From: Candidatus Aceula lacicola
Lineage (GTDB): Bacteria; Omnitrophota; Gorgyraeia; Zapsychrales; Aceulaceae
Assembly (NCBI GenBank): GCA_030765785.1
Contig: JAVCCC010000044.1
Coordinates: 1,417 to 65,416, forward strand
Direction: 5' to 3'
DNA: 64,000 bases
This document shows positions 1-64,000 of this stretch, in pieces. The notes under the pieces were generated by a model. That model searched no databases. It saw nothing but the letters and a program-made list of their open reading frames with translations, and had not been told where the DNA came from. Both the position numbers and the translations under genes were made by a program. How positions within the stretch are numbered: the first letter of the stretch is position 1; the number at the start of each line of letters is the position of its first letter.

Positions 1-3000
1 CCTTAGACATCTGACCACCTGTATTAGAATAAACTTCAGTATCCACAACCAATACGTTTACATCAAATCCAGATGCCAACACATGATCAAGTCCACCATA
101 TCCAATATCATAGGCCCATCCATCTCCACCCATAATCCAAACACTCTTTTTGACAAGCGTATCAGCAAGACTCAAAAGCTGTTTTGCTTCTGAAGAATTA
201 TCATTCTTAATTTTTTCTTTTAAAATTTCAACTCTTTCTCTTTGAGCAAAGATATCAGCTTCATCAACTTGATTCGCCTCAAGAATTGCCTTAACTAAAT
301 CGCCTCCGACTTTAGACTCAAGCTTTTTAACAAGTTCACAAGCAAATTGTTTTTGCTTATCAATTGCAAGTCTAAAACCTAATCCAAACTCAGCATTATC
401 TTCAAACAAAGAATTTGACCAAGCTGGTCCTCTGCCATCTTTATTTTTAGCCCATGGCGTTGTTGGAAGATTTCCTCCATAAATCGAAGAACATCCTGTT
501 GCATTTGCAACAACCATACGATCACCAAAAAGCTGACTAATAAGACGAATATAGGCTGTCTCACCGCATCCAGCACAAGCACCAGAGAACTCAAACAATG
601 GTTGCAAGAACTGTGATCCACGAATAGTAGTCTTAACCTTGCTTCGATCGATATAAGGAATCTTATTAAAGAAATTCCAATTCTTAACTTCCTGATCATG
701 CAATGGTGGCTGCGAATGCATATTTATTGCCTTAAGCTCTGGATTCTCTTTAGACTTTGCAGGACATGCCGTAACACAAAGCCCACAACCCGTACAATCT
801 TCAGGAGCTACTTGAAGTGTAAAATCCATACCAGCCAAATCTTTATCTTTTGCAGGCACATGTTTAAAGGTTTCAGGTGCGCCCTCTAAATCTTTTGGCT
901 CATAAACTTTTGCCCGAATAACAGCATGAGGACAAACTGCACTACATTTTCCGCATTGAATACAAACATCTTTCTCCCATACAGGAATCGAAAGTGCAAT
1001 ATTTCTCTTTTCCCATTGTGTTGTTGCTGTAGGAAATGTTCCGTCGCAAGAAAACGCACTTACAGGAAGATCATCGCCACAAGCTGCCATGATTTCTGAA
1101 GTGACCTTTTGCACAAACTCAGGCGCTTGTGCAGAAACAACAGGCGGCATATCAATTGTGCTTGTAACCTCTTTAGGATAATCAATCTCGTTCATATTCT
1201 CAATAGCCTTATCAACAGCGTTATTGTTCATCTCGACGACTTGATCACCTTTTTTACTATAAGCTTTTTTAATAGCTTTCTTAATCTCTGCGATTGCTTG
1301 TTCCGGAGGAAGAACCCCTGAAATAGCAAAAAAACATGTTTGCATAATTGTGTTAATACGTGCACCCATGCCAGTTGCTTCAGCTACTTTATAAGCATCA
1401 ATGACATAAAACTTCAACTTCTTATCAATAATCTGTTTCTGAACTTGTTTTGGTAAATTATTCCAAACCTCATCTTTGCTGTAATAGCTGTTTAAAAGAA
1501 ATACTCCGCCTTCCTCAACATGGCGTAGAATATCATACTTCTTAACAAAAATAAATTGATGGCAAGCTAAAAAACTTGCACGTGTAATCAAGTATGGAGA
1601 ATGAATAGGATCTGGGCCAAAACGTAAATGAGACACCGTAACGGCCCCAGCCTTTTTAGAATCATAAACAAAATAACCCTGAGCATAATTATCTGTATTC
1701 TCACCAATAATTTTGATCGAATTCTTATTAGCCCCAACAGTACCATCAGATCCTAGACCATAAAATACAGCTCGAACACCTTTTGGGTTTTCTGTTGAAA
1801 AAGTTGAATCGTATTCAATCGATGTGTTAGTTACGTCATCATTAATACCGACAGTAAAATGATTTTTTGGTTTATCTTTAGACATTTCATCTAAAAGACC
1901 TTTGATCATCGCTGGAGTAAATTCCTTAGAAGACAAACCGTAACGTCCTCCAATAACTTTTGGCAATTGATTAAACTTAGATGAACCTTCTTCGAAAAGA
2001 GCATGAACAACATCTAAATAAAGTGGCTCTCCACCTGCACCAGGTTCTTTTGTTCTATCTAAAACAGCAATTGTTTTTACTGTTTCAGGTAAAGAATCAA
2101 TAAAATATTTAAGAGAAAATGGTCGATAAAGTCTTACTTTTAAGACACCAACTTTCTCACCTTGCTTAACCAAATGATCTATTGTTTCATGAGCAGTCTC
2201 GACACCAGAACCCATTAAAATAATAACTTTCTCAGCATCTTTTGCTCCAAAATATTGGAACAATTCATATTTTCTACCTGTCAACTTCTCAAACTTTTTC
2301 ATAACTCCATCAACAATATCAGGACATTTGTCATAATAAGCATTAACTGTCTCACGAGCCTGAAAAAATACATCTGGATTTTGTGCAGTTCCTCGAATAA
2401 CAGGTTTTTCTGGAGAAAGTGCGCGAGCACGATGAGCAAAAACAAGATCATCATCAATCATTTGTTTAATTACTTCATCATCAATCTGCTCAATTTTTGT
2501 TATCTCGTGAGAACTTCTGAAGCCATCGAAAAAGTGCAGAAATGGAATTCTTGACTCAAGAGTTGCTGCATGCGCAATCAAAGCCAAATCCATAACTTCT
2601 TGATTTGAACCAGAAGCCAACAGAGCAAATCCTGTGCCACGCGTAGCCATAACATCAGAATGATCACCAAAAATAGAAAGAGCATGTGTAGCAACAGATC
2701 TAGCAGCAACATGGAAAACTGTTGAAGTCAGCTCGCCTGCAATCTTAAACATGTTTGGAATCATTAACAATAATCCCTGCGACGCTGTAAAGGTTGTAGT
2801 CAAAGCGCCTCTCTGAAGAGAACCATGAACAGCACCAGCGGCTCCACCCTCACTTTGCATCTCCTGAACAAGAGGAATGGTGTCCCAAATGTTGGATTGC
2901 TTAGCTGCTGCCCATGCGTCTGCCCATTCGCCCATTGGCGACGAGGGAGTGATTGGATAAATCGCAACAACCTCGCTTGTCTTAAACGCCACATGTGCGG

Positions 3001-3040
3001 CCGCCTCATTTCCGTCGATCATAATTTGCTTCTTTGCCAT
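1..3040 (-). CDS. nifJ: Pyruvate:ferredoxin oxidoreductase, single-polypeptide type. The N-terminal ~1013 codons are present and the C-terminal part runs off the window start. It is absent from the ORF track because no stop codon lies inside the window.
   Basis: My own translation of the reverse complement from the ATG at 3038-3040 gives MAKKQIMIDGNEAAAHVAFKTSEVVAIYPITPSSPMGEWADAWAAAKQSNIWDT... Near position 100 the TPP-binding motif GDGWAYDIGYGGLDHVLASG appears. A GGAAAGAGG Shine-Dalgarno lies 7 nt upstream. Confidence 0.9.
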   Translation of the reverse strand, partial: MAKKQIMIDGNEAAAHVAFKTSEVVAIYPITPSSPMGEWADAWAAAKQSNIWDTIPLVQEMQSEGGAAGAVHGSLQRGALTTTFTASQGLLLMIPNMFKIAGELTSTVFHVAARSVATHALSIFGDHSDVMATRGTGFALLASGSNQEVMDLALIAHAATLESRIPFLHFFDGFRSSHEITKIEQIDDEVIKQMIDDDLVFAHRARALSPEKPVIRGTAQNPDVFFQARETVNAYYDKCPDIVDGVMKKFEKLTGRKYELFQYFGAKDAEKVIILMGSGVETAHETIDHLVKQGEKVGVLKVRLYRPFSLKYFIDSLPETVKTIAVLDRTKEPGAGGEPLYLDVVHALFEEGSSKFNQLPKVIGGRYGLSSKEFTPAMIKGLLDEMSKDKPKNHFTVGINDDVTNTSIEYDSTFSTENPKGVRAVFYGLGSDGTVGANKNSIKIIGENTDNYAQGYFVYDSKKAGAVTVSHLRFGPDPIHSPYLITRASFLACHQFIFVKKYDILRHVEEGGVFLLNSYYSKDEVWNNLPKQVQKQIIDKKLKFYVIDAYKVAEATGMGARINTIMQTCFFAISGVLPPEQAIAEIKKAIKKAYSKKGDQVVEMNNNAVDKAIENMNEIDYPKEVTSTIDMPPVVSAQAPEFVQKVTSEIMAACGDDLPVSAFSCDGTFPTATTQWEKRNIALSIPVWEKDVCIQCGKCSAVCPHAVIRAKVYEPKDLEGAPETFKHVPAKDKDLAGMDFTLQVAPEDCTGCGLCVTACPAKSKENPELKAINMHSQPPLHDQEVKNWNFFNKIPYIDRSKVKTTIRGSQFLQPLFEFSGACAGCGETAYIRLISQLFGDRMVVANATGCSSIYGGNLPTTPWAKNKDGRGPAWSNSLFEDNAEFGLGFRLAIDKQKQFACELVKKLESKVGGDLVKAILEANQVDEADIFAQRERVEILKEKIKNDNSSEAKQLLSLADTLVKKSVWIMGGDGWAYDIGYGGLDHVLASGFDVNVLVVDTEVYSNTGGQMSK

Positions 3041-3043
3041 CTT

Positions 3044-3133
3044 GATACCTCTTTCCTTAAATGAGCACATAGCTTGCGCAACTAAAAGGAGCGCCAAGTT
3101 ATGCGTGCGAATTTATCCCGCACCCAAAGGGTG
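3044..3133 (-). promoter_or_regulatory. Copy 1 of the conserved structured 5'-UTR RNA motif (upstream of the pyruvate:ferredoxin oxidoreductase gene)
   Basis: RNA sense reads CGGGAUAAAUUCGCAC - hairpin (GCAUAACUUGG ... CAAGCUAUG) - GUGCUCAUUUAAGGAAAGAGG - AUG. Confidence 0.6.
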
Positions 3134-3149
3134 TCGAGATTTCCACCTT

Positions 3150-4769
3150 TTATACTTTTGGTCCACCCTTTGCGGCAATTTCCTTGCCTTTATCATTTGT
3201 TTCAAATGTTTTAAAATTCTCAACAAACATCTCTGACAGCTCTTTTAATGTTTGATCATAGGCATCCTTGTCAGCCCATGCATTACGTGGATTTAAAACA
3301 TTTTCATCAACATTTTCTAACTTCTTTGGAATTTGTAAATCAAAAATCGGAAAAGCTTCAAACTCTGCATTCTCAATGCTACCGTCTAAAATCGCATCAA
3401 TAATGGCACGTGTTTGTTCAATATCCATTCTTTTCCCAACGCCATATTTTCCGCCAACCCATCCAGTGTTAACCAAATAAGCCTGAGAACCGTGCTTCTC
3501 CATTTTTTGTCCTAAAACTTCCCCGTATTTTGTTGGATGAAGCAATAAAAATGCTTGTCCAAAACAAGATGAAAATGTCGCCTGAGGCTCCTTGACGCCA
3601 AGCTCAGTTCCAGCGACTTTAGCTGTATATCCGCTTAGAAATTGATACATCGTCTGTTCTTTAGTCAATTTTGAAACTGGAGGCAATACTCCATAAGCAT
3701 CGCATGTTAAGAAAATAATTTTCTTTGGATGATCACCAACTGATTCTGGCTTAACAATCTTTTCAATATGTTCAATCGGGTACGAAACACGTGTATTTTG
3801 CGTTTTTGCTGAAGATGAAAAATCCACATTACCCTTTTCATCAACAACAACATTTTCTAAAAGTGCATTTCTTTTAATCGCATTGTAAATTTCAGGCTCT
3901 TTCTTTTGGGAAAGATTAATGCATTTTGCATAACATCCACCCTCAAAATTATAAATACCATGCTTGTCGCACCATCCATGTTCATCATCACCAATCAAAT
4001 CTCTTTTAACATCGGCCGACAATGTTGTTTTTCCAGTTCCAGAAAGACCAAAGAAAAAGGCTGTATCCCCATCTTTTCCAGCGTTTGCCGAACAATGAAA
4101 TGATCCAATGCCATCAAGCGGCAAATAATAATTCATAACCGAAAAAATACCTTTTTTGATTTCTCCACCATACCAAGTGCCAAGAATAACAGCCATCTTT
4201 TCGCCAAGGTTAAACACAGCACCAACTTCTGAACGCATACCATGGCTTTCAAAATCAGGAAATGTCGCCTTGCAGGCATTGAAAATAACAAAATTAGGTT
4301 TAAAGTCCTTTAATTCTTCTTCGGTAGGACGAATAAACATATTTTTAACAAAATGAGCCATCCACGCGACCTCTGTTACCAGCCGAACTGAAAGCCTTGT
4401 TTCTTTAAAAGCACCACAAAAACCATCCATTACATAAAGCTTTTTTCCGCTTAATTGATTGAGACCGGCTTTCTTAAAATCAGCCCAAGCCTCTTGGCTC
4501 ATGCGTCGATTATCTGAACCATTATCCCCATCTTTCCACCAAATATTTTTTGTAGAAGACGGTTCATCAACAATATATTTATCTTTTGGGGAACGGCCAG
4601 TATATTTTCCAGTATCAACCGTAACAGCTCCAAAATTGGTCAATGTTGCTCTCTCGTAACCTTCTAGTGCTGGATTCATTTCATGCTGAAAAAGCTCTTC
4701 ATAAGACAAATTGTAAAAAACTTCTTGTACGTCTGTTATGCCATATTGGGATAGATCGATTTTTGCCAA
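3150..4769 (-). CDS. pckA: Phosphoenolpyruvate carboxykinase (ATP-dependent)
   Basis: 539-aa ORF with PckA-typical N-terminus ([22 protein letters not shown]) and kinase motifs [11 protein letters not shown] and DDEHGW. Confidence 0.93.
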
Positions 4770-4885
4770 TTTCCTTCTCCTTTTTAGCAGTTAATAATAT
4801 TAAACTAAATAATAAATGGAATTATACCACGATTGATATAAATTGGAAGAATTAAATCTTGGTTATTTTATGTGTCTGAAAAAAA

Positions 4886-5560
4886 CTATTCTCTATGCCA
4901 TTTTTGTTTTAAATTGTCAAATTCATCAGAAGTATAATGACCTACGTCCAAAAGAGACGCGTCTAAAATGTCTCCTTTGGCGCTAAATGGCTGCAAAATA
5001 TAACGCTTTGCTCCCTGCAAAAAAGAAGCAATGTTAGAAAGATCTTGATCGCTTAAAAATGGCTTTACTACAGTTGTGCGAAACTGGTAATCAATGCCAG
5101 AATTCAAAATAAGATCAATGCTCTCTTTTATCTTGGATTGATCAATCTGAACACCAGTAACATCACTATATTTCTCCAAAGGCGCTTTTACGTCCATAGC
5201 AACATAATCAATCAGCTTTTCTTTAATCAAATCATCAAGAACTTCTGGATTATTACCATTTGTATCCAATTTCACAAAAAAACCAAGATCTTTAACTTTC
5301 TTTAAAAATGCCTTTAAATCACCTTGAATAGTCGGCTCACCGCCAGTGACAACAACACCTTGCAGCTGATCTTGACGTTTTTCTAAAAACTCTAAAATTT
5401 CTTGCTCTAAAATTGGTTCGCTAAATTTCTCTGGAAGAACCAAATCGGGGTTATGACAAAAAGGGCAGCGGAAGTCACACCCTTGGGTAAAAACCACCGC
5501 TGCCATTTTTCCTGGAAAATCAATTAAAGAAAATTTCTGAAAACCACCTATTCGCAACAT
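4886..5560 (-). CDS. nrdG: Anaerobic ribonucleoside-triphosphate reductase activating protein (radical SAM)
   Basis: CDFRCPFCHN radical-SAM cluster motif near the N-terminus. About 220 aa. Overlaps the 3' end of nrdD by 13 nt, suggesting translational coupling. Confidence 0.88.
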   Translation of the reverse strand: MLRIGGFQKFSLIDFPGKMAAVVFTQGCDFRCPFCHNPDLVLPEKFSEPILEQEILEFLEKRQDQLQGVVVTGGEPTIQGDLKAFLKKVKDLGFFVKLDTNGNNPEVLDDLIKEKLIDYVAMDVKAPLEKYSDVTGVQIDQSKIKESIDLILNSGIDYQFRTTVVKPFLSDQDLSNIASFLQGAKRYILQPFSAKGDILDASLLDVGHYTSDEFDNLKQKWHRE

Positions 5561-7677
5561 TTGAGTTTTGAAATTTTATACGTTTTTCTTTGATAAAACT
5601 CTTCTTTTTTGCCCTTATTCCATTGTTGCACAGGACGCAAATATCCAACAACGCGAGAATAAACTTCACAATCGCTCTCACATTTTGGACAGAAAAAAGT
5701 TTCGCCTGCAATATAGCCACAATTTGGGCAAACACTAAATGTTGGTGTAATCGTAAAATATGGCAATTTATATTTATGACAAACTGTGCGAATCAACGCT
5801 TTCAAACTTTCAGTGTCATCAATTTTCTCACCAACAAAACCATGCAAAACCGTACCGCCTGTATATCGACTCTGCAAATCATCTTGAAGATCTAAAACCT
5901 CAAAAATATCATCAGAATACCCAACAGGAAGATGAGTTGAATTCGTATAATAAGGTTCTCGTCCCTCGGCATAAAAATCTTCATTAGCACATTTAATATC
6001 CTTAAATTCATCTTTATCTAGCCGTGCTAAACGATAAGAAACGCCTTCGGCTGGAGTTGCCTCCAAATTATAATTATTACCTGTTTCTTCTTGAATCTCG
6101 ATCATTCTATCGCGCATATGATCCAAAACTTTAGCTGCAAAAGTACGACCTTTTTCTGAAGAGATATCTTCACCAAACATATTCAAACATGCTTCGTTCA
6201 TCCCCACCAGCCCGATGGTTGAAAAATGATTCTTCCAATACGCATCAAAACGTTTTTTCACATTTCTCAAATAGAAGCTAATATATGGGTAAAGATTACC
6301 ATCTGTAAATTTCTCTAAAACTTTTCTCTTAATCTCTAAACTTTCTTTCGCCAAAACGATAAGCTCATCTAATTCTTTAAAAAACTTTTCTTCATTCTTT
6401 GTCTTATAAGCCAATCTTGGTGTATTAATTGTAACAACACCAATAGAACCTGTTAACGGAGATGAACCAAAAAGTCCGCCACCACGCTTGCGCAATTCTC
6501 TATTATCTATACGTAAACGACAGCACATGCTGCGCGCATCGTCTGGACTCATATCAGAATTAACAAAGTTGGCAAAATAAGGAATACCATATTTTGCAGT
6601 CACTTCCCAAAGCATAGAAAGATTTGGATTATCCCAATTAAAATCTTTTGTAATGTTATATGTTGGAATTGGAAATGTAAATACGCGTCCCTTAGCATCA
6701 CCTTCGATTAAAACCTCAAGGAATGCCTTGTTGAACATATCTATTTCTTCCTGGAATTCCCCATATGTTTCTTTTTGTGGAACACCGCCGACGATAACAG
6801 ACTTCTCTTTATAGTGTGAAGGAACGTTAAGGTCACATGTTACGTTTGTAAATGGTGTCTGAAATCCAACACGCGTTGGAACATTGACGTTAAAAACAAA
6901 TTCTTGCAAAACTTGTTTTACATCCTTGTATTTTAGATTATCGTATCGGATAAATGGAGCAAGTAATGTATCAAAGCTTGAAAATGCCTGAGCTCCTGAT
7001 GCTTCTCCTTGAAGAGTATAAAAGAAGTTAACAAGCTGACCTAAAGCACTTCGAAGATGCTTTGCTGGCTTTGATTCCATCTTTCCAACTGCTCCCTGAA
7101 ATCCAACTGTCAAAAGATCCTCAAGATCCCATCCAACACAATAAACACTTAAAAGACCAAGGTCATGAACATGAAGGTCACCCTTGGTATGAGCTGTTTT
7201 AATTTCTTCAGGATAAATTTTATTAAGCCAATACACTTTGCTAATCTCAGAAGAAACATAGTTATTTAATCCTTGAAGCGAAAATGCCATGTTGCTATTT
7301 TCATTAACCTTCCAATCAGCTCGACTCAAATACTGATCCACCAAATTAACATTACTCGCTGAAGTAATTTCACGAATCTTGGTATGCTGATCACGATAAA
7401 TGATGTAAGATTTAGCCGTCTTTTTATAAGGGGAAGAAATAAGGACTTCTTCAACGATATCTTGAATTTGCTCAACATTTGGCTTTTCATCAACAGTTGC
7501 CATTTGAATGGCGATATTAACAACACGCAGTGTTAGCTTTTCAGCAACATCGCGTCCAAACTCACCGGTTGCTTCACCAGCTTTTTGGATCGCTTTTGTA
7601 ATTTTTTCAGCGTCAAACAACTCTTCTACGCCGTTACGCTTCATAATTTTTGCGAGAACATCTGTTGCCTGCATCAA
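5548..7677 (-). CDS. nrdD: Anaerobic ribonucleoside-triphosphate reductase (class III), with an N-terminal ATP-cone
   Basis: 709 aa. The C-terminus carries the glycyl-radical loop (RVVGYLRPV) and the zinc ribbon CPNCG...CPKC. An ATP-cone-like N-terminus is present. Confidence 0.93.
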   Translation of the reverse strand: MMQATDVLAKIMKRNGVEELFDAEKITKAIQKAGEATGEFGRDVAEKLTLRVVNIAIQMATVDEKPNVEQIQDIVEEVLISSPYKKTAKSYIIYRDQHTKIREITSASNVNLVDQYLSRADWKVNENSNMAFSLQGLNNYVSSEISKVYWLNKIYPEEIKTAHTKGDLHVHDLGLLSVYCVGWDLEDLLTVGFQGAVGKMESKPAKHLRSALGQLVNFFYTLQGEASGAQAFSSFDTLLAPFIRYDNLKYKDVKQVLQEFVFNVNVPTRVGFQTPFTNVTCDLNVPSHYKEKSVIVGGVPQKETYGEFQEEIDMFNKAFLEVLIEGDAKGRVFTFPIPTYNITKDFNWDNPNLSMLWEVTAKYGIPYFANFVNSDMSPDDARSMCCRLRIDNRELRKRGGGLFGSSPLTGSIGVVTINTPRLAYKTKNEEKFFKELDELIVLAKESLEIKRKVLEKFTDGNLYPYISFYLRNVKKRFDAYWKNHFSTIGLVGMNEACLNMFGEDISSEKGRTFAAKVLDHMRDRMIEIQEETGNNYNLEATPAEGVSYRLARLDKDEFKDIKCANEDFYAEGREPYYTNSTHLPVGYSDDIFEVLDLQDDLQSRYTGGTVLHGFVGEKIDDTESLKALIRTVCHKYKLPYFTITPTFSVCPNCGYIAGETFFCPKCESDCEVYSRVVGYLRPVQQWNKGKKEEFYQRKTYKISKLKCCE

Positions 7678-7748
7678 AGCACCTACCCTTCCGTATAAAA
7701 AATTAATGAATAATAACGTCTACCTCAACCAATGATTACCTATCATAA

Positions 7749-7797
7749 ACCACAATATATGGTGTGTCAAGCATTTATTTTAGCCATATATTGTACT
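7749..7797. promoter_or_regulatory. Two putative NrdR boxes upstream of nrdD
   Basis: Box 1 is CACAATATATGGTG at 7751-7764 and box 2 is CCATATATTGTA at 7784-7795, centres about 32 bp apart. Consensus NrdR box is acaCwAtATaTwGtgt. Confidence 0.5.
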
Positions 7798-7807
7798 TGC
7801 TGAAAAT

Positions 7808-8602
7808 CTAACTGCTTTGGGATTCTTTGAAATTTCCATGACGATGCGCGGTCTTTTCATCGTCCAAGGGCTTGTATTTTTTAGTTTCGATATCATAAAC
7901 AGAAACAACATTAAGATGAATGAAGTACTTTTTAATATCATCCATTTGAACTCTTGTCAATGGTTTTGTTGCGCAAGGACGAAGCGGCGTATTGATTTGG
8001 ACCTCATCTGGAGCAATCTTTTTTGCTATTTCAGCAATTTGCTCAGCTCTTTCCCTGTTTTCCTCGACGAACATAATTTGCAGGGCCAATTTTCCTTTAA
8101 ATCTTTTTTTAAAAACTAAAAGTCCATCAACAACAGAATCAAAATTAATTGTGTCTACCGGCTTGTTAATATTCAAAAAAGTTTTTTCGTTATTGGCATC
8201 TAATTTTGCTAAAACAAAATCGCAATTCATCAAATCATCTTGCACATCCGCCCGATCGATCAAAGATGAATTTGTAATCACGGCAATCTTTTCTTTTCGT
8301 ACCTTTTTGATCTCGTCAATCATCTCGCCTAAGTTCTTGGCAAGCGTCGGCTCGCCAGATCCAGAAAACGTAATATAATCAATGTTCAAATCCTTGACCA
8401 TCTTAATCTCGTCGACGATCTGATTTGTCAAAATAAATTCTTGTCTTTTAACGCCGAAATCAAGCGTGTCGCCTAACTGACAATACACGCAATTATAATT
8501 ACAAATCTTTTCTGTTCTGGAAATAGGATCTACCCCGAGAGAGAACCCTAAGCGCCAAGAATATACAGGCCCATAAATATATTGGTAGGATTGGTTTTGC
8601 AT
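7808..8602 (-). CDS. Radical SAM domain protein (function unknown)
   Basis: CNYNCVYCQ (CxxxCxxC) motif about 35 aa from the N-terminus. Glycine-rich SAM motif GSGEPTL. Confidence 0.7.
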   Translation of the reverse strand: MQNQSYQYIYGPVYSWRLGFSLGVDPISRTEKICNYNCVYCQLGDTLDFGVKRQEFILTNQIVDEIKMVKDLNIDYITFSGSGEPTLAKNLGEMIDEIKKVRKEKIAVITNSSLIDRADVQDDLMNCDFVLAKLDANNEKTFLNINKPVDTINFDSVVDGLLVFKKRFKGKLALQIMFVEENRERAEQIAEIAKKIAPDEVQINTPLRPCATKPLTRVQMDDIKKYFIHLNVVSVYDIETKKYKPLDDEKTAHRHGNFKESQSS

Positions 8603-8662
8603 TTTAGAATAAGTCTTAGTCTACAATATCAAATTTTTTAGAAAAACAAAGATTAAGAATTT

Positions 8663-9082
8663 TTACGAAAGGGCAATATTTAAAACATCATGCCGACCTA
8701 AAACACCGACTAGCTCGTCCCCATCAAAAATAGGAATTGTATGAACTCTTTTTCTATGCATCGTCGCAATAGCCTTGGCAACTTTATCGGTTTTCTGAAG
8801 AGAAATGATATTGCGACTAGCATGCTCTCCGACGGGTTTCTGAGAAATAACCTGAAGTTCATCGATGCGATGCTTTCCTTCTGAAACAGCTTTGGCCATC
8901 AAGTTAAGAAGGTCTGTGGTTGTAAAAACTCCTACTAATTTTTCTTCACTGTCATTGCTAATGACCAAGATACCGTTAATCTGATAACGAAAAAGAAGAT
9001 GTGCGACATTCCCAATCGAGATATTCTCCTTAATCTTGATGGGATGGTCACACATAATCTCATGAATTTCAATATTATGCAT
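8663..9082 (-). CDS. CBS-domain pair protein
   Basis: 139 aa with two CBS-like repeats (GILVISNDSEEKLVGVFTTTDLL and HTIPIFDGDELVGVLGRHDVL). Confidence 0.7.
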   Translation of the reverse strand: MHNIEIHEIMCDHPIKIKENISIGNVAHLLFRYQINGILVISNDSEEKLVGVFTTTDLLNLMAKAVSEGKHRIDELQVISQKPVGEHASRNIISLQKTDKVAKAIATMHRKRVHTIPIFDGDELVGVLGRHDVLNIALS

Positions 9083-9100
9083 AATTTTCTTTAATTAGAA

Positions 9101-9625
9101 TTATTCTCCAGCAATTTCACCGCTTGGCAAAAATGTTGGCAACGCACGAGCGGAGAGCTCTTTGTCCATCATCAAAATACCATTTCCTTCTTTCCCAATA
9201 TATTTTAGTTTTCCTAAAATATCACTCGGATTCTTTTCTTCTTCAACTTGCTCAGTGACAAACCAATCTAAAAAAATTATAGACGCATTATCGTTGTCTT
9301 TTTGAGCCATGACATAAAGATCATTGATACTTTTTGTAATAAACTTTTCATGCGTCAATGTTTTCTCAAAAATATCTTGAACAGAAGAAAATTTAGAATC
9401 TGGTTTATCAATCGCCTGAAGCTCAACCGCTTCTCCTCGCTCACCAATAAAATTATAAAACTTCATCGCATGAGAAAACTCCTCTGATGCCTGAATCTTC
9501 ATCCAATGAGCAAATCCATCTAAACTTTCACTCTCAAAATATGCAGACATCGCTAAATAAAGATACGCTGAAAATAACTCTCTATTAATCTGATCGTTCA
9601 TCTCTTTAACTAATGTTTTATTCAT
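9101..9625 (-). CDS. ftn: Non-heme ferritin
   Basis: 174 aa with ferritin diiron-site residues (NRELFSAYLYLAMSAYFE, EEFSHAMKFYNF). Confidence 0.88.
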   Translation of the reverse strand: MNKTLVKEMNDQINRELFSAYLYLAMSAYFESESLDGFAHWMKIQASEEFSHAMKFYNFIGERGEAVELQAIDKPDSKFSSVQDIFEKTLTHEKFITKSINDLYVMAQKDNDNASIIFLDWFVTEQVEEEKNPSDILGKLKYIGKEGNGILMMDKELSARALPTFLPSGEIAGE

Positions 9626-9689
9626 TATAAACCTCTCTTCGATTTCTAATAAAATAAGTATACTCTTTTTTAAAAAAATCGCTATTTTT

Positions 9690-10232
9690 TTATCCCAAAA
9701 AGCTTAAATCTGCAGGCTCATAATATTCTTTTGGATGCTTGCAAGATGGACAAGTTTCTGGCGGCTCTTTGCCTTCATGAATAAATCCACATTTGGCACA
9801 TTTCCATTTAATCGACTTTTCTCTCTTGTAAAGGGTGCCATCCTCAACCATCTTTAAAAGCTTTCTATAGCGTGCCTCATGCTCAACTTCAACTTTTGCA
9901 ATCTGCTCAAAAAGACGCGCAGCATCTTCGAAGCCTTCTTCTTTTGCTTCTTTTGAAAAAGTCGGATACATCTCTGTATTCTCGTAATGCTCACCATCAA
10001 TGGCTTCGTTTAAATTCTTAACCGTATCTCCGATCCCATTAAGAAGCTTAAACTCATCTTTGGCATGCTGCATCTCGTTGGCTGCTGATTCTTCAAAAAT
10101 CTTCGCCACATACACATAGCCTTGTTTTTGGGCTATCTTTGCAAAATAAGTATATTTATTTCGCGCTTGCGATTCACCCGAAAAAGCTGCCATCAAATTC
10201 TTTTCCGTTTTTGTTCCTTTGATATCTGCCAT
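9690..10232 (-). CDS. rbr: Rubrerythrin
   Basis: 180 aa. Ferritin-like diiron domain followed by a C-terminal rubredoxin-like CxxC...CxxC (CAKCGFIHEG...CPSC). Confidence 0.93.
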   Translation of the reverse strand: MADIKGTKTEKNLMAAFSGESQARNKYTYFAKIAQKQGYVYVAKIFEESAANEMQHAKDEFKLLNGIGDTVKNLNEAIDGEHYENTEMYPTFSKEAKEEGFEDAARLFEQIAKVEVEHEARYRKLLKMVEDGTLYKREKSIKWKCAKCGFIHEGKEPPETCPSCKHPKEYYEPADLSFLG

Positions 10233-10348
10233 TTTGTTTCCTCCGTATTATAATGTTACTATTGTTAACTTTTTAAACCCAAGCGACTTTTGAATCTCAA
10301 TATCTGGGCCTGCTTGGCATTATTTAAATTTTGTCTTTTGGTTCTTTA

Positions 10349-11083
10349 TTAATACCCTACAAAATTTTCTGCCTTTATCTTCTTTTCATCGCACCCAATT
10401 TCTAAACAAATATTTTTCATAACAACAACCATCTTCGGCGGTCCAAAAATGAAAATCAGCCGCTCTTTACAGTCAGATAGATGTTCTAAAATAAAATTCT
10501 TATCAATCAATCCTTTAAAGAATTTCTTATCTTTTGGCTCACCTTCGGCAACCGTCCAAACAATTTGAAAATTATGATGCTGATTGTTCCAATCTTCAAG
10601 CTCTTTTTTAAAAGCAATATCCTCTTCCTTCATGTTCGAATAAAGAAGCCTCATATCAGAAGAAATATTATTCTCTAAAACATGTTCAATAATAGATATT
10701 GCAGGCGTAATCCCAATTCCTCCGACGATAAAAGAAACCTTTTCATGCAAAGAATCAAACGTACAGGTTCCCATCGGTCCGTTCATTAAAACTTCATCAT
10801 CTTTTTTTAACGACCAAAGCCTTTGAGAAAAATTACTTTCTGAACGTCTTTTGGTCACTTCGATATATTCTTTCTCCGGCGCACACGAAAAGGATAAATA
10901 TTTATTCAAATCTTTATTATCTTTGTTCAGCTCATCAAAAAATACTTTTAAAAACTGACCTGGAGCAAATTCGACCTTATTCTCTGGTGAAAACCGAAAA
11001 CTTTCAATCGCCTCAGCTCTCTTAATCCGCTCTATAAATTTTACCCTAAATTCTCTCATTTTTTCTTCTTTCCATTCAAGCAT
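10349..11083 (-). CDS. FAD/NAD(P)-binding oxidoreductase (ferredoxin-NADP reductase-like fold). The true start is possibly the internal Met at 11059.
   Basis: The FAD-binding portion has ...KVEFAPGQFLKV. The NAD-binding portion has GGIGITPAISI and LIFIFGPPKMV. Overlaps the upstream Fur-family gene. Confidence 0.6.
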   Translation of the reverse strand: MLEWKEEKMREFRVKFIERIKRAEAIESFRFSPENKVEFAPGQFLKVFFDELNKDNKDLNKYLSFSCAPEKEYIEVTKRRSESNFSQRLWSLKKDDEVLMNGPMGTCTFDSLHEKVSFIVGGIGITPAISIIEHVLENNISSDMRLLYSNMKEEDIAFKKELEDWNNQHHNFQIVWTVAEGEPKDKKFFKGLIDKNFILEHLSDCKERLIFIFGPPKMVVVMKNICLEIGCDEKKIKAENFVGY

Positions 11084-11475
11084 CCAGCGCAGGTTCCATA
11101 AAAATATCCTTGAAAATCATCAATAATATGCCCATCCACCGTATTTGTTCTAAGGGCACTGCAAACCGGCATGTGAACATCAAAAATTTTATTGCAAATT
11201 CGACATGAAAAATGATGATGCGGTTCTTTTTTCATCTCATAAAAAGATTTGTTAAAATCAATCTTTATTTCCCGAAGCAATCCCTTAGCGCAAAAATTCT
11301 CTAAAATTGAATAAACAGTCCCTAAAGAAATAGCTGGCACCTTTTTTTGTGCTGCCCGATAAACTTCATCAGCACTCAAATGCCCTCTCGCTTTATTGAA
11401 AGCAAGATACACCGATAAACGCTGTGGTGTCACTTTAATTTTGAGTTCTCTTAAGATTTCGCTTGTTTGCTGCAT
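11056..11475 (-). CDS. Fur-family transcriptional regulator (PerR-like, by context)
   Basis: 139 aa. N-terminal winged helix (TPQRLSVYLAF), His cluster HHHF, and CxxC...CxxC (CRIC...CAGC). Sits inside a peroxide/oxygen-detoxification operon. Confidence 0.82.
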   Translation of the reverse strand: MQQTSEILRELKIKVTPQRLSVYLAFNKARGHLSADEVYRAAQKKVPAISLGTVYSILENFCAKGLLREIKIDFNKSFYEMKKEPHHHFSCRICNKIFDVHMPVCSALRTNTVDGHIIDDFQGYFYGTCAGCLNGKKKK

Positions 11476-11948
11476 GATTTTATTTTTGTCTTTCGCGTCG
11501 GTGGCGATAAATCGATAATATTATCAATTTTAACTTCGATGAGATATTTTGGATCTATCGGGAGGTGTGCCTCAAAATGCTTTTTTGATTTTGCTCCAAT
11601 GCTTACGCTTCTTTGTACTCGCTTTGTAATTCTTTGAACAACACGAGCTTCCCATTGATCAAGAATTTCTTTTTTTATTTCACTCTTTGGAATAATTTTC
11701 GCTTTTCCTTGAAGGACGTACCCTTTAAAAGCATGCTCATCTAACGCTGTAACACTGATCGTTGGATTCTTTTTTAAATTACAAAATGTGCGATACAAAT
11801 AAAGATCTGTTAAAAAAAGCTTGTCCTTTTTTCCAACGCCCACAAGACCCTTGACCGAGCAATGAATCGCGCCTTTTTCATTCAACGTTGAAACAATAAC
11901 GGCATGGCTTTTTTCAAAAAACTGAACAATCTCTTTTGGTAATTTCAT
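11451..11948 (-). CDS. Pyridoxamine 5'-phosphate oxidase-like FMN-binding protein
   Basis: 165 aa. N-terminal HAVIVSTLNEKGAIHCSVKG pattern typical of the split-barrel FMN-binding family. Confidence 0.55.
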   Translation of the reverse strand: MKLPKEIVQFFEKSHAVIVSTLNEKGAIHCSVKGLVGVGKKDKLFLTDLYLYRTFCNLKKNPTISVTALDEHAFKGYVLQGKAKIIPKSEIKKEILDQWEARVVQRITKRVQRSVSIGAKSKKHFEAHLPIDPKYLIEVKIDNIIDLSPPTRKTKIKSCSKQAKS

Positions 11949-11950
11949 TC

Positions 11951-13126
11951 TTAACCTATCTTCTCTTTTATCTTATCGACAACACTTTTTAAATTTTCCA
12001 ATTCGCTGTCATCAGGAACAAACTGACTATAGCGCCCTTCACCCATCAACTCAAAACCAGCATCAGCAATCGATTGCTCAAACTCTTTAAATCCTATTTT
12101 GGACCAACCATAAGAACCAAATGTAGTGGCATAATGATTTCTTGTTTTCAAACCTTTTAAGTACATTAAAAGCGCTGCCATTGTTGGAAGCATGCGATTA
12201 TTTAAAATTGGCGTTCCAAAAAGCACAAACTTTGAAGTCAAAATGTCTGTCACAATATTAGAAATATGCACCTCTTGAAGCCCAACCATTTTAACTGGCA
12301 AACCTTGAGCATCAATCAAATGTTTAAACTTTGTGGCCATTTGACGCGTTGAATTCCACATCGTATCATAAGCAATCAAACATTTATTTTCTGATTCATA
12401 ATTAGCCCATTTATGATACAAAGATAAAATTTCTAATAAATCTTCTTTTGTTCGCCATATAAGTCCGTGTGACGGACAAATCATCTCAATAGCGAGCTTT
12501 GAGGCTGCTTCTAAAGCCTTTAAAACCTGATTGCCATATGGCATGACAATATTGGCATAATATTTAGCTGCATCCTCAAAAACAATGTCAGAGCCAACCT
12601 CATCGGCATAGCGTTCATCGCTTGCCCGATGTTGGCCAAAAGCATCATTCGAAAAAAGAATCTTATCGTGCGCAGAATATGTGACCATAGAATCTGGCCA
12701 ATGAACCATTGGCGTTAAAAGAAAGCTTAATGTTCTCTTTCCTATGTTAAGCTCATCGCCTGTGTTGACAATCTTAAACTTCCAATCTTTTTTGAAATGT
12801 CTTTTAAGCTCTTGGGCCCCCTTAGGCGAACAAACAACTTCAGCATTCGGGCAATATTTTAATATTGCATCAATCGATCCAGAATGATCCATCTCTGTAT
12901 GATTGGATATAATATATTTTATTTTCGCAGGATCAATGACTTCTTTAATACGATCAATCATTTCTTCAGCGCCATAATGCTTAACTGTATCGATTAATAC
13001 TGGAGCTTCATCCAAAATAAGATACGCATTATACGTTGAACCTACCGGCGTTTCATATCCATGAAAATTCCTAAGATCCCAATCAATATAACCTGTCCAA
13101 TGGATATCTTTAACAATTTGATGCAT
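11951..13126 (-). CDS. fprA: Flavodiiron protein (rubredoxin:oxygen/NO oxidoreductase): metallo-beta-lactamase domain plus flavodoxin domain
   Basis: 391 aa. HTEMDHSGS diiron motif. C-terminal flavodoxin-like domain. Confidence 0.9.
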   Translation of the reverse strand: MHQIVKDIHWTGYIDWDLRNFHGYETPVGSTYNAYLILDEAPVLIDTVKHYGAEEMIDRIKEVIDPAKIKYIISNHTEMDHSGSIDAILKYCPNAEVVCSPKGAQELKRHFKKDWKFKIVNTGDELNIGKRTLSFLLTPMVHWPDSMVTYSAHDKILFSNDAFGQHRASDERYADEVGSDIVFEDAAKYYANIVMPYGNQVLKALEAASKLAIEMICPSHGLIWRTKEDLLEILSLYHKWANYESENKCLIAYDTMWNSTRQMATKFKHLIDAQGLPVKMVGLQEVHISNIVTDILTSKFVLFGTPILNNRMLPTMAALLMYLKGLKTRNHYATTFGSYGWSKIGFKEFEQSIADAGFELMGEGRYSQFVPDDSELENLKSVVDKIKEKIG

Positions 13127-13143
13127 GTTCTCTCCTAATATTT

Positions 13144-13308
13144 TTATTCTTCTACAACTTCAAAATCTTCTTTTGATACGCCACATTCTGGGCAAACCCA
13201 TGTATCTGGAATCTCTTCAAAAGATGTTCCTACTGCGACACCGTTATCTGGATCTCCGACAGCTGGATCATAGACGTAACCGCAAACTGTACATTTATAT
13301 TTCTTCAT
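13144..13308 (-). CDS. rub: Rubredoxin. The real start is [11 protein letters not shown]. The 75-aa ORF in the track over-extends into the 5' UTR.
   Basis: CTVCGY...CPECG rubredoxin motifs. A perfect AAGGAGG Shine-Dalgarno lies 7 nt upstream of the ATG at 13306-13308. Confidence 0.9.
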
Positions 13309-13310
13309 AA

Positions 13311-13420
13311 TAACCTCCTTTAAATGAGCACCTGACTTATGCAGCCTCTTGTCTTTAAAGGCAAACATCAAGTCAGCCTGTACGAATTAATCCAGTGAGC
13401 TGCGCGTCCTAGCGCAACGA
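13311..13420 (-). promoter_or_regulatory. Copy 2 of the conserved structured 5'-UTR RNA motif (upstream of rubredoxin)
   Basis: RNA sense reads CUGGAUUAAUUCGUAC - hairpin (CUGACUUGAUG ... CAUAAGUCAGG) - GUGCUCAUUUAAAGGAGG - AUG. Confidence 0.6.
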
Positions 13421-13603
13421 ATCTGGAATTCCTTATCTAAAACTTTAAACATATTACCACAAAGAACTTTCCAAAACATACTTTTTATATCTAGGAATGA
13501 TTATTATATAGAAACTATTCCTGTTGTCAAGAAGAAAATAATAGATGCAATTGCCCGGATTGCCCGGCCGGGCAACTCTTACCTTCTCCGTCGATCCAAA
13601 CAA

Positions 13604-13636
13604 AGTTGCCCAAATTGCCCACTGGGCAACTTTTTT
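13604..13636. terminator. Palindromic hairpin terminator downstream of the giant gene (AGTTGCCCA ... TGGGCAACT plus a T-run). Part of a cluster of TTGCCC/GGGCAA repeats at 13551-13636.
   Basis: 9-bp stem with a 10-nt loop. T6 on the plus side and a U-rich tract (UUGUUUGG) on the minus side. Confidence 0.5.
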
Positions 13637-13658
13637 AGATTAAAATTTTTCTTTTAGT

Positions 13659-16600
13659 TTAATGTGCGTAACTTAATTGGAGGTTTTGGTCATCTTCTTC
13701 GACTGCGCCAAGAAACGCAGGAAGATTAACAACCGGTGTGACGTTGATAATAACAGGATAAAGTCCGTTAATCTGAATATTTCTAAAATTAGCATTATTT
13801 AAATTAAATTCAAAACCATCTCCTTTAGATTGAATATCCATATCCATTGTATCAGCTCCGAGATCGATACCCCCAAGTTCTTCTTTCGAATCTTCAAACG
13901 AAATCTCAAGCTGCTTTTCCATCTGACCCTCAACCTCATCTAAGATATCATCAGCCTTTTCACTCGATAAATATAACCACCGATAAACTTGGTTCTCACC
14001 CTCACCGTCTTTTTCTACCGGCGGCAAACGCTCTTCTTCAATAGGAATTGTTTCAAACCCTTGACCCCCTAATGCATCTTCGGCCGCCTGATCTCCAGCT
14101 TCAGCAAAAAATATTGGCTTTTCACTAGAATCTTGTTTTGCCACTTCAATAAGCCGAGCAAGAAGCAAATTTGAAAAACCTTTCTTTTTGTGAAATTCCG
14201 CAACTTCGATAGCATCAAGATGATAAACAAGCTCCATTGTTGTAGCATCTTTCTTAAAAGAAATTTTTCCGTCAGAAGTTACCGGACTTTTAATCTTCCG
14301 GAAAGTTTGCATTGCAACGATTTCTCCATCCTTACCTTCTAACCGAACAACTACCATTCTATAATCATTTAAATTGTCAACAGGTTTATCCCAATAAAAA
14401 TCCTCAACTTGATCAACATTTTTGTCCGCCTCTTTTTTACCTTCTGCTTCACGTTTTCTCGTAGCCACCCACTCGTCCCTAGCTTTCTTTCTTTTTTCAA
14501 GTGCCTGCTCTCTTTCTTCATCATTAGAATTCTCATCAAGATATCCAACTTCTTGAACATAAACCTTTTGCCCTCGAAATTCCATAAAACCATCGATTAT
14601 GAGAGCAGAAGAAATTATGCCACCTTTTGACGCTAAAGCCTCATCAAGCTTTAATTTAATTTCACCGCGCTCTTTGCCGCTCACAACTCTAAAATCGCTC
14701 GGATCTAAAAGCTGCATTTGCTCCATTTTCGTATCATAAATATAAGGCGTCCCATTATAACGAAAATGAATCAAATTTACTCCTTTATTGATAATAACAA
14801 CCTTTTTTTCCTCATTAGGTTTGCCAGTAAAAACAAGACCATCATCTGCAACAATTTTGCTTAAATTAACTCTAGAAGCAATTTCTCTAACCGTAGTTAT
14901 TTTCGAACTCCACTGTTTAAGAAATCTTTTTTGATTTTCAAAGTTAACCGTCATCGTCCGTTGATTAGGCTTTAGTCCCAAAACTTCTTGCGCATAAAAA
15001 ATAGCTTTGGCATAGTTAGCTTCTTCTTCCGATTTTGGTTCTAATATAATAGAAAATTCCTGACCATCAAAAACTTTATCAAAATGCTCTAAAAACAAAG
15101 CAAAAGCCATTTTCCAAGAATGACTTTGTTGTTGACTTAAATCAACAAAAAAATCCTGAATATGAACGACGTTCACTTTCTCACCCTTAGTTTGATCATC
15201 TATTAAATAGGAAACAGCTCCGGCATCATCCGCAAAGGCGACGTCAACTTCATAATGAACAGCAAATAAAACATCTCCATTCTCTGAGTATTCACCAAAA
15301 GGATTACGCACCACAAAAAGATATTCATTCTCAGCGAGAATTCTTGGCCAGGTAGTCTCAAATTTCTCTTCAAAAGTAAGTTTATTGAAAATAGAGGATA
15401 AAATCTCTCGGACCTCTTTTCGGTTCGCTCTTGAATCTAACACCATACCTTCACGTTGTTCGCCTAAATCATCGACAAAAAATACATTAAAAAGTTTTTG
15501 ATTAGAGATATCATGATAAGATTTACGCCCTTTGATAATCAGATTAGCTACAAGAAGCAAGATATCCGTAGACAATTTTTCATCACCATTTTCTTCAATT
15601 TCTCCTGCAAGAAGATTCAAGAATGCAAACATAGAACCAATTGGGTTCCTAAGATCATGGATTATATCTTTTCGCATTAACTTTGATATGTTTAAATCAG
15701 AAACAAATCCAAGATCAGAAATAAAAAGCCCCATATCTGAAATTGTTGCCATAAGATCAACTAGCCTATCCTTTGAAAATTCTTCTTTTACAACTTTAGC
15801 TATTTCAAGAATTAACTTATCTCTTTCTACAATAAGATTCGGACTTGATTCTAATTTAATCTGCTCTTGAATCTTTGCGAAATCTCTTAAATCTTTTAAG
15901 AATAAATTAAACCCAGTTCTTCTTTTTTGTGTATCAGAAAAAAAACTCTTTATAATCAAATACCCCATCATAGCTCCAAACTTGTTAAATTCTCCTTTCT
16001 GAAACACATATTCATCACCAGATCCATTCTCCTCAATATCTTTTCCTGAATTAAGTTCAATATTTAATTTCAAATTTTCAGTATAAAAAAGAACATATTC
16101 TCTAAACAATTTTTCAAAAAGCGAACAATTATTTTTATTTAAAAAAACGGTGCTTTGAATCTCAAGAGATGGTCCAAAAGCCTTGAGAGTCTTCATAGCA
16201 TAAGTATTGCCTTTCCCATCGTTATTATTTATCACACCAATTCCGGAGATACTAGGCAAGAAATCCTGATGAACTAACCCTTGATCGGCAGAAAAATGGT
16301 GAGGAATATAAACTTTATCTAACAAAACTTGATTAGTGTCAATAATCTGGTCTTCTGTTATTGCTTTACCCCCTTTTTCTGGATTATAAAGGTCTCGCAT
16401 AGCTGACAATTTAGAATCTATCTGAAATCCTATAAAAATTTTCTCTCCCGTCCTCTTATCAAAAACAAATTGAAGCTGATATCCAATAATATCTCCAGAA
16501 ACTCCTCCAAAATACTGACTTGCTACATCCATATGATTGATAATATTTCCATTTTGATCTCGGCTAAAAAATACTGTCTCACCTGTTTCTCTATTAACAA

Positions 16601-19355
16601 GCGCCTTGACGCCTAGAATTCTATGATAACGAGGGTTAAAATCTATGCCTTCAATACTAAATATGCGAGCTCGCAAAACAGGATTAAGCCCCGCAAGCGG
16701 TATAACAGAATACATCTCATCAAGGATTTTACCTGTTAAAATAGGAGAAACGCCATCAATAACATCAACTTCTAAATCTCCAGAAACATCTCTTATTTTT
16801 ATTTCTTGCTCTTGTTTCTTTTTAACTCGAACTAATATCGCTATTGCAGACTCTTGACCCTCTGCGACAATCTCATGTTCTAAGAGATTAAGATCCATTC
16901 CTAATCGAATCATCTCGCCGAATAAACCTTTAATAATCTGAATTTTTTCTTGCGCAGCTTCATCTTTCAGAAAACTAAAAACAGCAAAAAGGTTGCCTCC
17001 CGCGTTCACATTGCTATATGCTGAAATAAATTGATTCAAATAAGAGGCCACTTCTTCTTCAGGGTTTATACAATTAATTACGGAAATAACCTTATCGGCG
17101 CCAATCGGATTATTTTCTTCATCTAAAAATCTTCCAGCAAATCTCGTACGATTAAAAACAACATCTGCTCCTGCAAGAGGATCGTCCACAAAAATCTCAA
17201 TATTCTTTTTTTCGGAATCCACAAAAAATTCTTTCAAAAATATACTCGTCATTGGACCAATGCCAAAAATTTTCATTTTTTGGTCTTTTCCTAAAAAAAC
17301 TGTCGACCAAATAGCACTTTGAATCGTTTGAAGATACTTGTTAATACCTTGATAAAAATTATTAAAAAATGTCTTATCAATACTACTAAGAGGAGAAGCC
17401 GTTTGTTTTTTTGTTAACTCATAAACCGTTTTTCCTATTTTTCCCCATTCGAAATGAGTACCGTGTAAATTAGTTCCTAAAAAATCATAGCTGTCTTCAT
17501 CGGATAAAATAGTCTTTTTAATATCAAACTCTTCCATCAAAGCTGGAATATATTTACCCTCTCTTGAGCTAGTCTTAATAATAATCTTAGCTCCTTTTTT
17601 AAACTTTTTCATAACATCAAAATTCTTAATTACGGCAACGAGAGATTCCACTGCTATAGAATTAGGATTTACCAAAAGAATATAGTCTAAAGAATTATCG
17701 GGCAAATAGAGAAGAATATCTGCTTCAGCACGAGCAACAACTAAATTCTCTAAACCTTGCGTTTGCGCAGGAAGTCGTCTTTTTTCAAACTCTTCAGCAT
17801 TGTCTAAATAAAGTCTTGGAGCTCTTTCTTTGTCAATAGCGTATTGATCTGTTGTAATGGACACAATATCTTTCTTTTGATTCAATTCCGCAATCGCCCT
17901 AACAGCTTCAGCATCTCCTCCTCCAAACTCTAACAAAAGCTTTTTACCATTTTTCTTGCTTTCATTAACTAAATTATAAACTTTCCCAATTTCTTCCTTT
18001 GTATTATCAAAAGATAATAAGACATACTCAAGCTTGTCTCGAGAAAAAATCCATCCTTTATCTCTTGCCGCCTCAATTTCACTCCTTGTATTTTCATAAA
18101 TCTTTAAAACATCTCGAACGTACAATGCCATTTTTTCATTCAATTCTTCAGAAATCTTGTTAGCTCTTCCAATAAGCAAGGAAGAATTCTTTAGCGTGCT
18201 TGAAACATGTCGAAGCTTAACAGGAGATGCAGATCCGGTCGCTTGCCTGATATCATTAGTTGGAACAATGGCTTTCTGTGTATTGCCAAGAAAACTCATC
18301 CCTCCTGAAAAATATTTGCGGGGAACATTGCGTTTTTCATACTGATCATATTCAACTTTAACAAAATCACATACACCTTTTTTAAATGCATCAAGATATT
18401 GATTATAAATCTTTTCTCGGATTTCCTTATCCTCAACATCCACACCAGAAATCTTTGCTTGGTTGCTATATTTTTGATTTAAAATCGAACTTTTAAGAGT
18501 ATTCTTAAACCAAGTTGCCAAAATCAAAGAATTATAAATTTGACGAAGGCTTGCAAAATTTTTGCCGCTGTTCACTTCTTTTTCAATTTGAGGCAATACA
18601 ATCTCACGGACAATCTGAGAAGATATATTATTAACTTCTTTTGTTTCCTGAGCGCTATTTATTTTTGTTCCTATTTTTTGATTATCCAAATTATTTTCAA
18701 GGGACAAATAATCTTCTTCAAGCATAACTTTTAAATGACTTTTAACAACAAATGCACGAGGTCCATTTTCATAAACAACCGCTTTTTCTGGAACAATCCA
18801 TACCTTGTTAAAAGTATTAACAGGAATTTGCGTAGTCCCATATTTCTCAAAGGCTTGCTTGTAAATTCGATCCCAAAATCGCTTTCCAAGCTCATCTTCC
18901 GGATAAATAAGCGAAGCTGTAATTTGCTTTAGAATATAATCTTGCGCTAAAAGATCACGCCCCATTTCTGTCTGGCTAAATGCATCTGGAATGATTCGAT
19001 CTTCTTCATACGGAGAAAGATTCACCCAAAGATCATTTTCTGGAATAGTCAGTGATGCCAAGAAATATTTAATAAGTTTTTCGCTTTCCTTCTCAAAGTC
19101 TGCATCACTTAAAGATGTGTCCCCCACATCAACAATAAAATCAAGCTCAAAAGGATTCTCAGGATTAACCCGAACACCTCGAAGCAAAACAGGCGCAAAG
19201 CTCGGAGTAAGCGTAACCATTTCTCCAGGTACAGGCAAAAAACTTAAACTCTGCGCAAAAGCAGCTGAAGGCATAATCATATTGACCAAGAATGCAAAAA
19301 TTACAAACCAGCTTAAGAGATTACAATAAGGTTTTTGTATAAACTTTCTACTCAT
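13659..19355 (-). CDS. Giant (1898 aa) secreted or membrane-anchored multidomain protein of unknown function
   Basis: A single uninterrupted ORF. N-terminal signal peptide MSRKFIQKPYCNLLSWFVIFAFLVNMIMPSAAFA|Q. Around aa 470-560 there is a class I SAM-methyltransferase-like segment (LLLEFGGGDAEAV ... EADILLYLPDNSLDYILLVNP). A second GxGxxG segment follows (KIFGIGPMT). Around aa 1150 there is an isolated histidine-kinase H-box-like segment (IIHDLRNPIGSMFAFLNLL) with no ATPase domain. A GNAT motif-A-like segment (HKKKGFSNLLLARLIEVA) lies near the C-terminus. It has its own promoter region and terminators. Confidence 0.8.
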   Translation of the reverse strand: MSRKFIQKPYCNLLSWFVIFAFLVNMIMPSAAFAQSLSFLPVPGEMVTLTPSFAPVLLRGVRVNPENPFELDFIVDVGDTSLSDADFEKESEKLIKYFLASLTIPENDLWVNLSPYEEDRIIPDAFSQTEMGRDLLAQDYILKQITASLIYPEDELGKRFWDRIYKQAFEKYGTTQIPVNTFNKVWIVPEKAVVYENGPRAFVVKSHLKVMLEEDYLSLENNLDNQKIGTKINSAQETKEVNNISSQIVREIVLPQIEKEVNSGKNFASLRQIYNSLILATWFKNTLKSSILNQKYSNQAKISGVDVEDKEIREKIYNQYLDAFKKGVCDFVKVEYDQYEKRNVPRKYFSGGMSFLGNTQKAIVPTNDIRQATGSASPVKLRHVSSTLKNSSLLIGRANKISEELNEKMALYVRDVLKIYENTRSEIEAARDKGWIFSRDKLEYVLLSFDNTKEEIGKVYNLVNESKKNGKKLLLEFGGGDAEAVRAIAELNQKKDIVSITTDQYAIDKERAPRLYLDNAEEFEKRRLPAQTQGLENLVVARAEADILLYLPDNSLDYILLVNPNSIAVESLVAVIKNFDVMKKFKKGAKIIIKTSSREGKYIPALMEEFDIKKTILSDEDSYDFLGTNLHGTHFEWGKIGKTVYELTKKQTASPLSSIDKTFFNNFYQGINKYLQTIQSAIWSTVFLGKDQKMKIFGIGPMTSIFLKEFFVDSEKKNIEIFVDDPLAGADVVFNRTRFAGRFLDEENNPIGADKVISVINCINPEEEVASYLNQFISAYSNVNAGGNLFAVFSFLKDEAAQEKIQIIKGLFGEMIRLGMDLNLLEHEIVAEGQESAIAILVRVKKKQEQEIKIRDVSGDLEVDVIDGVSPILTGKILDEMYSVIPLAGLNPVLRARIFSIEGIDFNPRYHRILGVKALVNRETGETVFFSRDQNGNIINHMDVASQYFGGVSGDIIGYQLQFVFDKRTGEKIFIGFQIDSKLSAMRDLYNPEKGGKAITEDQIIDTNQVLLDKVYIPHHFSADQGLVHQDFLPSISGIGVINNNDGKGNTYAMKTLKAFGPSLEIQSTVFLNKNNCSLFEKLFREYVLFYTENLKLNIELNSGKDIEENGSGDEYVFQKGEFNKFGAMMGYLIIKSFFSDTQKRRTGFNLFLKDLRDFAKIQEQIKLESSPNLIVERDKLILEIAKVVKEEFSKDRLVDLMATISDMGLFISDLGFVSDLNISKLMRKDIIHDLRNPIGSMFAFLNLLAGEIEENGDEKLSTDILLLVANLIIKGRKSYHDISNQKLFNVFFVDDLGEQREGMVLDSRANRKEVREILSSIFNKLTFEEKFETTWPRILAENEYLFVVRNPFGEYSENGDVLFAVHYEVDVAFADDAGAVSYLIDDQTKGEKVNVVHIQDFFVDLSQQQSHSWKMAFALFLEHFDKVFDGQEFSIILEPKSEEEANYAKAIFYAQEVLGLKPNQRTMTVNFENQKRFLKQWSSKITTVREIASRVNLSKIVADDGLVFTGKPNEEKKVVIINKGVNLIHFRYNGTPYIYDTKMEQMQLLDPSDFRVVSGKERGEIKLKLDEALASKGGIISSALIIDGFMEFRGQKVYVQEVGYLDENSNDEEREQALEKRKKARDEWVATRKREAEGKKEADKNVDQVEDFYWDKPVDNLNDYRMVVVRLEGKDGEIVAMQTFRKIKSPVTSDGKISFKKDATTMELVYHLDAIEVAEFHKKKGFSNLLLARLIEVAKQDSSEKPIFFAEAGDQAAEDALGGQGFETIPIEEERLPPVEKDGEGENQVYRWLYLSSEKADDILDEVEGQMEKQLEISFEDSKEELGGIDLGADTMDMDIQSKGDGFEFNLNNANFRNIQINGLYPVIINVTPVVNLPAFLGAVEEDDQNLQLSYAH

Positions 19356-19416
19356 AAGTAATATTCCTTAAAATATAAATATAAAAATAATCTACCCTAA
19401 CACACCAAGTATATAC

Positions 19417-19540
19417 AATAATATGAAGAAAAAAAGGTCATTTTGACCCTTTCAGGAAAACGTTTTCTTTATTATCCATATTAAGATTAACATTAAGGGG
19501 CGACTTGATTTCTCAAGTCGCCCCAAATATAGCACATCTT
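19417..19540 (-). terminator. Two tandem intrinsic terminators after the DUF2892 gene (GGGGCGACTTGA-gaaa-TCAAGTCGCCCC, then AAAGGGTCA-aaa-TGACCTTTT plus T8)
   Basis: Read directly. They separate the arsR-MMPL operon from the giant gene. Confidence 0.65.
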
Positions 19541-19551
19541 ATTACCTTTTG

Positions 19552-19743
19552 CTATTTAATCCCTATTTTTTTTAAAATCATCATCATCAGGCACCAATTG
19601 GTAAAAGCAGACTGAAGCAAATTAGCTCCAATAAACGCCGTAAACCAAAGCCAGCGTATATCAACCCAAACAGCTAGCGCAAGGCTAAGCAAAATCATAA
19701 AACCTGCAATCCCTCTTAGAATTCTTTCCATTAAAACCTCCAA
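19552..19743 (-). CDS. DUF2892 (YgaP C-terminal-like) small membrane protein
   Basis: 63 aa with two transmembrane segments and GANLLQSAFTNWC, typical of DUF2892. Confidence 0.55.
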   Translation of the reverse strand: MEVLMERILRGIAGFMILLSLALAVWVDIRWLWFTAFIGANLLQSAFTNWCLMMMILKKIGIK

Positions 19744-19748
19744 TCCTT

Positions 19749-21032
19749 TTAAAATGAATAGCGAATGCGCGTATAAATATTCTTATTTCGTTTCATCTGG
19801 CCAAATTCTGTTGTGTCGTCCTCGCCCCAAGGTAAATTCGCACCAAATGTTACTTTCCACTGATCGCTAATATCATAGCTGACAGATGACCTAACGTATC
19901 CATCATCATCTGATGGCGAATAAAATGTAAACAACGAAACCATTACCGTCTGATTCTTAAATAATTTTGTAATCCGGTTGGTTATTAAATGTCGATATTC
20001 ATCCCACCTATAATCATTAGGCAAAAGATTATCGCGATACTCGCTATAATCAAGTCTTTGCTCATACATATACTGAAATCCCACTTTTAAATCATTTCCC
20101 AAGTCTTTAGTATATCCTGCCATCGTTTTAAAAAATGAATTCTCAACTGTTCTAATATTTCCGTCACTATCATCTCGTGAATTAATATAGCCAAATTCAA
20201 TATTTCCAATACCACTTGCAAAGGGCCCTCTCAAACTTGCTCCATAAACATCTACCGGCTCATAATAAAGCTGCTTTAAAGCTTCATTTTTATAGCTCCT
20301 TGGATTCTTGTCAAAACCATGAAAGAAATAAAATGCGCCTTCATTGCTACCAAAATTACGATAAAACCTTAGAGCATATTCATTATTGCTCATCTGAAAT
20401 GGAGGCTTAATAATATCTCGATCTGAATTAACGCCTGTAATGCCTCCTTGAAAGCTATCAAAAAACGACAGGCGATCACCCTTAGCAATTGTGTTTGGTG
20501 TAAAATAAGGAATCACGATAAAATCAATGTTTGCAAACTTTGGATACAAAGATGCTTTAATCGCATCAGATGGTTTCTTTAAATACTCATCATCACGCCC
20601 AGTAAAAAAAGATACATAATCTTTTGAAAACATATCATTAATAAAAAGATAGTCTCCTGTCCCCCACGTCAAAACTTGACGGCCAATCTTTAAATCCATA
20701 AAATCAACAGGAGTCAAAGACAAGTTAAGTTCACGAAGCTCAAAATCTGTTTTACCGCTATAATACTCATCAACAGTAAAATCCCCTCTAAAGCTAAGCG
20801 CCCCACCTTTTTGAGCTAAATAATTATCACCTGAAAAATAATGATTAGCCCTTAGCTGTAGTCGTTGTTCAAAAAGATTATAATTATCTCTTTTTGTATC
20901 ATCATCGCTAAGCTTTACCCCATAATCTGTTTCAATGAATCCATGAATTTGAGGCCAAGCCGCAAAACTTGGTTGTACTAAAATAAAAATAAAAAATAAA
21001 ATAAAAAATATTCTTTTCATTATTGAATCCAT
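19749..21032 (-). CDS. Outer-membrane beta-barrel protein (putative partner of the MMPL/LolA-like system)
   Basis: 427 aa. Signal peptide (FILVQPSFA|AW). Alternating amphipathic strands. C-terminal ...RIRYSF with a terminal Phe. Confidence 0.6.
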   Translation of the reverse strand: MDSIMKRIFFILFFIFILVQPSFAAWPQIHGFIETDYGVKLSDDDTKRDNYNLFEQRLQLRANHYFSGDNYLAQKGGALSFRGDFTVDEYYSGKTDFELRELNLSLTPVDFMDLKIGRQVLTWGTGDYLFINDMFSKDYVSFFTGRDDEYLKKPSDAIKASLYPKFANIDFIVIPYFTPNTIAKGDRLSFFDSFQGGITGVNSDRDIIKPPFQMSNNEYALRFYRNFGSNEGAFYFFHGFDKNPRSYKNEALKQLYYEPVDVYGASLRGPFASGIGNIEFGYINSRDDSDGNIRTVENSFFKTMAGYTKDLGNDLKVGFQYMYEQRLDYSEYRDNLLPNDYRWDEYRHLITNRITKLFKNQTVMVSLFTFYSPSDDDGYVRSSVSYDISDQWKVTFGANLPWGEDDTTEFGQMKRNKNIYTRIRYSF

Positions 21033-21799
21033 TGCATCGGTGGTTTTCTTAAATATCTTTCTGTAAAAATATTGTCATCGAGCCCAATATCATATTGAAC
21101 ATCGCTAAACTCCATAACCGTCTGCCCACCTCGCTCAAAATCAGTCGCTTGAGATTTAAAAACCGTTGGATGTCCGTCTATATCTTTAACCTCAAGAGCC
21201 TCAATCGTTCTAATTAAATCACCGGCTTTATTATAGTATTCAGCTTTCATCGGCATAAAATTATTTTTATCGATCCAAACTGCATAAGTACTAAATTCGA
21301 TACCTTGATCATCTTTCGGTGTATTTTTGATTTTATAAAATCCATCTTCTTCACCCAAAAGCTCATGAATATCCGTATCGACACCTCGTCCAGAAACATC
21401 CTCATAAACAAAATGAGACCCAACAAAACTTGAACGTTTATCGCTTGCCGCAATACGTCGAACCAAGTCCAGCGCTGGCAAATACATCCAGCGATCATCA
21501 TCTTTTCCTAAATTTTTCCAAACCATATATGTCATGCGCGCAACATCTGTAGGTTTTTCAAAATAAACATAAAACTTTTGCTCGCCACCGTCTTTGACAT
21601 TAAAGCGCAATATTTTAAATTCTCTATTGCGTTTTCTTCCTTGAGAATCTGTGATGATCATCTTGACTTTAGATTTTCCATCTTTCCCAGCATAATACGA
21701 AACAAGATTAGCCTTATTGATAATCTCGTCAACATTTTGTGCAAAAACAAAATTTGCGCAAAAACCTAAAATAACCAATAATAAAAATATTTTTTTCAT
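21020..21799 (-). CDS. LolA-like outer-membrane lipoprotein-sorting protein (DUF1329-like)
   Basis: 259 aa. Signal peptide. Characteristic DDDRWMYLPALDLVRRIAASDKR segment of the LolA_like family. Frequently partnered with RND/MMPL exporters. Confidence 0.7.
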   Translation of the reverse strand: MKKIFLLLVILGFCANFVFAQNVDEIINKANLVSYYAGKDGKSKVKMIITDSQGRKRNREFKILRFNVKDGGEQKFYVYFEKPTDVARMTYMVWKNLGKDDDRWMYLPALDLVRRIAASDKRSSFVGSHFVYEDVSGRGVDTDIHELLGEEDGFYKIKNTPKDDQGIEFSTYAVWIDKNNFMPMKAEYYNKAGDLIRTIEALEVKDIDGHPTVFKSQATDFERGGQTVMEFSDVQYDIGLDDNIFTERYLRKPPMQWIQ

Positions 21800-24313
21800 T
21801 TATTTTTCCTCCATTAAACATATTTTCCTTTTCGACGCCATATGGCAAATACCTGCAAACATAACTACAATTCCAATGCTAATAAATGTAATTGGTTTCC
21901 ACCCAGCAGTGGTATATCCAAACAAAACATATGCCACAGCCACAGCGACAAACAAAGCAATAAGCATACAATAGCTACACTTACAGCTTAACGCTTTATT
22001 ATTCTCTTCAAACATCCAGCTAGGTTTTAATGATACTATAGCTGGCAAAATAAATAAAGTCGCAAGACTTGAAACTGCCATAATCGTAAACATAAAGAAT
22101 CCGACGGTTTTATACGGAACAAGCGGCGCAGCTAAAAGCGGCAAAAAACCAATGGCAACAACCAAGGCATTTCGAATAATAGCCCTGCCTGGTCCGGCAA
22201 ACATTTCTTTAGATGTCTCTTCCCACGTTCCTTTCTCTCGATGAACCTCAACCGTTCTCTGAATAAAATGAATAGCAAAATCAATCGAAAGCCCAAGCGT
22301 CAGCGCCGATAAAACAGCGACTGGCATATCGTAATCCTTTCCAAAGAATCCTAACAAACTATAAATAAATAAAATTGTAACTGTCAAAGGAATCATAGAA
22401 ATCAATGCCTTAATTGGAGAGCGAAACAAAAACAACATCATAAAAAGAACAATCACAAAGCTTCCTAAAAAGTTTTTAAGCATTCCACCTACCATATTGT
22501 TTTGCCATACAACATTGATGTAAGTTAATCCTGCCCAATTATAAGTTAGTTCCTTCGGTGGCGGATTGTCTTTTATGTATTTCTTAACGTACTTGACAAC
22601 CTTGTCCATATCCTTATTGTCACCACTTTTAAGCTGAACCCATATGTTAAGCTTTGAATAATCAGGAGTCGTTAGATGCCAAAGATCATCTGGCTTATGA
22701 GAGTTCTCAAACGAAATCAAACATTGTGCAACCGCAGGCTTACTCTTAGGAATAACATTGTTAACTTTGTCGCCACCTAAAAGTTCATAATAAATCTTTT
22801 TAACAATATCTGCCAAAGAAGTTGTTTTGCCAACTAAACCTGTCTCAAGAAGCTTGTTTTGAAGATTCTCAACATAATGAAGCATTTTCGGCTCAATAAA
22901 TACTTCGTCTTCCTTATCTTTTGCATCAAGCACAAGATACGCCTCATACGTTCCTGCAAAATGCTCGTTTAAAATTTTATCCGCTACACGGATTGGATGT
23001 TTTTTCTCAAACCAACGCACAGGATTATCATTAACTTGAATCTTGCTAATTCCATAAATCGAAATTCCAACCAAAATAACAGTAATCACCAAAACAGGTT
23101 TAAAATATTTTGTTGTAATAATTCTAATAACTCCTAAAATTTTATCAAGAAAAACCGACTTCTCTTCTTTACCGGATAATCCAAACCCTTCAAATCTTTT
23201 AGGATTCATCAACATAATATAAGCGGGAATAAACAAGATCGTTAAAGCCCACGCAATTAAAACGCCAACAGCGACAAAAACACCAAAAACCTGTACGGGA
23301 GGAATTGGAGAAAAGGAAAGTGAAAAAAATCCAACGGCTGATGTTAAAGACGTAAATAACATTGGGCTAAACAACTCGTCCAAAACAAAAACAAGTGTCT
23401 TTTTTCGATCGTGATAGACGTGATACTTATCAAAAAATTCACTCAAAATATGAACAGAATCCAGCACGGCTATCGGCATCAAAAAAATAGGAATCATCGA
23501 GCTCATAATATGGACAGGAAAACCAAATGCAATTAAAAGCCCCATGGTAATTAAAACCGTTGCCATAGCAATGAGCATAGGTGCGACGATAAGACTTACA
23601 GATTTAAAGAAAAACCACATCAAAAGAAAAATAACAAGTCCTGCTAAAGGTGCCGAAATTGCCATTTGCTTAAACATCTCAACCCCAAACTGATCATTAG
23701 CAATAGGCAATCCTGTAAAGTAATACTTATCATCAGATGGATATTTCTTTACAATAGTTTTAATTTTCTGAGAAATTTCATAACTTAAATCTTTGCGCTT
23801 AATCGGAATATATAAAGCCAACGCCTTACCATCTTCTGATACAAGCGTTCCATGAAACATTGGATTGTCTTGTGCTTCATCCCGAACATGAAGTGCTTCC
23901 TCGTTTGTTTTTGGCGGCTCTGGCATCAACCAATTAAAGCGGACACTTCCTATGTCTCCCTGTTCAATATTATCTTTTGTCGATGGAGAAATAATTTCAG
24001 AAGCAATAACGCCATCGAGTTTTTTAATATCATCTGTGATGTGATAAATATCTGTGAGTGTCTTAACATTAAAAACACCATTGGAATCTGTTTTGTTTAC
24101 AACGCCAATAACAAGAATATCGTAAAGTGCAAACTCCTTCTTCATCTCATCATTAAAAACACGTGCCGACGAGCTACTGGGAAGCATATTTTCTGGATCG
24201 GTATCCACCTTAATTCTCACAAATTGGGTCAAAGACAAAACAACAAATACCGCAACCAGCGAAATAATAACTTTTGGCTTGTTTAAAGCATATTCCATAA
24301 ATTTCTTAATCAT
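21800..24313 (-). CDS. RND-superfamily exporter of the MMPL (HpnN-like) family
   Basis: 837 aa with a 12-transmembrane pattern arranged as two TM bundles each followed by a large periplasmic loop. Confidence 0.82.
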   Translation of the reverse strand: MIKKFMEYALNKPKVIISLVAVFVVLSLTQFVRIKVDTDPENMLPSSSSARVFNDEMKKEFALYDILVIGVVNKTDSNGVFNVKTLTDIYHITDDIKKLDGVIASEIISPSTKDNIEQGDIGSVRFNWLMPEPPKTNEEALHVRDEAQDNPMFHGTLVSEDGKALALYIPIKRKDLSYEISQKIKTIVKKYPSDDKYYFTGLPIANDQFGVEMFKQMAISAPLAGLVIFLLMWFFFKSVSLIVAPMLIAMATVLITMGLLIAFGFPVHIMSSMIPIFLMPIAVLDSVHILSEFFDKYHVYHDRKKTLVFVLDELFSPMLFTSLTSAVGFFSLSFSPIPPVQVFGVFVAVGVLIAWALTILFIPAYIMLMNPKRFEGFGLSGKEEKSVFLDKILGVIRIITTKYFKPVLVITVILVGISIYGISKIQVNDNPVRWFEKKHPIRVADKILNEHFAGTYEAYLVLDAKDKEDEVFIEPKMLHYVENLQNKLLETGLVGKTTSLADIVKKIYYELLGGDKVNNVIPKSKPAVAQCLISFENSHKPDDLWHLTTPDYSKLNIWVQLKSGDNKDMDKVVKYVKKYIKDNPPPKELTYNWAGLTYINVVWQNNMVGGMLKNFLGSFVIVLFMMLFLFRSPIKALISMIPLTVTILFIYSLLGFFGKDYDMPVAVLSALTLGLSIDFAIHFIQRTVEVHREKGTWEETSKEMFAGPGRAIIRNALVVAIGFLPLLAAPLVPYKTVGFFMFTIMAVSSLATLFILPAIVSLKPSWMFEENNKALSCKCSYCMLIALFVAVAVAYVLFGYTTAGWKPITFISIGIVVMFAGICHMASKRKICLMEEK

Positions 24314-24322
24314 ATCCTTCTC

Positions 24323-24583
24323 CTATTTTTTAAAAATATCTATAGCCATTTTAATCTTTTTATTTGAAACCTGATAACAAGTCTCAACACCGTTCTTAAC
24401 TGGAAACAAAATACCCGCGTTTCTTAAAATCCCTAAGTGCTGTGACACTGTTGATTGCGGCAACTTTAAAATTTTGACAATTTTAGAAACATTGCATTGA
24501 TTTCTCATTAACCCTTCTACCATCTTTAATCGAACGGGATGCCCCAACGCCTTTAGCATATCAGCTGTCTTGATATAATCCAT
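24323..24583 (-). CDS. ArsR/SmtB-family transcriptional regulator
   Basis: 86 aa with a winged-helix HTH (LKALGHPVRLKMVEGL...VSKIVKILKLPQSTVSQHLGILRNAGIL). Confidence 0.8.
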   Translation of the reverse strand: MDYIKTADMLKALGHPVRLKMVEGLMRNQCNVSKIVKILKLPQSTVSQHLGILRNAGILFPVKNGVETCYQVSNKKIKMAIDIFKK

Positions 24584-24617
24584 CTTTTTCCTTTCTTGAA
24601 AATCAATCTAACTTCAT

Positions 24618-24637
24618 ATATCGTAATATTACGATAT
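24618..24637. promoter_or_regulatory. Perfect 20-bp palindrome ATATCGTAATATTACGATAT, followed by a TACGATAT direct repeat. Putative ArsR operator overlapping the -10 element.
   Basis: I read the sequence directly. The palindrome is centred on the -10 of a TTGACA-17-TAATAT promoter that lies on the minus strand. Confidence 0.6.
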
Positions 24638-24654
24638 TACGATATATTTGTCAA
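24626..24654 (-). promoter_or_regulatory. Sigma-70-type promoter of the arsR-MMPL operon (-35 TTGACA, 17-nt spacer, -10 TAATAT)
   Basis: The reverse complement of 24626-24654 reads TTGACAaatatatcgtaatatcgTAATAT, about 40 nt upstream of the arsR ATG. Confidence 0.55.
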
Positions 24655-24701
24655 GACAAAAAATAAAAAAAGGGGGGTTAGCTTTTAAAAGCTAACCCCC
24701 C
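24655..24701 (-). terminator. Rho-independent terminator of the csp gene
   Basis: GGGGGGTTAGC-ttttaaaa-GCTAACCCCCC hairpin followed on the minus strand by U7AU6. Confidence 0.85.
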
Positions 24702-24731
24702 TTTAAACTGTCTTCCCTCTATATGATTATC

Positions 24732-24935
24732 TTAAAGCGCTTTAACCTTCTTGGCTTTAAAGCCCTTGTCATCTTTTTCTAACTCAAATTCGACGTCTTG
24801 TCCCTCATCTAATGTTTTATAACCTTCTTCCTGTTGAATCTCACTAAAATGAACGAATACATCTTCGCCAGACTCAGAAGCAATAAACCCGTACCCTTTT
24901 TTGGCATTGAACCACTTTATTTTACCTTTTGTCAT
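24732..24935 (-). CDS. csp: Cold-shock protein (CspA family)
   Basis: 67 aa. [15 protein letters not shown] and VFVHFS RNP motifs. Confidence 0.95.
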
Positions 24936-25235
24936 TACTGCCTTCCTTCTTAAAACGTTTTGAGAAGTTAAGATCTTTAAAATCCTTTTCTTCTCCTTTT
25001 TCTTACCCTAATTTCACAATACACGACAAATATTTATTTGTCAATAAACATTCATTAGAAAAATATAATCACTTCTATAAAAAAACCCAAGGTGGCGGCA
25101 TCGGAACTTGTTTCAAAATACCAAAAAGACCTCCCAGAAGATCTAAAGGAAGCTTAAGAAGAGCGCATCCGGTTTGCGATACACATAAAATAAGAAGAAA
25201 AACAATAAAAAAATATTTCTTTGTTGTAATAATCA

Positions 25236-26294
25236 TTAACAAATCCGTGGCAACTGCTCTGATGAAAGCATGTCCACAATACGCGTTGTTCCAATCTGAT
25301 TCTTAGCTATTACCAATGTTTTCTTGCCTTTCACCACATGTCCTATAATAGAAGCGTCATTTCCTAGAGGGCTTGCTTTCATAATCGCCAAAACCTCTTT
25401 AGCTTCAGATTCAGGAACAAAACAAATAAATCGTCCCTCATTTGCAACATATAAAGGGTCTATCCCTAAAATTTCACAAACACCCCTAACATCTTCTCTA
25501 ACCGAAATAACATTTTCGTCAATCTCAATCGCCATGCTAGATGCTTTAGCGATTTCAACAAGTGCGGTCGCAAGTCCTCCGCGTGTCAAATCACGCATAC
25601 AATGTATTGTAACCTTTGATTTTATAAGCTTCAACACTAAATCCGATAAAGATGCTGAATCGCTCTCAATTGTATTCTCAAAACTTAAAGATTCACGTAC
25701 GGCCATGATAGCCATGCCATGACGCGCAATATCCCCGCTGAGAATAATACAGTCCCCTTCTTTAATAGATTGAGGACAAATACTCTGATCATGCTCAATA
25801 ACCCCTACGCCAGATGTGTTAATAAAAATGCCGTCTGCTTTTCCTTTATCTACAACCTTTGTGTCTCCTGAAACAATTTGCACACCCGCTTCTTCGGCTG
25901 CTCTTTGCATAGAGTTTGCAACTCGCCAAAGATCTTCCATGGCAAGTCCTTCCTCTAAAATAAAACCAACTGTTAAATACAATGGTCTCGCTCCACACAT
26001 TGCAAGATCGTTAACAGTTCCATGAATAGCCAAAGACCCGATATCTCCTCCTGGAAAAAAAATAGGATGAATCACATAAGAATCCGTTGTCATTGCAATT
26101 TTATTTGCAGAAATTTGTGCAATCGCACCATCATGAGATTGATTAAGATAATCATTGTTAAAAACAGAACGAAATATTTTATCAATCAATTGATTCGTCA
26201 AGGTCCCTCCACTTCCATGAGCAAGCAAAACACGAGGATAATCCGAGATCGGAATAGGGCAACTTGGAAAATTATATTCTTTTTTATTTGTCAT
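25236..26294 (-). CDS. hypE: Hydrogenase maturation factor HypE
   Basis: 352 aa AIR-synthase-like protein with the HypE C-terminal ...PRIC motif. Confidence 0.93.
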
Positions 26295-27376
26295 CTTCTT
26301 TTATACCGATAATAAGCATTACACGCTCCTTCAGATGAAACCATAGGTGCGCCTAAAGGATGATCCGGCCGACATTGCTTTCCAAAAGCAGCACATTCAT
26401 GCGGATTCTTTATTCCCTGCAAAACAAGAGCACTAATACATTCTTCAGGTTCACATGTTTTAATATTTTCCAAATCAAATATTCTCTCAGCATCAAATTG
26501 AAAATAATCTTTTCTTAAAATAAGTCCACTCTGAGGAATAATTCCAATGCCTCTCCATTTTCTTGATGAAACTTCAAAAACTTCTTTAATAATCTCCATC
26601 GCCTTATTGTTTCCTTCTCTGTGAACACAGCGAGCATATGAATTCTCAACTTCATATCGATTTTCTTCCAATTGCTTAATGCACATATGCACACCTTGCA
26701 AAATATCAAACGGTTCAAATCCGGTTACAACAATTGGCGTTTTATATTTTTTAGCTATTGGCTCATACTCCTCATATCCCATAATTGTACACACATGTCC
26801 TGCAGCCAGAAATCCTTGCACCTTATTTTGCTTAGATGACAAAATTGTCTCAATTGCCGGCGGCACTAACACATGAGAAACTAAAAGAGAAAAATTATCA
26901 ATGCCTTGCTTTTTAGCCATATAAGCTGCCATCGCATTGCCAGGTGCTGTTGTTTCAAATCCAATTGCAAAAAAAACTACTTTCTTGCTAGGATTCTTTT
27001 TGGCAATCTCAAGTGCATCCATCGGCGAATAAACAATGCGGATGTCTGCGCCTTCTGCCTTAACACCTAGCAAATCTTTCTGGCTCCCAGGAACTCTAAT
27101 CATATCTCCAAAAGAACAAAAAATAACATCTTCTCTAGCTGCAATTGCAATAGCTCGATCAATCGACTCTAAAGGAGTCACGCAAACAGGACATCCTGGA
27201 CCATGAACAAGCGTAATTTCTTTTGGAAGAAGCTCATCAAGCCCAAAGCGAATGATAGAATGCGTCTGTCCGCCGCAAATCTCCATAATTGTCCATGGAT
27301 GCTTTGTTATTTCTTTAATTGCTTGCGCAATTTTCTGAACACTTTCTTTATTGCGATATTCATCAACAAATTTCAT
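26291..27376 (-). CDS. hypD: Hydrogenase maturation factor HypD
   Basis: 361 aa. [13 protein letters not shown] and CPVC motifs. Confidence 0.93.
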
Positions 27377-27619
27377 CTATTTGCCCTTGTACAAATCATC
27401 AATTTCGCTTAAATATTCCAAAGTCTTCTGCGCCTCTTCTTCATCCACCTGACTTATAGCAAATCCAGCATGAACAATGACGTAATCTCCGATCTTTGCC
27501 TCTGGCACATAGGCTAAATTAACCTCTTTTTGAATACCAGAAAAATCGATCTTACCCTTTTTCTCTAAAGAATTTTCACCCTCAATACTAATAATTTTTC
27601 CAGGAACAGCTAAACACAT
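27377..27619 (-). CDS. hypC: Hydrogenase maturation factor HypC
   Basis: 80 aa starting MCLAVPGKI. Confidence 0.9.
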   Translation of the reverse strand: MCLAVPGKIISIEGENSLEKKGKIDFSGIQKEVNLAYVPEAKIGDYVIVHAGFAISQVDEEEAQKTLEYLSEIDDLYKGK

Positions 27620-29908
27620 TTATTTTTCCTTTTGTTTAAAATCGTATTGTAACACATTTTTCTTTGATGCCGCAGCAATTTGCCCTAAAGAAATTCCACC
27701 ATCATTCGTAGGAATCCTTTGATGCCAATAAGGCAAAAATCCTTCCTCCTTAAGTCGATAAATAGAACGCTCTAAAAGATATTTATTCTGAAAACACCCT
27801 CCTGTTAAAACGATCTTTTTTAAACCACTTCGAATTGCAATCGCAATAATAATATCAACTAATGTATCATGAAATTTTCTGGCAATCACGTTACTTTTAA
27901 CACCATTCTTAATATCTCTCAAAATATCCCTAACAAATAACTCCTCAACAATTAAACTTTCGTTTTTCTTAATACCAAACGAATAAACACAGTTTGATTT
28001 TTCATCAGAAATAGAAAACTCAACACTCATAGCCGCTTGCCCCTCAAAATCAACATAATGACAAAGCCCTAAGAACGAACTAACAGCATCGAAAATACGT
28101 CCCACGCTTGACGTTAACGGACTATTTATCTTCTTTCTCAACATTGAATTTAGATTCACTAATTCTTCAGGCTTAAATGCATTTAAAAATTCTACGTCTT
28201 TTTCTTCAAATGCTTTTTCACCTAAAACATGATACAAAAGTCCCGCTGCTGACCGTCTTGGTTCTCTTACAGCTGCCTCTCCTCCAGGAAGAGGAAATGG
28301 AGAAAAATATGCAAATCGTTTAAATCCATCTTTATCAACTTTTAGAAACTCGCCTCCCCAAATTGTTTGATCTTGCCCATATCCTGTTCCATCAAAACAA
28401 ACACCTAAAACTTCATCGTTAATCTCATTTTCAGCCATACATGAACATGCATGTGCATAATGATGCTGAATCTTTTCTTTTGGCAAATTAGAATATTCGA
28501 CAAACTGTGTTGATAGATAATTTGGATGTTCATCGCACACAATTAACTTTACATCTACATCATATATCTTTGTTAAATCCTTAATTGTTTTTTCAAAGGT
28601 CTCAAGTGCTTTTGGTGTTTCTAAATCTCCTATATGCTGGCTAACAAAAACATTTTCTTTATTTGAAAATGCTATTGTATTCTTTAAATGTGGACCAACA
28701 GCCAAAATAGAATCTTCAACATTCTTAACAAAAATAGGAAGCGGTGCAAATCCACGCGCACGCCTTAAAACCATTTCTCGCCCTGCCATAACACGAACCA
28801 TAGAATCATCAACGTGATGCGCAATGTCTCTGTTGTGCACTAAAAATCCATCAGCGATATATTTTAAGCTATTCAATGCCTCCCTATTATCAACGCAAAT
28901 TGTTTCTTCGGATAAATTTGCACTCGTTGCAACAATAGGACCTTTTAAAATATCAAGTAGCAAAATATGTAGCGGCGTATAAGCAAGCATTACTCCTAGA
29001 TAAGGATTTTGAGGCGCGACATTGTCAGCAATCTTTAGGCTCTGCTTCTTCCTTAAAAGCACAATAGGCGCTTCAGAGGACAGAAGGCTTCGTCTCTCCA
29101 GGGCAGACACTTCACAATCACTTTCGATTTCTTCAAGGCAACTAAACATTACCGCAAACGGTTTTAGCCCTCTCTTTTTTCGATCACGAAGTTTTTGTAC
29201 AGCACCCTCATTCTTGGCGTCTACAACCAAATGAAAACCACCTAAACCCTTTATTGCAATAACATCTCCATTCTTAATCATTTCAGCTGTCTTTAAAAGA
29301 GCGCTGCTATTTTTCTCAAGCACCTTGCTATCCTTATTCCAAAGCTCTATGCTAGGACCACATTTTGCACACGCATTAGGTTGCGCGTGAAATCTTCTAT
29401 CCTTAGGATTATCGTATTCTTTTTGACAATCGGAACACATCTTAAAACTTTTCATCGTTGTATTAGCTCGATCATAAGGAAGGTTTTGAATAATGCTATA
29501 GCGAGGTCCGCAAAGCGTGCAATTCGTAAAAGGATACTGATGTCGTCTATTTTTAGAATCTAGAATTTCTTTGCGGCATTCCGGACAGGTGGCAATATCT
29601 GGCAAAATAAATGCTTCGACTTCACCAGAAATACTTTCCTTGATTTGAAAATCTTTAAAACTAACAAGATCTAAAAAAGAATGTTCAAGACTTTGAATAA
29701 AAGACGTGGCAGGTTTTTCTTTTTCAATACGTAAAAGAAATTGATCTAAAATATTCTTTTTCCCTTCAACTTCAACAATAACACCATATGAAGAATTCTG
29801 AACAAAACCAACAACCTTCAAATCATTGGCAAGACGATAAACAAACGGCCTAAAGCCAACGCCTTGAACAGCACCGCGGATAATAATTCGAAGTCTTAAG
29901 TTTTCCAT
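27620..29908 (-). CDS. hypF: Carbamoyltransferase HypF
   Basis: 762 aa. N-terminal acylphosphatase domain, two CxxC...CxxC zinc fingers, YrdC domain and Kae1-like domain. Confidence 0.93.
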   Translation of the reverse strand: MENLRLRIIIRGAVQGVGFRPFVYRLANDLKVVGFVQNSSYGVIVEVEGKKNILDQFLLRIEKEKPATSFIQSLEHSFLDLVSFKDFQIKESISGEVEAFILPDIATCPECRKEILDSKNRRHQYPFTNCTLCGPRYSIIQNLPYDRANTTMKSFKMCSDCQKEYDNPKDRRFHAQPNACAKCGPSIELWNKDSKVLEKNSSALLKTAEMIKNGDVIAIKGLGGFHLVVDAKNEGAVQKLRDRKKRGLKPFAVMFSCLEEIESDCEVSALERRSLLSSEAPIVLLRKKQSLKIADNVAPQNPYLGVMLAYTPLHILLLDILKGPIVATSANLSEETICVDNREALNSLKYIADGFLVHNRDIAHHVDDSMVRVMAGREMVLRRARGFAPLPIFVKNVEDSILAVGPHLKNTIAFSNKENVFVSQHIGDLETPKALETFEKTIKDLTKIYDVDVKLIVCDEHPNYLSTQFVEYSNLPKEKIQHHYAHACSCMAENEINDEVLGVCFDGTGYGQDQTIWGGEFLKVDKDGFKRFAYFSPFPLPGGEAAVREPRRSAAGLLYHVLGEKAFEEKDVEFLNAFKPEELVNLNSMLRKKINSPLTSSVGRIFDAVSSFLGLCHYVDFEGQAAMSVEFSISDEKSNCVYSFGIKKNESLIVEELFVRDILRDIKNGVKSNVIARKFHDTLVDIIIAIAIRSGLKKIVLTGGCFQNKYLLERSIYRLKEEGFLPYWHQRIPTNDGGISLGQIAAASKKNVLQYDFKQKEK

Positions 29909-29931
29909 GGTATAAAATATCTTTGAAATGA

Positions 29932-30381
29932 TTAATCAAATTTTTCTTCTAAAAGACGCGTCTTAATAAATTCAATAGCTTCTAAAAGATTGTTTTGGGC
30001 CTTATCGGAAAGTTTTTCTCCAAAATCATCAAATTCATATCCGCGCATACCCAAAGCATATGCTTTTGTATTCGCTTTAAATAAATCATGTGCCAGAAAT
30101 AAAACAGCCTCTGGCTCAATGCTGTGTGTCGAAAAACTTACATCACTTTTAGGTTGAATTTCTTTGAAGAAGAATGGTTCCTCCCCTTTGACTGCCGCAT
30201 CTGCAAAAATAACAACATCATGCTCGGAAACACTAGCTGCATCTTCAACAGTCAGTTGATAGTCCGAATCAACAGTCACATTAGGGAGATTGAGTTCTTC
30301 AATAGCATCAGCCAAGGCAGGACCCAATCCATCATCAAGTCGTCCTGGGTTGCCATAGCCAATCAGTAATACTTTACTCAA
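29932..30381 (-). CDS. hoxW: Hydrogenase maturation endopeptidase (HoxW/HyaD family)
   Basis: 149 aa beginning VLLIGYGNPGRLDDGLG. Confidence 0.85.
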   Translation of the reverse strand: MSKVLLIGYGNPGRLDDGLGPALADAIEELNLPNVTVDSDYQLTVEDAASVSEHDVVIFADAAVKGEEPFFFKEIQPKSDVSFSTHSIEPEAVLFLAHDLFKANTKAYALGMRGYEFDDFGEKLSDKAQNNLLEAIEFIKTRLLEEKFD

Positions 30382-30390
30382 AGTAAAAAA

Positions 30391-31833
30391 CTATTCCTTT
30401 ACTTTTTTATCAACAAGCTCGCCTTTATGATCAAACAAGCTTACGATCAAAGGCATTTTTCCCATGGCATGCGTTGCGCAAGAAAGACATGGGTCATATG
30501 CTCGAATAGCAACTTCAATATGATTGAGCAATCCTTCTGTGATCTCTGGCTTTCCGCTTAAGTGCTCTTCAGCTACTTTTTGAACAGCTGTATTCATTGG
30601 CGTATTATTATTTGTTGTTGAAACAATCAAATTCGCCATTGTCACCTGATCGTGCTCATCAACCTTATAGTGATGGAATAATGTTCCTCGAGGTGCTTCA
30701 ATAAGACCAACAGCTTCACCTCTGCGTTTACCAATTTTAACAAGATCTGTTCCCTGAAGATCAGGATCATTTAAAAGTTCTTTTATTTTTTCAATAGAAT
30801 GCAATGTTTCAATCATACGTGTCCAATGATAAGCCAGTGTCATATGATTTGGCTTACCGCCTGTAATTGCCATAAATTCTTGACGTTCTTTTTCAGCCAA
30901 AGGCGTATCAATAAAATCACAAATATTGACACGCGATAGAGGCCCAACACGGTACCATCCGTTTTCCGGACCAATAGACTTAATAAACGGAAACTTCATA
31001 TAAGACCAATCTTTGACTTCTTCAGCGATATAATCAAGATAATTCTTATAATTGACTTGATCAAAAATCTTATTACCATCTTTATCAACAGCTCTTAAGT
31101 TTCCATGATAAAGATCCATCGCTCCGTCTTCTCTAACAAGACCAAGATGATTAGAATCAAAAGTTCCAAACGATTTGGCAAGATCGACATTCTTTAACGT
31201 ATAATCTTTAGCAATATTAACTGCCCCAATCGACCATTCAACCATTTGATCAATATCTTTTAAGAGAAAATCTCTCTCTTCAATAGAAAGATTCTTGTTA
31301 ATGCCTCCAGGGATTGCGCCTGTTCCATGAATTTTCTTTCCAGCAGTCGCTTTAATAATTTCCTGACCATATTTTCTCATCATAACACCTTGAACAGCTA
31401 ACTCTGGAAATTTTCGAGCAACACCAATAACGTTCCTAATTGCTGGATCAGCATCAAATCCAAATAAAAGATCTGGAGAACAAAGATGAAAAAAATGAAG
31501 CGCGTGAGATTGAAACATTTGACCATAATGCATCAAGCGTCTCATTTTCTCAGCTGTTGGAGTCAGCTCATCAACGCCAGCAATGATATCCATCGCCTTA
31601 GCCGCTGCTAAATGATGGCTTACAGGACAAATACCACATAATCTCTGAACTAAAACGGGCACTTCCCAATAAGGCCTTCCAACAATAAAGCGTTCAAACC
31701 CTCGAAATTCTACAATATGAAGACGAGCCTGTTTGACATTATTTTGTTCATCTAATAAAAGTGACACTTTGCCATGACCTTCAACACGTGTCACTGGTTC
31801 AATGATGATCTTTTTTAAGTTATTATCGCTCAC
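30391..31833 (-). CDS. hoxH: [NiFe] hydrogenase large subunit (NAD-reducing bidirectional type)
   Basis: 480 aa. N-terminal RVEGHG...RLCGICPVSH motif and C-terminal DPCLSCATHA motif. Confidence 0.9.
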   Translation of the reverse strand: MSDNNLKKIIIEPVTRVEGHGKVSLLLDEQNNVKQARLHIVEFRGFERFIVGRPYWEVPVLVQRLCGICPVSHHLAAAKAMDIIAGVDELTPTAEKMRRLMHYGQMFQSHALHFFHLCSPDLLFGFDADPAIRNVIGVARKFPELAVQGVMMRKYGQEIIKATAGKKIHGTGAIPGGINKNLSIEERDFLLKDIDQMVEWSIGAVNIAKDYTLKNVDLAKSFGTFDSNHLGLVREDGAMDLYHGNLRAVDKDGNKIFDQVNYKNYLDYIAEEVKDWSYMKFPFIKSIGPENGWYRVGPLSRVNICDFIDTPLAEKERQEFMAITGGKPNHMTLAYHWTRMIETLHSIEKIKELLNDPDLQGTDLVKIGKRRGEAVGLIEAPRGTLFHHYKVDEHDQVTMANLIVSTTNNNTPMNTAVQKVAEEHLSGKPEITEGLLNHIEVAIRAYDPCLSCATHAMGKMPLIVSLFDHKGELVDKKVKE

Positions 31834-31851
31834 GTTTAAACTCCTGTCTTA

Positions 31852-32397
31852 TTAATCGTATTTAATTAACTCGTATGGTAAATCCAATGGCTTGTTGTTT
31901 AAAAGTGCCACAAGCGCTTCCCAAATCGTATCCGCTGATGGCGGACAACCTGGAAGATAATAATCCATCTTAACAATTTCATGACAAGGATAAACCCTAT
32001 CTAAACATAAAGGAATTTCTTTATCTGATGGAATCTTTCCTGATGGATTGTAAACAGTTGGTCCATTCAAATAAGCTTCATCTAAACATTCTTTTAAAGG
32101 CATGCTATTCCGCATCGCAGGAAGTCCGCCACTGATCGCACAATCTCCAAGAGAAATTAAAATATCACAATTCTCACGAAAATACTTTAGATTATGAACA
32201 TTTTCTTCATTAGCGCATCCGCCTTCAATCAAACCTACAAGACATCGACCTGTAAATTTCTTAAGATCATCAATAGGAGACTTGTCAAAATCAACAAGTT
32301 CAATAAGTTTTAAGATGCGCTCATCAATATCTAAAATAGACATATGACACCCGAAACATCCCGCTAAAGAAGCTGTTGCGATTTTTGGTTTTGCCAT
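31852..32397 (-). CDS. hoxY: [NiFe] hydrogenase small subunit (HoxY-type)
   Basis: 181 aa. Cys pattern CxGC...GDCA...C..PGCPP of the short small subunits. Confidence 0.85.
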   Translation of the reverse strand: MAKPKIATASLAGCFGCHMSILDIDERILKLIELVDFDKSPIDDLKKFTGRCLVGLIEGGCANEENVHNLKYFRENCDILISLGDCAISGGLPAMRNSMPLKECLDEAYLNGPTVYNPSGKIPSDKEIPLCLDRVYPCHEIVKMDYYLPGCPPSADTIWEALVALLNNKPLDLPYELIKYD

Positions 32398-32460
32398 TTT
32401 TAAATTCCTTTTAAAATTTTTTAACTAAATTATTTTTTTATCTTCTATTTTCAATCAAAA

Positions 32461-33168
32461 CTACGACTTAGCTTCAATATCAGAGCCAATCGGTTTTTCA
32501 TCATAAATTCTTTTTCCAACTGGAACTGCAAATCCAACTCTCTTTTTAATAATAGCTCCAACAGGACAAACATCAGCAGCCTTATCTGTGATAGCCATAT
32601 TCGTATCACCTAAATTTGCATCTGCATTAACAGCCACTTTTTTTTCGCTGCCACGCCCAACAAATTCAAAAACTGTCTTACCGTCAACATCACGTGAAGC
32701 ATTAACACAACGGCCACATAAAATACAACGGTTGCGGTCAATAAAAATATCAGGATGCGTTCCATCTAAATCTCTAGCTGGAAACAAATACGGAAACTTT
32801 GGAGCACAAATACTTAGCCGATAAGCTTCGGCCTGAAGTTCGCAATTACCACTCTTTTCACAAAACATGCAAAAATGATTTCCTTCAACGAATAACATAT
32901 CAACAATATCTCGTCGAATGCCTTCTATCTCCTCTGTCTTATTTTCAACCTCCGCACCGTCAACCGCTGGTTCTGTACAAGCCGTCTGACATCGTCCATT
33001 AACCTTAACAGTGCAAACTCGACAGCTCCCATGTGGTGTTAAATCTTTTAAATAACAAAGCCTTGGAATATAAACTCCAGCCTCATCAGCTGCTTGCATA
33101 ATCGTCTGACCAACTTTAGCTTTTATTTCAACTCCATCAATTTTAAATGTAATCATCTTTTCGCTCAT
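32461..33168 (-). CDS. hoxU: Hydrogenase diaphorase Fe-S subunit HoxU (NuoG-like N-terminal fragment). The start is revised to the internal ATG at 33166-33168.
   Basis: 2Fe-2S motif (CYLKDLTPHGSCRVC) and 4Fe-4S motifs. The AAAGGAAA Shine-Dalgarno sits directly upstream of the internal ATG. The longer 257-aa ORF would overlap hoxF by 50 nt. Confidence 0.8.
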   Translation of the reverse strand: MSEKMITFKIDGVEIKAKVGQTIMQAADEAGVYIPRLCYLKDLTPHGSCRVCTVKVNGRCQTACTEPAVDGAEVENKTEEIEGIRRDIVDMLFVEGNHFCMFCEKSGNCELQAEAYRLSICAPKFPYLFPARDLDGTHPDIFIDRNRCILCGRCVNASRDVDGKTVFEFVGRGSEKKVAVNADANLGDTNMAITDKAADVCPVGAIIKKRVGFAVPVGKRIYDEKPIGSDIEAKS

Positions 33169-33184
33169 AATATTTCCTTTTTCT

Positions 33185-35002
33185 TTAGTCTGTATAAAGA
33201 ACTGATTTTCGTTCTGCCGCTTGTTCGGCATCACCTAAAGCAGCACGAATATCAAATGTTGGCTGCATACCATCTTCTGAAACTTTAACAAGAGCTTCAT
33301 AAAGAGGCTTAAAATTCTTCAAGGTCGTCAAAATAGGATTCGGAGATGTTTGTCCAAGTCCACAACGACTTGATTTTTTAACGCTTTCACCTAAAGATTG
33401 AAGATAATCTAAATCAGCTGGCTGACCATTGCCTTCCATAATTTCTTCTAATTTCTTTTTGAGTAATACATTGCCAACACGACAAGGCGTGCAATAGCCA
33501 CAACTTTCTTCAACAAAAAATTCCATATATTCATGAACAGCTTTTAACAAATCGCATTTTGGTCCAAAAACAATAATTGCACCACCCGTACCTAAATCGC
33601 TGAAACAAATAACACGAGAAAACTCATTTGGCGCAATAAACTGTCCTGATGGGCCAGCCACTAAAACGGCCTTGGCATCTTCCGCGCCAACCTCTTTTAA
33701 GAGATCAAAAACCTTTGTGCCAAATGGAACTTCATAAATGCCTGGATTCTTGCAGTATCCTGAAATACTTAAAACCTTTGTTCCAGAGCTTTCTCTTGAT
33801 CCAATAGACAAAAACCAATCAGAACCTTTTTCTAAAATACGAGTCGCAGAACAAAGTGTCTCAACGTTATTAACACTAGTGGGGGACGCTAAATATCCTT
33901 TTTGTGCAGGAAATGGAGGGCGTGTTTTTGGATCTCCTCTTAATCCTTCGCAAGAACTAATCAATGCACTTTCTTCTCCACAAATATAAGCGCCAGATCC
34001 TGACTGAATACGAATATCAAAATTAAATCCATCTTTTCCTTTAATACTATCTCCTAGAAGCCCTTGATCCCGTCTCTCTTGAAGCTTTGCTTCTAAAAAC
34101 TTTTTCAAATAAACATATTCACCTCTCAAATAAAGAATGCCCGTAGCTGCGCCAATCGCATAGCCCGCAATCGTCATTCCTTCAAAAAGAAGATCAAACT
34201 TTTCTGTTAAAAGAACTCTATCTTTAAATGTTCCAGGCTCCCCTTCATCAGCATTACAAATCACAAACTTTTCTTTTCCTTCAGCACTACGTGTAAATTG
34301 CCACTTTAAACCTGTGGGAAAACCTGCTCCCCCGCGACCACGTAATTTAGATACCTTAACAGCCTCAACAACTTCTTCTGGCTTTAATGCAAGAGCATTT
34401 TCCAAGCCTTTACCTGATTCATTATCCGTAAAAATAACATCGCCTGTTTTTAAAATATTATTTTTTACAGCAGACCGAACAAGACTATCAACATTATTTC
34501 CATCCCCAATACCTAAAGAAAGCTTTGATGGATCGGCATCTTTTTTTAAATTTTGTACAATTTCTTTTACTTTTTCCACCGTTAAACTAGGTGCAACAAC
34601 ATCATTAATCAAAGCAGCTGGAGCTTGATCACACATGCCGATACAAGGTGTATATTCAAGAGTAATTTTACCATCAGCTGTTGTTTCGCTAAACCCAATG
34701 CCAAGCTCAGAAGATAATGCTTCAGCAACTTTTTCGCACCCCTTCATGCGATCAACTGTATCATTGCAAAGTCTAATGACTGTCTTTCCCTTTTGCTCTT
34801 TTGAAAGAAAAGAATAAAAAGAAACAACACTTTCCACCTCAACATGATGCGATTTTGTTGCTTTGGCAATAATACTCATAGCTTCGCTGCTAACGCATCC
34901 AAGCTCTTTCTGCACGCCTTGCACAATATCCATCATACGAACGCGATCGTTGTTGCTAGATTGACAAATTTCTTGAATTTTCTGCTGTAATGAATCGCTC
35001 AT
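33185..35002 (-). CDS. hoxF: Hydrogenase diaphorase NAD(H)-binding subunit HoxF, with a fused NuoE-like 2Fe-2S domain at its N-terminus
   Basis: 605 aa. N-terminal thioredoxin-like 2Fe-2S domain. NuoF core with GRGGAGFPTG and the CGYCTPC 4Fe-4S motif. Confidence 0.9.
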   Translation of the reverse strand: MSDSLQQKIQEICQSSNNDRVRMMDIVQGVQKELGCVSSEAMSIIAKATKSHHVEVESVVSFYSFLSKEQKGKTVIRLCNDTVDRMKGCEKVAEALSSELGIGFSETTADGKITLEYTPCIGMCDQAPAALINDVVAPSLTVEKVKEIVQNLKKDADPSKLSLGIGDGNNVDSLVRSAVKNNILKTGDVIFTDNESGKGLENALALKPEEVVEAVKVSKLRGRGGAGFPTGLKWQFTRSAEGKEKFVICNADEGEPGTFKDRVLLTEKFDLLFEGMTIAGYAIGAATGILYLRGEYVYLKKFLEAKLQERRDQGLLGDSIKGKDGFNFDIRIQSGSGAYICGEESALISSCEGLRGDPKTRPPFPAQKGYLASPTSVNNVETLCSATRILEKGSDWFLSIGSRESSGTKVLSISGYCKNPGIYEVPFGTKVFDLLKEVGAEDAKAVLVAGPSGQFIAPNEFSRVICFSDLGTGGAIIVFGPKCDLLKAVHEYMEFFVEESCGYCTPCRVGNVLLKKKLEEIMEGNGQPADLDYLQSLGESVKKSSRCGLGQTSPNPILTTLKNFKPLYEALVKVSEDGMQPTFDIRAALGDAEQAAERKSVLYTD

Positions 35003-35104
35003 AAGAATACCTTTATATTTAATATGGTTTAATATGTTATATGTCTCGTCGAAAAGTAAATGTTTTGTGTATTTTAAATCGTGAAATTTGGAACAATTAA
35101 AAGT

Positions 35105-35132
35105 ATTATACAGAATTCTTCTTTTTGTGCAA
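35105..35132 (-). promoter_or_regulatory. Possible internal promoter ahead of hoxF (TTGCAC, 16-nt spacer, TATAAT). A CTGAATAAATTCAG palindrome lies upstream at 35142-35155.
   Basis: The reverse complement reads TTGCACaaaaagaagaattctgTATAAT. Confidence 0.4.
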
Positions 35133-35185
35133 GAAATAATTCTGAATTTATTCAGCGGTCAAAAAGATCTAAAATTAACGCTTCT

Positions 35186-35629
35186 TTAAGCTCCGTAGCC
35201 TGTTCCAGCAATAAAATTCTCGAGATCTCGAATCATAAAATTCTTGTGTGCAATAACAGCTTTAACAACATCTCCTATCGTAATAATTCCAAGAATCTTG
35301 TCGTTTTCCATAACAGGAAGATGACGAATATGTTTATCCGTCATAAGCGCCATGCACTCTTCAGTGCTTCGATTTGGGGCAATGCAAAAAACTTCTCTTG
35401 TCATCAACTCTTCAACAGGAGTATCTTTAGACTCTTTTCCCTCTAAAACAATTTTACGGGCGTAATCGCGTTCCGAAAAAATGCCAGCAAGCTTGTCCTT
35501 GTCTAAAACCAGCAAGGCTCCAACATTCTTTTCTGCCATAATTTTAAGAGCATCCAGCACCATGTCTTTCGGTGCAACAGACCAGATTTCTTTCCCTTTT
35601 TCTCCCAAAAGATGTCTAACTGTGCTCAT
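35186..35629 (-). CDS. CBS-domain pair protein (first gene of the hox operon)
   Basis: 147 aa starting MSTVRHLLGEKG with two CBS repeats. The start is confirmed by a GGAGGGGGAG Shine-Dalgarno. Confidence 0.75.
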   Translation of the reverse strand: MSTVRHLLGEKGKEIWSVAPKDMVLDALKIMAEKNVGALLVLDKDKLAGIFSERDYARKIVLEGKESKDTPVEELMTREVFCIAPNRSTEECMALMTDKHIRHLPVMENDKILGIITIGDVVKAVIAHKNFMIRDLENFIAGTGYGA

Positions 35630-35720
35630 CTCCCCCTCCTTTAAATGAGCAGTTAAGTTATGGAGCCGCAGGCGACATAACTTAAAACTGCGAATTTATC
35701 CCGAATGTGCAGCGTGCCGA
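35630..35720 (-). promoter_or_regulatory. Copy 3 of a conserved structured 5'-UTR RNA motif (upstream of CBS-hox)
   Basis: RNA sense reads CGGGAUAAAUUCGCAG - hairpin (UUAAGUUAUG ... CAUAACUUAA) - CUGCUCAUUUAAAGGAGG - AUG. Shares both boxes with the copies at 3044-3133 and 13311-13420. Confidence 0.6.
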
Positions 35721-35744
35721 AATTAATACTATTCGATAATTTCA

Positions 35745-35773
35745 CCTGCATGAAGATTATAAGTTTAAACAAA
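35745..35773 (-). promoter_or_regulatory. Consensus sigma-70 promoter of the CBS-hox operon (TTGACA, 17-nt spacer, TATAAT)
   Basis: The reverse complement reads TTGACAcagtttttgtttaaactTATAAT. The implied transcription start lies just upstream of motif copy 3. Confidence 0.65.
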
Positions 35774-35825
35774 AACTGTGTCAATTGATATATATTTAAA
35801 GGAAAGATAATAAAATACGAACTTA

Positions 35826-36506
35826 TTACTCTGTGATAAACTTCGCTTTTGCTCCAACATTCTGTTGACGCTTAGCTTTAAGCCATGAAACCCACTCATT
35901 CATGCCCTGGCCTTTTACGGAGGAAATGTGAAGGATTTCTAAATTGGAGTTGAGCTTTTTAATATCATTTGTGACACGCTCAAGATCAAAATCCAAAATA
36001 CCTAAAAGATCAACCTTGGTTAAAAGCACAAGATCAGCTGCTCTAAAAATGGTAGGATATTTTGCAACCTTATCATCCCCTTCTGGAATACTTAAAAGAA
36101 CTACTTTTACGTTTTCGCCAAGATCAAACTCCCCTGGGCAGACCATGTTGCCAACATTTTCAATAAAAACATAATCAGCTTCACTTATATTTAATCCCAA
36201 AAGGCTATCGGCAACTTGATTCGCATACAAATGACAACTCATGCCTGTGTTAATCTGTGCGACGTCAAGCGCATTAGGCACAAGCCTGTCAGCATCACGC
36301 GTGGTTTGAAGATCGCCTACTACAACTGTTGTTTTTTGTTCTGGCAAAAGCTCTGCAATTGTTTTTTCTAAGAGCGTCGTCTTCCCACTTCCGGGTGAAC
36401 TGATAAAATTAACAGCTAAAAGACCGGCGTCTCTAAAAATTTCTCGATTTTTATCTGCAATCATATCATTGTCTTTTAAAATTCTTTTTGCAACTGTAAC
36501 TTTCAT
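35826..36506 (-). CDS. hypB: Hydrogenase nickel-incorporation GTPase HypB
   Basis: 226 aa. P-loop SPGSGKTTLL. CH...C metal site (SCHLYAN). Confidence 0.9.
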   Translation of the reverse strand: MKVTVAKRILKDNDMIADKNREIFRDAGLLAVNFISSPGSGKTTLLEKTIAELLPEQKTTVVVGDLQTTRDADRLVPNALDVAQINTGMSCHLYANQVADSLLGLNISEADYVFIENVGNMVCPGEFDLGENVKVVLLSIPEGDDKVAKYPTIFRAADLVLLTKVDLLGILDFDLERVTNDIKKLNSNLEILHISSVKGQGMNEWVSWLKAKRQQNVGAKAKFITE

Positions 36507-36853
36507 TTAGATTCCTTACCTTGAATTGATTTTAAAATAATTTCATCTCCTTTTAAAACTTTAACATCTGCTTTCTGACATTCCGGACACAAAAAATCAT
36601 TCAATTGTGGCTCAAATTGTTTTTTACAAATATTACATTCTGACAAAGGAGCAATTTCTACAATCTTTAGCGTCGCATTCTGCGCAATTGTTTCTCTCCT
36701 CACCGCTAGGAACGCCTCTTGCATGACTTCTGGAATAACTTGCCTTAAAAAACCTGTCTCAACTTCAATCTCATCAATTTCCTTTAACCCATTAACTTTC
36801 GCTATCTCTAAAACCTGATCCATTAACCCAACAGCAATCGACATTTCATGCAT
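36503..36853 (-). CDS. hypA: Hydrogenase nickel-insertion protein HypA
   Basis: 116 aa. MHEMSIA N-terminus and CxxC...CxxC zinc site. Confidence 0.9.
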   Translation of the reverse strand: MHEMSIAVGLMDQVLEIAKVNGLKEIDEIEVETGFLRQVIPEVMQEAFLAVRRETIAQNATLKIVEIAPLSECNICKKQFEPQLNDFLCPECQKADVKVLKGDEIILKSIQGKESK

Positions 36854-36861
36854 TTTATTTC

Positions 36862-37482
36862 CTATCTCTGGATATCACAAAAAAGTGACAAAAATTCAAT
36901 TGTAAAATCAATATCACGCACAACAATATTCTTCGGAACTACAATAGACATCGGACTAAAATTAACAATCCCTTTTAGGCCGGACAAAACAACAATATCT
37001 GCCACTTCCTGGCTAAATTCTTTAGGTACCGCAATGATGCCAATTTCGATTTTTGTTCTCTTAATAATCTTGGGTGCTTTATCAATCGAATAAATATTGA
37101 CGTCATTGATTTTCTTTCCAATTTTCTTTAAATCTTTGTCAAATGCAGCAATGATCTTAATGCGACCCTTATGAAAACCAGGATATTTTAAAATAGCAGA
37201 ACCTAAATTTCCAACTCCAAAAAGCGCTGCATATACAGAATCCTGCTGAAGCACAAATCCTTCTAAAATATCTCTAAGCTCAATCGTTTTATAACCAATA
37301 CGAGGTGTCCCTACTTTTCCAAATTTAGAAATATCTTTTCTAATTTGCACATCGCTAAACCCTGTCATTTTTGCAAGCTCGCCTGACGACACCAAATACC
37401 TGTTAGACTTAACCAATCCTTCAAGGGTGCGGATATAAAGAAGTGCACGTTCAATTGTTTTTTTTGATATTTTTTTAACCAT
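36862..37482 (-). CDS. rex: Redox-sensing transcriptional repressor Rex
   Basis: 206 aa. N-terminal winged helix and a Rossmann fold (FGVGNLGSAIL). Confidence 0.85.
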   Translation of the reverse strand: MVKKISKKTIERALLYIRTLEGLVKSNRYLVSSGELAKMTGFSDVQIRKDISKFGKVGTPRIGYKTIELRDILEGFVLQQDSVYAALFGVGNLGSAILKYPGFHKGRIKIIAAFDKDLKKIGKKINDVNIYSIDKAPKIIKRTKIEIGIIAVPKEFSQEVADIVVLSGLKGIVNFSPMSIVVPKNIVVRDIDFTIEFLSLFCDIQR

Positions 37483-37520
37483 TTGTCCTCAAAATCATAA
37501 AATTTATAACAATAAACGCC

Positions 37521-37548
37521 ATTATACTCTTTGACTTTACGAATTCAA
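37521..37548 (-). promoter_or_regulatory. Sigma-70 promoter of rex (TTGAAT, 16-nt spacer, TATAAT)
   Basis: The reverse complement reads TTGAATtcgtaaagtcaaagagTATAAT. Confidence 0.5.
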
Positions 37549-37578
37549 GAAATAAATTATGCGTTTATAGGGAAATTT

Positions 37579-38292
37579 TTAGAGACCTAAGAATTTGATG
37601 GCATATCCACAAAAGAAAACAACGAGACCTGCTAATGCGTGGCTGTAGCGTTCAAAACGCTTAAATGGAACAAAGCTCATACCAAAAGTGCCCAAAAGAA
37701 CAACCCCAAGCATTGTTGAGATTGTCACAACGCTAAAAATGCTAGCAATAACAACCATAGAAAAAAAGCTGTGTTTAGCAGCTGGATACATCAAAAGAGG
37801 AATCAATGGCTCGCAAGGGCCCAAAACAAAAATAACAAACAAAGCCCAAGGAATCGGCTTTGCTAGAGAACTCTTTTCGTGAACATGAGCATGTTCCTGA
37901 CTATGTTTATGCGTATGATTATGAATCGATCCATCACTATGGACATGAGGATGAGTATGCGGTTTATTTTTAATAGCTTGTCGAATACCCCATACAAAAT
38001 AGACAAAACCAAAAGTAATCAATGCCCAGCCAGCCCATTCTCCTCTAATAGACTCAAAAATTTCAAGCTTTAATACGGCAAGTCCCAGGCTTGCGCCAAT
38101 TAATCCTAAAATAACTGAACTTCCAACATGTCCAATGCCACAACCTAACGTAATCAAAATGGTTTTAAGATAAGACCATTTTCTTGCCTTAGCCATCACA
38201 ATAAACGGAACATAGTGATCTGGGCCAAAAAGGGTATGAAAAAACCCAATAGAAGCAGCCGTAATGCTTAGAATAATTGTTTCGTTAGACAT
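37579..38292 (-). CDS. Nickel/cobalt transporter-like membrane protein (NicO/RcnA-like) with a central His-rich loop
   Basis: 237 aa with six transmembrane segments. HTLFGPDHY motif in TM1-2. Central loop HTHPHVHSDGSIHNHTHKHSQEHAHVHE. Confidence 0.6.
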   Translation of the reverse strand: MSNETIILSITAASIGFFHTLFGPDHYVPFIVMAKARKWSYLKTILITLGCGIGHVGSSVILGLIGASLGLAVLKLEIFESIRGEWAGWALITFGFVYFVWGIRQAIKNKPHTHPHVHSDGSIHNHTHKHSQEHAHVHEKSSLAKPIPWALFVIFVLGPCEPLIPLLMYPAAKHSFFSMVVIASIFSVVTISTMLGVVLLGTFGMSFVPFKRFERYSHALAGLVVFFCGYAIKFLGL

Positions 38293-38298
38293 TGTTTC

Positions 38299-40407
38299 CT
38301 ACAGAATAATACGTGCGTCAACAGCAAAGCTGCCATCTTTATTAGTAATTAAAGGATTGATATCAATCTCTTTAACTAATGGTGCTAAGCGTTGAATTGA
38401 ATATAACGTTTGAATAATAGACGGCTTATGCGCCTCAACACCTCTAAATCCATCTAAAATTTTCTTTGCCTTGATATCATTTAAAAGCCGCCCCGCCTCC
38501 ATTTTTCCAAACGGTACGATACGAAAAGACACGTCTTTTAAAGCCTCAACAAAAACTCCGCCAAGACCAAACATAACAACAGGACCAAACTGAAGATCGT
38601 TGCTCATACCAACAATGCACTCAAGACCTTTAACCATCTGAATAAGATTAACCCCTAAGATATTCGCATCCGGTATCGCAGCTGACACATTATTCATCAT
38701 CTTATCAAACTTTTCTTTAAGCTGTTGTTCGTTTTGAATGTTGACCACAACGCCACCAACATCCGATTTATGAATAATCTCAGGAGATGTAATTTTCATA
38801 GCCAATGGATACATATCCTTCGCTTGAGTTACTGCCTCGTCAATATTACGCGCAAATCCCCATTTTGGCGTCGGAACCCCACAAAGCTCTAGAACTTTTC
38901 TCGCTTCATGTTCTAACAATATACTTCGTCCGACACTCTTAATTTTCTCAATCATGTCCACTACTTCTTGCGGTGCTGGATCAATTTTTGGTATTTCTTT
39001 TTTACGTCCTGAAATTTCTTGCCATTTATAAAGCGCTCTTAAAGAAGAAACGGCATCACTTACCTCGCTAAAAGCTGGAATATGATGATCATTTAAATAA
39101 TGAAGCGCTTCTGTCGTACGAGCACCACCAACCATTGAAACAACAACAGGTTTATTACGATTTACTTTTTTATATTCGTCAACAATAGTCTTAGCAATAT
39201 CAATTGGATTAGTTACCGCTGTTTCGCAATAAAGAATAATTACAGATTTAATTCTGTCTTCAGTCAAAGCAATTTTTGTTGACTCTTCATAACCTTTCAC
39301 TCCGCTTCCACCAGTAATATCAATCGGATTTTTTGTACTTCCAAAATCAGGCATAGTTTTTCGAAACTTCTCTTCTAGCCACCTAGAATCATCAACTAAC
39401 TTAATGCCTTCGGTTTCACACTCATCTGTTGTCGCAACGCCAATGCCTCCACCATTTGTAATAATCACAGTTTCATCCCCCTTAGGCAAAGGAAGCGAAA
39501 ATGCACGCGCCCAATCAAATGCTTGCGTAAATGTTTTAGCGCGCAAAAGACCCAATTGCTTAAAAACACCTTCATAAATTTTATCTGATCCGGATAGTGA
39601 CCCAGTATGAGATGCTGCTGCTTTAGCACCCCTGGTCGAAGATCCAACTTTCAAAATCACAACTGGCTTCTTAATTTCTGTTTCGAGAAACTTTCTTCCC
39701 TCTTTAATACCTTCCATATAAATCAAAATCGCATCCACATTGTCATCATTATTAAAATATTCAATCAAATCTTTCTCATCGATATCTGCTTTATTGCCAA
39801 GATTAACTAAAGAAGCAAGCCCAATCTTCTCCATAGCTGTCCACCCCATAAGAGAAATAGCAAGCGCTCCACTCTGAGAAATAAAAGCAATCTTTCCAGG
39901 ACGAATATCCGAAGGCCCGAAACTTGCGTTTAACTTTGATGGCGTGTAAACATATCCAAACATATTTGGCCCTAAAAGTGCAATATTATTTTTATCGGCA
40001 ACCTTTTTTAAACGTTCCTCATCTTCAATATTTCCAACTTCACCAAAACCAGAAGTGATAACCGCAACCCCTTTAACACCCTTACGTGCACATCCTTCCA
40101 AAGTTTGGATGACTAGCGGTGCGGGAATTGAAATAATCGCAACATCGACATCCCCCGGAATTTCTTCAACCATTTTATATGCTTTCTTGCCCAAAACCTC
40201 ATCGTCATGAGGATTGACTGGATAAATTTCTCCTTCATACCCACAATCAATAATATTCTTTAAAATTTGATAGCCAACTTTTCCTGGCTTGGAAGAAGCT
40301 CCTACAATGGCTACGCCACGAGGTTTAAAAATAGCATTGAGATCTTTTTTATGATTTTGATCTTCTGGTTCTTTTTTATTAAGACGAAACAAATCGCTAA
40401 TCGACAT
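38299..40407 (-). CDS. Acetyl-CoA synthetase (ADP-forming), fused alpha/beta subunits
   Basis: 702 aa. N-terminal CoA-binding domain (GVAIVGASSKPGKVGYQI), succinyl-CoA-synthetase-like ligase domain, and C-terminal ATP-grasp domain. Confidence 0.85.
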   Translation of the reverse strand: MSISDLFRLNKKEPEDQNHKKDLNAIFKPRGVAIVGASSKPGKVGYQILKNIIDCGYEGEIYPVNPHDDEVLGKKAYKMVEEIPGDVDVAIISIPAPLVIQTLEGCARKGVKGVAVITSGFGEVGNIEDEERLKKVADKNNIALLGPNMFGYVYTPSKLNASFGPSDIRPGKIAFISQSGALAISLMGWTAMEKIGLASLVNLGNKADIDEKDLIEYFNNDDNVDAILIYMEGIKEGRKFLETEIKKPVVILKVGSSTRGAKAAASHTGSLSGSDKIYEGVFKQLGLLRAKTFTQAFDWARAFSLPLPKGDETVIITNGGGIGVATTDECETEGIKLVDDSRWLEEKFRKTMPDFGSTKNPIDITGGSGVKGYEESTKIALTEDRIKSVIILYCETAVTNPIDIAKTIVDEYKKVNRNKPVVVSMVGGARTTEALHYLNDHHIPAFSEVSDAVSSLRALYKWQEISGRKKEIPKIDPAPQEVVDMIEKIKSVGRSILLEHEARKVLELCGVPTPKWGFARNIDEAVTQAKDMYPLAMKITSPEIIHKSDVGGVVVNIQNEQQLKEKFDKMMNNVSAAIPDANILGVNLIQMVKGLECIVGMSNDLQFGPVVMFGLGGVFVEALKDVSFRIVPFGKMEAGRLLNDIKAKKILDGFRGVEAHKPSIIQTLYSIQRLAPLVKEIDINPLITNKDGSFAVDARIIL

Positions 40408-40543
40408 AAGATGCCTTCTTTCTTAGAAAATAATATAAAGTTAATGATAATGACTTATAAGAAATGAACGAAGTTATTATAACAAATAATTGCTATTTTT
40501 CAATAGCCGTTTTATAGTCAATTATATTGTTATTTTACGGATA

Positions 40544-42556
40544 TTAAAACTCAAAACTAACACCTGAATAAAAGCTTCGCCCTTCAGCTGGGTAAAATCC
40601 TACGGCATTGCTTCCAAAAGAATAAACACCATACGCATTGTACATTCGACCTAATATATTTTTGACACTAAACCAAAATTTTATATTTTTATACTGATAA
40701 TCTAATTTAAAATTAAACGTAATATACGAATTCAATTTGGGCTGAACGTTAGCTTGATCACTAATGGCAAAACATTTGTCCACATAATTCATAGAAAATG
40801 TTGTGCTTAAATCATCAAGCGGATACACAGAAATGCCAGCTGAAACTTTATTTCGAGGCACAAATGGAACCTTATTCCCTGAATACGATCCTCCTTTTAA
40901 AAAGGCATCCTGATAAGTCCAGTTAACATATAGCTCTAAGAAATCTTCAAAAAACTTTGCCTTGCTGTTCACCTCAAAACCATAATGTCTTGTTTGAGGA
41001 TCGTAATTCGAATTTTTATATGTAATCGGATCATAATAAATTTCATTATCAATGTCCATCAAAAATATATTAGCATCTGCAAAAAACCCGGGCAAAGAGA
41101 CATCGCGAACACCAAGTTCATAGTTATGCGCCACTTGATGTTTTAAATTCGTATTGAGTCCCCCTCCGCTACCCCAAAAACCAGTATAAACGTTTTGATA
41201 ATATTCATCTGTTACTGGCAATCGGAATGACCTTGAATAATCAAAAAAAAGCTGAGAATCTTCATGATACTTATATCCTAATCCAAAACTAAAAGAACCA
41301 TCATTAATAGATTTTGAATCTTTGTTAACAGACACAGCCGTTTGATCAAAATCATACTCAGCCCATGTTCCTCGACCACCAAAACTAATTAAGAGCTTAT
41401 CTCTAATTTTAATATTTTCTAAAACATAAACGCCAATTGTTTGTTTTGTAATATCAACAAAATCTTGGGCTGAACGTTGATTTCCGCTTCGAACCTTATC
41501 TTTTGCACAAAAATAATCAAGCCCTATCGTTGTATCGCTAAAAATATCTTGAGTCATCATAGATTTTATCTGAAGCTTTGGGCGCAATTCAAAAGACTCA
41601 ATTTGATGAAGCGTTTCGTATCGTCCCCAGCTCGAAACAGACAATGACTTATTATCTCTTTTTCGATAAGAAAATGCCGAAGAAAATTCCATATCACTAT
41701 CTTTAATTGTAAAGCTTATTTTTGGCTCTACATTCACAAAATAATCAGATGTCCATCCTTTATCATCTGTATGCATTGTTCCTCTTCGCCCAACAGCATC
41801 AATATCTGTCGCAAAAAGAGCGCCAGGCATTCCATAGCGATCTCGATGATAACCCGTTGAGCATTCTAAAGAAAATCGATCGGTTAAGGAAAAAGATAAA
41901 TTAGAAAGATAATTATTAGACCAATAATCATTATTAGCTCGATAACCAGAAGATTGTTGATGAGAATAATCAAAGAAATAATCAATCTGCTTCGCTGTCC
42001 CGCTAGCGGATAAAAACGATTTCATATATTGATAACTGCCAATCTCTGTACCAATACGAAACGGCAATTCTGTCGCTTGATGCCCTTTTTTTGTAACAAT
42101 ATTAATAACACCCGCAGAAGCATTATCCCCATACAATACCGTCGAAGCTCCTTTTAAAATCTCAATATGATCAATAGAATCAAGACCAATCTGTCCCCAA
42201 TCCACCCCAGAAAGATCAACCTGATTCGTTCTTCGACCATCAATCAAAACAAGCACATTTGTTTTACTCGTTTCCCCAGAGCCACGAATGTCAATATTTA
42301 CTCCCTTAGGATTTCCTAAATAATCAGCAACAAAAACACCACTCTGCATTCCAATGATTTCCGGCACAGATGTAGCCGTTGATTGCTCGATATCTTCTCT
42401 CGTAATAATGGAAACGCCTTGCGTCACATCCGATATGTTTAAACTATTTCGACTCGCCAAAACATTAATCTTTCCTAAATCAAAATCATTGCTTCCCAGG
42501 CAAATATTTGGAATTAAAAAAAATGTTAATAATAAAAAACTTATTCTTTCTTTCAT
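40544..42556 (-). CDS. TonB-dependent outer-membrane receptor (BtuB-like, judging by the upstream cobalamin riboswitch)
   Basis: 670 aa. Signal peptide, plug domain (DVTQGVSIITREDIE), beta-barrel, C-terminal ...GVSFEF. Confidence 0.85.
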   Translation of the reverse strand: MKERISFLLLTFFLIPNICLGSNDFDLGKINVLASRNSLNISDVTQGVSIITREDIEQSTATSVPEIIGMQSGVFVADYLGNPKGVNIDIRGSGETSKTNVLVLIDGRRTNQVDLSGVDWGQIGLDSIDHIEILKGASTVLYGDNASAGVINIVTKKGHQATELPFRIGTEIGSYQYMKSFLSASGTAKQIDYFFDYSHQQSSGYRANNDYWSNNYLSNLSFSLTDRFSLECSTGYHRDRYGMPGALFATDIDAVGRRGTMHTDDKGWTSDYFVNVEPKISFTIKDSDMEFSSAFSYRKRDNKSLSVSSWGRYETLHQIESFELRPKLQIKSMMTQDIFSDTTIGLDYFCAKDKVRSGNQRSAQDFVDITKQTIGVYVLENIKIRDKLLISFGGRGTWAEYDFDQTAVSVNKDSKSINDGSFSFGLGYKYHEDSQLFFDYSRSFRLPVTDEYYQNVYTGFWGSGGGLNTNLKHQVAHNYELGVRDVSLPGFFADANIFLMDIDNEIYYDPITYKNSNYDPQTRHYGFEVNSKAKFFEDFLELYVNWTYQDAFLKGGSYSGNKVPFVPRNKVSAGISVYPLDDLSTTFSMNYVDKCFAISDQANVQPKLNSYITFNFKLDYQYKNIKFWFSVKNILGRMYNAYGVYSFGSNAVGFYPAEGRSFYSGVSFEF

Positions 42557-42770
42557 TTTTATCCTTTTTTAAAAAATAATTCTTTGTTGAAGATGTTCTG
42601 TCAAGCTAATCTAAGAAATTAACGAAACATCCTTCATCGTCTCGCTAATTTTAGAGACTCCTCAGGATTATCTATCTGCCTTTTCTTAAAAACATTAACA
42701 AAATACATCCTTCGCAAAAACGCTCAGGATCTTCTTTTTATCTGCTCTAAGAAACAATATAAGGTAGATA

Positions 42771-42804
42771 AAAAAACTCCCAACCAAAAAATTCAGCTGG
42801 GAGT
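42771..42804 (-). terminator. Intrinsic terminator, or expression-platform hairpin of the cobalamin riboswitch
   Basis: Minus strand reads CUCCCAGCUGAAUUUUUUGGUUGGGAG followed by U7. Confidence 0.55.
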
Positions 42805-42834
42805 GCATCCTCGAAACTCTAGTCCTCAACATTT

Positions 42835-42990
42835 ATCCGTATGCCATTCTCTCGCGGCATATAAATATATAATTTTAGGCAGGCGTTCTGGCTCCTAGAA
42901 GACATTCTAGTTACAGTAGCGGGACTGCATCTGATTCTCACAGATTTTCCCTCTTAAGTTCTAAATTTCTTTAGAGACACCTAAAATAAA
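42835..42990 (-). ncRNA. Cobalamin (B12) riboswitch
   Basis: Minus strand reads GAGGGAAAAUCUGUGAGAAUCAGAUGCAGUCCCGCUACUGUAA ... AGGAGCCAGAACGCCUGCC. This matches the conserved GGGAA / GUGAnAAUC / GCnGnCCCGCnACnGUAA core and the B12 box. Confidence 0.85.
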
Positions 42991-42996
42991 AAAATT

Positions 42997-43494
42997 TTAA
43001 AGAACATACGCAAAACAAGTTTGTTTTATTCGTTTCACTAAAAACTCATAAACTCCAAAGAATACAATACTATATCCAACCGTGCTCAAAAGAGTCATTC
43101 TAAAAAATGGAATCGCAAGCGTAAAACAGGTCGCCAACCCTTTAAGTGTTAATGGATAATATCCTGAAAGCCAAACACCGAAGTTTGTAATCACAAAGAA
43201 AGCAAATGCTGATGCAGCGCTAGACACAACAACATTCTTTGCACTTTTCTTGTTTCGAAGCCAAAGTCCAATTGCGGATATCAGAAATAAACTACCCCAC
43301 GTAAAAAGCATCACAGAATGTATTCCTAGTATGATGTCTGTTGCCATCATTAAAAGAATAGGAAAAAACATTGCATATTTCTTGTCTAAATAAACACCGC
43401 CAAAAAGCACAAGTGCGAGGACTGGCGTAAAATTTGCCGGATGAACAACAAACCGCATCGTAACACCAAAAATTAATAATCCAAATGCTAACAT
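42997..43494 (-). CDS. Small polytopic membrane protein (possible ECF-type substrate-binding S-component; uncertain)
   Basis: 165 aa with 5-6 transmembrane helices. No diagnostic motif recognised. Confidence 0.45.
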   Translation of the reverse strand: MLAFGLLIFGVTMRFVVHPANFTPVLALVLFGGVYLDKKYAMFFPILLMMATDIILGIHSVMLFTWGSLFLISAIGLWLRNKKSAKNVVVSSAASAFAFFVITNFGVWLSGYYPLTLKGLATCFTLAIPFFRMTLLSTVGYSIVFFGVYEFLVKRIKQTCFAYVL

Positions 43495-43573
43495 AAAAAT
43501 AACTCCTTTTCTTAAATCTTAATCACTGTAATACTAATTTTTAATAAAATTAATTCGAAAATATCCAAAAACT

Positions 43574-44287
43574 CTATTGCATCGGAATAAGCCACTCAAT
43601 TTCCTTTAAGAGCTCTTCAATCTTAAAAGGTTTTGTCATATATTTTTGTGCACCCACAACTTTACCAATAAGACGATCTGCATCATCTTGAAGTGCCGTT
43701 AACATAATGATTGGAATGGATTCATCCTTGCTTTCCCGACGAATCTTTCGACAGACTTCAAATCCATTTAACTTTGGCATTTTTAAATCAAGCACAATTA
43801 AATCTGGTGCCTCTGTTAAATATTTTCGATATCCCTCTTCACCGTCAAATGCTACCACCGTCTCATATCCCTCCTTCTTAAAATAAGCTTGCAAAAGAGA
43901 AACCAGATCTTCCTCATCATCAATAATTAAAATTTTCTTTTTTCGATCGGACAAAACAATCATTTGTTCACAAAAGAATTTAAAAAACTTCTTTTCATCT
44001 TCACTGTCTGTTTTAGAAATTTTGACACCAATTCGATATAAATCAAAATCATCAAGTTTTAACGCCCAGATAGCCACCGCTTTCAGCAAAACCTCCTCAC
44101 CATCTTTTACTTGAACAAACAGATCGATTTCTTCTCCATTTTCTATCTTCAGCCCTGAACGAAAACAAATACCTTCTGCGCTTAAGTTAACGGTTGTTGT
44201 TTCAAAGAATTCCTCTGAAATACTAGAAATTTTAAACCGCCCAGAGAAATTAACATCTACTCTCTTATACGCTCTTTTTTCTGTCAT
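43574..44287 (-). CDS. PilZ-REC fusion response regulator (N-terminal PilZ domain, C-terminal receiver, no DNA-binding output)
   Basis: N-terminal KRAYKRVDVNFSGRF ... NLSAEGICF (PilZ RxxxR / DxSxxG-like). C-terminal KKILIIDDE...LIVLDLKMPKLNG receiver. Confidence 0.72.
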   Translation of the reverse strand: MTEKRAYKRVDVNFSGRFKISSISEEFFETTTVNLSAEGICFRSGLKIENGEEIDLFVQVKDGEEVLLKAVAIWALKLDDFDLYRIGVKISKTDSEDEKKFFKFFCEQMIVLSDRKKKILIIDDEEDLVSLLQAYFKKEGYETVVAFDGEEGYRKYLTEAPDLIVLDLKMPKLNGFEVCRKIRRESKDESIPIIMLTALQDDADRLIGKVVGAQKYMTKPFKIEELLKEIEWLIPMQ

Positions 44288-44289
44288 TT

Positions 44290-45207
44290 CTAAATATCTC
44301 CTTCTAACAAGGCATCAATTCGCTCCAAAAGCTGACTCTCACCATCATAAACAAGAATTGAAACTCCTTTTTTGTTTAATATTTCCTTTTTTCTTTTCTC
44401 AAGCCCAAGACCTCCGTAGACAATAACCGGGATATCCTGCGTACGCTCTGCGCCTCTTAAAAGATCAATAAGATTATCAGCGCGCATTTCACAAAGAATC
44501 TCTTTTATAAAAATAACATTTGGCAAATAGCTAATAGCCCCTTCCAAACACTTCGAAGGATTTCGAGCAATGTGAGCAAGAAGTCCATTCTTAAAAAAGA
44601 TTTCTTCAACCTTAGCGCAAAGTTGATCATCATCTTCAGCCAAAAGAATTTTATAAACTTTTTTTCTTTTTTTCACTGAAAGAGAAGCGCCTCCAATGAG
44701 GACACCTCCATCATCACCCTCTTCTTGCTGTCCAATAACGCCTTCAATCATAGATTCAGGCGTACTAACGCTATCCAAAGAATCTTGTTCCTTCAATTTC
44801 TCAATTTTCTCTTTTTGCGCACCATAATCTTTTAAATCTCGCCTTATGACATGTTCGATTTGCTGAACCACCTCGTTGATTTTAAACGGCTTCTCTAAAA
44901 AACCGTCAACCTTAACGACCTCAAAATAATCTCTCATACCAGCGCGTGCGGTTAAAATAATGAACGGAATATTTTTTCCAAAATCTGTTTCTTTTAATTC
45001 TTTTAAAAAATCATTCCCACTTTTCTTTGGCATAAGAACATCCGATAAAATAACATCCGGACGGACTTTCTCAGTCAACGCAAGGGCTTCCTCACCATCA
45101 GCTGCCTGGTAAACTTCATATCCTTGTTTCTCGAGTTCTTCAGCAATTAAAATCCGCAGATCTTTTTCATCCTCAGCTAAAAGAACTTTAATCTTTTTCA
45201 TACTCAT
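44290..45207 (-). CDS. Tandem-receiver protein (canonical REC1, degenerate REC2, no output domain)
   Basis: REC1 has VLLAEDEKDL...DVILSDVLMPKKSG. REC2 has ILLAEDDDQL... Confidence 0.72.
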   Translation of the reverse strand: MSMKKIKVLLAEDEKDLRILIAEELEKQGYEVYQAADGEEALALTEKVRPDVILSDVLMPKKSGNDFLKELKETDFGKNIPFIILTARAGMRDYFEVVKVDGFLEKPFKINEVVQQIEHVIRRDLKDYGAQKEKIEKLKEQDSLDSVSTPESMIEGVIGQQEEGDDGGVLIGGASLSVKKRKKVYKILLAEDDDQLCAKVEEIFFKNGLLAHIARNPSKCLEGAISYLPNVIFIKEILCEMRADNLIDLLRGAERTQDIPVIVYGGLGLEKRKKEILNKKGVSILVYDGESQLLERIDALLEGDI

Positions 45208-45209
45208 AT

Positions 45210-45680
45210 TTAGAAATCTCCTAAAATTTTCCGAACAAGCCCTAAAAGAGTTTCTCTTGAAAAAGGCTTTTCTAAATACATTATACTCTCAAAATTTTGC
45301 GCTTTCTTAAAAATTTCTCCAACCATACGTTTTGGCGTTGGCATCTTCTTTCGATCAATCCTATCCTTAGAAATCCCCTGCTTGTCCAACTCTTCTTTTT
45401 CTAAATAAGTAGCTTCCCCTAACCCGCTTGTAATAACAACTGGAATTTTATCCGTTTCGGAATTTTGCCTTAAAAGGCGGAGAACTTCATCACCCCTCAT
45501 TTTAGGCATAACGTAATCTAAAAAAATTAAATCCGGCTTTTTTTCTAAAACAATATAATACCCTTCTTCGCCATCTAATGCGGTATCAACTTCAAAGGGT
45601 CCCATGCCTTCTAAAAGTGATTTCATAAGAAAACAAAAATCTTTTTCGTCATCAATAATAACAATTTTCTTCTTTTCCAT
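45210..45680 (-). CDS. Single-domain response regulator (CheY-like)
   Basis: 156 aa with IVIIDDEKDF...LIFLDYVMPKMRG. Confidence 0.8.
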   Translation of the reverse strand: MEKKKIVIIDDEKDFCFLMKSLLEGMGPFEVDTALDGEEGYYIVLEKKPDLIFLDYVMPKMRGDEVLRLLRQNSETDKIPVVITSGLGEATYLEKEELDKQGISKDRIDRKKMPTPKRMVGEIFKKAQNFESIMYLEKPFSRETLLGLVRKILGDF

Positions 45681-45694
45681 AAAAATCCTTTCTT

Positions 45695-47407
45695 TTACTT
45701 AGCAGAAAAAGGAATACGAATAATAAATTTAGTGCCCTTGCCTTCTTCGCTTTCCACTTCGATCGTTGCATGATGTTTCTCTAAAATCATATAAACGGTG
45801 CTCAAACCCAATCCGGTTCCTCTTCCTTGTTCTTTTGTTGTATAAAAAGGTTCGAAAATTCTAGACATCACTTCTTTGGACATGCCTGGACCCGTATCTG
45901 ATACCTCTACAACAATCTGATCTTTTTGCGTTTTATCTTTCTCTAAACATGTCTTAACAAAAATGTCTCCTGCGCCCTCTATGGCGTCTCCAGCATTAAG
46001 CAAAAGATTAAAAAAAACCTGTTCCATTAGAATCTTATCCGCAAAAATTATTATTTCTTGGATAAAACACTCCCAATGAAAAATAATATTTTTAGATTTA
46101 AACACATTTTTCGCTAATAAAGTTGCGTTATTAAGAATTTCTTCAACAGAAACTTCTTCCATCTTAATGTCCGAAGAACGAGAAAAATTTAGAAGCTGCA
46201 CAACAACACTATTTGCACGCTCAGCCGCCTCTTTAATCATTTTTAAATGACTCCTTGTCTTCTCATCGGATTCAGCGATCTCATGATCTAGAGACCCTAC
46301 GCTAAGCAAAATAATAGCCAGAGGATTTTTAACTTCATGAGCCACTCCTGCAGACAACTGCCCAACGGCTGCCATTTTCTCTGATTGTAAAATCTGACCC
46401 TGCGCTTCCTTCAGTTGCTTTTGCTGCTTAAAAAACTTTGATATTAATCGCGCAATAACACCAAACTCTGCGCCACTTTTTTCTAAATCCTCAAGCTGAT
46501 CAACTTCTTCACAAGACAATGCTTTCGAAATTTTTCCTAAAGGCTTTGAAATCCAAACAAATCCAAACAAAAAGAAAAATATCAAAAAAGAAATTATAGA
46601 TACGATAAAATAATAAAAATTCTTTTGTTTTGATCTTAAAAGATAGTCTGCCAAAGGATACTGTGTTCGAAAAACAAGAGATCCAACAGCCTCTCCATCA
46701 AATCCATACAACTCTCTATAAATATAAAAAACATCTTCCAAGTCACGATGGAGCTCCTTAACGTCCTCATCTTTATACGATAACCGATCCATTAAAAAAA
46801 CATTTCCCTCCATTAGCTGAGAAAAATTTTCAACAAATTCATTATTTAAAGCACGCGCAACCAAAAAATATCCTCTCGGAGGAGTCTTTCGATCAACATC
46901 AGAGGTAGGATGAATTGTTGCCCCTCGAACCTCTAGAGGTCCCTCTTTAGACCATACAAAAAAATCGACAAAATGTTCACTATACAATTTTTCTTTAATT
47001 TTATTAAAAGAAATAGGAAATTCCTTTAAAAAACCCTCTTCCTCCTCCTGAATAGAATAAATAAGCCTTGAGTCTAAATCGTAAACCCAAGCAAACTGAA
47101 TATCATAAGTTTCCATAGCATTACCGATATTTTCTTCAGCCCATTCTTCAGCCTCTTCATCTGTTTGATTTTTTCGCTCTATAAGATCAACCATTTCATC
47201 CCAATAAGTATAATCAAAAGAAATTGCATCTAAAGAGTTTCCTTTAAGATTAAAAATCTCATTAAAAAAGTACGTTGTGTGTTCTTTGCGATCTTCCAGA
47301 ATAGTAAAAAACTCTTTTTGCTGAATTTGATCGATAAAAAATAATCCCACCGAAAAAAATACAATTGTTAACAATAAAAACAAAACAAGTTTTACTTGTA
47401 TCTTCAT
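45695..47407 (-). CDS. Sensor histidine kinase (two transmembrane segments, extracytoplasmic sensor domain, HisKA, HATPase)
   Basis: H-box HEVKNPLAII. N, G1 and G2 boxes (LLLNAGDA, DTGPGM, GTGLGLS). Confidence 0.88.
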   Translation of the reverse strand: MKIQVKLVLFLLLTIVFFSVGLFFIDQIQQKEFFTILEDRKEHTTYFFNEIFNLKGNSLDAISFDYTYWDEMVDLIERKNQTDEEAEEWAEENIGNAMETYDIQFAWVYDLDSRLIYSIQEEEEGFLKEFPISFNKIKEKLYSEHFVDFFVWSKEGPLEVRGATIHPTSDVDRKTPPRGYFLVARALNNEFVENFSQLMEGNVFLMDRLSYKDEDVKELHRDLEDVFYIYRELYGFDGEAVGSLVFRTQYPLADYLLRSKQKNFYYFIVSIISFLIFFFLFGFVWISKPLGKISKALSCEEVDQLEDLEKSGAEFGVIARLISKFFKQQKQLKEAQGQILQSEKMAAVGQLSAGVAHEVKNPLAIILLSVGSLDHEIAESDEKTRSHLKMIKEAAERANSVVVQLLNFSRSSDIKMEEVSVEEILNNATLLAKNVFKSKNIIFHWECFIQEIIIFADKILMEQVFFNLLLNAGDAIEGAGDIFVKTCLEKDKTQKDQIVVEVSDTGPGMSKEVMSRIFEPFYTTKEQGRGTGLGLSTVYMILEKHHATIEVESEEGKGTKFIIRIPFSAK

Positions 47408-47434
47408 ATTTTCTCCTATAACAAAAACATTTGG

Positions 47435-50400
47435 TTATCCAATGCTTGTAATTGGAAAAGTGACAAAAAACTTAGTCCCTTTACCAACTTCGCTCTCAAC
47501 GCTTATCTTGCCGCCATGCCTTTCGAGAATCATATACGCCGTGCTTAAGCCAAGTCCAGTTCCCTTGCCCGGTTCTTTTGTCGTATAAAATGGTTCAAAG
47601 ATTTTCTTTTGAACCTCTTCTGTCATTCCTTCTCCTGTATCTAAAACCTCAATAATCACTTCTTTTTTATTTTCCTCTGCAATTTCTGAAACATATGTCT
47701 TTACTCTAATCTCTCCATTGCTTTCAATAGCATCAGCAGCATTGCCGAATAGATTAAAAAAAACTTGTTCAAGCAAAATTTTGTCAGCCTGCACGACAAC
47801 GTCTTTGTTTATGAATTCCGTATTAAAAACAACATCTTTATTTTTTAGTGTTCTTCCGACGAGCGAAATAACATTATTTAATGCCTGATGTAAAGAAACG
47901 TCAGATAACTCAAGCTGAGAGTATCTTGAAAAGTTAAGAAGTTCCACAACAACCTTGTTTGCGCGCTCAGCCGCATCATTGATCATCTTCAGATGTTTTT
48001 TCCCTTCGCCACCTAAATCTCGTATCGTTGACTCTAGCGCGCCAACACTCAACAAAATAATGGCTAAAGGATTTTTCACTTCATGGGCAACACCCGCAGA
48101 AAGCTGACCAATAGCTGCCATCTTTTCTGACTGCAAAAGTTGCTGCTGCGCTTCTTTTAGCCGCTTATGTACCTTTTGAAGATCTAAAAACATCGATTCA
48201 AGCTTCTGCTCTGCATCTTTGCGCTCTGTGACATCTACTCCAACACATAAAATTTCCTTTATGCCAGAATCTACCACAATAGCTTTATTTGTCCAAGCAA
48301 CCCACATCCTGCTTCCGTCTTTACGCATATTTTGATTTTCATTACTCGCATATCTCTCTGAATAACTACAAATGTCATCAATCATGCGCCTTAAATCTTG
48401 GCCCGAATCATCCGTAGCCGGAACAATCGTTCCGATAACACTCTTTCCTAAAATTTCGTTTTCTTCGTACCCGAAAAATTTCTGAGCGAAATCATTTACA
48501 AAAGAAATTTTTCCTTCTTCATCCATGCGCAAAATAATACTATTAGCACTTTGAACAAGCTCTCGATATTTTTCCTCACTCTTTTTAAGTGCCTTCTCAT
48601 CCCCCTTACGTTTTGTCACATCACTCATTGTTCCAATCATCCGATTGGCAACACCCTGTTCGTCTACCAAAAAGACACCGTGCTCCTCAATATAAATATA
48701 CTTACCATCCTTTTTACACAATTGATATTCAATGTCATAAGGTTGCAAATCTTTCATTTTCTCGTTAAGCGCAGTTACAGTCTCAGCTCTATCGTCTGGG
48801 TGAATATATTGAACCCATTCCGCCAAACCAACATGTGCATACTCTTCTGGGGTGTATCCTGTTACTTCTTCAATAGCGCCTAACCAATAAATTTTTCCTG
48901 AAATAATATCATAGTCATAAACAAGCTGCCCAGTCTGTTCAGCCATAATACGATAACGATTTTCACTTGTGACAAGATCTTCCTCTGTCTGAATGCGTGC
49001 AATCACACCTCCTAAACGCGAGGCAATAATTTCAATAGCATTACGCGTTAAAAGAGAAGTCGCTTTGTGAAAATGAGAAGCAAGAAAAATAACGGATACC
49101 ACTTCTCCTCGATCTTCAACAGGAATAATTGCCATGGCGCGCAGACCTTCATTGTGACGAATTTCATCCATTTCAGATGCAATTTCTGAATGAAGCCCAT
49201 AAACCGCACGTCCTTCTAAAACAGACTGAACTTTGTTCATATTGATATTTAAATTCTCGCAAGTAGCTGCAAATTCCTCAGTAAACCCTTTTTGAATAAT
49301 CATTTGAGGCTCTTTTGTTTCCCTTCCAATCAAATAAATGCCACCGCAATCAAACTCTTCAATTTGCAACATAATATGAAGAAAGTCTTCAGCGGCATTC
49401 TTTAAGCTATGCCTCGAAGATAGCATAATCCCCAAATCTCTTTGAAGAGATATAACCTTCTCATTCTTCCTGCGATCTGTGACATCCTCCCCTGAACTTA
49501 AAATACCGATACACTTGCCGTCTTCTCCTTTAAGTACTGAATTGCTCCAAAGAATGACTTTTTCTTCTCCTCGCTTCGTTAAGATAGAATTTTCATAATA
49601 ACGTAAAAGTTCCGATTCTCCAGCTATCAAGCGATTATGAACTTCTTTAATTCGCCCTGCGCTCTTATGAGGCAAAAATAAATCAAACCAGTTCTTCCCA
49701 AATATTTCTTCTTTTTTATAGCCTAAAATTTCACATCCTCTCTCGTTGATCAAAACAATGTTTCCCTCTTTGTCTAGCGCGACCATCATCACGCCGGCAA
49801 CATCCAAATATTGTTTCGTTAAATCTTTTTCTCTTCGAAGGGCTTGCTCAACCTTCTCTCGATTCAAAACTTCACAATCAAGATCATTCTTGCTTGCCGT
49901 AATATCTTTAAGATTTATCGTCATCCGATTAAACGCTTCAGCCAATTCACCAAACTCATCCTGCACGTCAATCTGAATCACTGTATCCAAATTTCCTTTT
50001 CCTATTTCCGATGCCGCATTCTTAAGCTTAATCAGCTCTTTTGAAATCGAATTAGAAATCAAGAAACCGATAAGAACAGATAACGCCATAGAAATTAAAG
50101 AGACCAAAAGCATAATACTTTTTATCCGATTCACATCAGAAAAAACTTCATTACCTTGATAAGACGAAACTAAAAGCCATCCTAACCCCTTGTAATCACC
50201 AAACCCTTTCGATTGCGAGTAGGAAACAAGCTTTACTTCTCGATCTTTTTCTTTTACAACAAAATAACGAGGCTGGGCATGCAAAAATTGTTCAAAAAAC
50301 GAAAAAGAACCCTGAACAGAAGCTGTTTTTACGGGATGCATCTTAAAAGGGTAGATTAATTCTCCATTTCTTGTAAAAAGCTGAAAATCTGGAATCGCAA

Positions 50401-51127
50401 TTTTCGATCCCACAAGTTCCTGCGTTTGCTCAATTTCAGCCTGCTCAACAGAATCAATAATCTGAAAAACTCCCTCAAGATTAAAAACAACTTTCAAAAC
50501 ACCTAAGAACTTTCCATTGGCATCATTAATTCTCAAACAAAAATTAATAGCAGTCATGTTAGAGCTTTTATCAAAATTAACATCCTCCACAAAAATCCCT
50601 TTTTCTTTCGCCTGAATCCACCAATCTTCATCAGCCTGATAATAATCAGTGGTCTTACCCGTTTGCGCAACATTAATACCATATTGATTTGTAACAAAAG
50701 CCTCTCCAAAAACAGGATACCCATATTCACCCGAATAAAACGCCAATCGATTCTTAAGAATCTGTGCTAAAGGATTTTCCGAGAGATCTCGGACAAATGT
50801 TGGGACTTCGCCTTGTTCATTTTTTTTCCAAAATTCTTCGTGCTGCTCAATATATAAAAAGAGATTATCAATTCGAGAAAATTCTTGATTAGAGTCTTGA
50901 AGGCTTGTTTGAAGCTCTGGATTAAAAAGAATTTCACGAAATACTTGGATCTTATTAAAAATATCTCTGTCAATTTTGCCCAATGCTGTTCTGGTCAAAA
51001 CCACAGAGTTTCTTCCAATGTTTTTCTTAAGCGCCTTATAGCTTATGCTTGTTGCCACATACCCAGCAACCGCCATGAGAAAAACAACAACTAAAAAACC
51101 TAAGATTAACTTAATGCCTATTTTCAT
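47435..51127 (-). CDS. Large multi-PAS sensor histidine kinase (transmembrane segments, periplasmic Cache-like domain, HAMP, three or more PAS/GAF, HisKA, HATPase; no receiver)
   Basis: 1230 aa. The HEVKNPLAII H-box is nearly identical to that of the neighbouring kinase. ATPase motifs DTGEGM and GTGLGLS. Confidence 0.88.
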   Translation of the reverse strand: MKIGIKLILGFLVVVFLMAVAGYVATSISYKALKKNIGRNSVVLTRTALGKIDRDIFNKIQVFREILFNPELQTSLQDSNQEFSRIDNLFLYIEQHEEFWKKNEQGEVPTFVRDLSENPLAQILKNRLAFYSGEYGYPVFGEAFVTNQYGINVAQTGKTTDYYQADEDWWIQAKEKGIFVEDVNFDKSSNMTAINFCLRINDANGKFLGVLKVVFNLEGVFQIIDSVEQAEIEQTQELVGSKIAIPDFQLFTRNGELIYPFKMHPVKTASVQGSFSFFEQFLHAQPRYFVVKEKDREVKLVSYSQSKGFGDYKGLGWLLVSSYQGNEVFSDVNRIKSIMLLVSLISMALSVLIGFLISNSISKELIKLKNAASEIGKGNLDTVIQIDVQDEFGELAEAFNRMTINLKDITASKNDLDCEVLNREKVEQALRREKDLTKQYLDVAGVMMVALDKEGNIVLINERGCEILGYKKEEIFGKNWFDLFLPHKSAGRIKEVHNRLIAGESELLRYYENSILTKRGEEKVILWSNSVLKGEDGKCIGILSSGEDVTDRRKNEKVISLQRDLGIMLSSRHSLKNAAEDFLHIMLQIEEFDCGGIYLIGRETKEPQMIIQKGFTEEFAATCENLNINMNKVQSVLEGRAVYGLHSEIASEMDEIRHNEGLRAMAIIPVEDRGEVVSVIFLASHFHKATSLLTRNAIEIIASRLGGVIARIQTEEDLVTSENRYRIMAEQTGQLVYDYDIISGKIYWLGAIEEVTGYTPEEYAHVGLAEWVQYIHPDDRAETVTALNEKMKDLQPYDIEYQLCKKDGKYIYIEEHGVFLVDEQGVANRMIGTMSDVTKRKGDEKALKKSEEKYRELVQSANSIILRMDEEGKISFVNDFAQKFFGYEENEILGKSVIGTIVPATDDSGQDLRRMIDDICSYSERYASNENQNMRKDGSRMWVAWTNKAIVVDSGIKEILCVGVDVTERKDAEQKLESMFLDLQKVHKRLKEAQQQLLQSEKMAAIGQLSAGVAHEVKNPLAIILLSVGALESTIRDLGGEGKKHLKMINDAAERANKVVVELLNFSRYSQLELSDVSLHQALNNVISLVGRTLKNKDVVFNTEFINKDVVVQADKILLEQVFFNLFGNAADAIESNGEIRVKTYVSEIAEENKKEVIIEVLDTGEGMTEEVQKKIFEPFYTTKEPGKGTGLGLSTAYMILERHGGKISVESEVGKGTKFFVTFPITSIG

Positions 51128-51129
51128 AA

Positions 51130-52176
51130 TTATGCGCTAAAATACGCTCCCAATAAAAAAACACCAACAGCCATTAAAAAAGAAAATAAACTTACCGCAA
51201 ATGCTTTCATTCCTTCTTTCGAGAATACATTTCTTAAGCTTGCATTTAACCCAATCGCCGCCATAGCAGTACTCCAAAATAACGTCAAAACAATTTTTAA
51301 TACTGGACGCAAAAACCCAACAGCTGGGAAAAAAGTAAAAATCAATCCACCCAATAAAAATCCCCATAGATACCAGGGAATATAAAACTTTCCTTTAGAA
51401 AAGCTCGCAAAAAGAGGAATTAAAAATAACAATCCTGCATACCGAATTGCCTTAACAGAAATCGCCAAAGACTTTATATGACTTGGAAAATCTCGAACAG
51501 CGACCTTTACAAATCCAGTAAACTGCAAAACGCTCCCAGAAAGAACACCATAGTTTACATCTGACATTTTGAGCCAAGCAGAAACTAGCGGCAAAACAAT
51601 AAATAATCCGATCATCCCTGATATAAAAATTGGGACCAGACTGACAGAAACTTCATCAGAATCAGCATCGATAGCCTTAGAGGCAATCACAATCGCAGAA
51701 GCACCGCAAATGGTGGAGCCAGTTGTCAAAAGATATCCCACTTTTTCCTTAAGCTTCAAAAGTGAAGATAAAAAAAGCGCCGTAATAATATAAATAATAA
51801 AGACGAACAAAATTAGAAAAATAAAATCAAACTCAATGGATGAAAATACTTTAAAATTTAAATTAACGCACCCATACAAAACGACTCCAATTGGAATCAA
51901 TAAGGCAGGGGCAGAATTGATGCTAGAAGAATATTGATTGGGAATACGAAAAAAAGAATTGATAAAAATACCTAACAACATAGCTATAAAAAGAGGATCA
52001 AGTAAAGGATTTGCGGTAATCTTTTGAAGTGCAAAAGCCACAAGTCCAATAATAAAAGCCAGAACAATACCGCATTTATTTTCCAGCGTTTTCTTTCGAT
52101 TTTCCACAGCATACCTCTTCTCTTTAAGTTCGACTTTAATATGCGAACTCATTATACCGCAAAAGCTTATAAACAA
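51130..52176 (-). CDS. Polytopic membrane protein (YeiH/UPF0324-like putative transporter; uncertain)
   Basis: 348 aa with about 10 transmembrane helices. Confidence 0.45.
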   Translation of the reverse strand: MFISFCGIMSSHIKVELKEKRYAVENRKKTLENKCGIVLAFIIGLVAFALQKITANPLLDPLFIAMLLGIFINSFFRIPNQYSSSINSAPALLIPIGVVLYGCVNLNFKVFSSIEFDFIFLILFVFIIYIITALFLSSLLKLKEKVGYLLTTGSTICGASAIVIASKAIDADSDEVSVSLVPIFISGMIGLFIVLPLVSAWLKMSDVNYGVLSGSVLQFTGFVKVAVRDFPSHIKSLAISVKAIRYAGLLFLIPLFASFSKGKFYIPWYLWGFLLGGLIFTFFPAVGFLRPVLKIVLTLFWSTAMAAIGLNASLRNVFSKEGMKAFAVSLFSFLMAVGVFLLGAYFSA

Positions 52177-52200
52177 AAACGACTTTTTAAAATCCCGTTG

Positions 52201-52425
52201 CTATAGCCTTTCAAAGAGAATGAACTTTTCAGAGGCGCAAGACTGAGCGCAACTTGCACATGATGCTGATCGGCATTCAATACTTTTCTTTCGAATAACT
52301 CCTTTTTTAATCAAAATATCAAGCATTTTCTCCATAGCCGTTGGATCGACTTGAAAATGAATAGAGAGTTCTTCCAAAGATAAAATTTTTTGCTTTTCAA
52401 ATAGTTCTTTTATTTTAATAAGCAT
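52201..52425 (-). CDS. feoC: FeoC-like small winged-helix protein with a Cys cluster
   Basis: 74 aa, immediately downstream of feoB. CRSASCASCAQSC cluster. Confidence 0.5.
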   Translation of the reverse strand: MLIKIKELFEKQKILSLEELSIHFQVDPTAMEKMLDILIKKGVIRKKSIECRSASCASCAQSCASEKFILFERL

Positions 52426-52438
52426 ATTAATATTTATA

Positions 52439-54700
52439 TTAATTATTATTTTTTGACAAAATCCTTAAAAAAGTAAAAAATACAAAAAACATCACTCCAA
52501 CAAACGCAATCCACCCTAATGATTCTTCCGGATGCACAGAAAACCGAGCTACCTGATAAAACAAAACAGCTGCAGACCATCCCAGCAAGGAAGAATAAAA
52601 AATACTGAACAATGTCCACCTCAAATTTAGCTCAGCATAGATAGCAGCAACAGTTGCGATACAAGGCATATATAAAAGGATCATCAAGAGATATGCAAAC
52701 GCTCCAGCTTTTCCATCAAAATTATTAACCAAAGAAGATCGAAAATCTTCTGATGCATCATACCCTTTGGCATCGCCTTTTTTTTCTTTAACAAAAACCG
52801 GAAGATTTAATTGTCTTATATTCTCTGAAATAGATAAGAATGCCTGCTTTATATTCGACCCAAAATTAAAATCTTCATCGAGGCCTTCTCTGCTTTCAGT
52901 CTTCCTATACAATGAATCCAATGTGCCAATAACAGACTCTTTAGCAAAAACTCCAGTAAAAGTTCCAACAACAGCCGGCCAATTAGCTTCCCTTATCCCC
53001 ATTGGTTTAAAAATTGGAAGCGCAAATTGTCCAACCTGTTTTAAAATAGAATCTTTTTGTTGCCCTTTTGAATTTAATCCACCTCCAAGAGCATACAAAA
53101 GATTTAAAATAACCACAACAAAGAGAATGACTTTTCCTGCTTTTAGGATAAATCCTTTGAGCCTCTCCCATGTGTGAACCAAAATTCCTTTTAAGGTCGG
53201 TTTATGATACGGAGGGAGCTCCATGATAAAGGTTGAAGGCTCTCCTTTCAAAACAGTATTTTTAAGCAAAAATGCCGTCATAACCGCGCAAAGGATTCCA
53301 ATCATATATAAAGCAAAAATAACCAAGCCTCCATTGGAAGGAAAAAAAGCGGCGGCAAACACAGCATACACGGGAAGCCTGGCTCCACAGGATATAAAAG
53401 GATTAATCACAATGGCTAACGTGCGATCACGAACACTTTCCAGTGTTCTCGTCGACATAATCGCGGGTACATTACACCCAAAGCCCATCAACATTGAAAC
53501 AAATGCTTTTCCTGGAAGCCCTACAGCACGCATCGCTGAATCCATGACAAAAGCAGCTCGCGCCATATATCCCGAGTCTTCTAAAATTGCTAAACAAAAA
53601 AACATAAAAAATATCGTTGGGATAAACGTTGAGACAGTTTGAATCCCTCCTCCTACTCCATCAGCTAAAAATATCTTAACGATCTCTGGCACATGCATAA
53701 ACGTCAAGACAGCTCGGAATCCATCAACAAAAATCGTGCCAGACAAAGAATTAAAAAAATCAATAAAACATCCTCCAAAGCTAATCGTAATCCAGAACGT
53801 TAAATACATAGCTAAAAGAAAAATAGGAATACCTAAATATCGATTAAGAACAAACTTGTCGATCAAATCAGAAATATCTTTTTTAGCCAATCTTTTTTTA
53901 TTAATAACCTTCTTACATACAGAATTAATAAATCCATATCGGCTATCCGCAATAATAACATCTGCGTCTTCTCCTAGGATTTCCTTAGATCTTTGCTTCA
54001 CGCGATCAAGGATATCCGTCAAAGAATTCTTGCCACGTATCTCTTTTAAAAAATCTTCTTCCTCTAAAAGCCTGATAGCCACCCATCGAATATTATTAAA
54101 ATCTTTTTGAACATCCAAAGTATTCTTGAGCTGCGATGCAATCTCCGAAATGCCTTGCTCAATCTCATCTGGAAAATAAATATTTGCTCTAGAAATTATT
54201 TTCTTGTTTAGAGCCTCTTCAATTAAGTCTTTTACATCATCAATACCTTGATTTTTACTTGCAACAGTACAGGCAATCGGCATATCTAAGTCTCTTGAAA
54301 GCTCTTCAATTTTGATGCGAATTCCGAGATCCTTCACAATATCCATCTTATTTAAAATGACAACGCATGGAACCTGCATCTCAATAAGCTGAGTTGTGAG
54401 ATATAAATTGCGCTCAAGACTTGACGCATCAACAATGTTAATCACCAAATCTGGCTTTTGGGTAAAAATATTTTCTCTAGCAATCTTCTCGTCTAGAGAA
54501 GATGCTGATAAAGAATAAATTCCAGGAAGGTCGACGACCCGGACAGATCTCCCTTGATGCGTATAGTTTCCTTCTTCGCGCGAAACCGTAACGCCTGGCC
54601 AATTGCCAACTTCTAGACGAGACTTTGTTAGACTATTAAATAATGAAGTTTTGCCGCAATTTGGATTTCCAACCACAGCAACAGTTAATTTTTTCTGCAT
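52439..54700 (-). CDS. feoB: Ferrous iron transporter FeoB
   Basis: 753 aa. N-terminal G-domain (VAVVGNPNCGKTSLFN) plus polytopic permease. Confidence 0.93.
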   Translation of the reverse strand: MQKKLTVAVVGNPNCGKTSLFNSLTKSRLEVGNWPGVTVSREEGNYTHQGRSVRVVDLPGIYSLSASSLDEKIARENIFTQKPDLVINIVDASSLERNLYLTTQLIEMQVPCVVILNKMDIVKDLGIRIKIEELSRDLDMPIACTVASKNQGIDDVKDLIEEALNKKIISRANIYFPDEIEQGISEIASQLKNTLDVQKDFNNIRWVAIRLLEEEDFLKEIRGKNSLTDILDRVKQRSKEILGEDADVIIADSRYGFINSVCKKVINKKRLAKKDISDLIDKFVLNRYLGIPIFLLAMYLTFWITISFGGCFIDFFNSLSGTIFVDGFRAVLTFMHVPEIVKIFLADGVGGGIQTVSTFIPTIFFMFFCLAILEDSGYMARAAFVMDSAMRAVGLPGKAFVSMLMGFGCNVPAIMSTRTLESVRDRTLAIVINPFISCGARLPVYAVFAAAFFPSNGGLVIFALYMIGILCAVMTAFLLKNTVLKGEPSTFIMELPPYHKPTLKGILVHTWERLKGFILKAGKVILFVVVILNLLYALGGGLNSKGQQKDSILKQVGQFALPIFKPMGIREANWPAVVGTFTGVFAKESVIGTLDSLYRKTESREGLDEDFNFGSNIKQAFLSISENIRQLNLPVFVKEKKGDAKGYDASEDFRSSLVNNFDGKAGAFAYLLMILLYMPCIATVAAIYAELNLRWTLFSIFYSSLLGWSAAVLFYQVARFSVHPEESLGWIAFVGVMFFVFFTFLRILSKNNN

Positions 54701-54704
54701 ATTT

Positions 54705-55397
54705 TTAAGGTTTATGAACTAAGATTTGTTTTGCTTCGCCACGACCAATGGCAATGCGTGCATCTTTAAGCTCTAAAACAATTGGACCAAAATGAGAATT
54801 TTTAACAATTTTAAAATCTCCGCTAGGGACAAGGCCCAAGTCCGTTAGACGCTTACGAAGGCTTGCGCCTCCATCTATTCTTGCTAACCGAACAATTTGG
54901 TTTTCGGAAACAAGCGTAACAGGAATAACTTCGTTGGATGTTTGTTGGCATTGCTCGCAAATGCCATAAACTTCTAGCTTATGGAATAGCGGTCGACACC
55001 CTTTTTGAAAAATCAAAGAATTCTGAAGCGATTCAAGCTGATCACTTGTAAACTCCATAACTTTCTTACATTTTACACAAACGAAATGATCATGATGATT
55101 CTCAGGATGCAAATGTTCATAACGCTTAAAATCTTCTCCTTCGAATTGAAGCTCAGAAGCAAACCCAATCTCAGAAAACAGCTTTAATGACTTTTCAGTG
55201 TCTGCCTTACTTACATTAATTCCTTTGCCTTGAAGAATTTGGTAAAAATCATCGACTGATATATGTTTTTCACAGGTAGAAAATTCTTGTACAATGCCAG
55301 GGCAAATGCTTTTATCAATACGCCCTTTTTTGTGCAAAAGATCACAAAGATGATCCTGAACCTCTTTTGAAATAATATAAAAATCTCCGTATAGCAT
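54705..55397 (-). CDS. Fur-like metal-sensor domain fused to a C-terminal FeoA domain
   Basis: HHDHFVCVKCKKVMEF ... CEQC (Fur structural-site signature), followed by an FeoA SH3-like domain (IVRLARIDGGASLRKRLTDLGLVPSG). Confidence 0.65.
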   Translation of the reverse strand: MLYGDFYIISKEVQDHLCDLLHKKGRIDKSICPGIVQEFSTCEKHISVDDFYQILQGKGINVSKADTEKSLKLFSEIGFASELQFEGEDFKRYEHLHPENHHDHFVCVKCKKVMEFTSDQLESLQNSLIFQKGCRPLFHKLEVYGICEQCQQTSNEVIPVTLVSENQIVRLARIDGGASLRKRLTDLGLVPSGDFKIVKNSHFGPIVLELKDARIAIGRGEAKQILVHKP

Positions 55398-55399
55398 AA

Positions 55400-55879
55400 T
55401 TATCCTCTTGTCCTTCTTTTAAAACTTTGATTATTTTTACAATATTGACGAAAATCAGAGAGCCATTTAGCATGGCGACCTTCGTCAATAAATTTTAGAA
55501 ATTTTGATAATTTTTCAAACGTATGTGAACCAATCGCATGCTCAATTTTACATGCATCTTGTGAAGCATTTTTCTTATCAACCCCTAAAATTTCATTGAT
55601 AAAACGGATAAGCGTTTTATGCCTTTTGTAAATAAACTTTGCTTGTCTTTTTCCTTGCCCTGTCAACTGCACATCGCCATAACGCTCGTGAACCACATAG
55701 CCGTTTTCTGAAAGAAACCTTAAAGCGCTTGTTGTGCTTGATGTTTTGACATTCATCAGCTGACTTAAATCACGCACACGGACAATACCTTTTGTTTCTT
55801 TAAGCACAAGAATACATTCAAGATAATCTTCCATGCTTGAGCTTAATATATTTTCTCGTCTTTCTTTAACTTCAATCAT
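55400..55879 (-). CDS. DtxR/MntR-family metal-dependent repressor
   Basis: 159 aa. N-terminal HTH (EDYLECILVLKETKGIVRVRDLSQLMNVKTSSTTSALRFLSENGYV). AAGGAGAG Shine-Dalgarno. Confidence 0.82.
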   Translation of the reverse strand: MIEVKERRENILSSSMEDYLECILVLKETKGIVRVRDLSQLMNVKTSSTTSALRFLSENGYVVHERYGDVQLTGQGKRQAKFIYKRHKTLIRFINEILGVDKKNASQDACKIEHAIGSHTFEKLSKFLKFIDEGRHAKWLSDFRQYCKNNQSFKRRTRG

Positions 55880-55904
55880 AATCTATTCTAATCTCTCCTT
55901 AAAA

Positions 55905-55922
55905 TGTTAGACAAGTCTAACA
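55905..55922. promoter_or_regulatory. Palindromic operator TGTTAGAC-AA-GTCTAACA (8-bp perfect arms), a putative DtxR-family box
   Basis: Read directly. It lies about 25 nt upstream of the dtxR-family ATG and loosely resembles the DtxR/IdeR box TTAGGTTAGCCTAACCTAA. Confidence 0.5.
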
Positions 55923-56034
55923 AATTAAACATAAAATGTCAAGTTTTTAAGAAATCCTAAATTTAACTATTGTGTTATAAAGAAAATATGTTACAATTTC
56001 ATTTAGTAAAGCATTTTAAGGAAAGGATGTTGCA

Positions 56035-56205
56035 ATGGCTCACAAAATTACAGAAAAATGTACTGCATGCGGAACATGTGTTCCAGAATGTCCAGTAGAA
56101 GCGATCAACGTTGGCGATCCTATCTACACAATTGATGCTGAAAAATGCATCGACTGCGGCGCTTGCGTAAGCGTATGTCCTACCGAAGCGATTGTCGCTG
56201 AATAA
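56035..56205 (+). CDS. 2x[4Fe-4S] ferredoxin (56 aa; missing from the ORF track because it is under 60 aa)
   Basis: MAHKITEKCTACGTCVPECPVEAINVGDPIYTIDAEKCIDCGACVSVCPTEAIVAE contains two CxxCxxCxxxCP motifs. GGAAAGGA Shine-Dalgarno. Confidence 0.85.
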   Translation: MAHKITEKCTACGTCVPECPVEAINVGDPIYTIDAEKCIDCGACVSVCPTEAIVAE

Positions 56206-56215
56206 ATTTTTTTAA

Positions 56216-56256
56216 AAAGGGCTAGCTTCTAATAAAGAAACTAGCCCTTTTTTTAT
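56216..56256. terminator. Bidirectional rho-independent terminator between the ferredoxin gene (+) and the phoH-like gene (-)
   Basis: AAAGGGCTAGC-ttctaataaagaaa-CTAGCCCTTT followed by T7, with A-runs on the other side. Confidence 0.8.
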
Positions 56257-56278
56257 TTCTTTCCCCAAAAAATCTTAT

Positions 56279-57598
56279 CTACAATTCATCCACAGCCAAC
56301 GAAGCTAACTCTGATCGCTCACTTTTTGTTAAAAATGAATGGCCGAAAATTTTATGCTTCTTTAAGCGTTCAACAGCATAGGAAAGTCCATTGGAATTTG
56401 CATCCAAATAAGGATTGTCAATCTGATCCGGATCACCAGTCAAAACAATCTTTGTTCCTTCACCCGCACGAGAAACAATCGTTTTAATTTCATGTGGTGT
56501 TAAATTCTGCGCCTCATCCACAATCAAGAATTGATCTGGAATGCTGCGTCCTCGAATATATGTCAACGCTTCGACTTCAATGAGATCTGATTGCATCAGA
56601 TGATCAACCGTTAGCTCACTCGTTGCCACACCTTCAATTTTCGATATCACAGAACGCTTTAAAATAAATTCTAGATTATCATAAATAGGCTGCATCCAAT
56701 ATGTCAGCTTCTTTTCTTTGCTTCCAGGCAAATATCCAATATCCTTACCCAAAGGAATAATCGGACGTGCCACTAAAAGACGCTCATACAAAGAAGATTT
56801 ATCTATAACCATAGAAAGCCCGCATGCAATCGCCATCAACGTCTTTCCTGTTCCTGCCTGCCCAACCAATGTAACCAACTTAACATCATCATTTAAAAGA
56901 AGGTCGAAAGCAAAGCTCTGCTCCATATTGAGAGGACGAATCCCCATGGCAGAGAATTCCTTTTTAATCGGAGTCAATGCGTTTTCTGCACTATCATATC
57001 GGCAAATAGCTGAAGAAGACGGATCTTCTTTAGCCCTTGCAAAAACATGCTCATTTTCGAATAAAGTATACCCTTTAACCTCAAGACTATCTTGCGTATA
57101 AAGCTGATTAATTTCCTCTTTTGAGACTTCAATTTCACGCCACCCTTTATACAAATGAGAATATTCAACTTTTTGTTTTTCATAATCTGCAGATTTAATT
57201 CCTAAGGCCTCTGCTTTAATGCGAGCATTAATGTCTTTAGAAATAAAAAAAACATCTTGTTTCTTATTCTGAAGGTCCCATGCAACCGCTAGAATTTTAT
57301 TATCATTTAATCTTGCGTCAATATCTGGAAGTTCGACGTCTTTTGGACCAAACGAAAGAATCAGCGTTCCTCCATTTGACATCTTCGCCCCTTTTTTAAG
57401 GGCTCCTTTCTTAATCAAGCCATCAATTTCTCTTAAAACTTCTCGAGCATGCATTCCTTTTTTATCAGGACTTGTCTTAAACTCATCCAACTCCTCAATA
57501 ACAATCACTGGAATAATAACATTATTATCCGCAAACGAATAAATAGAATGCGGATTATGAATTAAAACATTAGTATCTAAAACAAAATTCTTTTTCAT
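56279..57598 (-). CDS. PhoH-like ATPase with an N-terminal PIN domain (PhoH2/YlaK type)
   Basis: N-terminal VLDTNVLIHNP. Walker A GQAGTGKT. Confidence 0.88.
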   Translation of the reverse strand: MKKNFVLDTNVLIHNPHSIYSFADNNVIIPVIVIEELDEFKTSPDKKGMHAREVLREIDGLIKKGALKKGAKMSNGGTLILSFGPKDVELPDIDARLNDNKILAVAWDLQNKKQDVFFISKDINARIKAEALGIKSADYEKQKVEYSHLYKGWREIEVSKEEINQLYTQDSLEVKGYTLFENEHVFARAKEDPSSSAICRYDSAENALTPIKKEFSAMGIRPLNMEQSFAFDLLLNDDVKLVTLVGQAGTGKTLMAIACGLSMVIDKSSLYERLLVARPIIPLGKDIGYLPGSKEKKLTYWMQPIYDNLEFILKRSVISKIEGVATSELTVDHLMQSDLIEVEALTYIRGRSIPDQFLIVDEAQNLTPHEIKTIVSRAGEGTKIVLTGDPDQIDNPYLDANSNGLSYAVERLKKHKIFGHSFLTKSERSELASLAVDEL

Positions 57599-57623
57599 TT
57601 AGACCCCTTAGCTCCTTTGAGTT

Positions 57624-59372
57624 TTATTTTGGATTTATTAAAACAGCGCCTGTATCCGCACTTGTAACAAACGCAGCATATCTTTTAAGCCAGCCCCCTT
57701 GAACCTTAGTCTTAAACGGCTGCAGCTTAGCTAAGCGTCTTTTAATTTCAGCACTAGACAACTTTACATGTAATTTATTTTTATGCGCATCAATCTCAAT
57801 AATATCTCCGTTTTTCAAAATCGCAATCTCACCAGCTGCAGCGGCTTCAGGAGAAACATGGCCAATACAAAGCCCTCTTGTTCCACCCGAGAATCGTCCA
57901 TCTGTAATCAAAGCAGCTCTTATTCCTGCGCCCTTCATAGCAGATGTCGGCGAAAGCATTTCTTGCATACCAGGCCCACCCTTTGGTCCTTCATAGCGAA
58001 TAACAACAACATCTCCATCTTTAACCTGTCCTTTAAGAATCCCTTTTAAAGCATCCTCTTGAGACTCATAAATACGTGCTGGACCACAAAATTCAAACAT
58101 ATCTTTATCTACACCACTTGTTTTTACAACAGAACCTTTGCGAGCGATATTACCAAATAAAATCGCCAAGCCTCCTTCTTTTGAAAAAGCATTCTTAACA
58201 GATTTCAGAATTTTTCCATCTGGTGCTGGAGATTTCTTAACATAGCTTCCAAGGGTTCCATAAACCGTTTTTGCATCAAGTTTTAGCGGTGCCTTGCTTC
58301 CTTTGTAAATTGATCTTAAGATCGCGCCCATGCCGCCGATACGATGCACATCTTGAATATGAACATCCATTCTCGATGGAGAAATCTTAATAACGTTCGG
58401 CGTTACCTTAGAAAGTTGATTGATGCGTTTTAAATCATATTTAATGCCAGCCTCGTGCGCCAAAGCCAAAACATGCAACACAGTATTAGTAGATCCACCC
58501 ATGGCCATATCAAGAATAAAAGCATTATCAATCGAATGCTTTTTCAAAATATCCAAAGGTCGTATTTTCTTCTTTAATAAATACAAAAGTTGGCTTGAAG
58601 ATTTTTTAACAAGCTCAATTCTTTTTGGATTTATTTTATATTGATTTTTCTTACCCTTTACAGGAACCATTGCTGTAATAGTTCCGTTTCCAGGAAGCGC
58701 AAAACCTAAAGCTTCACCCAAGCAGTTCATTGAATTTGCCGTAAACATACCCGAACAACTTCCAAAACTTGGACAAGCGCAAGATGTTAAGCTCTCCAAA
58801 GCCTTTTTGCTCATTTTTCCAGCGCTATGTTGACCAACGCCTTCAAAAACAGAAATAAGATCCGTACAACGCGAGCCAGCTAGCATAGGCCCTCCGCTAA
58901 CATAAATTGCAGGAATATTTATTCGAACCATAGAGTTGTACATCGCGGGAACAATTTTGTCACAATTGCCAATACCGATCCAAGCATCGCATGGATGAGC
59001 CCCAATAATCGTTTCAATTTGATCCGCGATAAGCTCTCGAGAAGCTAAAGAATATTTCATGCCAAAATGCCCCATCGCGATTCCATCACAAATAGCCCCG
59101 CCAATGTTAGTGTACCAAACATTCACGCCTTGACTTTCCAGTTCCTTTTTAACAATCACACCTAATTGATCCAAATGGGCATGTCCTGGAATCTGAGTTG
59201 TATAAGAATTGATGATTGTGACAAACGGCTTCTTTAAATCTTTAACAGATTTCAAAACACCCTCTGCCATCATCAACGATACGCTTGGAAGCATATGAGG
59301 TCCTGCACGAAAAACATTACTTCCATTCTTGCGAACACTTTCAATTCCCTCATTAATAGCTCTTTTTGACAT
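57624..59372 (-). CDS. ilvD: Dihydroxy-acid dehydratase (IlvD/EDD family)
   Basis: 582 aa. CDGIAMGH and CDKIVPAM motifs. GSCSGMFTANSM segment. Confidence 0.88.
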   Translation of the reverse strand: MSKRAINEGIESVRKNGSNVFRAGPHMLPSVSLMMAEGVLKSVKDLKKPFVTIINSYTTQIPGHAHLDQLGVIVKKELESQGVNVWYTNIGGAICDGIAMGHFGMKYSLASRELIADQIETIIGAHPCDAWIGIGNCDKIVPAMYNSMVRINIPAIYVSGGPMLAGSRCTDLISVFEGVGQHSAGKMSKKALESLTSCACPSFGSCSGMFTANSMNCLGEALGFALPGNGTITAMVPVKGKKNQYKINPKRIELVKKSSSQLLYLLKKKIRPLDILKKHSIDNAFILDMAMGGSTNTVLHVLALAHEAGIKYDLKRINQLSKVTPNVIKISPSRMDVHIQDVHRIGGMGAILRSIYKGSKAPLKLDAKTVYGTLGSYVKKSPAPDGKILKSVKNAFSKEGGLAILFGNIARKGSVVKTSGVDKDMFEFCGPARIYESQEDALKGILKGQVKDGDVVVIRYEGPKGGPGMQEMLSPTSAMKGAGIRAALITDGRFSGGTRGLCIGHVSPEAAAAGEIAILKNGDIIEIDAHKNKLHVKLSSAEIKRRLAKLQPFKTKVQGGWLKRYAAFVTSADTGAVLINPK

Positions 59373-59475
59373 TACATCCTCCTACATATTTGGTTTTACG
59401 AATTGAACTCTATTTTAACCTTGATTTTGACTCTAAACAAGATAAAACCTGTTGTTTTAAAAACGTGAGAAGGTT

Positions 59476-60150
59476 TTAAGAAGATTTCTTGCGGATTAAA
59501 ATTTTATATGCAATAACTGAAAAACCTAAAAAAGTAAACGTATAAATAAAATCCTCTATCGGGATAGAAAGAATACGAGCTCCCCATATCGCTTGAGGAT
59601 TATATATAATAACTGGAAGTCCTGCTAAAATTCCTTTAGATATTAGAAGCGGAGCATAAAATATTGTTAAACAAACAACAAAATTCTTTGTAAAAACAAT
59701 TTCCTTAAAAAAGTTTACGGATAAAAAAAAGAATGCTGCCAAGAATATTAAACTAATCGACGTATAATTCTTATTTTGATAAAATAAAGCTGCTGCCATT
59801 AAAAAAATAATAAAAATATAAATAATATTTTTATTAAAACTAATTTCTCGATCCTTAGAAAAACATTGCACTACCTCGTAAACAAAAATACAACTAAACG
59901 ATATCGCTACAAAGAAGCAGGCTTCAGCAATAGGTAAATTTAAAAATTTTACTGTTCCGATATATCGCGGATTAAAAAACCAATCCCCGAGAAATATTGC
60001 CAAAACATTCCAAGCAATATACGCAGGAGCAGCAATTAAAATAGCTCCCAGCGCATAGCTCCATTTCTTAAAATAAAATATCTTTTTTCCAAATGAAAGT
60101 GCCAGCGGAATGCTGATGATAAGAACATCAATCCATGAATAAAAACTCAT
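59476..60150 (-). CDS. Polytopic membrane protein with lycopene-cyclase-domain-like PxE repeats (uncertain)
   Basis: 224 aa with 7 transmembrane helices and two repeats of LPIAEA / IPIEDF. Confidence 0.4.
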   Translation of the reverse strand: MSFYSWIDVLIISIPLALSFGKKIFYFKKWSYALGAILIAAPAYIAWNVLAIFLGDWFFNPRYIGTVKFLNLPIAEACFFVAISFSCIFVYEVVQCFSKDREISFNKNIIYIFIIFLMAAALFYQNKNYTSISLIFLAAFFFLSVNFFKEIVFTKNFVVCLTIFYAPLLISKGILAGLPVIIYNPQAIWGARILSIPIEDFIYTFTFLGFSVIAYKILIRKKSS

Positions 60151-60224
60151 CTCATCTCCTTTGTTATCATCATTTTATGTTAAAAATAAAATATCTGCAA
60201 AAGCAATTCTTTATTTCTAAACAT

Positions 60225-60869
60225 TTAACAACTGCAATTTGCATGCTTGTCGTCTTTTACAAACAAAAGTGGAAAAATAATATCGCTAACACAACACGGC
60301 ATCCATACAGCTAGAAATAAAAAGAAGAACACACAAATATAAACACTAATTCCTAAAGGACCGTCCGCAGCCATAATCATATGAAACAACGAAGCCCATG
60401 TGCTTATCAATACATGAGCTCCATGAGGAAACTTAGTCATTGGCTTAAAATATGCAATAGCAATACCAACAATAGCAAGAGGATTAACAATCCACCACTT
60501 CTCGATAAATCCAATATGCAGTTCTCGATGTGGCATATTAAGAAGCGTTTCTCCTAGATATGGAATCACGCAATCGCTTAATGTTGCAATGCCAATAGAT
60601 CCAACATACCCGATTAAAAGCAACATCCAAATGTTACACTTTTTTTTTGATTTCTCACATTGATGCCGATGATACATTGAAGCCGTAGTAAGAGCACTCA
60701 AAAAAACATGCAAAGGGTGAAGCACATAAAATGTATTATAAGCGACACCCTCGGGGATGTTCTGAAAAGCAACCATCAAAGCAATGCCAAATAAAGCACC
60801 AAAAAGAGTAAACGGAGAATGACTTTTAAGCTCGTGAACAATGACTTTCAACATACTTATTTTATCCAA
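60225..60869 (-). CDS. His/Cys-containing polytopic membrane protein, translationally coupled to the superoxide reductase-like gene
   Basis: 214 aa. Overlaps the upstream SOR-like gene by 13 nt. Conserved-looking His residues (HPLH, HRHQC, PHGAH). C-terminal CCVS...CSC. Confidence 0.45.
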   Translation of the reverse strand: MDKISMLKVIVHELKSHSPFTLFGALFGIALMVAFQNIPEGVAYNTFYVLHPLHVFLSALTTASMYHRHQCEKSKKKCNIWMLLLIGYVGSIGIATLSDCVIPYLGETLLNMPHRELHIGFIEKWWIVNPLAIVGIAIAYFKPMTKFPHGAHVLISTWASLFHMIMAADGPLGISVYICVFFFLFLAVWMPCCVSDIIFPLLFVKDDKHANCSC

Positions 60870-61249
60870 AGTCCATGCTTATTACAAAATTCAATAGCTT
60901 TAACATCTTCGGCTTCTGTCATAAAGACAGCTTCTGGAGCCACGCCTGGGTTTAAATATTTACGCTGAATCTCACTACAACTTTTAAGTTCAATAAATTC
61001 AATATAGTGATCTTCTTCCATCGGATGAGGAACTTCACCAATTTTAACTTTATAGCCACCCTCTATTTTTTCGATCACAGGAACATGCTTTTCTTTTCCT
61101 TGATCTGCAGTCTTTGGTTCTGCTTTTTTAAGAGAATTTCCGCAACAAGAAATCTCACAATTTTCTTCACATCCTCTTATTGTTTCCACTAAACAATTGC
61201 AGCTGTCATCATTAGAACATGTATAAATCTCAGATTTATTGCAAGACAT
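60857..61249 (-). CDS. Superoxide reductase (desulfoferrodoxin class) with an atypical Cys-rich N-terminus
   Basis: Center II motifs KHVPVIE, HPMEEDHYIEFIEL and CNKHGLW. The N-terminal 40 aa carry 7 Cys (CSNDDSCNC...GCEENCEISCC) rather than the usual desulforedoxin CxxC...CC. Confidence 0.78.
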   Translation of the reverse strand: MSCNKSEIYTCSNDDSCNCLVETIRGCEENCEISCCGNSLKKAEPKTADQGKEKHVPVIEKIEGGYKVKIGEVPHPMEEDHYIEFIELKSCSEIQRKYLNPGVAPEAVFMTEAEDVKAIEFCNKHGLWIK

Positions 61250-61343
61250 CTTTCCTCCTTATGTAGCATATATTGGTAAATTATTCTTCAGACATATTAA
61301 CATAAACTAAATTTTAGGAAAAGAACCATCTAAAATAATTATA

Positions 61344-61868
61344 TTATCGGCAAACTAACGCCCCTAAAAACCCTGCCCCAACAATAATTAAAGCGGGATG
61401 AATTTTAGTAAACATAAACAATCCAAATGCAATAATAATTAAGACAACATTTTTCCAATTCATTAAATTAGTAACACCAACTGTCTGAAAAGCGACAGCC
61501 ACAATCATCGCGAAAATAACAACCTGAATTGTACTAAAAGCCCCTTTAATCGATGGAAGATCTTTATATTGATTATAAAAATAGGTCGCAACTAAAACGA
61601 GGATGACTGGCGATAAAAGATTTGCAATGTTCGCAATGATTGCTCCAGAAATACCAGCAACCTTATTGCCTGTATAGGTTGCAAACTTAACTGAAATCGC
61701 ACCTGGAAAAATTTTAACAATGCCTAAAACTTCTAAAAACTCTTCTCTTGTAAGCCAATGATATCTTTCAACAACATCTTTTTCAATTAGAGGCAAAAAA
61801 GAATACGCGCCTCCGATAGCAAATAAACCAATACGAAAAAAAACTAAAAAAAGATCAAACAAAACCAT
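61344..61868 (-). CDS. chrA: Chromate transporter (ChrA) family, single half-size domain
   Basis: 174 aa. FRIGLFAIGGAYSFLPLIEKDVV... is typical of the ChrA family. Confidence 0.72.
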   Translation of the reverse strand: MVLFDLFLVFFRIGLFAIGGAYSFLPLIEKDVVERYHWLTREEFLEVLGIVKIFPGAISVKFATYTGNKVAGISGAIIANIANLLSPVILVLVATYFYNQYKDLPSIKGAFSTIQVVIFAMIVAVAFQTVGVTNLMNWKNVVLIIIAFGLFMFTKIHPALIIVGAGFLGALVCR

Positions 61869-61897
61869 TTCTTATACTCTCCATTTACCTTATATTC

Positions 61898-63403
61898 TTA
61901 AAATTCCTGCCAAAGGACAACATTAAGAGTCACCCCCGAACTTCCAGCAATCATTCCAGGAGGAAGATTCGCAGATAAATCTGGGACTTGATAAATCGAA
62001 GGAACGTTAGTTCCCATATTAAAATAATTTGAAACAATCGAACCAATAACATCTGTCTGCTTAGTAATCGTTATTGTATCTTCAGCATAAAACGCACCCA
62101 TAGCTGCTGTTTGCGCTTCATAAAAACCAATTGTATTAGGCGTCATAATTCCAAAACAATTTATCGGAAAAGAAACGTTTCCTGACGTAACAAGACTAGC
62201 ATTTACTTCCGCCGTACCCGTCACAAGAACTGTTCCTATCCCACTATATGTTATTGTTGTATTTCCACCAACTTTATTAAAATTTAAAGCATTATCTCCA
62301 TCAATATAAATTTTTCCGGCAATCGTCAAACTCCCACTTCCATCCATGCTAATACTATTCGTACCATCCGTATAACTAAAAACACTATTCGGCTTAATAT
62401 CATTAAGCTCATTTGTTAAAACAAGGGCCTCTGATTGAAATTTTTGTTGAACAGTTAAACTTGGGTTACTCGGATCAGGGTCAGACAAACTTGGGAATGT
62501 CATAGAATCTCCTAAATCATAAGCATTTGCTGTTCCATTATCAGAATAAACGTTTGACGCCCCCTGGTTTCCTCCCCATCCATCTGTCACGTAAACTGCA
62601 TCAACAGTTTCTTTAATCGAATTGCCAGAAACATCAGTGTTTCCTACGCCCGCACTTCCGCTTAAAGCAACAACACCTGTCTTAACGCGCAATTCCGCAT
62701 TTAAAGTTGAGACCGTTTCTCCATTAAAAACTGTTGTCGGAAGCGCTGGAATTTTTGCCTGCAAAGCTGCGCTGAGACCTGTGTAATTATTTTGAACAAA
62801 CTGTGCTGTTCCGCCTAAATTAGCAGCTAAATCTGTCGGGTTAAGACCGCTTCCTAAAACAACAACAGACCCTGCAATATCAACCGTCCCATTAATCATT
62901 GCCCCTGATTGCCCTTCTCCAGCAAAAATAACGTAATCCCAAGGAGAAGAGCTTGACATAGAAACATATATCTGAACAGTTATTACTATTCCATTAAGGA
63001 CTGCAGTTGAGCGAATCCATATTTCATCAGGGCTGCTTGTATTCTTCAGCAAGACTGAATATTGCCCTCCATTTAAAGTCGTGCCGCTATACGGAACCGA
63101 ATAAAATACGCCCGTATTCGGCCCTATATTAAAAGAACCAATATTTCCATCGCTCCAGCTCCCGGTTGAAGCATAATCTTGCTTTAAATCATATATCGCT
63201 CTTTGCAGTCCAGACTCTGCGATATAAAATGTCATAGTCTCAAGCCTTTGTCTTTCTGAAATGCGCATTTCACTTGCAGCGTACATCACAAAAGCAGCAC
63301 TCAACCCAATCAAAACAACAATCACAAGGTAAGAAATTAAAAGCAAACTTCCTCGTCGATTATTTAGTCGTTTCAATATTGGATATCTTTTTTTACCCTT
63401 CAT
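61898..63403 (-). CDS. Large pilus-associated protein (PilX/minor-pilin-like; uncertain)
   Basis: 501 aa. N-terminal hydrophobic anchor and a Ser/Thr/Gly/Asn-rich beta-type sequence. Follows a prepilin gene. Confidence 0.45.
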   Translation of the reverse strand: MKGKKRYPILKRLNNRRGSLLLISYLVIVVLIGLSAAFVMYAASEMRISERQRLETMTFYIAESGLQRAIYDLKQDYASTGSWSDGNIGSFNIGPNTGVFYSVPYSGTTLNGGQYSVLLKNTSSPDEIWIRSTAVLNGIVITVQIYVSMSSSSPWDYVIFAGEGQSGAMINGTVDIAGSVVVLGSGLNPTDLAANLGGTAQFVQNNYTGLSAALQAKIPALPTTVFNGETVSTLNAELRVKTGVVALSGSAGVGNTDVSGNSIKETVDAVYVTDGWGGNQGASNVYSDNGTANAYDLGDSMTFPSLSDPDPSNPSLTVQQKFQSEALVLTNELNDIKPNSVFSYTDGTNSISMDGSGSLTIAGKIYIDGDNALNFNKVGGNTTITYSGIGTVLVTGTAEVNASLVTSGNVSFPINCFGIMTPNTIGFYEAQTAAMGAFYAEDTITITKQTDVIGSIVSNYFNMGTNVPSIYQVPDLSANLPPGMIAGSSGVTLNVVLWQEF

Positions 63404-63404
63404 A

Positions 63405-63977
63405 TCAATTCCTCAATTCCAATTCAAAATTTAACTGATACGTAAGTGAATTACCTTTTAATGTTATATCTTCCCCAACAAGAGCAACCTCCATAATATT
63501 TGGCGTTGCTAATTGCCGCCTGAATTGTACTGATTGAATATCGTGAGCTACAATATCTGTTGCTGGTCCCATGCTATTAATCCGATGAAGCTCTGTTAAA
63601 CCCGTTCCTCCTAAAATATATTGAAACGTATTCGCTTCCCAAAGAATAGACCCATTTAAAATTGTGTTAGGAATATGAAACGTAATCGACGTATACCAAA
63701 CATCATCTGCAGGCACATCTACTATTGCAGCCGATCCCGTTTCAAGTAAATCTTTCTTAATCTGCTCCATAGATTTACGCAATTCTCTCTGAAGACCAAT
63801 CTGAGCCCTGTTAACTTCCCATGTGCGTTGCCCTGCATTCATCGACACATATAAAGCACCCACTAAAAAAGAAAGAATTAAAACAGTCACCATGACTTCG
63901 AGTAGCGTAAAGCCTCTGGATAATTCTTTTTTTATTTTAGCTTCCTTCATTCTCATTTTTCCCCTACTTCTGCGCAA
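63405..63977 (-). CDS. Type IV prepilin-like protein (minor pilin / pseudopilin). The real start is probably the internal Met at about 63950.
   Basis: Prepilin peptidase site G|FTLLEVMV followed by a hydrophobic helix. Confidence 0.7.
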   Translation of the reverse strand: MRRSRGKMRMKEAKIKKELSRGFTLLEVMVTVLILSFLVGALYVSMNAGQRTWEVNRAQIGLQRELRKSMEQIKKDLLETGSAAIVDVPADDVWYTSITFHIPNTILNGSILWEANTFQYILGGTGLTELHRINSMGPATDIVAHDIQSVQFRRQLATPNIMEVALVGEDITLKGNSLTYQLNFELELRN

Positions 63978-64000
63978 ACAACATAACTAAGTTCACAATA

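Follow-up and report, generated by a model that had tools for sequence, protein, structure and literature searches.

The gene studied here is a single ATG-started frame on the minus strand that encodes a protein of 1898 amino acids (Table 1). It is the longest ORF of the window (the whole 64-kb stretch of DNA analysed), the runner-up encoding 1230 amino acids, as the original prediction had said in calling it the window's largest gene. At ~35% GC, chance cannot produce an uninterrupted run of 1898 codons. An entry from a Candidatus Aceula lacicola (Omnitrophota) MAG, annotated "hypothetical protein", is identical to the 1898-aa protein, and the same sequence, again identical, is present on 17 contigs, indicating that the protein is not hypervariable within a population.

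The gene stands alone, with unrelated operons on either side. Upstream, two hairpins come after a 59-aa YgaP-like membrane ORF (19732-19553), and the second of them on the minus strand (19453-19431) is trailed by a T-run. Downstream, the T-run of the hairpin next to the stop codon is weak in the gene's own direction, and beyond this hairpin lies the promoter of a rubredoxin operon, with a perfect TTGACA-16-TATAAT (13530-13503). Thus, of the terminators expected on both sides, the upstream pair holds up, while the downstream one is weak on the gene's strand. Since there are hairpins on both sides and a separate rubredoxin promoter, it is reasonable to call the gene monocistronic; the 5.7-kb gene proposed to stand on its own is real and separately transcribed. 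A convincing promoter was not found upstream of it, and positions 13000-20000 contain neither Rfam matches nor tandem repeats.

Table 1. Features of the gene, its protein and its flanks (window positions)
Feature	Residues	Position	Strand	Description
ORF	1898 aa	13659..19355	minus	Single, ATG-started
Upstream hairpins (two)		19524-19497 and 19453-19431 (span 19431..19524)	minus	End the MMPL / LolA-like / barrel / YgaP-like unit
Sec-type signal peptide	1-34	19254..19355	minus	From sequence; predicted cleavage AFA|Q
Constant N-module	35-352 (~320 aa)	18300..19253	minus	Ends IPRKYFSGG; family-defining
Cargo module 1	~440-640	17436..18038	minus	Diverged class I SAM-methyltransferase fold, TrmB/NpmA type (from sequence)
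Cargo module 2	~690-870	16746..17288	minus	Rossmann/methyltransferase-like alpha/beta; IFGIGPMTS ... IFVDD ... ADKVISVINC
Cargo module 3	~909-1019	16299..16631	minus	Beta-rich, GVKALVN..TGE.VFFS ... GYQLQ; pLDDT 71-90
Cargo module 4	~1074-1284	15504..16136	minus	Long helical bundle, helices pLDDT 65-85
H-box-like helix	1231-1249	15609-15665	minus	Inside module 4
Cargo module 5	~1299-1459	14979..15461	minus	Alpha/beta, pLDDT 55-79
Cargo module 6	~1653-1790	13986..14399	minus	GNAT-like; motif-A-like HKKKGFS
Constant C-module	1827-1898 (~70 aa)	13662..13877	minus	GGIDLxx ... INGLYPVIINVTPVVNLPAFLG and acidic tail
Palindromic hairpin		13629-13615	.	Just past stop codon; weak terminator for the gene's strand

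Signal peptide and signatures of export

The protein begins with MSRKFIQKPYCNLLSWFVIFAFLVNMIMPSAAFA|QS, in which a basic n-region and a hydrophobic core are followed by a proline at -6 and by AFA|Q at residues 32-35. Of 111 relatives, 101 retain this signal-peptide layout, with a net charge averaging +3.3; Ala occupies -1 in 72 and Gln occupies +1 in 79 of these 101, so that the Sec-type signal peptide and AFA|Q cleavage site of the original prediction are borne out beyond this one protein. Retention of the n-region charge, the hydrophobic core, the proline at -6 and A-[YF]-A|Q is family-wide. Residues 10-31 are the sole strong hydrophobic segment of the protein, which has no internal transmembrane segment.

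Cysteine makes up 0.21% of the 1898-aa protein (Poisson P 4e-8). The family median is 0.09%, and 0.07% for the cargo (the part between the two constant ends) alone, compared with 1.43% in the window's other 42 ORFs. This ~15-fold depletion places the family at the level of the window's envelope proteins, unlike its cytoplasmic ones. Being family-wide, and together with the conserved signal-peptidase site A-x-A|Q, it supports real export. The difficulty that a methyltransferase or acetyltransferase outside the cytoplasm would lack SAM or acetyl-CoA, raised when the gene was first described, is real and applies to the whole family.

The difficulty would disappear if the signal peptide were an uncleaved anchor, with the cargo facing the cytoplasm and the two ends organizing enzymes at the membrane. 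Such a scaffold has been preferred for long proteins that have transmembrane helices only (bioRxiv 10.64898/2026.06.07.730766), and it would give the cargo domains the cytoplasmic cofactors that they require (SAM, acetyl-CoA and ATP). We nevertheless consider it quite unlikely, because the positive n-region predicts an N-in, C-out orientation, the proline at -6 and A-x-A|Q are conserved, no second transmembrane segment would bring the chain back into the cytoplasm, and the cysteine depletion includes the cargo and is envelope-like. For the same reasons of cleavage site, n-region charge and cysteine content, the earlier suggestion of an inverted, signal-anchored cytoplasmic enzyme is disfavoured. 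The window contains no genes for a secretion system.

Constant ends and the middle between them

BLAST similarity is confined to residues 1-355 and ~1825-1898 in 105 of 119 relatives, and these two stretches define the family. The N-module follows the signal peptide directly, terminates in IPRKYFSGG and is 50-65% identical to the 119 relatives, with many invariant columns. The C-module lies within the final ~70 residues, carries the signature GGIDLNP ... PVIINITPVTNLP.LLG and was found in those 105 relatives; G1828, G1829, I1830, P1867 and P1874 are each retained in at least 90%. Neither module was matched by a Pfam or NCBIfam model. A PDB search that included an N-module profile matched no known fold or solved structure for the N-module, and AlphaFold confidence for the C-module is low (pLDDT 33-62). 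Known C-terminal sorting or secretion tags (T9SS CTD, PEP-CTERM, LPXTG, GlyGly-CTERM and similar) gave 0 NCBIfam matches at E≤1 and no Pfam match on the C-module; the tag pattern sought was a motif with a transmembrane helix and a basic tail, and the C-module has an acidic tail past its motif and a proline-rich hydrophobic stretch. The end modules are nowhere described in the literature searches that we made.

The family numbers at least 3775 (clusters at E≤0.001 among 8000 candidates), and what these clusters have in common with the query is limited to its first 16-33%. Among GTDB species genomes, at least 587 family loci were confirmed, of which the best 78 are, by title, nearly all from Omnitrophota MAGs, with several per genome; at 20 of the 78 two or more members lie side by side on one strand. 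Within the loci examined, the family is essentially restricted to Omnitrophota. Its members are 1,000 to 3,100 aa long and have no internal transmembrane segment, with a cargo of 700 to 2700 aa. The view that the protein has no recognizable overall family is thus overturned: it belongs to a family thousands strong that is defined by two ends, though one for which no database model exists. A phage origin of the family was rejected, there being only 3 matches among 2.9 million viral contigs.

Between the ends, family members carry very different cargo, including enolase, PGI, hexokinase, GAPDH with ACAD, PGM and UbiB with M48, as well as REC, HATPase, Ser/Thr kinase with PP2C, NUDIX, GNAT and methyltransferase domains. 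In one member the catalytic residues of the enolase cargo are intact.

Two orthologous loci, L079 and L080, have a gene order identical to that of the window. Their flanking proteins are 50-91% (most 66-91%) identical to ours, their N-modules 82-84% and their C-modules 62-71%; across the ~1400-aa cargo, identity does not exceed 30% where an alignment can be made at all. At the DNA level, an identity of ~80% ends at window position 18250 and returns at 13886. Non-synonymous change at the orthologous locus is about ten-fold faster in the cargo than in the ends (dN 0.73 versus 0.07-0.08 in the N-module), although dN/dS is uninformative because dS is saturated. The cargo could have diverged so far because constraint on it is relaxed, and not because novelty is selected.

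Synteny with L079 and L080 extends over the whole 17-kb region, including the downstream oxidative-stress operon, and this bears on the functional tie to the neighbouring MMPL/LolA-like/barrel operon that had been proposed. An envelope enzyme working with this lipid-export operon would explain why the two are adjacent in L079 and L080 and, loosely, with ~3.4 kb of other genes between them, in L010. However, with the entire region syntenic, adjacency in L079 and L080 carries no specific signal; the cargo of the L010 neighbour is unrelated (two REC domains); the operon and the 1898-aa gene are transcription units parted by hairpins; and the operon is missing at 77 of the 78 other family loci. 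What is left of the proposed tie is adjacency within a syntenic block and one loose case, and we regard joint function as very improbable. With the window genes as probes, no conserved partner gene was found beside family members, and apparent "conserved neighbours" at 43574-51127 were rejected as generic REC and histidine-kinase domain matches without synteny.

Cargo of the 1898-aa protein

A methyltransferase-like module at residues ~440-640 recurs in nine other family members. In our protein it contains the strings LLLEFGGGDAEAV (residues 473-485) and EADILLYLPDNSLDYILLVNP (544-564), with a motif I, EFGGGDAEAV, and an acidic ITTD at the end of strand 2; the corresponding alignment columns, G85 and D108, are invariant in the ten family segments. 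A profile of these segments matches TrmB (1yzh, E 2.7e-4) and a 16S rRNA methyltransferase (3mq2, E 6e-4). At E≤0.1, 8 of the 10 segments match Pfam Methyltransf_4 and 7 match NpmA, the query segment matching neither. Curated Pfam thresholds were not reached: the query gave Spermine_synth at 18.4 bits (cut-off 22.9), and NpmA in other members scored ~25-26 bits against a cut-off of 60, the best Pfam E value being ~1e-6. Judged by its sequence relatives, module 1 is a genuine, diverged class I methyltransferase fold, and the family-profile matches thus vindicate the methyltransferase-like core first noticed at residues 470-560. It resembles TrmB and NpmA-KamB in motif I, in the acidic residue after strand 2 and in overall profile, and differs from them in that the query segment lacks either Pfam match and is embedded in a multidomain protein predicted to be exported.

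Module 2 contains KIFGIGPMTSIFL at residues 695-707 and IFVDDP at 721-726. Its AlphaFold model is of low confidence in the N-terminal half and better for residues 749-869 (pLDDT 76-92). The top Foldseek matches are the class I methyltransferases PNMT, NNMT, NTMT1 and Trm5b, with probabilities of 0.95-0.99 but E values of 0.025-0.08, and local phmmer ties the module to the methyltransferase region of the relative P0004. The second, GxGxxG Rossmann-like segment of the original prediction is therefore found to adjoin a confidently modelled alpha/beta region whose best structural matches are class I methyltransferases. Module 3 is common to four relatives only (P0002, P0003, P0004 and P0005) and is the only cargo stretch with remaining DNA similarity to the orthologous locus.

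The helical module 4 includes the H-box-like helix, where IIHDLRNP fits an H-box and HisKA gives E 0.15 (12.6 bits, cut-off 26.9); in the model this region is a long helical hairpin. The His and Asp are invariant in a three-sequence alignment of the query with two relatives that have the same cargo. Pfam did not detect HATPase_c in the 1898-aa protein; P0003, which shares the cargo over residues 660-1588, has a weak match at residues 1885-1975 (E 0.003, 18.4 bits, cut-off 26.4). The H-box-like helix originally described is thus kept in the two cargo-sharing relatives, and in the 1898-aa protein no ATPase domain follows it, as that description had said. All the motifs quoted in that description are present, though the H-box string lies at residues 1231-1249 and not around residue 1150.

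Judging from its model, module 5 is possibly a degenerate GNAT fold. Foldseek matches the GNAT toxin AtaT (7chd_B and 7byy_A, probability 0.96-0.99, E 0.06), the aligned part of the query not being reported. At the position where the relatives sharing this cargo have R-K-Q-G-Y-S-G or K-Q-T-G-Y-T the query reads QQQSHSW, and motif A has been lost. Module 6 contains HKKKGFSNLLLARLIEVA at residues 1722-1739 and gives Acetyltransf_1 at E 0.0019 (18.9 bits, below the cut-off of 20.7). A segment of the L009 protein shares 28% identity with module 6 and overlaps an Acetyltransf_1 match that is itself borderline, scoring exactly the cut-off of 20.7 bits. Compared with motif A (Q/R-x-x-G-x-G/A), module 6 reads K-K-K-G-F-S, the final position being Ser. 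The GNAT motif-A-like segment claimed near the C-terminus hence survives as a Pfam match just below threshold. The segment is poorly modelled (pLDDT 25-48) and has no PDB sequence match. The AlphaFold model of residues 700-1898 is poor overall (pLDDT 56), with the Pfam GNAT segment and the C-module unresolved.

Searching the cargo alone (residues 401-1821) against a word-indexed protein database returned only the query itself, and a three-sequence cargo profile had no matches in the indexed protein search. An exhaustive HMMER search of 1.84 billion representatives with the cargo profile found only P0002-P0005, and PDB sequence searches with the full protein or the cargo profile gave nothing significant. 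Outside the module at residues ~440-640, the cargo is thus essentially an orphan.

Since no enzyme-like domain of the protein passes a curated Pfam cut-off, and motif A is missing from one GNAT-like module, the cargo may lack catalytic activity. This would suit a surface coat or adhesin in which enzyme-like folds, catalytically dead or "moonlighting", serve as binding or structural modules. Export signatures are present, surface proteins typically diverge fast, and giant Omnitrophota proteins have been proposed as a coat or adhesins (PMC10066038). Such a role is unlikely in our view, given that cofactor-binding motifs are retained in methyltransferase module 1 in 10 members, that the enolase cargo mentioned above is catalytically intact, and that adhesin-type and tandem repeats are absent.

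Possible delivery of a variable payload

Long Omnitrophota proteins that combine signal peptides or transmembrane helices with methyltransferase, HATPase and GNAT domains have been discussed as extracellular and host-directed (bioRxiv 10.1101/2023.11.21.568195, 10.64898/2026.06.07.730766). The Archaeovorin-type giants among them (West-Roberts et al., 10.1101/2023.11.21.568195; 10.64898/2026.06.07.730766) resemble our family in being from Omnitrophota and mostly unannotated, in joining a signal peptide or membrane targeting to methyltransferase, GNAT, HATPase, NUDIX, HEAT and sugar-metabolism domains, and in posing the same cofactor paradox. They differ in their length of 10,000 to 147,000 aa, in usually having many transmembrane helices and in being mutually dissimilar in sequence; members of our family are 1,000 to 3,100 aa long and share two end modules that neither paper mentions. 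The 1898-aa protein is far below ~10,000 aa, lacks the many transmembrane helices, and has no GT, GH or peptidase domain that we could find.

The explanation we favour, to which we give about an even chance, is a Sec-exported modular protein with constant ends for export or delivery and a variable payload acting outside the producer's cytoplasm. The signal peptide would be cleaved, leaving the N-module of ~320 aa behind it, and the two ends would supply export, anchoring or delivery; the role of the N-module is a guess, since it has no recognizable fold. The payload's most likely place of action would be the cell surface, or else the interior of a host or prey cell, which offers SAM and acetyl-CoA. 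In this member it would comprise two diverged class I methyltransferase folds, a beta-rich module, an H-box helical bundle and one or two GNAT-like folds. Delivery of a payload would agree with the dependence on hosts that has been proposed for Omnitrophota, and with what their giant "Archaeovorin" proteins contain.

It is possible, though doubtful, that the two modules are the constant parts of an unrecognized phylum-wide system for export and delivery or for surface display. Ultra-small, host-dependent Omnitrophota would then send out dozens of cytoplasmic-type enzymes and signalling domains to act at a cell-cell junction or in the host's cytoplasm; at fixed loci, one payload would replace another in the course of evolution. 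If the ends are such a device, they would represent a new protein-export logic and an effector catalogue for a whole phylum. Omnitrophota are widespread, uncultured and thought to be host-dependent, and interest has so far centred on their giant proteins, the study of which is very difficult. The present family offers tractable, gene-sized proteins of 1-3 kaa with a recognizable handle in the two end modules, which makes it possible to catalogue the predicted exported repertoire of any genome. It suggests that cytoplasmic-type enzymes are deliberately exported by Omnitrophota, and turns the paradox of cytoplasmic enzymes behind a signal peptide into a testable question of localization.

Polymorphic toxin systems likewise join constant trafficking parts to variable enzymatic parts exchanged by recombination, often in arrays (Zhang et al. 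2012, PMC3482391). A toxin for interbacterial competition, with constant trafficking ends and a toxic middle, would be in keeping with cargo that is variable or exchanged at one locus, with the tandem arrays of family members and with the Foldseek resemblance to AtaT. In polymorphic toxins, however, the toxin part that varies lies at the C-terminus, with an immunity gene after it (PMC3482391), whereas in our family the variation lies inside the protein and the constant C-module comes last. There is no small immunity-type gene 3' of ours, the next gene in all three syntenic genomes being rubredoxin with its own promoter, and what dominates cargo across the family is enzymes of metabolism and signalling rather than nucleases or deaminases. 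A toxin of this kind is therefore very improbable.

The delivered payload that we favour also brings to mind the MARTX toxins, with which the family shares constant ends around a variable middle. In MARTX toxins, conserved N- and C-terminal regions bracket central effector domains that vary between strains, the ends being for delivery and the middle the payload; these toxins have no Sec signal peptide and leave the cell through type I secretion. There is no relation in sequence or fold: the 1898-aa protein has neither RTX repeats nor a cysteine-protease domain, and the family has a cleavable signal peptide. Cargo of the type IX secretion system, a system of Bacteroidota, consists of very different proteins, many per genome, that begin with a Sec signal peptide and carry, at the C-terminus, a conserved tag of 70-100 aa. 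Our family is similar in its signal peptide and C-terminal tag, and differs in matching no CTD model and in possessing a large constant N-module.

Constant ends and variable middle at one locus

The target was confirmed as a single ORF and the longest in the window. Its 1898-aa product is identical to a hypothetical protein, P9M12_04840, of the Omnitrophota MAG Candidatus Aceula lacicola, which comes from Ace Lake (PMC8542988), and the identical sequence was found on 17 contigs. We compared its locus with two loci in other genomes, L080 (encoding the relative P0002) and L079 (Aceula meridiana, encoding P0004), by protein identity to the window counterpart. Both have exactly the gene order seen around the target: MMPL, LolA-like protein, barrel (423-427 aa), YgaP-like protein, target, rubredoxin, flavodiiron protein and onward. 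Flanking proteins are 50-91% identical (most 66-91%), the constant N-terminal part of the target (N-module, aa 35-352) 82-84%, and the constant C-terminal part (C-module, aa 1827-1898) 62-71%; the middle, or cargo, matches P0002 at 30% over aa 665-1586 and P0004 at 28% over aa 742-1015 only. DNA identity of ~80% along the flanks and the N-module ends at window position 18250 and returns at 13886, with a single 259-bp match (68%) in between. Nei-Gojobori dN, with dS saturated throughout, rose from 0.07-0.08 in the N-module through 0.14-0.23 in the C-module to 0.73 in the cargo, and was 0.08-0.20 for the flavodiiron gene. The payload has turned over between constant ends. At L010, a looser positional counterpart, the cargo is two REC domains.

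The original prediction had suggested that the target may be linked functionally to the neighbouring MMPL operon. This link has little support: the shared order goes with the overall synteny of closely related genomes, and is absent in 77 of 78 other loci.

Several smaller features of these loci were noted. Between the window and A. meridiana, the N-module DNA with ~110 nt upstream is 81.6% identical (window 18301-19465, L079 9899-11061) and the flanking genes 67-73%; N-module dS is ~1.0 versus 2-3.6. Gene conversion, or an exchange of this constant end in recent times, could account for the higher N-module identity, a reading that is uncertain because dS is saturated. In L079 (region 7936-10000), an insertion of two genes (Cys/Met-metabolism PLP enzyme and PspC) also separates the YgaP-like gene from the target counterpart; bordering this block, the YgaP 3' end and hairpin region occur a second time (window 19479-19676 matches L079 9607-9806). 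A 69-bp stretch of the rubredoxin 5' leader (window 13320-13388) is 81% identical to the MMPL/LolA-like spacer of L080 (1909-1974), possibly a small intergenic repeat.

A large family with an export signature

The target gave three sub-threshold Pfam matches (Table) and nothing above threshold, and no match to NCBIfam or PDB sequences. Nevertheless 3775 protein clusters, among 8000 candidates scored, match it at E<=0.001, spanning just 16-33% of its length. By BLAST, the common parts in 105 of 119 relatives are aa 1-355 (50-65% identity) and the last ~70 aa. The N-module shows very strong conservation all the way from LPxPGxMV (aa 40) to IPRKYFSGG (aa 352); the C-module has the consensus GGIDLNP..LDLQI.G.G....P......N..IDGF.PVIINITPVTNLPLLLG and then an acidic tail. 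Lengths of relatives range from 1057 to 3121 aa (median 1894). Confidence in this architecture is high. The AlphaFold model of the N-module, of moderate quality (pLDDT 72, pTM 0.74), has three beta-hairpins and long helices, and the N-module profile matched neither PDB sequences nor Pfam; confidence for the C-module was low despite 30 homologous fragments in the alignment. Neither end module is represented by a model in the databases searched.

Scanning one genome per GTDB species gave at least 596 pattern matches to the family, 587 of them confirmed. The best 78 of these at least 587 loci lie nearly all in MAGs titled Omnitrophota/Omnitrophica or in ENA bins labelled 'uncultured Planctomycetales'; several of the loci share a genome, and in 20 of the 78 at least two members are adjacent on the same strand. 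The window holds no second member, and 2.9 million viral contigs gave only 3 matches. The target represents a large family that lacks annotation.

Of 111 relatives, 101 share one signal-peptide layout: a basic n-region (mean +3.3), a 15-18-residue hydrophobic core, a proline at -6, and A-[YF]-A then Gln, with Ala at -1 in 72 and Gln at +1 in 79 of the 101. The target has no internal transmembrane segment. Exported proteins are known in general to avoid cysteine. The target has 4 Cys in 1898 aa (0.21%; Poisson probability of so few, 4e-8), the family median is 0.09% (maximum 0.35%) and that of the cargo only 0.07%, against 1.43% in the 42 other window ORFs of >=150 aa; in the window, the barrel, the LolA-like protein and the TonB receptor are Cys-poor to a similar degree. 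Cysteine avoidance would be a sign of export independent of the signal peptide, and confidence in real export is fairly high.

Cargo of the target and its relatives

The predicted methyltransferase-like core stood up to family comparison. In an alignment of ten family segments, aa 440-640 conserve both motif I and the Asp that follows strand 2; the profile matches TrmB (1yzh, E 2.7e-4) and a KamB/NpmA-type 16S rRNA methyltransferase (3mq2, E 6e-4), and Pfam Methyltransf_4 is matched by 8 and NpmA by 7 of the ten segments. The segment has a genuine, diverged class I methyltransferase fold. The module directly follows the N-module in some relatives and directly precedes the C-module in others.

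All quoted motifs are present, the H-box lying at aa 1231-1249 instead of ~1150. Its His and Asp are invariant in three alignable sequences, and the target indeed lacks an ATPase domain; a weak HATPase_c occurs in P0003, a relative with which it shares this part of the cargo. AlphaFold modelled aa 700-1898 poorly overall (pLDDT 56), with four confident blocks (Table). Foldseek of this model as a whole returned from the PDB the class I methyltransferases PNMT, NNMT, NTMT1 and Trm5b (probability 0.95-0.99, E 0.025-0.08) and the GNAT toxins AtaT 7chd_B and 7byy_A (0.96-0.99, E 0.06), none at E<=0.001. Target aa 660-1590 are an orphan cargo, with four relatives only among 1.84 billion representatives in an exhaustive profile search.

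Precomputed and newly run Pfam annotation revealed a very broad range of domains in relatives' middles. Metabolic cargo includes enolase, glucose-6-phosphate isomerase, hexokinase, ROK kinase, phosphoglucomutase, GAPDH with acyl-CoA dehydrogenase, isocitrate lyase, malate synthase and PEPCK; signalling cargo, response-regulator receivers, HATPase, and Ser/Thr kinase with PP2C. Others are UbiB kinase with M48 peptidase, HEAT repeats, NUDIX, phosphoribosyltransferase, GNAT and several methyltransferase types. The enolase of P0009, from another genome, retains catalytic and metal-binding residues. It looks permuted or split, its barrel (aa 741-1021) preceding a short match to the N-terminal domain of enolase (aa 1225-1259).

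We infer that the end modules may serve in export, anchoring or delivery; any specific site of action that we infer for the cargo carries moderate to low confidence. MARTX toxins, polymorphic toxins and T9SS cargo come nearest in function, by analogy only, because membership tests fail. Host-dependent, possibly predatory lifestyles have been proposed for Omnitrophota, and their giant proteins resemble this family in domain content and pose the same topology paradox (PMC10066038; bioRxiv 10.1101/2023.11.21.568195; bioRxiv 10.64898/2026.06.07.730766); text searches within these three sources found the shared end modules described nowhere. The target falls within the class of exported multi-enzyme proteins that is emerging from Omnitrophota.

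Surroundings of the gene

Features of the target and its immediate surroundings
Feature	Window (nt)	Strand	Target (aa)	Basis
Target ORF	13659-19355	minus	1-1898	
YgaP-like transmembrane protein, 59-aa ORF between 427-aa barrel gene and target, previously unlisted	19732-19553	minus		
Hairpin 1, upstream of target, downstream of YgaP-like ORF	19524-19497	minus		
Hairpin 2, upstream of target, T-run after	19453-19431	minus		
Short palindromic hairpin, downstream of target	13629-13615			
Perfect TTGACA-16-TATAAT promoter (sigma-70-type) of oxidative-stress operon downstream of target	13530-13503			
Spermine_synth			461-511	Pfam, sub-threshold, E 0.07
Alpha/beta block			749-869	AlphaFold, confident
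Beta-rich block			909-1019	AlphaFold, confident
Long helices including H-box			1074-1284	AlphaFold, confident
HisKA			1230-1254	Pfam, sub-threshold, E 0.15
Alpha/beta block			1299-1459	AlphaFold, confident
Acetyltransf_1			1653-1749	Pfam, sub-threshold, E 0.0019

The YgaP-like ORF keeps its position in L079, L080 and a further locus, L081, and probably also in L010. No tandem repeats or Rfam matches were found around the target gene. The oxidative-stress operon encodes rubredoxin, flavodiiron protein, PNPOx, Fur, FNR-like protein, rubrerythrin, ferritin and a CBS protein; A. meridiana matches its promoter stretch at 90% identity. Within window 13493-13640, paired GGGCAA/TTGCCC hairpins lie between the target stop codon and the promoter.

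The window is ordinary chromosome, with stand-alone PEPCK (3150-4769), NrdD and its activase, HypF, HypE, NiFe hydrogenase, FeoB and a TonB-dependent receptor. All large ORFs (>=400 aa) and all genes examined are on the minus strand, and GC skew is negative along the whole window (-0.15 to -0.33). A 501-aa ORF (61898-63403; no Pfam match at E<=1e-5, Cys 0.2%) and the 427-aa barrel gene (19749-21032; none at E<=0.01, Cys 0%) probably encode envelope proteins. A signalling cluster at 43574-51127 comprises PilZ-REC, two more REC proteins, a CHASE4 histidine kinase and a 1230-aa Cache-HAMP-PAS histidine kinase.

Follow-up and report, generated by a model that had tools for sequence, protein, structure and literature searches.

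Three structured leader elements in Candidatus Aceula lacicola are probably copies of a dispersed two-hairpin repeat of the Omnitrophota

REP and MITE families are, as a rule, species- or genus-specific. Secondary roles of REPs include protection of mRNA 3′ ends and, for REPs near a stop codon, an influence on translation. Riboswitches and the leaders collected in Rfam are recognized by a position between promoter and Shine-Dalgarno sequence (SD), by conserved boxes, and by covarying stems, features that the elements described here share. The gene-expression signals of the Omnitrophota, a phylum of uncultivated bacteria whose genomes are small, are to our knowledge essentially unstudied. Complete genomes are available for Ca. 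Velamenicoccus archaeovorus, 176 complete assemblies are reported in a 2026 preprint, and a limonene enrichment culture (PMC12583861) is one source rich in these bacteria. In a 64,000-nucleotide stretch of Candidatus Aceula lacicola DNA (contig JAVCCC010000044.1; here called the window), an initial annotation had noted three copies of a conserved element before the pyruvate:ferredoxin oxidoreductase (PFOR) gene (copy 1), a rubredoxin/flavodiiron operon (copy 2), and a CBS-hoxFUYH operon (copy 3). We favor, with a probability of roughly 55%, the reading that these three elements are copies of a phylum-wide dispersed, structured, REP- or IS200-like intergenic repeat, which in mRNA would act at most as a generic cistron-boundary hairpin and would sense neither a ligand nor redox state.

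The window was searched for the two sequence boxes of the element. Without mismatch, GGATWAATTCGYA was found only at positions 3106-3118, 13381-13393, and 35689-35701, all on the minus strand, and TGCTCATTTAARG was confined to 3053-3067, 13316-13330, and 35637-35651. A covariance model built from 114 homologues was then run on the whole window with filters off. Copy 3 scored 78.0 bits, copy 1 scored 69.1, and copy 2, in which the 5′ box is the variant GGATTAATTCGTA, scored 49.1, while no fourth site anywhere in the window exceeded 13.5 bits. The three-site match is far above chance. These results bear out the description of three minus-strand copies with common boxes and a covarying hairpin. 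At 19550-19562, a further box-like match falls within a small open reading frame; it is unsupported by the covariance model and was dismissed as chance. An identical copy 3 is carried by a second contig of 99% identity (L120).

The extents first assigned to the copies had to be revised. They captured one hairpin (hairpin B) but missed a second hairpin on the 5′ side (hairpin A), so that the element is longer than described and its true spans are those given in Table 1.

Table 1. Coordinates of the three elements and adjacent signals (window positions)
Feature	Position	Strand	Evidence or remarks
Copy 3, whole element (hairpin A + hairpin B + terminal A)	35641..35723	-	Sequence; 78 bits; 5′ UTR of CBS-hoxFUYH operon
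Copy 3, hairpin A	35698..35723	-	AUUUC (35723-35719) pairs with GGGAU (35702-35698); small GCA/UGC stem inside
Copy 3, hairpin B	35642..35698	-	Centroid fold, consensus pairs, P1 covariation in variant copies
Copy 3, hairpin B, P1	35698-35694 / 35646-35642	-	UAAAU/AUUUA
Copy 3, hairpin B, UC/UC loop	35693-35692 and 35648-35647	-	
Copy 3, hairpin B, P2	35691-35688 / 35652-35649	-	GCAG/CUGC
Copy 3, hairpin B, inner stem		-	AAGUUAUG/CAUAACUU
SD (AGGAGG) abutting copy 3	35635..35640	-	Downstream ATG at 35629-35627
Promoter upstream of copy 3, sigma-70 type	35756..35784	-	TTGACA-17-TATAAT; 12/12 matches
Copy 1, whole element	3057..3140	-	69.1 bits; PEPCK-PFOR spacer
Copy 1, hairpins A and B	A 3140-3115; B 3115-3058	-	A pairs AUCUC/GGGAU
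Genes bounding copy 1	PEPCK stop codon 3152-3150; PFOR ATG 3040-3038	-	
Copy 2, whole element	13320..13427	-	49.1 bits; 5′ UTR of rubredoxin/flavodiiron operon
Copy 2, hairpins A and B	A 13427-13391; B 13390-13321	-	A pairs UCCAG/CUGGA
Copy 2, downstream signals	SD 13319-13314; ATG 13308-13306	-	
Promoter upstream of copy 2, sigma-70 type	13503..13530	-	TTGACA-16-TATAAT; 12/12 matches

All three elements had been placed in 5′ UTRs, between a promoter and the ribosome-binding site (RBS). This holds for copies 2 and 3, which have perfect promoters upstream; the one before copy 3 had been reported at 35745-35773 and lies instead at the position listed in Table 1. In contrast, a promoter scan found no good promoter belonging to copy 1, and that element starts 9 nt past the PEPCK stop codon; copy 1 is therefore intercistronic rather than part of a primary 5′ UTR. 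The terminator scan called no terminator-like site at any of the three copies, where only three U residues follow the stem. Among the neighboring genes, the identities of PFOR, rubredoxin, the flavodiiron protein, CBS-HoxF, HoxU, HoxY, HoxH, HypF, HypD, and HypE were confirmed, whereas the 149-amino-acid open reading frame named HoxW had no Pfam match. A gene for Rex lies two genes upstream of copy 3.

Alignment of the family defined a unit of two adjacent hairpins, about 85 to 140 nt long and joined with no linker. Hairpin A is closed by AUCCC/GGGAU and is variable elsewhere. From its base upward, hairpin B consists of P1 (UAAAU/AUUUA), a 2×2 UC/UC internal loop, P2 (GCNC/GNGC), a bulge of 1 to 2 nt, a stem with CUUAYG/CRUAAG, in many copies a second UC/UC loop, and a variable tip. 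The two hairpins differ from each other, yet TC/TC mismatches occur in both. As the initial annotation had stated, the outer stem covaries among the three copies (GCAG/CUGC, GCAC/GUGC, and GUAC/GUGC), as do the inner stems, and, family-wide, double compensatory changes are seen at 10 of the 12 consensus pairs. P1 itself covaries in variant copies (AAGUU/CACUU, UUAAU/CAUUAA, and UCAAU/CAUUGA), and the basal pair of hairpin A does so too, with G opposite ATCCC 49 times and A opposite ATCCT in 20 of 20 cases. The stems of hairpin B are nearly pure Watson-Crick: single mismatches make up about 1% of pairs, and G.U is about as frequent as A.C, so the hairpins are able to fold on either strand. A weak RNA-level signal is nevertheless present, in that G.U pairs are more numerous on the gene-sense strand than on its complement in both orientations (42 versus 26 and 10 versus 6). 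CUCC recurs often in the 3′ arm of hairpin B, and the copies range from 33 to 58% G+C.

The ends of the element are unlike each other. In the common form there are no terminal inverted repeats, the 5′ end, (AG)ATCCC, being unrelated to the 3′ end, GCTCATTTAA. An inverted partner lies upstream in only about 7 of 121 copies, as in L017, where the left half is the reverse complement of the right half. Nor was a target-site duplication found: the sequence on the 5′ flank varies from copy to copy (TAG, TAT, AAG, GAG, and others), with no repetition of the 3′ flank. A DDE-derived MITE was rejected on these grounds. An integron attC site was likewise rejected, as the R″ and R′ boxes (RYYYAAC/GTTRRRY) are absent and the element is flanked by core genes of conserved operons (rpoB-rpoC and ribosomal-protein operons). 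Readings of the boxes as tRNA-like or T-loop, GNRA-receptor, DnaA-box, or CIRCE-like sequences were discarded by eye because the consensus does not fit them.

A scan of a genome collection listed at least 116 stretches, of which at least 110 are true copies from at least 83 assemblies. Among the matches listed, nearly all carried Omnitrophota or Omnitrophica taxon labels, and 18 loci were labeled Planctomycetia, Planctomycetales, or uncultured bacterium. The density is estimated at about 1 copy per 20 to 25 kb, corresponding to an estimated tens to more than 100 copies per genome. About 25 nt of the boxes are exactly conserved throughout the phylum, a conservation imposed in part by the search pattern. 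Viral contigs gave a single weak match (24.9 bits), which was taken as chance. At gathering score, the only match of Rfam 15 over the window was a cobalamin riboswitch elsewhere in it; at E ≤ 10 nothing matched copies 1 and 3, and only hairpin noise appeared on the L017 composite. This agrees with the initial annotation, which had not recognized the element as a described riboswitch or leader. In the literature we found no paper tying Omnitrophota to such a motif, and the box sequences appeared in no relevant text. The two-hairpin repeat was apparently undescribed before.

Copies within a genome resemble one another more than copies from different genomes do. Identity within versus between genomes was 0.68 versus 0.59 for hairpin B (P = 3e-4) and 0.68 versus 0.54 for hairpin A (P = 3e-11), and 15 of 46 within-genome pairs reached at least 85% identity in one hairpin. 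Near-identical copies occur at unrelated loci; assembly JACRLT01, for example, has three on three contigs, and another locus (L051) holds two copies in tandem. The copies are also mosaic, some pairs being alike only in hairpin A and others only in hairpin B. Empty sites were found for two of the window loci. Both come from the closest relatives: in L117, the acs-rex-hypA-hypB-CBS-hoxF synteny, the promoter, and the SD are all kept and the element is absent, and in L123 the PEPCK-PFOR spacer lacks it. At both sites the junction is the 5′ edge of the pre-existing SD. The boundary TTTAA of the element pairs with the internal UAAAU and covaries with it; TTTTAA is present at the PFOR empty site, and the CBS empty site has no TTTAA target. 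Ribosomal-protein operon junctions of L092 and L077 also differ in occupancy. These comparisons show that junction occupancy shifts between related species. A tblastn search of 0.92 Mb of loci (less than 1% of the genomes concerned) with a single IS200 TnpA query, a weak test, detected neither a tnpA nor a RAYT gene, and Pfam surveys of 66 downstream and 92 upstream neighbors revealed no recurrent mobile-element family.

Placement relative to genes is strongly polarized. The 114 aligned copies comprise 74 in start-side orientation, 16 in stop-side orientation, and 24 outside both flush classes, some of these in 3′ UTRs or beside tRNA genes. About 65% of copies have the TTTAA end of hairpin B against the SD or ATG of a gene on their own strand. 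In about 15%, this end meets, or itself provides, the stop codon of a gene on the other strand. Among copies in sense orientation, about 90% terminate precisely at the SD or ATG. Where an SD is present, the start codon follows the flush 3′ end by 9 to 16 nt; 16 copies without an SD, including those of rplK, infA, and rplB, overlap the AUG at position -1. A similarly flush arrangement of hairpin A with the upstream stop codon was considered and rejected: the two are separated by anywhere between 0 and about 200 nt, and tight placement is confined to the TTTAA end. Programmed frameshifting at UUUAAAU in antisense copies was also rejected because the zero frame stops inside the heptamer. In the nusG-rplK and rpoB-rpoC spacers of L017, the whole distance from stop codon (UAA-GUGAGG...) to start codon is made up of a variant copy in inverted orientation, a shared hairpin A, and a copy in sense orientation. 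The genes rplL and rplM-rpsI are each bracketed by two copies whose TTTAA ends face the cistron.

The genes next to the element do not form a regulon. The 66 sampled copies have 98 Pfam families downstream, none more than twice and most of them housekeeping (e.g., IF-1, ribosomal proteins, acyl carrier protein [ACP], GAPDH, and DnaB), and the 92 upstream neighbors have 131 families. Copies are found in 3′ UTRs and beside tRNA genes as well. Ribosomal-protein, IF-1, and ACP genes are apparently several-fold overrepresented downstream, as we identified and estimated them. The only recurrent junction among the neighbors surveyed was fabG-acpP, where orthologous copies in 5 to 6 species keep their pairing through compensatory and G.U changes.

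These data weigh heavily against the earlier proposal of a riboswitch-like or protein-controlled leader that would answer a ligand or redox cue through an anti-SD loop and join redox and anaerobic-energy genes in one regulon. All three window targets are indeed redox or energy genes, CUCC is common in the 3′ arm of hairpin B, and the Rex gene upstream of copy 3 has a counterpart in L015, which has Rex, an element copy, and a HoxF-like gene. However, the genome collection yielded many copies, before every kind of gene. Identical elements stand before SD-less genes, in antisense, in 3′ UTRs, and beside tRNA genes; orthologous hox and PFOR leaders lack them; and their density far exceeds that of any metabolite riboswitch. 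Conserved nucleotides are mostly paired, leaving the 2×2 loops as the sole possible pocket. The predicted unpaired probability of the RBS was 0.488 with the native and 0.473 with shuffled upstream sequence (P = 0.34), giving no sign of an anti-SD switch, and neither the suggested control of ribosome access nor an insulation of the RBS is upheld. That the three window genes have a redox theme reflects, by coincidence, which genes fall within these 64 kb, and we give a redox leader almost no credence. A small self-cleaving ribozyme that trims leaders to SD-proximal or leaderless mRNAs would account for the many copies, conserved boxes, covarying helices, and flush 3′ boundary at the SD or AUG and is just as improbable: no ribozyme family matched even at E ≤ 10, the sequence family works in both orientations, and with nearly all conserved nucleotides in Watson-Crick pairs there is no conserved junction or pseudoknot core for such an activity. 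A double-stranded-DNA site, either a promoter or the binding site of a regulator or nucleoid protein, fares no better. The 5′ box contains a -10-like TAAATT, and TCGACA-16-TAAATT (9/12 matches) was called inside copy 1, but no -35 occurs family-wide at a fixed distance, the GGATTAAT variant lacks the -10-like hexamer, perfect canonical promoters already lie upstream of copies 2 and 3, and a duplex site needs no covarying hairpins. Only marginally more credible is a bidirectional intrinsic terminator or attenuator, in which a G+C-clamped hairpin between the AUAAAU A-tract and the AUUUA U-tract would impose a partial stop between cistrons. P1 does pair an A-tract with a U-tract around a GC-clamped stem on both strands, and the element lies between co-directional genes. 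Its short U run and the failure to call a terminator at the three copies argue against this, as do the canonical terminators with long U-tracts that exist separately in these genomes, sometimes right after the element (L022 and L069), and the presence of the element inside essential operons (rpoB-rpoC and ribosomal-protein operons) and right before RBSs, positions at which a stop would do harm.

A stronger competitor, possible though in our view unlikely, is a dedicated cis-acting RNA module of mRNA boundaries. In such a scheme a phylum-conserved factor (an RNase III-like or other endonuclease, an RNA-binding protein, or the ribosome) would read the helices and UC/UC loops and cleave or restructure the mRNA at the hairpin B base, yielding mRNAs that begin at the SD or a leaderless AUG and upstream fragments with a protective 3′ hairpin; duplication would be secondary, and copies would be kept for raising expression of strongly expressed cistrons. 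The flush 3′ ends, including the 16 SD-less copies at AUG -1, favor it, and a helix 1 to 2 nt from the AUG would be hard to square with ordinary 30S binding unless removed. The wholly element-derived spacers of L017, the inward-facing copies around rplL and rplM-rpsI, the gene-sense G.U excess in both orientations, the pairing maintained in place at fabG-acpP, and the enrichment of highly expressed genes downstream point the same way, and a helix-reading factor would see both orientations, as the stems are the same on either strand. Against this, close relatives that lack the element keep the operons, promoter, and SD; junctions are occupied only sporadically; subfamily sequences recur at unrelated loci and inside single genomes; a selected RNA would be expected to have many more G.U pairs; RBS accessibility is unaffected in silico; and no candidate factor emerged. 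Less likely still is a mobile, self-contained "cistron-boundary module" that combines both ideas. It would be cut at the base of hairpin B by a dedicated nuclease or by the RNA itself, splitting a polycistronic transcript into SD-start or leaderless AUG mRNAs and hairpin-capped upstream fragments, and P1 would also guide a single-strand DNA transposase, its boundary pairing steering insertion to sites beside start and stop codons.

According to the dispersed-repeat reading that we prefer, the family would spread or homogenize inside genomes as DNA. Its architecture recalls the substrates of single-strand HUH transposases (REP/RAYT and IS200/IS605): two different end hairpins with a common asymmetric TC/TC mismatch, neither terminal inverted repeats nor target duplication, and a boundary pentanucleotide that may pair with an internal complement. 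Co-transcription of the element would give the mRNA a rigid double hairpin of almost exclusively Watson-Crick pairs, ending 0 to 1 nt ahead of the RBS. Expression of PFOR, rubredoxin, and hox would then be affected, if at all, in a generic way, by an mRNA boundary structure serving as end protection or as a mark for processing between cistrons; such a stabilizing or processing effect is proposed here from the predicted structure. Several observations sit uneasily with a repeat. Exact boxes throughout a phylum are unusual for REP or MITE families, the loci examined contained no mobilizing gene, target-site duplications and (in the common form) terminal inverted repeats are lacking, and the orthologous fabG-acpP copies have maintained pairing in 5 to 6 species. 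The flush SD and ATG ends, the empty-site junctions at the SD edge, and the apparent ribosomal-protein, IF-1, and ACP enrichment suggest selection for a specific RNA function over neutral insertion.

If it is mobile DNA, the element would be an unusually old and widespread structured family tolerated at the most sensitive sites of streamlined genomes; alternatively, it may be a general mRNA-boundary device. Should the cistron-boundary module prove true, the gene-expression architecture of the Omnitrophota would be partly written by a domesticated repeat. The covariance model is ready for use in annotating Omnitrophota genomes, in which the element can serve as a phylum marker. A cautionary point is that repeated leaders within one window do not equal a regulon.

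Among described systems, riboswitches and Rfam leaders differ from the element, which has no coherent regulon, occurs in both orientations, keeps its conserved nucleotides paired, and matches no Rfam family. RNase III intercistronic hairpins (T7 early mRNAs and the rplL-rpoB spacer) and 5′ stabilizers (ompA and ermC) are likewise two-turn structures with internal loops, lying between cistrons or directly 5′ of the RBS, and defined mRNA ends are the proposed consequence. Those hairpins, however, are single and locus-specific and share no boxes. ERIC and Correia-type MITEs are also structured repeats of about 100 to 150 nt, with transcribed intergenic insertions and presence or absence at orthologous sites, and their mRNA hairpins affect processing and stability. 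Terminal inverted repeats and TA duplications characterize those MITEs, each confined to one family or genus, but both features are missing from the common form of the present element, which is phylum-wide.

The ends of IS200/IS605 elements and of their transposase-less derivatives (PATEs) are also comparable. They too lack terminal inverted repeats and target duplications, have different subterminal hairpins, and show a strong orientation bias, and in IS200/IS605 a short boundary sequence pairs with an internal complement, much as P1 covaries here in the manner of guide-directed cleavage-site recognition. Hairpin A begins right at the end of the element, whereas the left hairpin of IS608 is recessed by about 19 nt. 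REP/BIME sequences, with RAYTs and REPINs, resemble the element as high-copy intergenic imperfect palindromes that are transcribed in operons in both orientations, form within-genome families, have a strand marked by conserved mismatches, and now and then form inverted doublets with a spacer between them, an arrangement also seen in the L017 composite. They consist of a single 20- to 40-nt palindrome with a GTAG or CGTC head, in contrast with the two different hairpins spanning 85 to 140 nt here, which have no such head in general (CGTC is present only in some hairpin A subfamilies). Unlike REPs, the present element has boxes that are phylum-wide, and most of its copies abut start codons rather than following the ends of operons.

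The three-copy feature is real and not a product of chance. The 5′ box GGATWAATTCGYA and the 3′ box TGCTCATTTAARG each have exactly three perfect matches in the whole window, all on the minus strand where the initial annotation had placed copies 1, 2, and 3, and the hairpins between the boxes (37, 38, and 50 nt in the three copies) differ in sequence while retaining their pairing, as claimed there. When all 64 kb were searched with filters off using R1, a covariance model built from 114 homologues, copies 3, 1, and 2 scored 78, 69, and 49 bits, respectively, and no other window site exceeded 13.5 bits. Since a second helix sits upstream of the 5′ box, all three copies reach further on the 5′ side than first described. 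The gene identities proposed earlier were correct: PFOR and rubredoxin were identified by reading translations, and Pfam confirmed the flavodiiron protein, the CBS protein, HoxF, HoxU, HoxY, HoxH, HypF, HypD, and HypE. The best named relatives of the window's PEPCK are from Omnitrophota, which places the window in this phylum. A promoter scan located perfect promoters for copies 2 and 3, the latter not at 35745-35773 as previously reported. The view of the element as a transcribed 5′ UTR is thus supported for these two copies but not for copy 1, which lies only 9 nt behind the stop codon of PEPCK and lacks a credible promoter of its own.

Positions of the element copies, their promoters, and other features of the window
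Feature	Position	Strand	Remarks
Copy 1, full span	3140-3057	minus	Extra helix 5′ of 5′ box: AUCUC/GGGAU
Copy 2, full span	13427-13320	minus	Extra helix 5′ of 5′ box: UCCAG/CUGGA
Copy 3, full span	35723-35641	minus	Extra helix 5′ of 5′ box: AUUUC/GGGAU
Perfect promoter of copy 2	13530-13503	minus	Promoter scan
Perfect promoter of copy 3	35784-35756	minus	Promoter scan
ORF of 1898 aa	13659-19355	minus	N-terminal signal-like segment; ends ~230 nt upstream of copy 2
Small ORF, ~53 codons	19570-19730	minus	Hydrophobic product; between genes 19749-21032 and 13659-19355; GC-rich hairpin GGGGCGACTTGAGAAATCAAGTCGCCCC after it
Rex-type redox repressor gene	36862-37482	minus	Put_DNA-bind_N and CoA_binding domains
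TonB-dependent receptor ORF	40544-42556		Next long ORF, 304 nt downstream of the cobalamin riboswitch; Plug and beta-barrel domains
Cobalamin riboswitch	42861-42999	minus	Rfam RF00174, 62.5 bits

The consensus fold of A2, an alignment of 114 homologous cores, comprises 12 pairs, 10 of which show double compensatory changes; one pair is A-U 62 times, G-C 38 times, and C-G 11 times. The stem covariation noted in the initial annotation is therefore family-wide. The boxes pair with each other, AAAUU...CAUUU becoming AAGUU...CACUU, UUAAU...CAUUAA, or UCAAU...CAUUGA in variant copies. These pairings, together with the consensus pairs, define the layout of hairpin B, the 3′ member of the two-hairpin element: from the base, P1 (UAAAU/AUUUA), a 2x2 UC/UC loop, P2 (GCNC/GNGC), a bulge of 1-2 nt, a stem with CUUAYG/CRUAAG, often a second UC/UC loop, and a variable tip, which carries an extra small hairpin in one subfamily. 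Hairpin A adjoins it with no linker and is closed by AUCCC/GGGAU; its basal pair covaries (G with ATCCC 49 times, A with ATCCT in 20 of 20), and the UC/UC module is frequent there also.

Rfam yielded no match to the element, either at the gathering score or at E ≤ 10, in agreement with the earlier statement that it was not recognised as a described riboswitch or leader, and no prior description was found in literature or Rfam searches. When one genome per species was scanned with the pattern GGATWAATTCG-N25-55-GCTCATTTAA, at least 116 stretches matched. Six matches (Moraxella, Lachnospiraceae, Saprospiraceae, Patescibacteria, Thermoproteales, and Mariniphaga) were not confirmed by R1 and were discarded as chance, leaving at least 110 true copies from at least 83 assemblies. 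Nearly all labels among the matches listed are Candidatus Omnitrophota or Omnitrophica; for 18 of these loci the label is Planctomycetia, Planctomycetales, or uncultured bacterium. The model search of related genomes, suggested earlier as a check, added about 30 copies outside the strict pattern in the fetched loci, where the density of about one copy per 20-25 kb equals that of the window.

The TTTAA end is flush with a same-strand gene in 74 of 114 copies. Either an SD follows, with the start codon 9-16 nt downstream of the TTTAA end, or there is no SD and the final A is shared with the ATG, as in 16 copies (those at rplK, infA, and rplB among them). Another 16 of the 114 are antisense to genes; in gene sense, the upstream gene has its TAA or TGA stop codon within their TTAAATGAG end or right next to it. 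Assembly JAHIYJ01 holds both orientations (loci L009 and L040 antisense, L031 sense). The remaining copies include some followed by canonical terminators and some beside convergent tRNA genes. The hairpin A side is loosely placed, 0 to ~200 nt from the upstream stop codon. The nusG-rplK and rpoB-rpoC spacers of UBA1562 (L017) are filled, all the way between the stop and start codons, by a composite in which an inverted variant copy and a sense copy share a hairpin A.

Several further arrangements were observed. The second core variant, GGGATAAGTTC(R)GNC...GNCCTCACTTA (L017 445-700 and 6510-6715; also L007, L012, L084, L085, L094, and L098), is always inverted just 5′ of a sense copy, with hairpin A in common, and the upstream gene uses its UAA as stop codon. 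Where two copies bracket a cistron in L022 and L036, their 10-nt end boxes are mutually complementary in mRNA. Two complete copies stand in direct tandem at L051 1924-2088, the TTTAAG of the first joining the ATCCC of the second. Copies also lie directly beside opposite-strand tRNA genes (L013 and L083, whole loci; L035 6721-6785; L105 430-497), in L013 and L083 inside short repeated tRNA-flanking units.

The element defines no regulon. Genes downstream of 66 copies represent 98 Pfam families, each seen at most twice (among them IF-1, L24, L2, L11, S2, S11, ACP, GAPDH, MetK, DnaB, QueA, and fumarase), which contradicts the proposed redox or anaerobic-energy regulon. The 92 upstream neighbors represent 131 families, and only the FabG-type reductase of the fabG-acpP junction recurs.

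In the window, the Rex gene immediately precedes hypA-hypB and the CBS-hox operon, an order shared by L117, the closest relative with acs-rex-hypA-hypB-CBS-hoxF synteny; in L015, Rex lies near a HoxF-like gene. Inspection of the hox promoter by eye revealed no obvious Rex operator. No obvious domains were seen when the 1898-aa ORF was read; Omnitrophota are known for very long proteins. All ORFs of gene-like length and context across window 1-64000 are on the minus strand, a very strong bias that matters when the orientation bias of the repeat is read.

Copies resemble each other more within genomes than between them, both in the variable part of hairpin B (identity of 0.68 versus 0.59; p = 3e-4) and in hairpin A (0.68 versus 0.54; p = 3e-11). 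Identity of at least 85% in one hairpin was found for 15 of 46 within-genome pairs versus ~1% of between-genome pairs, and three contigs of one assembly each carry a near-identical copy. Copies are mosaic, because some pairs are alike only in hairpin A and others only in hairpin B. Stems with identical starts also precede genes that are unrelated and belong to different genomes. Site occupancy is labile. In L117, whose CBS protein is 74% identical, the hox leader has the same TTGACA-17-TATAAT promoter and AAGGAGG-ATG but is 30 nt long and element-free; a 99%-identical contig carries an identical copy 3 element. L123 (PEPCK 77% identical, PFOR orthologue downstream) has an AT-rich, element-free spacer of 146 nt, and L092 and L077 differ in occupancy of ribosomal-protein junctions. 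Some sites are kept over time, such as fabG-acpP, occupied in five to six species by copies that differ by compensatory and G.U changes. Other, unrelated hairpin repeats, CACCCGGMCTTAWTTGAGAGGCCGGT ... GCACTTACTGTGCA, lie directly before the SD at ribosomal-protein operon junctions in L077 (6860-7170 and 7580-7650); several families of boundary hairpins may coexist in Omnitrophota.

Our preferred account of the observed family, with its structure, distribution, two orientations, within-genome similarity, and lability, is (probability roughly 0.55) that of a dispersed structured intergenic repeat whose copies would multiply or homogenize inside genomes as DNA. Being cotranscribed, it would give the mRNA at most a generic boundary hairpin, which might protect ends or act as a processing site. 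The architecture suggests HUH-type mobilization: the UC/UC loops are always on the same strand of the element, their complement being tandem G.A mismatches, and so mark a strand, as asymmetric features do in single-strand DNA transposase substrates. No transposase was found by tblastn of 0.92 Mb of loci with a single IS200 TnpA query or in the Pfam results for the 66 downstream and 92 upstream neighbors.

The main rival, a dedicated RNA module that cleaves or remodels transcripts at cistron boundaries, is considerably less probable. It draws on the exact juxtaposition of the element to the SD or AUG, the copies flush with AUG, and both empty-site junctions (L117 and L123), which fall at the 5′ edge of a pre-existing SD. 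Moreover, two copies flank the rplM-rpsI pair and two flank rplL, with TTTAA ends toward the cistron (L022 5878-6993 and L036 3035-3591, respectively), and translation genes appear, by our own gene identification, several-fold enriched downstream. The stems are almost purely Watson-Crick, single mismatches affecting ~1% of hairpin B pairs when G.U is forbidden in folding. In sense-oriented copies, G.U (9) and A.C (6) mismatches are about equal, which is not the pattern of purely strand-specific RNA constraint. Folding each strand gave more G.U pairs on the gene-sense strand than on its complement in both orientations (42 versus 26 and 10 versus 6), a modest pooled excess (52 versus 32; p ~0.04 by our estimate). 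Because a perfect stem reads alike on both strands, an RNA helix-reading factor would presumably see either orientation. The repeat and RNA-module accounts are compatible, since a mobile module may have become domesticated. A redox riboswitch with anti-SD control, as originally hypothesized, failed direct testing (downstream gene families, RBS accessibility, and Rfam), and a terminator, a ribozyme, and a duplex-DNA site each failed at least one direct test (among these and the promoter/terminator scan).

What takes the place of that specific hypothesis is an undescribed element that is abundant and shows strong covariation, in a phylum about which little is known. The element behaves similarly to REP/BIME, ERIC-type repeats, and IS200/IS605-derived elements. 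It departs from the strict definition of REP in size and head tetranucleotide and from that of MITEs in inverted repeats and duplications, and it is unusual in its phylum-wide box conservation, its two-hairpin unit, and its start-codon-adjacent placement.

Follow-up and report, generated by a model that had tools for sequence, protein, structure and literature searches.

A candidate operon for a branched two-component circuit with a PilZ-receiver protein in Candidatus Aceula lacicola

Introduction

How might a bacterial signalling cluster deliver its output when it contains two histidine kinases and three response regulators, but nothing recognizable for binding DNA? The question is raised by a 64 kb stretch of DNA (the window) from Candidatus Aceula lacicola, an uncultured lake bacterium of the Omnitrophota. 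Five tightly packed genes on the minus strand, at 43574-51127, encode two HisKA kinases (HK1 and HK2) and three receiver-only regulators (RR1 to RR3), and all five open reading frames lie exactly where the initial annotation had drawn them. A Pfam search of the five proteins found no HTH, enzymatic or Hpt domain, which upholds the earlier view that none of the three regulators has an HTH or enzymatic output and that the cluster is not a classical transcriptional two-component system. The interpretation that we favor on balance is a single operon encoding a branched two-component circuit without transcriptional output, made of two nested modules and having RR3 as its end point.

The genes considered are the following:

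51130..52176, minus strand: YeiH-type (PF03601) membrane transporter gene (Pfam, 155 bits)
47435..51127, minus strand: HK1, 1230-aa sensor histidine kinase (Pfam, TM prediction)
45695..47407, minus strand: HK2, 570-aa sensor kinase (Pfam CHASE4, HisKA, HATPase_c)
45210..45680, minus strand: RR1, 156-aa stand-alone receiver (Pfam REC)
44290..45207, minus strand: RR2, 305-aa receiver plus pseudo-receiver (Pfam, family alignment, AF2)
43574..44287, minus strand: RR3, 237-aa PilZ-REC protein (Pfam PilZ and REC)
42997..43494, minus strand: DUF6580 membrane protein (Pfam, 148 bits), 79 nt after RR3

Organization of the operon and its relatives

From HK1 through HK2, RR1 and RR2 to RR3, the intergenic gaps measure 27, 14, 2 and 2 nt. 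The last two junctions each consist of a stop codon, 2 nt and an ATG, with AGGAGA located within the end of the upstream gene, and GC and GC3 are uniform throughout the cluster. Promoter and terminator scans of the cluster performed no better than on shuffled sequence, and the operon boundaries were therefore drawn from spacing alone.

Nine related Omnitrophota loci (L numbers below) were compared with the window. Each of the five syntenic loci has HK1. In L087 and L089, where RR3 is 77% and 57% identical, respectively, HK1 is followed directly by the PilZ-REC gene and nothing else, HK2 being absent. L088 has all five genes, RR2 is missing from L002, and the non-syntenic L091 carries YeiH-HK-RR1-RR2 without RR3. 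In the sister species Ca. A. meridiana (L093) the modules are physically apart, as HKa-RR1-RR2 and HKb-REC, and the positional orthologue of the PilZ-REC protein lacks PilZ entirely. Across these relatives the HK2-RR1-RR2 cassette is found whole, in part, not at all or at another place. The cluster is composed of two nested modules, a conserved core of HK1 and the PilZ-REC protein and a dispensable HK2-RR1-RR2 cassette, a division that had been missed in the initial annotation.

The flanking genes were followed through the same loci. The stop codon of the YeiH-type gene lies 2 nt from the HK1 start, and such a gene is found 0-12 nt upstream of a kinase in L087, L088 and L091 as well; this adjacency is absent in L002 and L089. 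The transporter gene is probably the first gene of the operon. The DUF6580 gene follows RR3, or its PilZ-less orthologue, in all six syntenic loci, and the PilZ-REC loci L004 and L006, which are non-syntenic, lack it; it is a conserved downstream neighbor and at most a candidate member of the system.

The two kinases

The domains of the kinases, all on the minus strand, were mapped as follows:

50129-51070: HK1 periplasmic Cache-like region, aa 20-333, between two TM helices
49907-50062: HK1 HAMP (Pfam)
48224-49804: HK1 PAS / GAF-like / PAS / PAS (Pfam)
47447-48109: HK1 HisKA+HATPase transmitter (Pfam)
48083-48085: HK1 phospho-accepting His1015 (position mapped on the sequence)
46808-47251: HK2 periplasmic CHASE4 (Pfam, 66 bits)
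45707-46366: HK2 HisKA+HATPase transmitter (Pfam)
46337-46339: HK2 His357 (position mapped on the sequence)

In HK1 the Cache-like region is enclosed by predicted TM helices at residues 1-19 and 334-352 and is followed by HAMP, the PAS / GAF-like / PAS / PAS array and the transmitter. HAMP, at least three PAS domains, HisKA and HATPase_c all scored far above threshold, in agreement with the original description of a 1230-aa kinase with Cache-like, HAMP and multiple PAS domains, the dCache_1 match (27 bits, cut-off 45) and the GAF match being sub-threshold. HK2, rightly described as a 570-aa membrane sensor kinase, has TM helices predicted at 1-19 and 262-280 on either side of its sensor, which can now be named as CHASE4, and then its transmitter. 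In the circuit that we favor, HK1 would sense through its periplasmic Cache-like domain and its cytoplasmic PAS/GAF array, autophosphorylate on His1015 and pass the phosphoryl group to Asp167 of RR3, and the genes placed between those of HK1 and RR3 would provide an accessory module of the CHASE4 kinase HK2 with RR1 and RR2.

The likeness of the two transmitters bears on whether these modules communicate. A 20-residue H-box stretch, SAGVAHEVKNPLAIILLSVG, is identical in HK1 and HK2, the rest of DHp helix 1 is nearly so, and the transmitter cores share 59% identity over 244 aa. The DNA of the H-box region is 71% identical, with synonymous differences in 19 of 40 codons, which argues that the match is held by selection and is not due to recent duplication. 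The near-identical H-boxes noted at the outset are confirmed, and the result fits a shared docking specificity. As the two kinases have a common docking helix in Aceula lacicola, HK2 most likely feeds the receivers of HK1, giving the circuit two inputs. The same DHp helix also occurs in HK1 orthologues whose only neighboring receiver is the PilZ-REC protein; since the entire kinase family has this helix, it argues only weakly for cross-talk in particular.

The cluster could instead consist of two insulated systems lying side by side, with HK1 acting on RR3 only and HK2 on RR1 and RR2 only, and with no cross-talk or integration. This arrangement, which we consider rather unlikely, would explain why the modules are found apart (HK1 and RR3 in L087 and L089, HK-RR1-RR2 in L091, two blocks in L093), and in clade B (L088 and L002) the DHp helix of HK2 has diverged from that of HK1, as expected of insulated paralogues, and points to insulated modules in that clade. 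It sits poorly with the window itself, where the docking helices are almost identical under selection and the cassette lies between HK1 and its partner, translationally coupled to RR3, and with the interleaved gene order, which is kept in both clades.

The PilZ-receiver protein

The two halves of RR3, both on the minus strand, are:

43946-44287: PilZ domain, aa 1-114, with R5xxxR9 and N34-L-S-A-E-G39
43589-43939: receiver, aa 117-233, with D123/D124, D167 (43787-43789), T197 and K219

Pfam detected both domains of the fusion that had been claimed, PilZ with 40.4 bits (cut-off 22.5). A loss of the conserved PilZ residues, raised at the outset as a possible objection, was not seen: the RxxxR and [D/N]hSxxG motifs are intact, and R5, R9, G39 and D167 are invariant in a 32-member family alignment. 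In the AF2 model (mean pLDDT 83), residues 10-90 form a beta-barrel and residues 96-114 a helix, and the receiver takes the (beta-alpha)5 fold. The six-stranded barrel, the C-terminal helix, both motifs and a conserved hydrophobic residue (in N-L-S-A-E-G) are shared with the stand-alone canonical PilZ receptors reviewed by Galperin & Chou (10.1101/814665), from which RR3 differs in having its PilZ fused to a receiver. Judged by these residues, the PilZ domain is canonical and predicted to bind c-di-GMP. The closest sequence relatives of this half are mostly stand-alone PilZ proteins of 105-140 aa, one of them on the same contig (L090), and among the 150 best cluster representatives no more than about 7 reach the fused PilZ-REC length.

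The receiver half is closest to the OmpR/PhoB type (the receivers of PhoP, VicR, RpaA and YycF). In such receivers, phosphorylation typically drives dimerization via the alpha4-beta5-alpha5 face, and RR3 may do likewise. It would integrate two signals, phosphorylation of the receiver and binding of c-di-GMP by PilZ, and would act on its target by protein-protein contact, not DNA binding.

PilZ-REC proteins have been on record since 2006; the type is not new and is familiar from Myxococcus. PixA (MXAN_1087) of Myxococcus xanthus is a PilZ-receiver response regulator able to bind c-di-GMP in vitro through an R9xxxR motif; its mutant phenotypes indicate regulation by phosphorylation, and c-di-GMP binding is dispensable for its motility phenotype (PMC8316039). 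By its description, PixA resembles RR3 in the N-terminal PilZ and C-terminal receiver, the similar size, the RxxxR at the extreme N-terminus, the intact second motif, the conserved phospho-acceptor Asp and the lack of a DNA-binding output. However, PixA is an orphan without a neighboring kinase, whereas RR3 shares its operon with two kinases and two other receivers, and the two proteins come from different phyla; the role of PixA in polarity and reversals is not transferable to Aceula lacicola.

The source of the ligand is a separate matter. In line with the initial annotation, Pfam (on the window's ORFs of at least 100 aa) and a motif scan found no GGDEF, EAL or HD-GYP domain, and none is present in the truncated PFOR gene with which the window starts. 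L090, from the same contig, likewise yielded no diguanylate cyclase, and none of the 120 GGDEF matches listed bears the name Aceula. GGDEF/EAL genes are common in the Omnitrophota, and related members have GGDEF genes. We therefore only infer c-di-GMP production in Aceula lacicola from the two canonical PilZ proteins on one contig and the GGDEF genes of relatives. The sister species' orthologue without PilZ shows that this domain is not needed for the receiver to work, and the c-di-GMP input may therefore be minor.

The receivers without output domains

RR1 had been described as a CheY-like single receiver. It is a stand-alone REC with D10/D11, D55 (45516-45518), S85 and K138 intact, to which can be added a conserved insertion of about 35 aa before beta5 (about 45291-45395); the Pfam match covers profile positions 1-86 of 111 only. 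When RR1 is aligned with CheY and with its orthologues from L088 and L002, catalytic residues and insertion both prove to be conserved.

RR2 is built of three parts, on the minus strand:

44845-45189: N-terminal predicted functional receiver, aa 7-121, acceptor D56 at 45040-45042
44668-44826: disordered linker, aa 128-180 (AF2 pLDDT below 50)
44296-44652: pseudo-receiver, aa 186-304, Lys235 in the acceptor position

The reading of RR2 as a tandem receiver stands for the N-terminal half, which is one good REC with its catalytic residues intact, as they are in RR1 and RR3. The C-terminal half matched REC weakly (E=0.045) and is a pseudo-receiver: in a 23-member alignment its acceptor position holds Lys or Arg in 22 proteins, Pro in one and never Asp. 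This domain is conserved, with family-specific invariant residues, and in the AF2 model both domains are (beta-alpha)5 folds with pLDDT above 90. In the PDB, the ten best matches are all PleD and span both domains.

Caulobacter PleD (REC - REC' adaptor - GGDEF) shares with RR2 a stem of a phosphorylatable receiver followed by a receiver-like domain without the acceptor Asp, and the NCBIfam PleD model aligns over RR2 residues 7-277. The cluster also recalls the DivJ/PleC-DivK/PleD network in its two HisKA kinases, single-domain receiver, tandem-receiver protein and link to c-di-GMP. Both model scores stay below their cut-offs, at 70 bits for RR2 with the PleD model (cut-off 474) and 71 bits for RR1 with a DivK-like model (cut-off 160). 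Unlike PleD, RR2 has no GGDEF and joins its two domains by a disordered linker of ~50 aa, and the c-di-GMP link is here a PilZ receptor on a separate protein instead of a cyclase. DrdR of Xanthomonas campestris, an orphan regulator with tandem receivers of which one is a pseudo-receiver, binds PilB and PilT (PMC13507683). Like RR2, it has two receiver folds, one of them functional, and no output domain; it acts by protein-protein contact, as RR2 may by analogy. The order of the domains is reversed, the pseudo-receiver being N-terminal in DrdR, and no PilB/PilT-like partner is encoded near RR2.

In the branched circuit, RR1 and RR2 would either draw phosphoryl groups in competition with RR3 or serve as adaptors. 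Their intact phospho-acceptor pockets without an output domain, their dispensability in relatives and their sharing of kinases with the same docking helix would also suit a simpler role as phosphate sinks, in which one or both only drain phosphoryl groups from the kinases and thereby sharpen or shorten RR3 signalling. Sinorhizobium CheY1 is such a sink for CheY2. We regard a pure sink as doubtful here, because the insertion of RR1, the conserved pseudo-receiver of RR2 with its invariant residues, and the genes beside RR2-family members elsewhere (a conserved membrane protein 'X' after, or a stand-alone PilZ before) suggest specific partners. Several receivers in a row without output domains could likewise recall a multi-step His-Asp-His-Asp phosphorelay ending on RR3, as had been proposed. 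This is highly improbable: Hpt is absent from the five proteins and the rest of the window, neither kinase carries a receiver of its own, as a hybrid would, and the linker of RR2 is predicted to be disordered and not a four-helix bundle.

The pilin-like genes

The initial annotation had further linked the cluster to type IV pilin genes at 61.9-64 kb. Of these, 63405-63977 is a prepilin-type gene with an N-methylation motif, the only one among the pilin-like ORFs, and the label fails for 61898-63403, which has a sub-threshold PilX_N match only. That gene, and the effects on pilus-dependent motility of the closest studied counterparts of RR3 and RR2, namely PixA and DrdR, are what speak for regulation of type IV pili or of a chemotaxis-like motility, whether with the pilin-like genes or with an external Che locus. 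We judge it unlikely. The pilin-like genes lie about 11-12 kb upstream of HK1, outside the operon and separated from it by about a dozen unrelated genes; PilB/C/T/M-Q, CheA, CheW and MCP genes are absent from the window; the kinases are of the HisKA type, not CheA; and other family members adjoin glycosyltransferase or LPS genes instead.

That the regulators are canonical CheY proteins of an outside chemotaxis locus was also considered and found unlikely, the receivers being translationally coupled to HisKA kinases and that of RR3 being OmpR/PhoB-like. The genes between HK1 and the pilin-like genes include a transporter, Feo, Fur-FeoA, DtxR, PhoH, IlvD and others.

Organization of the signalling cluster

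The five genes of the minus-strand cluster at 43574-51127 constitute a PilZ-receiver two-component system with co-encoded kinases and an accessory receiver/pseudo-receiver branch, a conclusion that leaves the initial annotation, which had proposed a phosphorelay or phosphate-sink circuit acting on a PilZ effector, partly right. The open reading frames lie exactly where they had been placed, and their products, two sensor kinases (HK1, HK2) and three regulators (RR1-RR3), have the following Pfam content:

Genes of the cluster, with domain assignments
HK1, 47435-51127, minus strand, 1230 aa: weak dCache_1, HAMP, PAS, weak GAF, two PAS, HisKA, HATPase_c
HK2, 45695-47407, minus strand, 570 aa: CHASE4, HisKA, HATPase_c
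RR1, 45210-45680, minus strand, 156 aa: receiver
RR2, 44290-45207, minus strand, 305 aa: one strong receiver; C-terminal half with a receiver match at E=0.045
RR3, 43574-44287, minus strand, 237 aa: PilZ and receiver

The window has a GC content of 36%, and all its real genes are on the minus strand. Within the cluster the genes are tightly spaced: two nucleotides separate a YeiH-type gene from HK1, followed by gaps of 27, 14, 2 and 2 nt down to RR3, and 79 nt lie between RR3 and a DUF6580 gene. The RR1-RR2 and RR2-RR3 junctions consist of a stop codon, 2 nt and an ATG, with an AGGAGA site located within the end of the upstream gene, which indicates translational coupling. Promoter and terminator scans inside the cluster gave nothing better than shuffled sequence. 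The possibility that HK2-RR1-RR2 had been acquired recently by horizontal transfer was rejected in view of the uniform GC and GC3 of the cluster and its neighbours.

Pfam and NCBIfam detect no HTH and no enzymatic output in the five proteins, as had been noticed for the three regulators from the sequence, and all five score below the cut-offs of the NCBIfam models. In particular, RR1, RR2 and RR3 have no Trans_reg_C, GerE, HTH_8, Sigma54_activat or LytTR match, and the cluster is not a classical transcriptional two-component system. The phosphorelay was not supported, in that the Hpt domain (PF01627) is absent from the five proteins, neither HK1 nor HK2 carries a REC domain, and neither an Hpt domain nor a hybrid kinase was found among the other window ORFs scanned with Pfam. 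Likewise, no CheA, CheW or MCP gene occurs within the 64-kb window and the receivers are co-operonic with HisKA kinases, a setting that is not that of chemotaxis CheY proteins.

Essentially all other genes of the window were searched with Pfam, and no GGDEF, EAL, HD-GYP, Che, Hpt or pilus-machinery domain was seen; the reported lack of GGDEF and EAL genes holds in the Pfam scans, in a motif scan and in the edge-truncated gene at 1-3113. The latter (minus strand) had been taken for 3 kb free of ORFs, an idea that was rejected when it proved to be a single reading frame, open for at least 1037 codons and running off the window edge, encoding pyruvate:ferredoxin oxidoreductase (PFOR). A link to type IV pilin genes had also been suggested and is not supported: HK1 is ~11 kb downstream of these genes, pilus assembly genes are missing from the window, and in the pilin-like region (61898-63977, minus strand) the prepilin N-methylation motif occurs in one ORF (63405-63977, minus strand; N_methyl, E=3.7e-7), its 501-aa neighbour having only a sub-threshold PilX_N match (E=0.0025). 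The stretch that separates the pilin-like genes from the cluster encodes a chromate transporter, desulfoferrodoxin, lycopene cyclase, IlvD, PhoH, DtxR, Fur-FeoA, FeoB, FeoC and the YeiH-type transporter.

A conserved core pair and a separable cassette

The neighbourhoods of PilZ-receiver orthologues and RR2-family members were compared in nine further loci.

Gene content of the compared loci, with identity of the PilZ-receiver protein to RR3
Window, 100%: YeiH-HK1-HK2-RR1-RR2-RR3-DUF6580
L088, 57%: the YeiH-to-RR3 gene set as in the window
L002, 57%: HK1-HK2-RR1-RR3; no RR2, no YeiH
L087, 77%: YeiH-HK1-RR3
L089, 57%: HK1-RR3
L093 (Ca. A. meridiana), receiver only: HKa-RR1-RR2, solute-binding protein, HKb, 126-aa receiver, DUF6580
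L091, no RR3: YeiH-HK-RR1-RR2
L004, 47%: RR3, receiver, one dCache/PAS kinase, receiver, RR2 orthologue
P0028 locus, 46%: RR3, receiver, MASE1/PAS kinase, receiver
L006, 41%: only RR3, with glycosyltransferase and sugar-modification genes starting 11 nt downstream

The presence and absence of genes across these loci identify HK1 and the PilZ-receiver protein as a conserved core pair, and HK2-RR1-RR2 as a separable accessory cassette, which in the window genome is inserted between HK1 and RR3. Loci with and without the cassette occur in both clades, {window, L087} and {L088, L002, L089}; in L087 and L089 the PilZ-receiver gene directly follows HK1 with no signalling gene between, and in Ca. A. 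meridiana the modules form separate blocks. In this last genome (GCA_030765185.1), the 126-aa receiver at 12910-13290 shares 68-71% identity with the receiver half of RR3 and lacks a PilZ domain, for which the 14 nt after the preceding kinase gene leave no room; it is the PilZ-less positional orthologue of RR3. Since it falls above the PilZ-fused L004 branch in the receiver-half tree, where its exact position is not well resolved, loss of PilZ in the Ca. A. meridiana lineage would be the most parsimonious course.

The genes flanking the cluster are also partly conserved. A YeiH-type (PF03601) gene lies 0-12 nt upstream of the kinase gene in the window (51130-52176, minus strand), L087 (5305-6276), L088 (2113-3096) and L091 (4470-5438), the adjacency being kept in L091 despite otherwise different neighbours, and transporter and kinase could function or sense together. 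The DUF6580 membrane protein gene (window 42997-43494, minus strand) is found 57-81 nt beyond RR3 or its PilZ-less counterpart in the window, L002, L087, L088, L089 and L093, and is absent from the non-syntenic PilZ-receiver loci; its conservation may reflect synteny alone, or a link to B12 uptake. A cobalamin riboswitch aptamer (42861-42999, minus strand; 62.5 bits, gathering score 31.5) begins at the DUF6580 stop codon and is followed by a 13-bp hairpin with a T-run (42804-42776, minus strand), probably its terminator platform, both located upstream of a TonB-dependent receptor gene (40544-42556). Transcription of the signalling operon may continue into the riboswitch, as no terminator is predicted in the interval from RR3.

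The PilZ-receiver protein RR3

The PilZ domain of RR3 (PF07238) reaches 40.4 bits (cut-off 22.5), with residues 3-101 covering profile positions 1-96 of 102. Degeneracy of this domain would have undone the proposed c-di-GMP link; on alignment, both the N-terminal RxxxR motif (R5-A-Y-K-R9) and the [D/N]hSxxG motif (N34-L-S-A-E-G39) are intact. R5, R9, G39 and the phosphoacceptor D167 are invariant in 32/32 family members; in the second motif, D or N is found in 30/32, and the serine is replaced by glycine or alanine in many distant members. The receiver conserves D167, T197 and K219, and is most similar to OmpR/PhoB-family receivers (PhoP, VicR, YycF, RpaA). In the AF2 model (mean pLDDT 83), strands over residues 10-90 and a helix at 96-114 (block pLDDT 79-89) precede a complete receiver, so that the PilZ half is modelled as a canonical barrel with its C-terminal helix. 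By motifs and predicted fold the domain is of the canonical c-di-GMP-binding type, binding itself being a prediction. A PDB fold search with the model aligned the receiver half alone and lent the PilZ fold no independent confirmation, and a PDB sequence search with the PilZ half returned a single non-significant match (YpfA, E=0.41).

Full-length relatives of RR3 number ~46 in a word-indexed search (39-100% identity), and all named ones are from Omnitrophota. When the PilZ half was compared by phmmer with 1.84 billion cluster representatives, 161 matches at E<=1e-3 were obtained; most are stand-alone PilZ proteins (105-140 aa), and the fused length is seen in ~7 of the top 150. The PilZ-receiver proteins form a small family, probably created when a stand-alone PilZ became fused to a stand-alone receiver. 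A reference-genome scan with the PilZ-receiver alignment yielded 80 generic receiver loci, none with the PilZ half; its patterns were drawn from the receiver half, which makes the scan uninformative on taxonomic spread.

The kinases and their shared H-box

HK1 has predicted transmembrane helices at 1-19 and 334-352 with a Cache-like region between them, whose dCache_1 match (PF02743) is, at 27 bits, below the gathering score of 45; dCache_1 is recorded for the HK1 orthologue of L088, and the analogous L004 kinase, which has neither receiver nor Hpt domain, scores 74 bits. In HK2 a CHASE4 domain (PF05228) spans residues 53-200, scores 66.1 bits (cut-off 26.2) and lies between predicted transmembrane helices at 1-19 and 262-280.

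The near-identity of the two H-boxes had been read as a sign of duplication or of shared partners, and the 20-residue stretch is indeed identical in HK1 and HK2, whose transmitter cores are 59% identical over 244 residues. In the DHp helix-1 stretch the protein sequences are identical, the DNA is only 71% identical and 19/40 codons differ synonymously, which argues that the identity is held by selection and does not stem from recent duplication or conversion. Gene conversion or domain replacement of HK2 by HK1 in the window lineage had been considered, as neighbour joining places the window HK2 core among HK1 cores, apart from its HK2 counterparts in L088 and L002 (bootstrap 149/200 versus 41/200); its identity is 55-59% with the former and 45-48% with the latter. 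This explanation was largely dropped: the synonymous differences are saturated, and the helix, SAGVAHE[VI]KNPL..ILLS, is present in all family kinases adjoining RR1-RR2 or RR3, those of L091 and L093 included. In the wider alignment it diverges only in the HK2s of L088 and L002 (clade B), and divergence of these HK2s would be the simpler reading.

DHp helix 1 is an established determinant of partner specificity. Because the window HK2 shares this helix with HK1 orthologues that have the PilZ-receiver protein as their sole neighbouring receiver, HK2 is predicted to be able to dock RR3.

The accessory receivers

RR1 retains D10/D11, D55, S85 and K138, and carries an insertion of ~35 residues before beta5 that is kept in the alignment of its orthologues. 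RR2 had been described as a tandem-receiver protein, which applies to its N-terminal half, an intact receiver (E12, D13, D56, T86, K106), and not to the second domain, where Lys235 occupies the acceptor position and neither the conserved Thr nor the conserved Lys is retained. Across the 23 aligned family members, the acceptor position is Lys or Arg in 22 and Pro in the remaining one, never Asp. AlphaFold models RR2 (mean pLDDT 82.7) as two (beta-alpha)5 domains, both above 90, with a disordered stretch of ~50 residues between them; together with the alignment, the five strand-helix units of residues 186-304 (pLDDT >90) mark this domain as a pseudo-receiver. The best ten PDB matches are all PleD, with both receiver-like domains aligned (E ~1e-16, versus 1e-10 for single receivers). 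From Lys235, the two-domain model and the PleD matches, RR2 is a receiver plus pseudo-receiver; it does not belong to the PleD family proper (NF007135), having only REC-REC' and scoring 70 bits against a cut-off of 474. So far this branch is known only from Omnitrophota. The homology search with RR2 gave a best match of 65% and did not return the window's own RR2, probably owing to a word-index gap, as a gene of the same length is present on a 430-kb JGI contig (sample 3300031697) that carries a PilZ-receiver protein identical to RR3, annotated in metagenome-assembled genomes of Ca. Aceula lacicola.

Directly downstream of RR2-family genes, polytopic membrane proteins of 244-252 aa ("X"), mutually 31-44% identical and matching no Pfam family, are encoded in L090 (10977-11711), L091 (8919-9656) and L092 (8963-9721); the window has no homologue. 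These ~245-aa proteins had been entertained as divergent PilZ-receiver proteins, which was rejected given their polytopic membrane nature and lack of similarity to RR3.

c-di-GMP and the cell envelope

PilZ genes are rarely linked to GGDEF genes, and a cyclase-free 64-kb window is therefore uninformative on c-di-GMP. The JGI contig that includes the window sequence also encodes, at L090, a canonical stand-alone PilZ protein of 118 aa with the motifs KREFIR and NISEQG. The L004 system has a PAS-GAF-GGDEF gene at a distance of 10 kb, and this cyclase family is common in Omnitrophica-labelled genomes, including that of Ca. Zapsychrus exili from the same lake study. Among the 120 GGDEF matches listed, none was labelled Aceula and several were labelled Omnitrophica or Ca. 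Zapsychrus exili. On the strength of the second PilZ on the contig and the GGDEF genes of relatives, c-di-GMP synthesis in Ca. Aceula lacicola is likely. The organism, an anaerobic fermenter, was described from Ace Lake, Antarctica, with no mention of signalling, pili or chemotaxis in that description (PMC8542988).

At L090 (9454-11711), ~120 kb from the window, the stand-alone PilZ gene, an RR2 paralogue (38% identical) and the gene of a 244-aa membrane protein occur together; LPS-core genes (LpxK, lipid A acyltransferase, GT4 and GT9 transferases) immediately precede the group, and two serpin genes follow it. As to the process targeted by RR3, genomic context gives weak hints of the cell envelope, derived from the L006 orthologue directly before glycosyltransferase genes and from the L090 RR2 paralogue and PilZ following the LPS-core genes.

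Proposed mechanism and relation to known systems

HK1 would sense an extracytoplasmic ligand via its Cache-like domain and cytoplasmic cues via its PAS/GAF array, and HK2 would sense via CHASE4. Both would autophosphorylate on the H-box histidine (H1015 and H357, respectively) and then transfer the phosphoryl group to a receiver aspartate, the minimal loci pointing to HK1 and D167 of RR3 as the conserved pair. RR1 and RR2 would receive phosphoryl groups from HK2, probably also from HK1, and may act as competitors or adaptors. OmpR/PhoB-type receivers change their oligomeric state via the alpha4-beta5-alpha5 face, and phospho-RR3 might do likewise, its PilZ domain binding c-di-GMP and the combined state presumably controlling a partner by direct contact.

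It is conceivable, if rather improbable, that RR2-type proteins are dedicated PilZ partners in Omnitrophota, forming with PilZ or PilZ-receiver proteins a coincidence detector of kinase signal and c-di-GMP for a membrane or envelope process, e.g., one involving protein X or polysaccharide/LPS synthesis. This idea draws on the RR2-family gene being directly before the PilZ-receiver gene (window, L088) or sharing an operon with it (L004), on the RR2 paralogue directly after the stand-alone PilZ in L090, on RR2-family genes preceding X (L090, L091, L092), and on the glycosyltransferase genes that flank L006 and L090.

Proteins that join PilZ to a receiver already appear in the first survey of PilZ domains, from 2006 (cited in 10.1101/814665). 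To our knowledge, PixA of Myxococcus xanthus is the only one to have been studied, and we know of no kinase for it. RR3 resembles it in architecture, with an N-terminal PilZ and a C-terminal receiver whose acceptor Asp is intact. No kinase gene adjoins that of PixA, whose regulation by phosphorylation is suggested by genetics (PMC8316039). RR2 is like the PleD stem without the cyclase and, more loosely, like DrdR of Xanthomonas, a protein that binds PilB and PilT and has its pseudo-receiver at the N-terminus (PMC13507683). With two kinases, a single-domain receiver, a tandem-receiver protein and a c-di-GMP link, the cluster recalls the DivJ/PleC-DivK/PleD system of Caulobacter; as the NCBIfam cut-offs are not reached, this is an analogy and not membership.

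The Omnitrophota family thus provides natural operon-encoded kinase partners for PilZ-receiver proteins, and the two relatives with the minimal pair of one kinase and one PilZ-receiver protein offer a clean in vitro system for the question of their kinase. The natural variants (the core by itself, the core with the cassette, a cassette lacking RR2, a PilZ-less orthologue) form a series in which a signalling operon gains and loses branches. A receiver/pseudo-receiver family, limited to Omnitrophota so far, and a linked family of uncharacterised membrane proteins are defined here. Current understanding is not overturned: the modular series, the kinase-linked PilZ-receiver protein and the PilZ-less orthologue are useful and not surprising, and with an uncultured organism their impact depends on heterologous biochemistry.

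Further observations

Fur and FeoA domains are joined in one 230-aa protein in the window (54705-55397, minus strand) and in L093 (542-1234), the protein being conserved in this sister species. Its gene immediately precedes feoB and comes after that of a DtxR-type repressor. A giant protein of 1898 aa with no Pfam match at E<=0.001 is encoded at 13659-19355 (minus strand) of the window. In L089, a gene at 14476-15360, near hydrogenase/NuoF-like genes, encodes a protein of 294 aa in which a receiver is fused to a thioredoxin-like 2Fe-2S (NuoE-type) domain, an unusual output for a response regulator.
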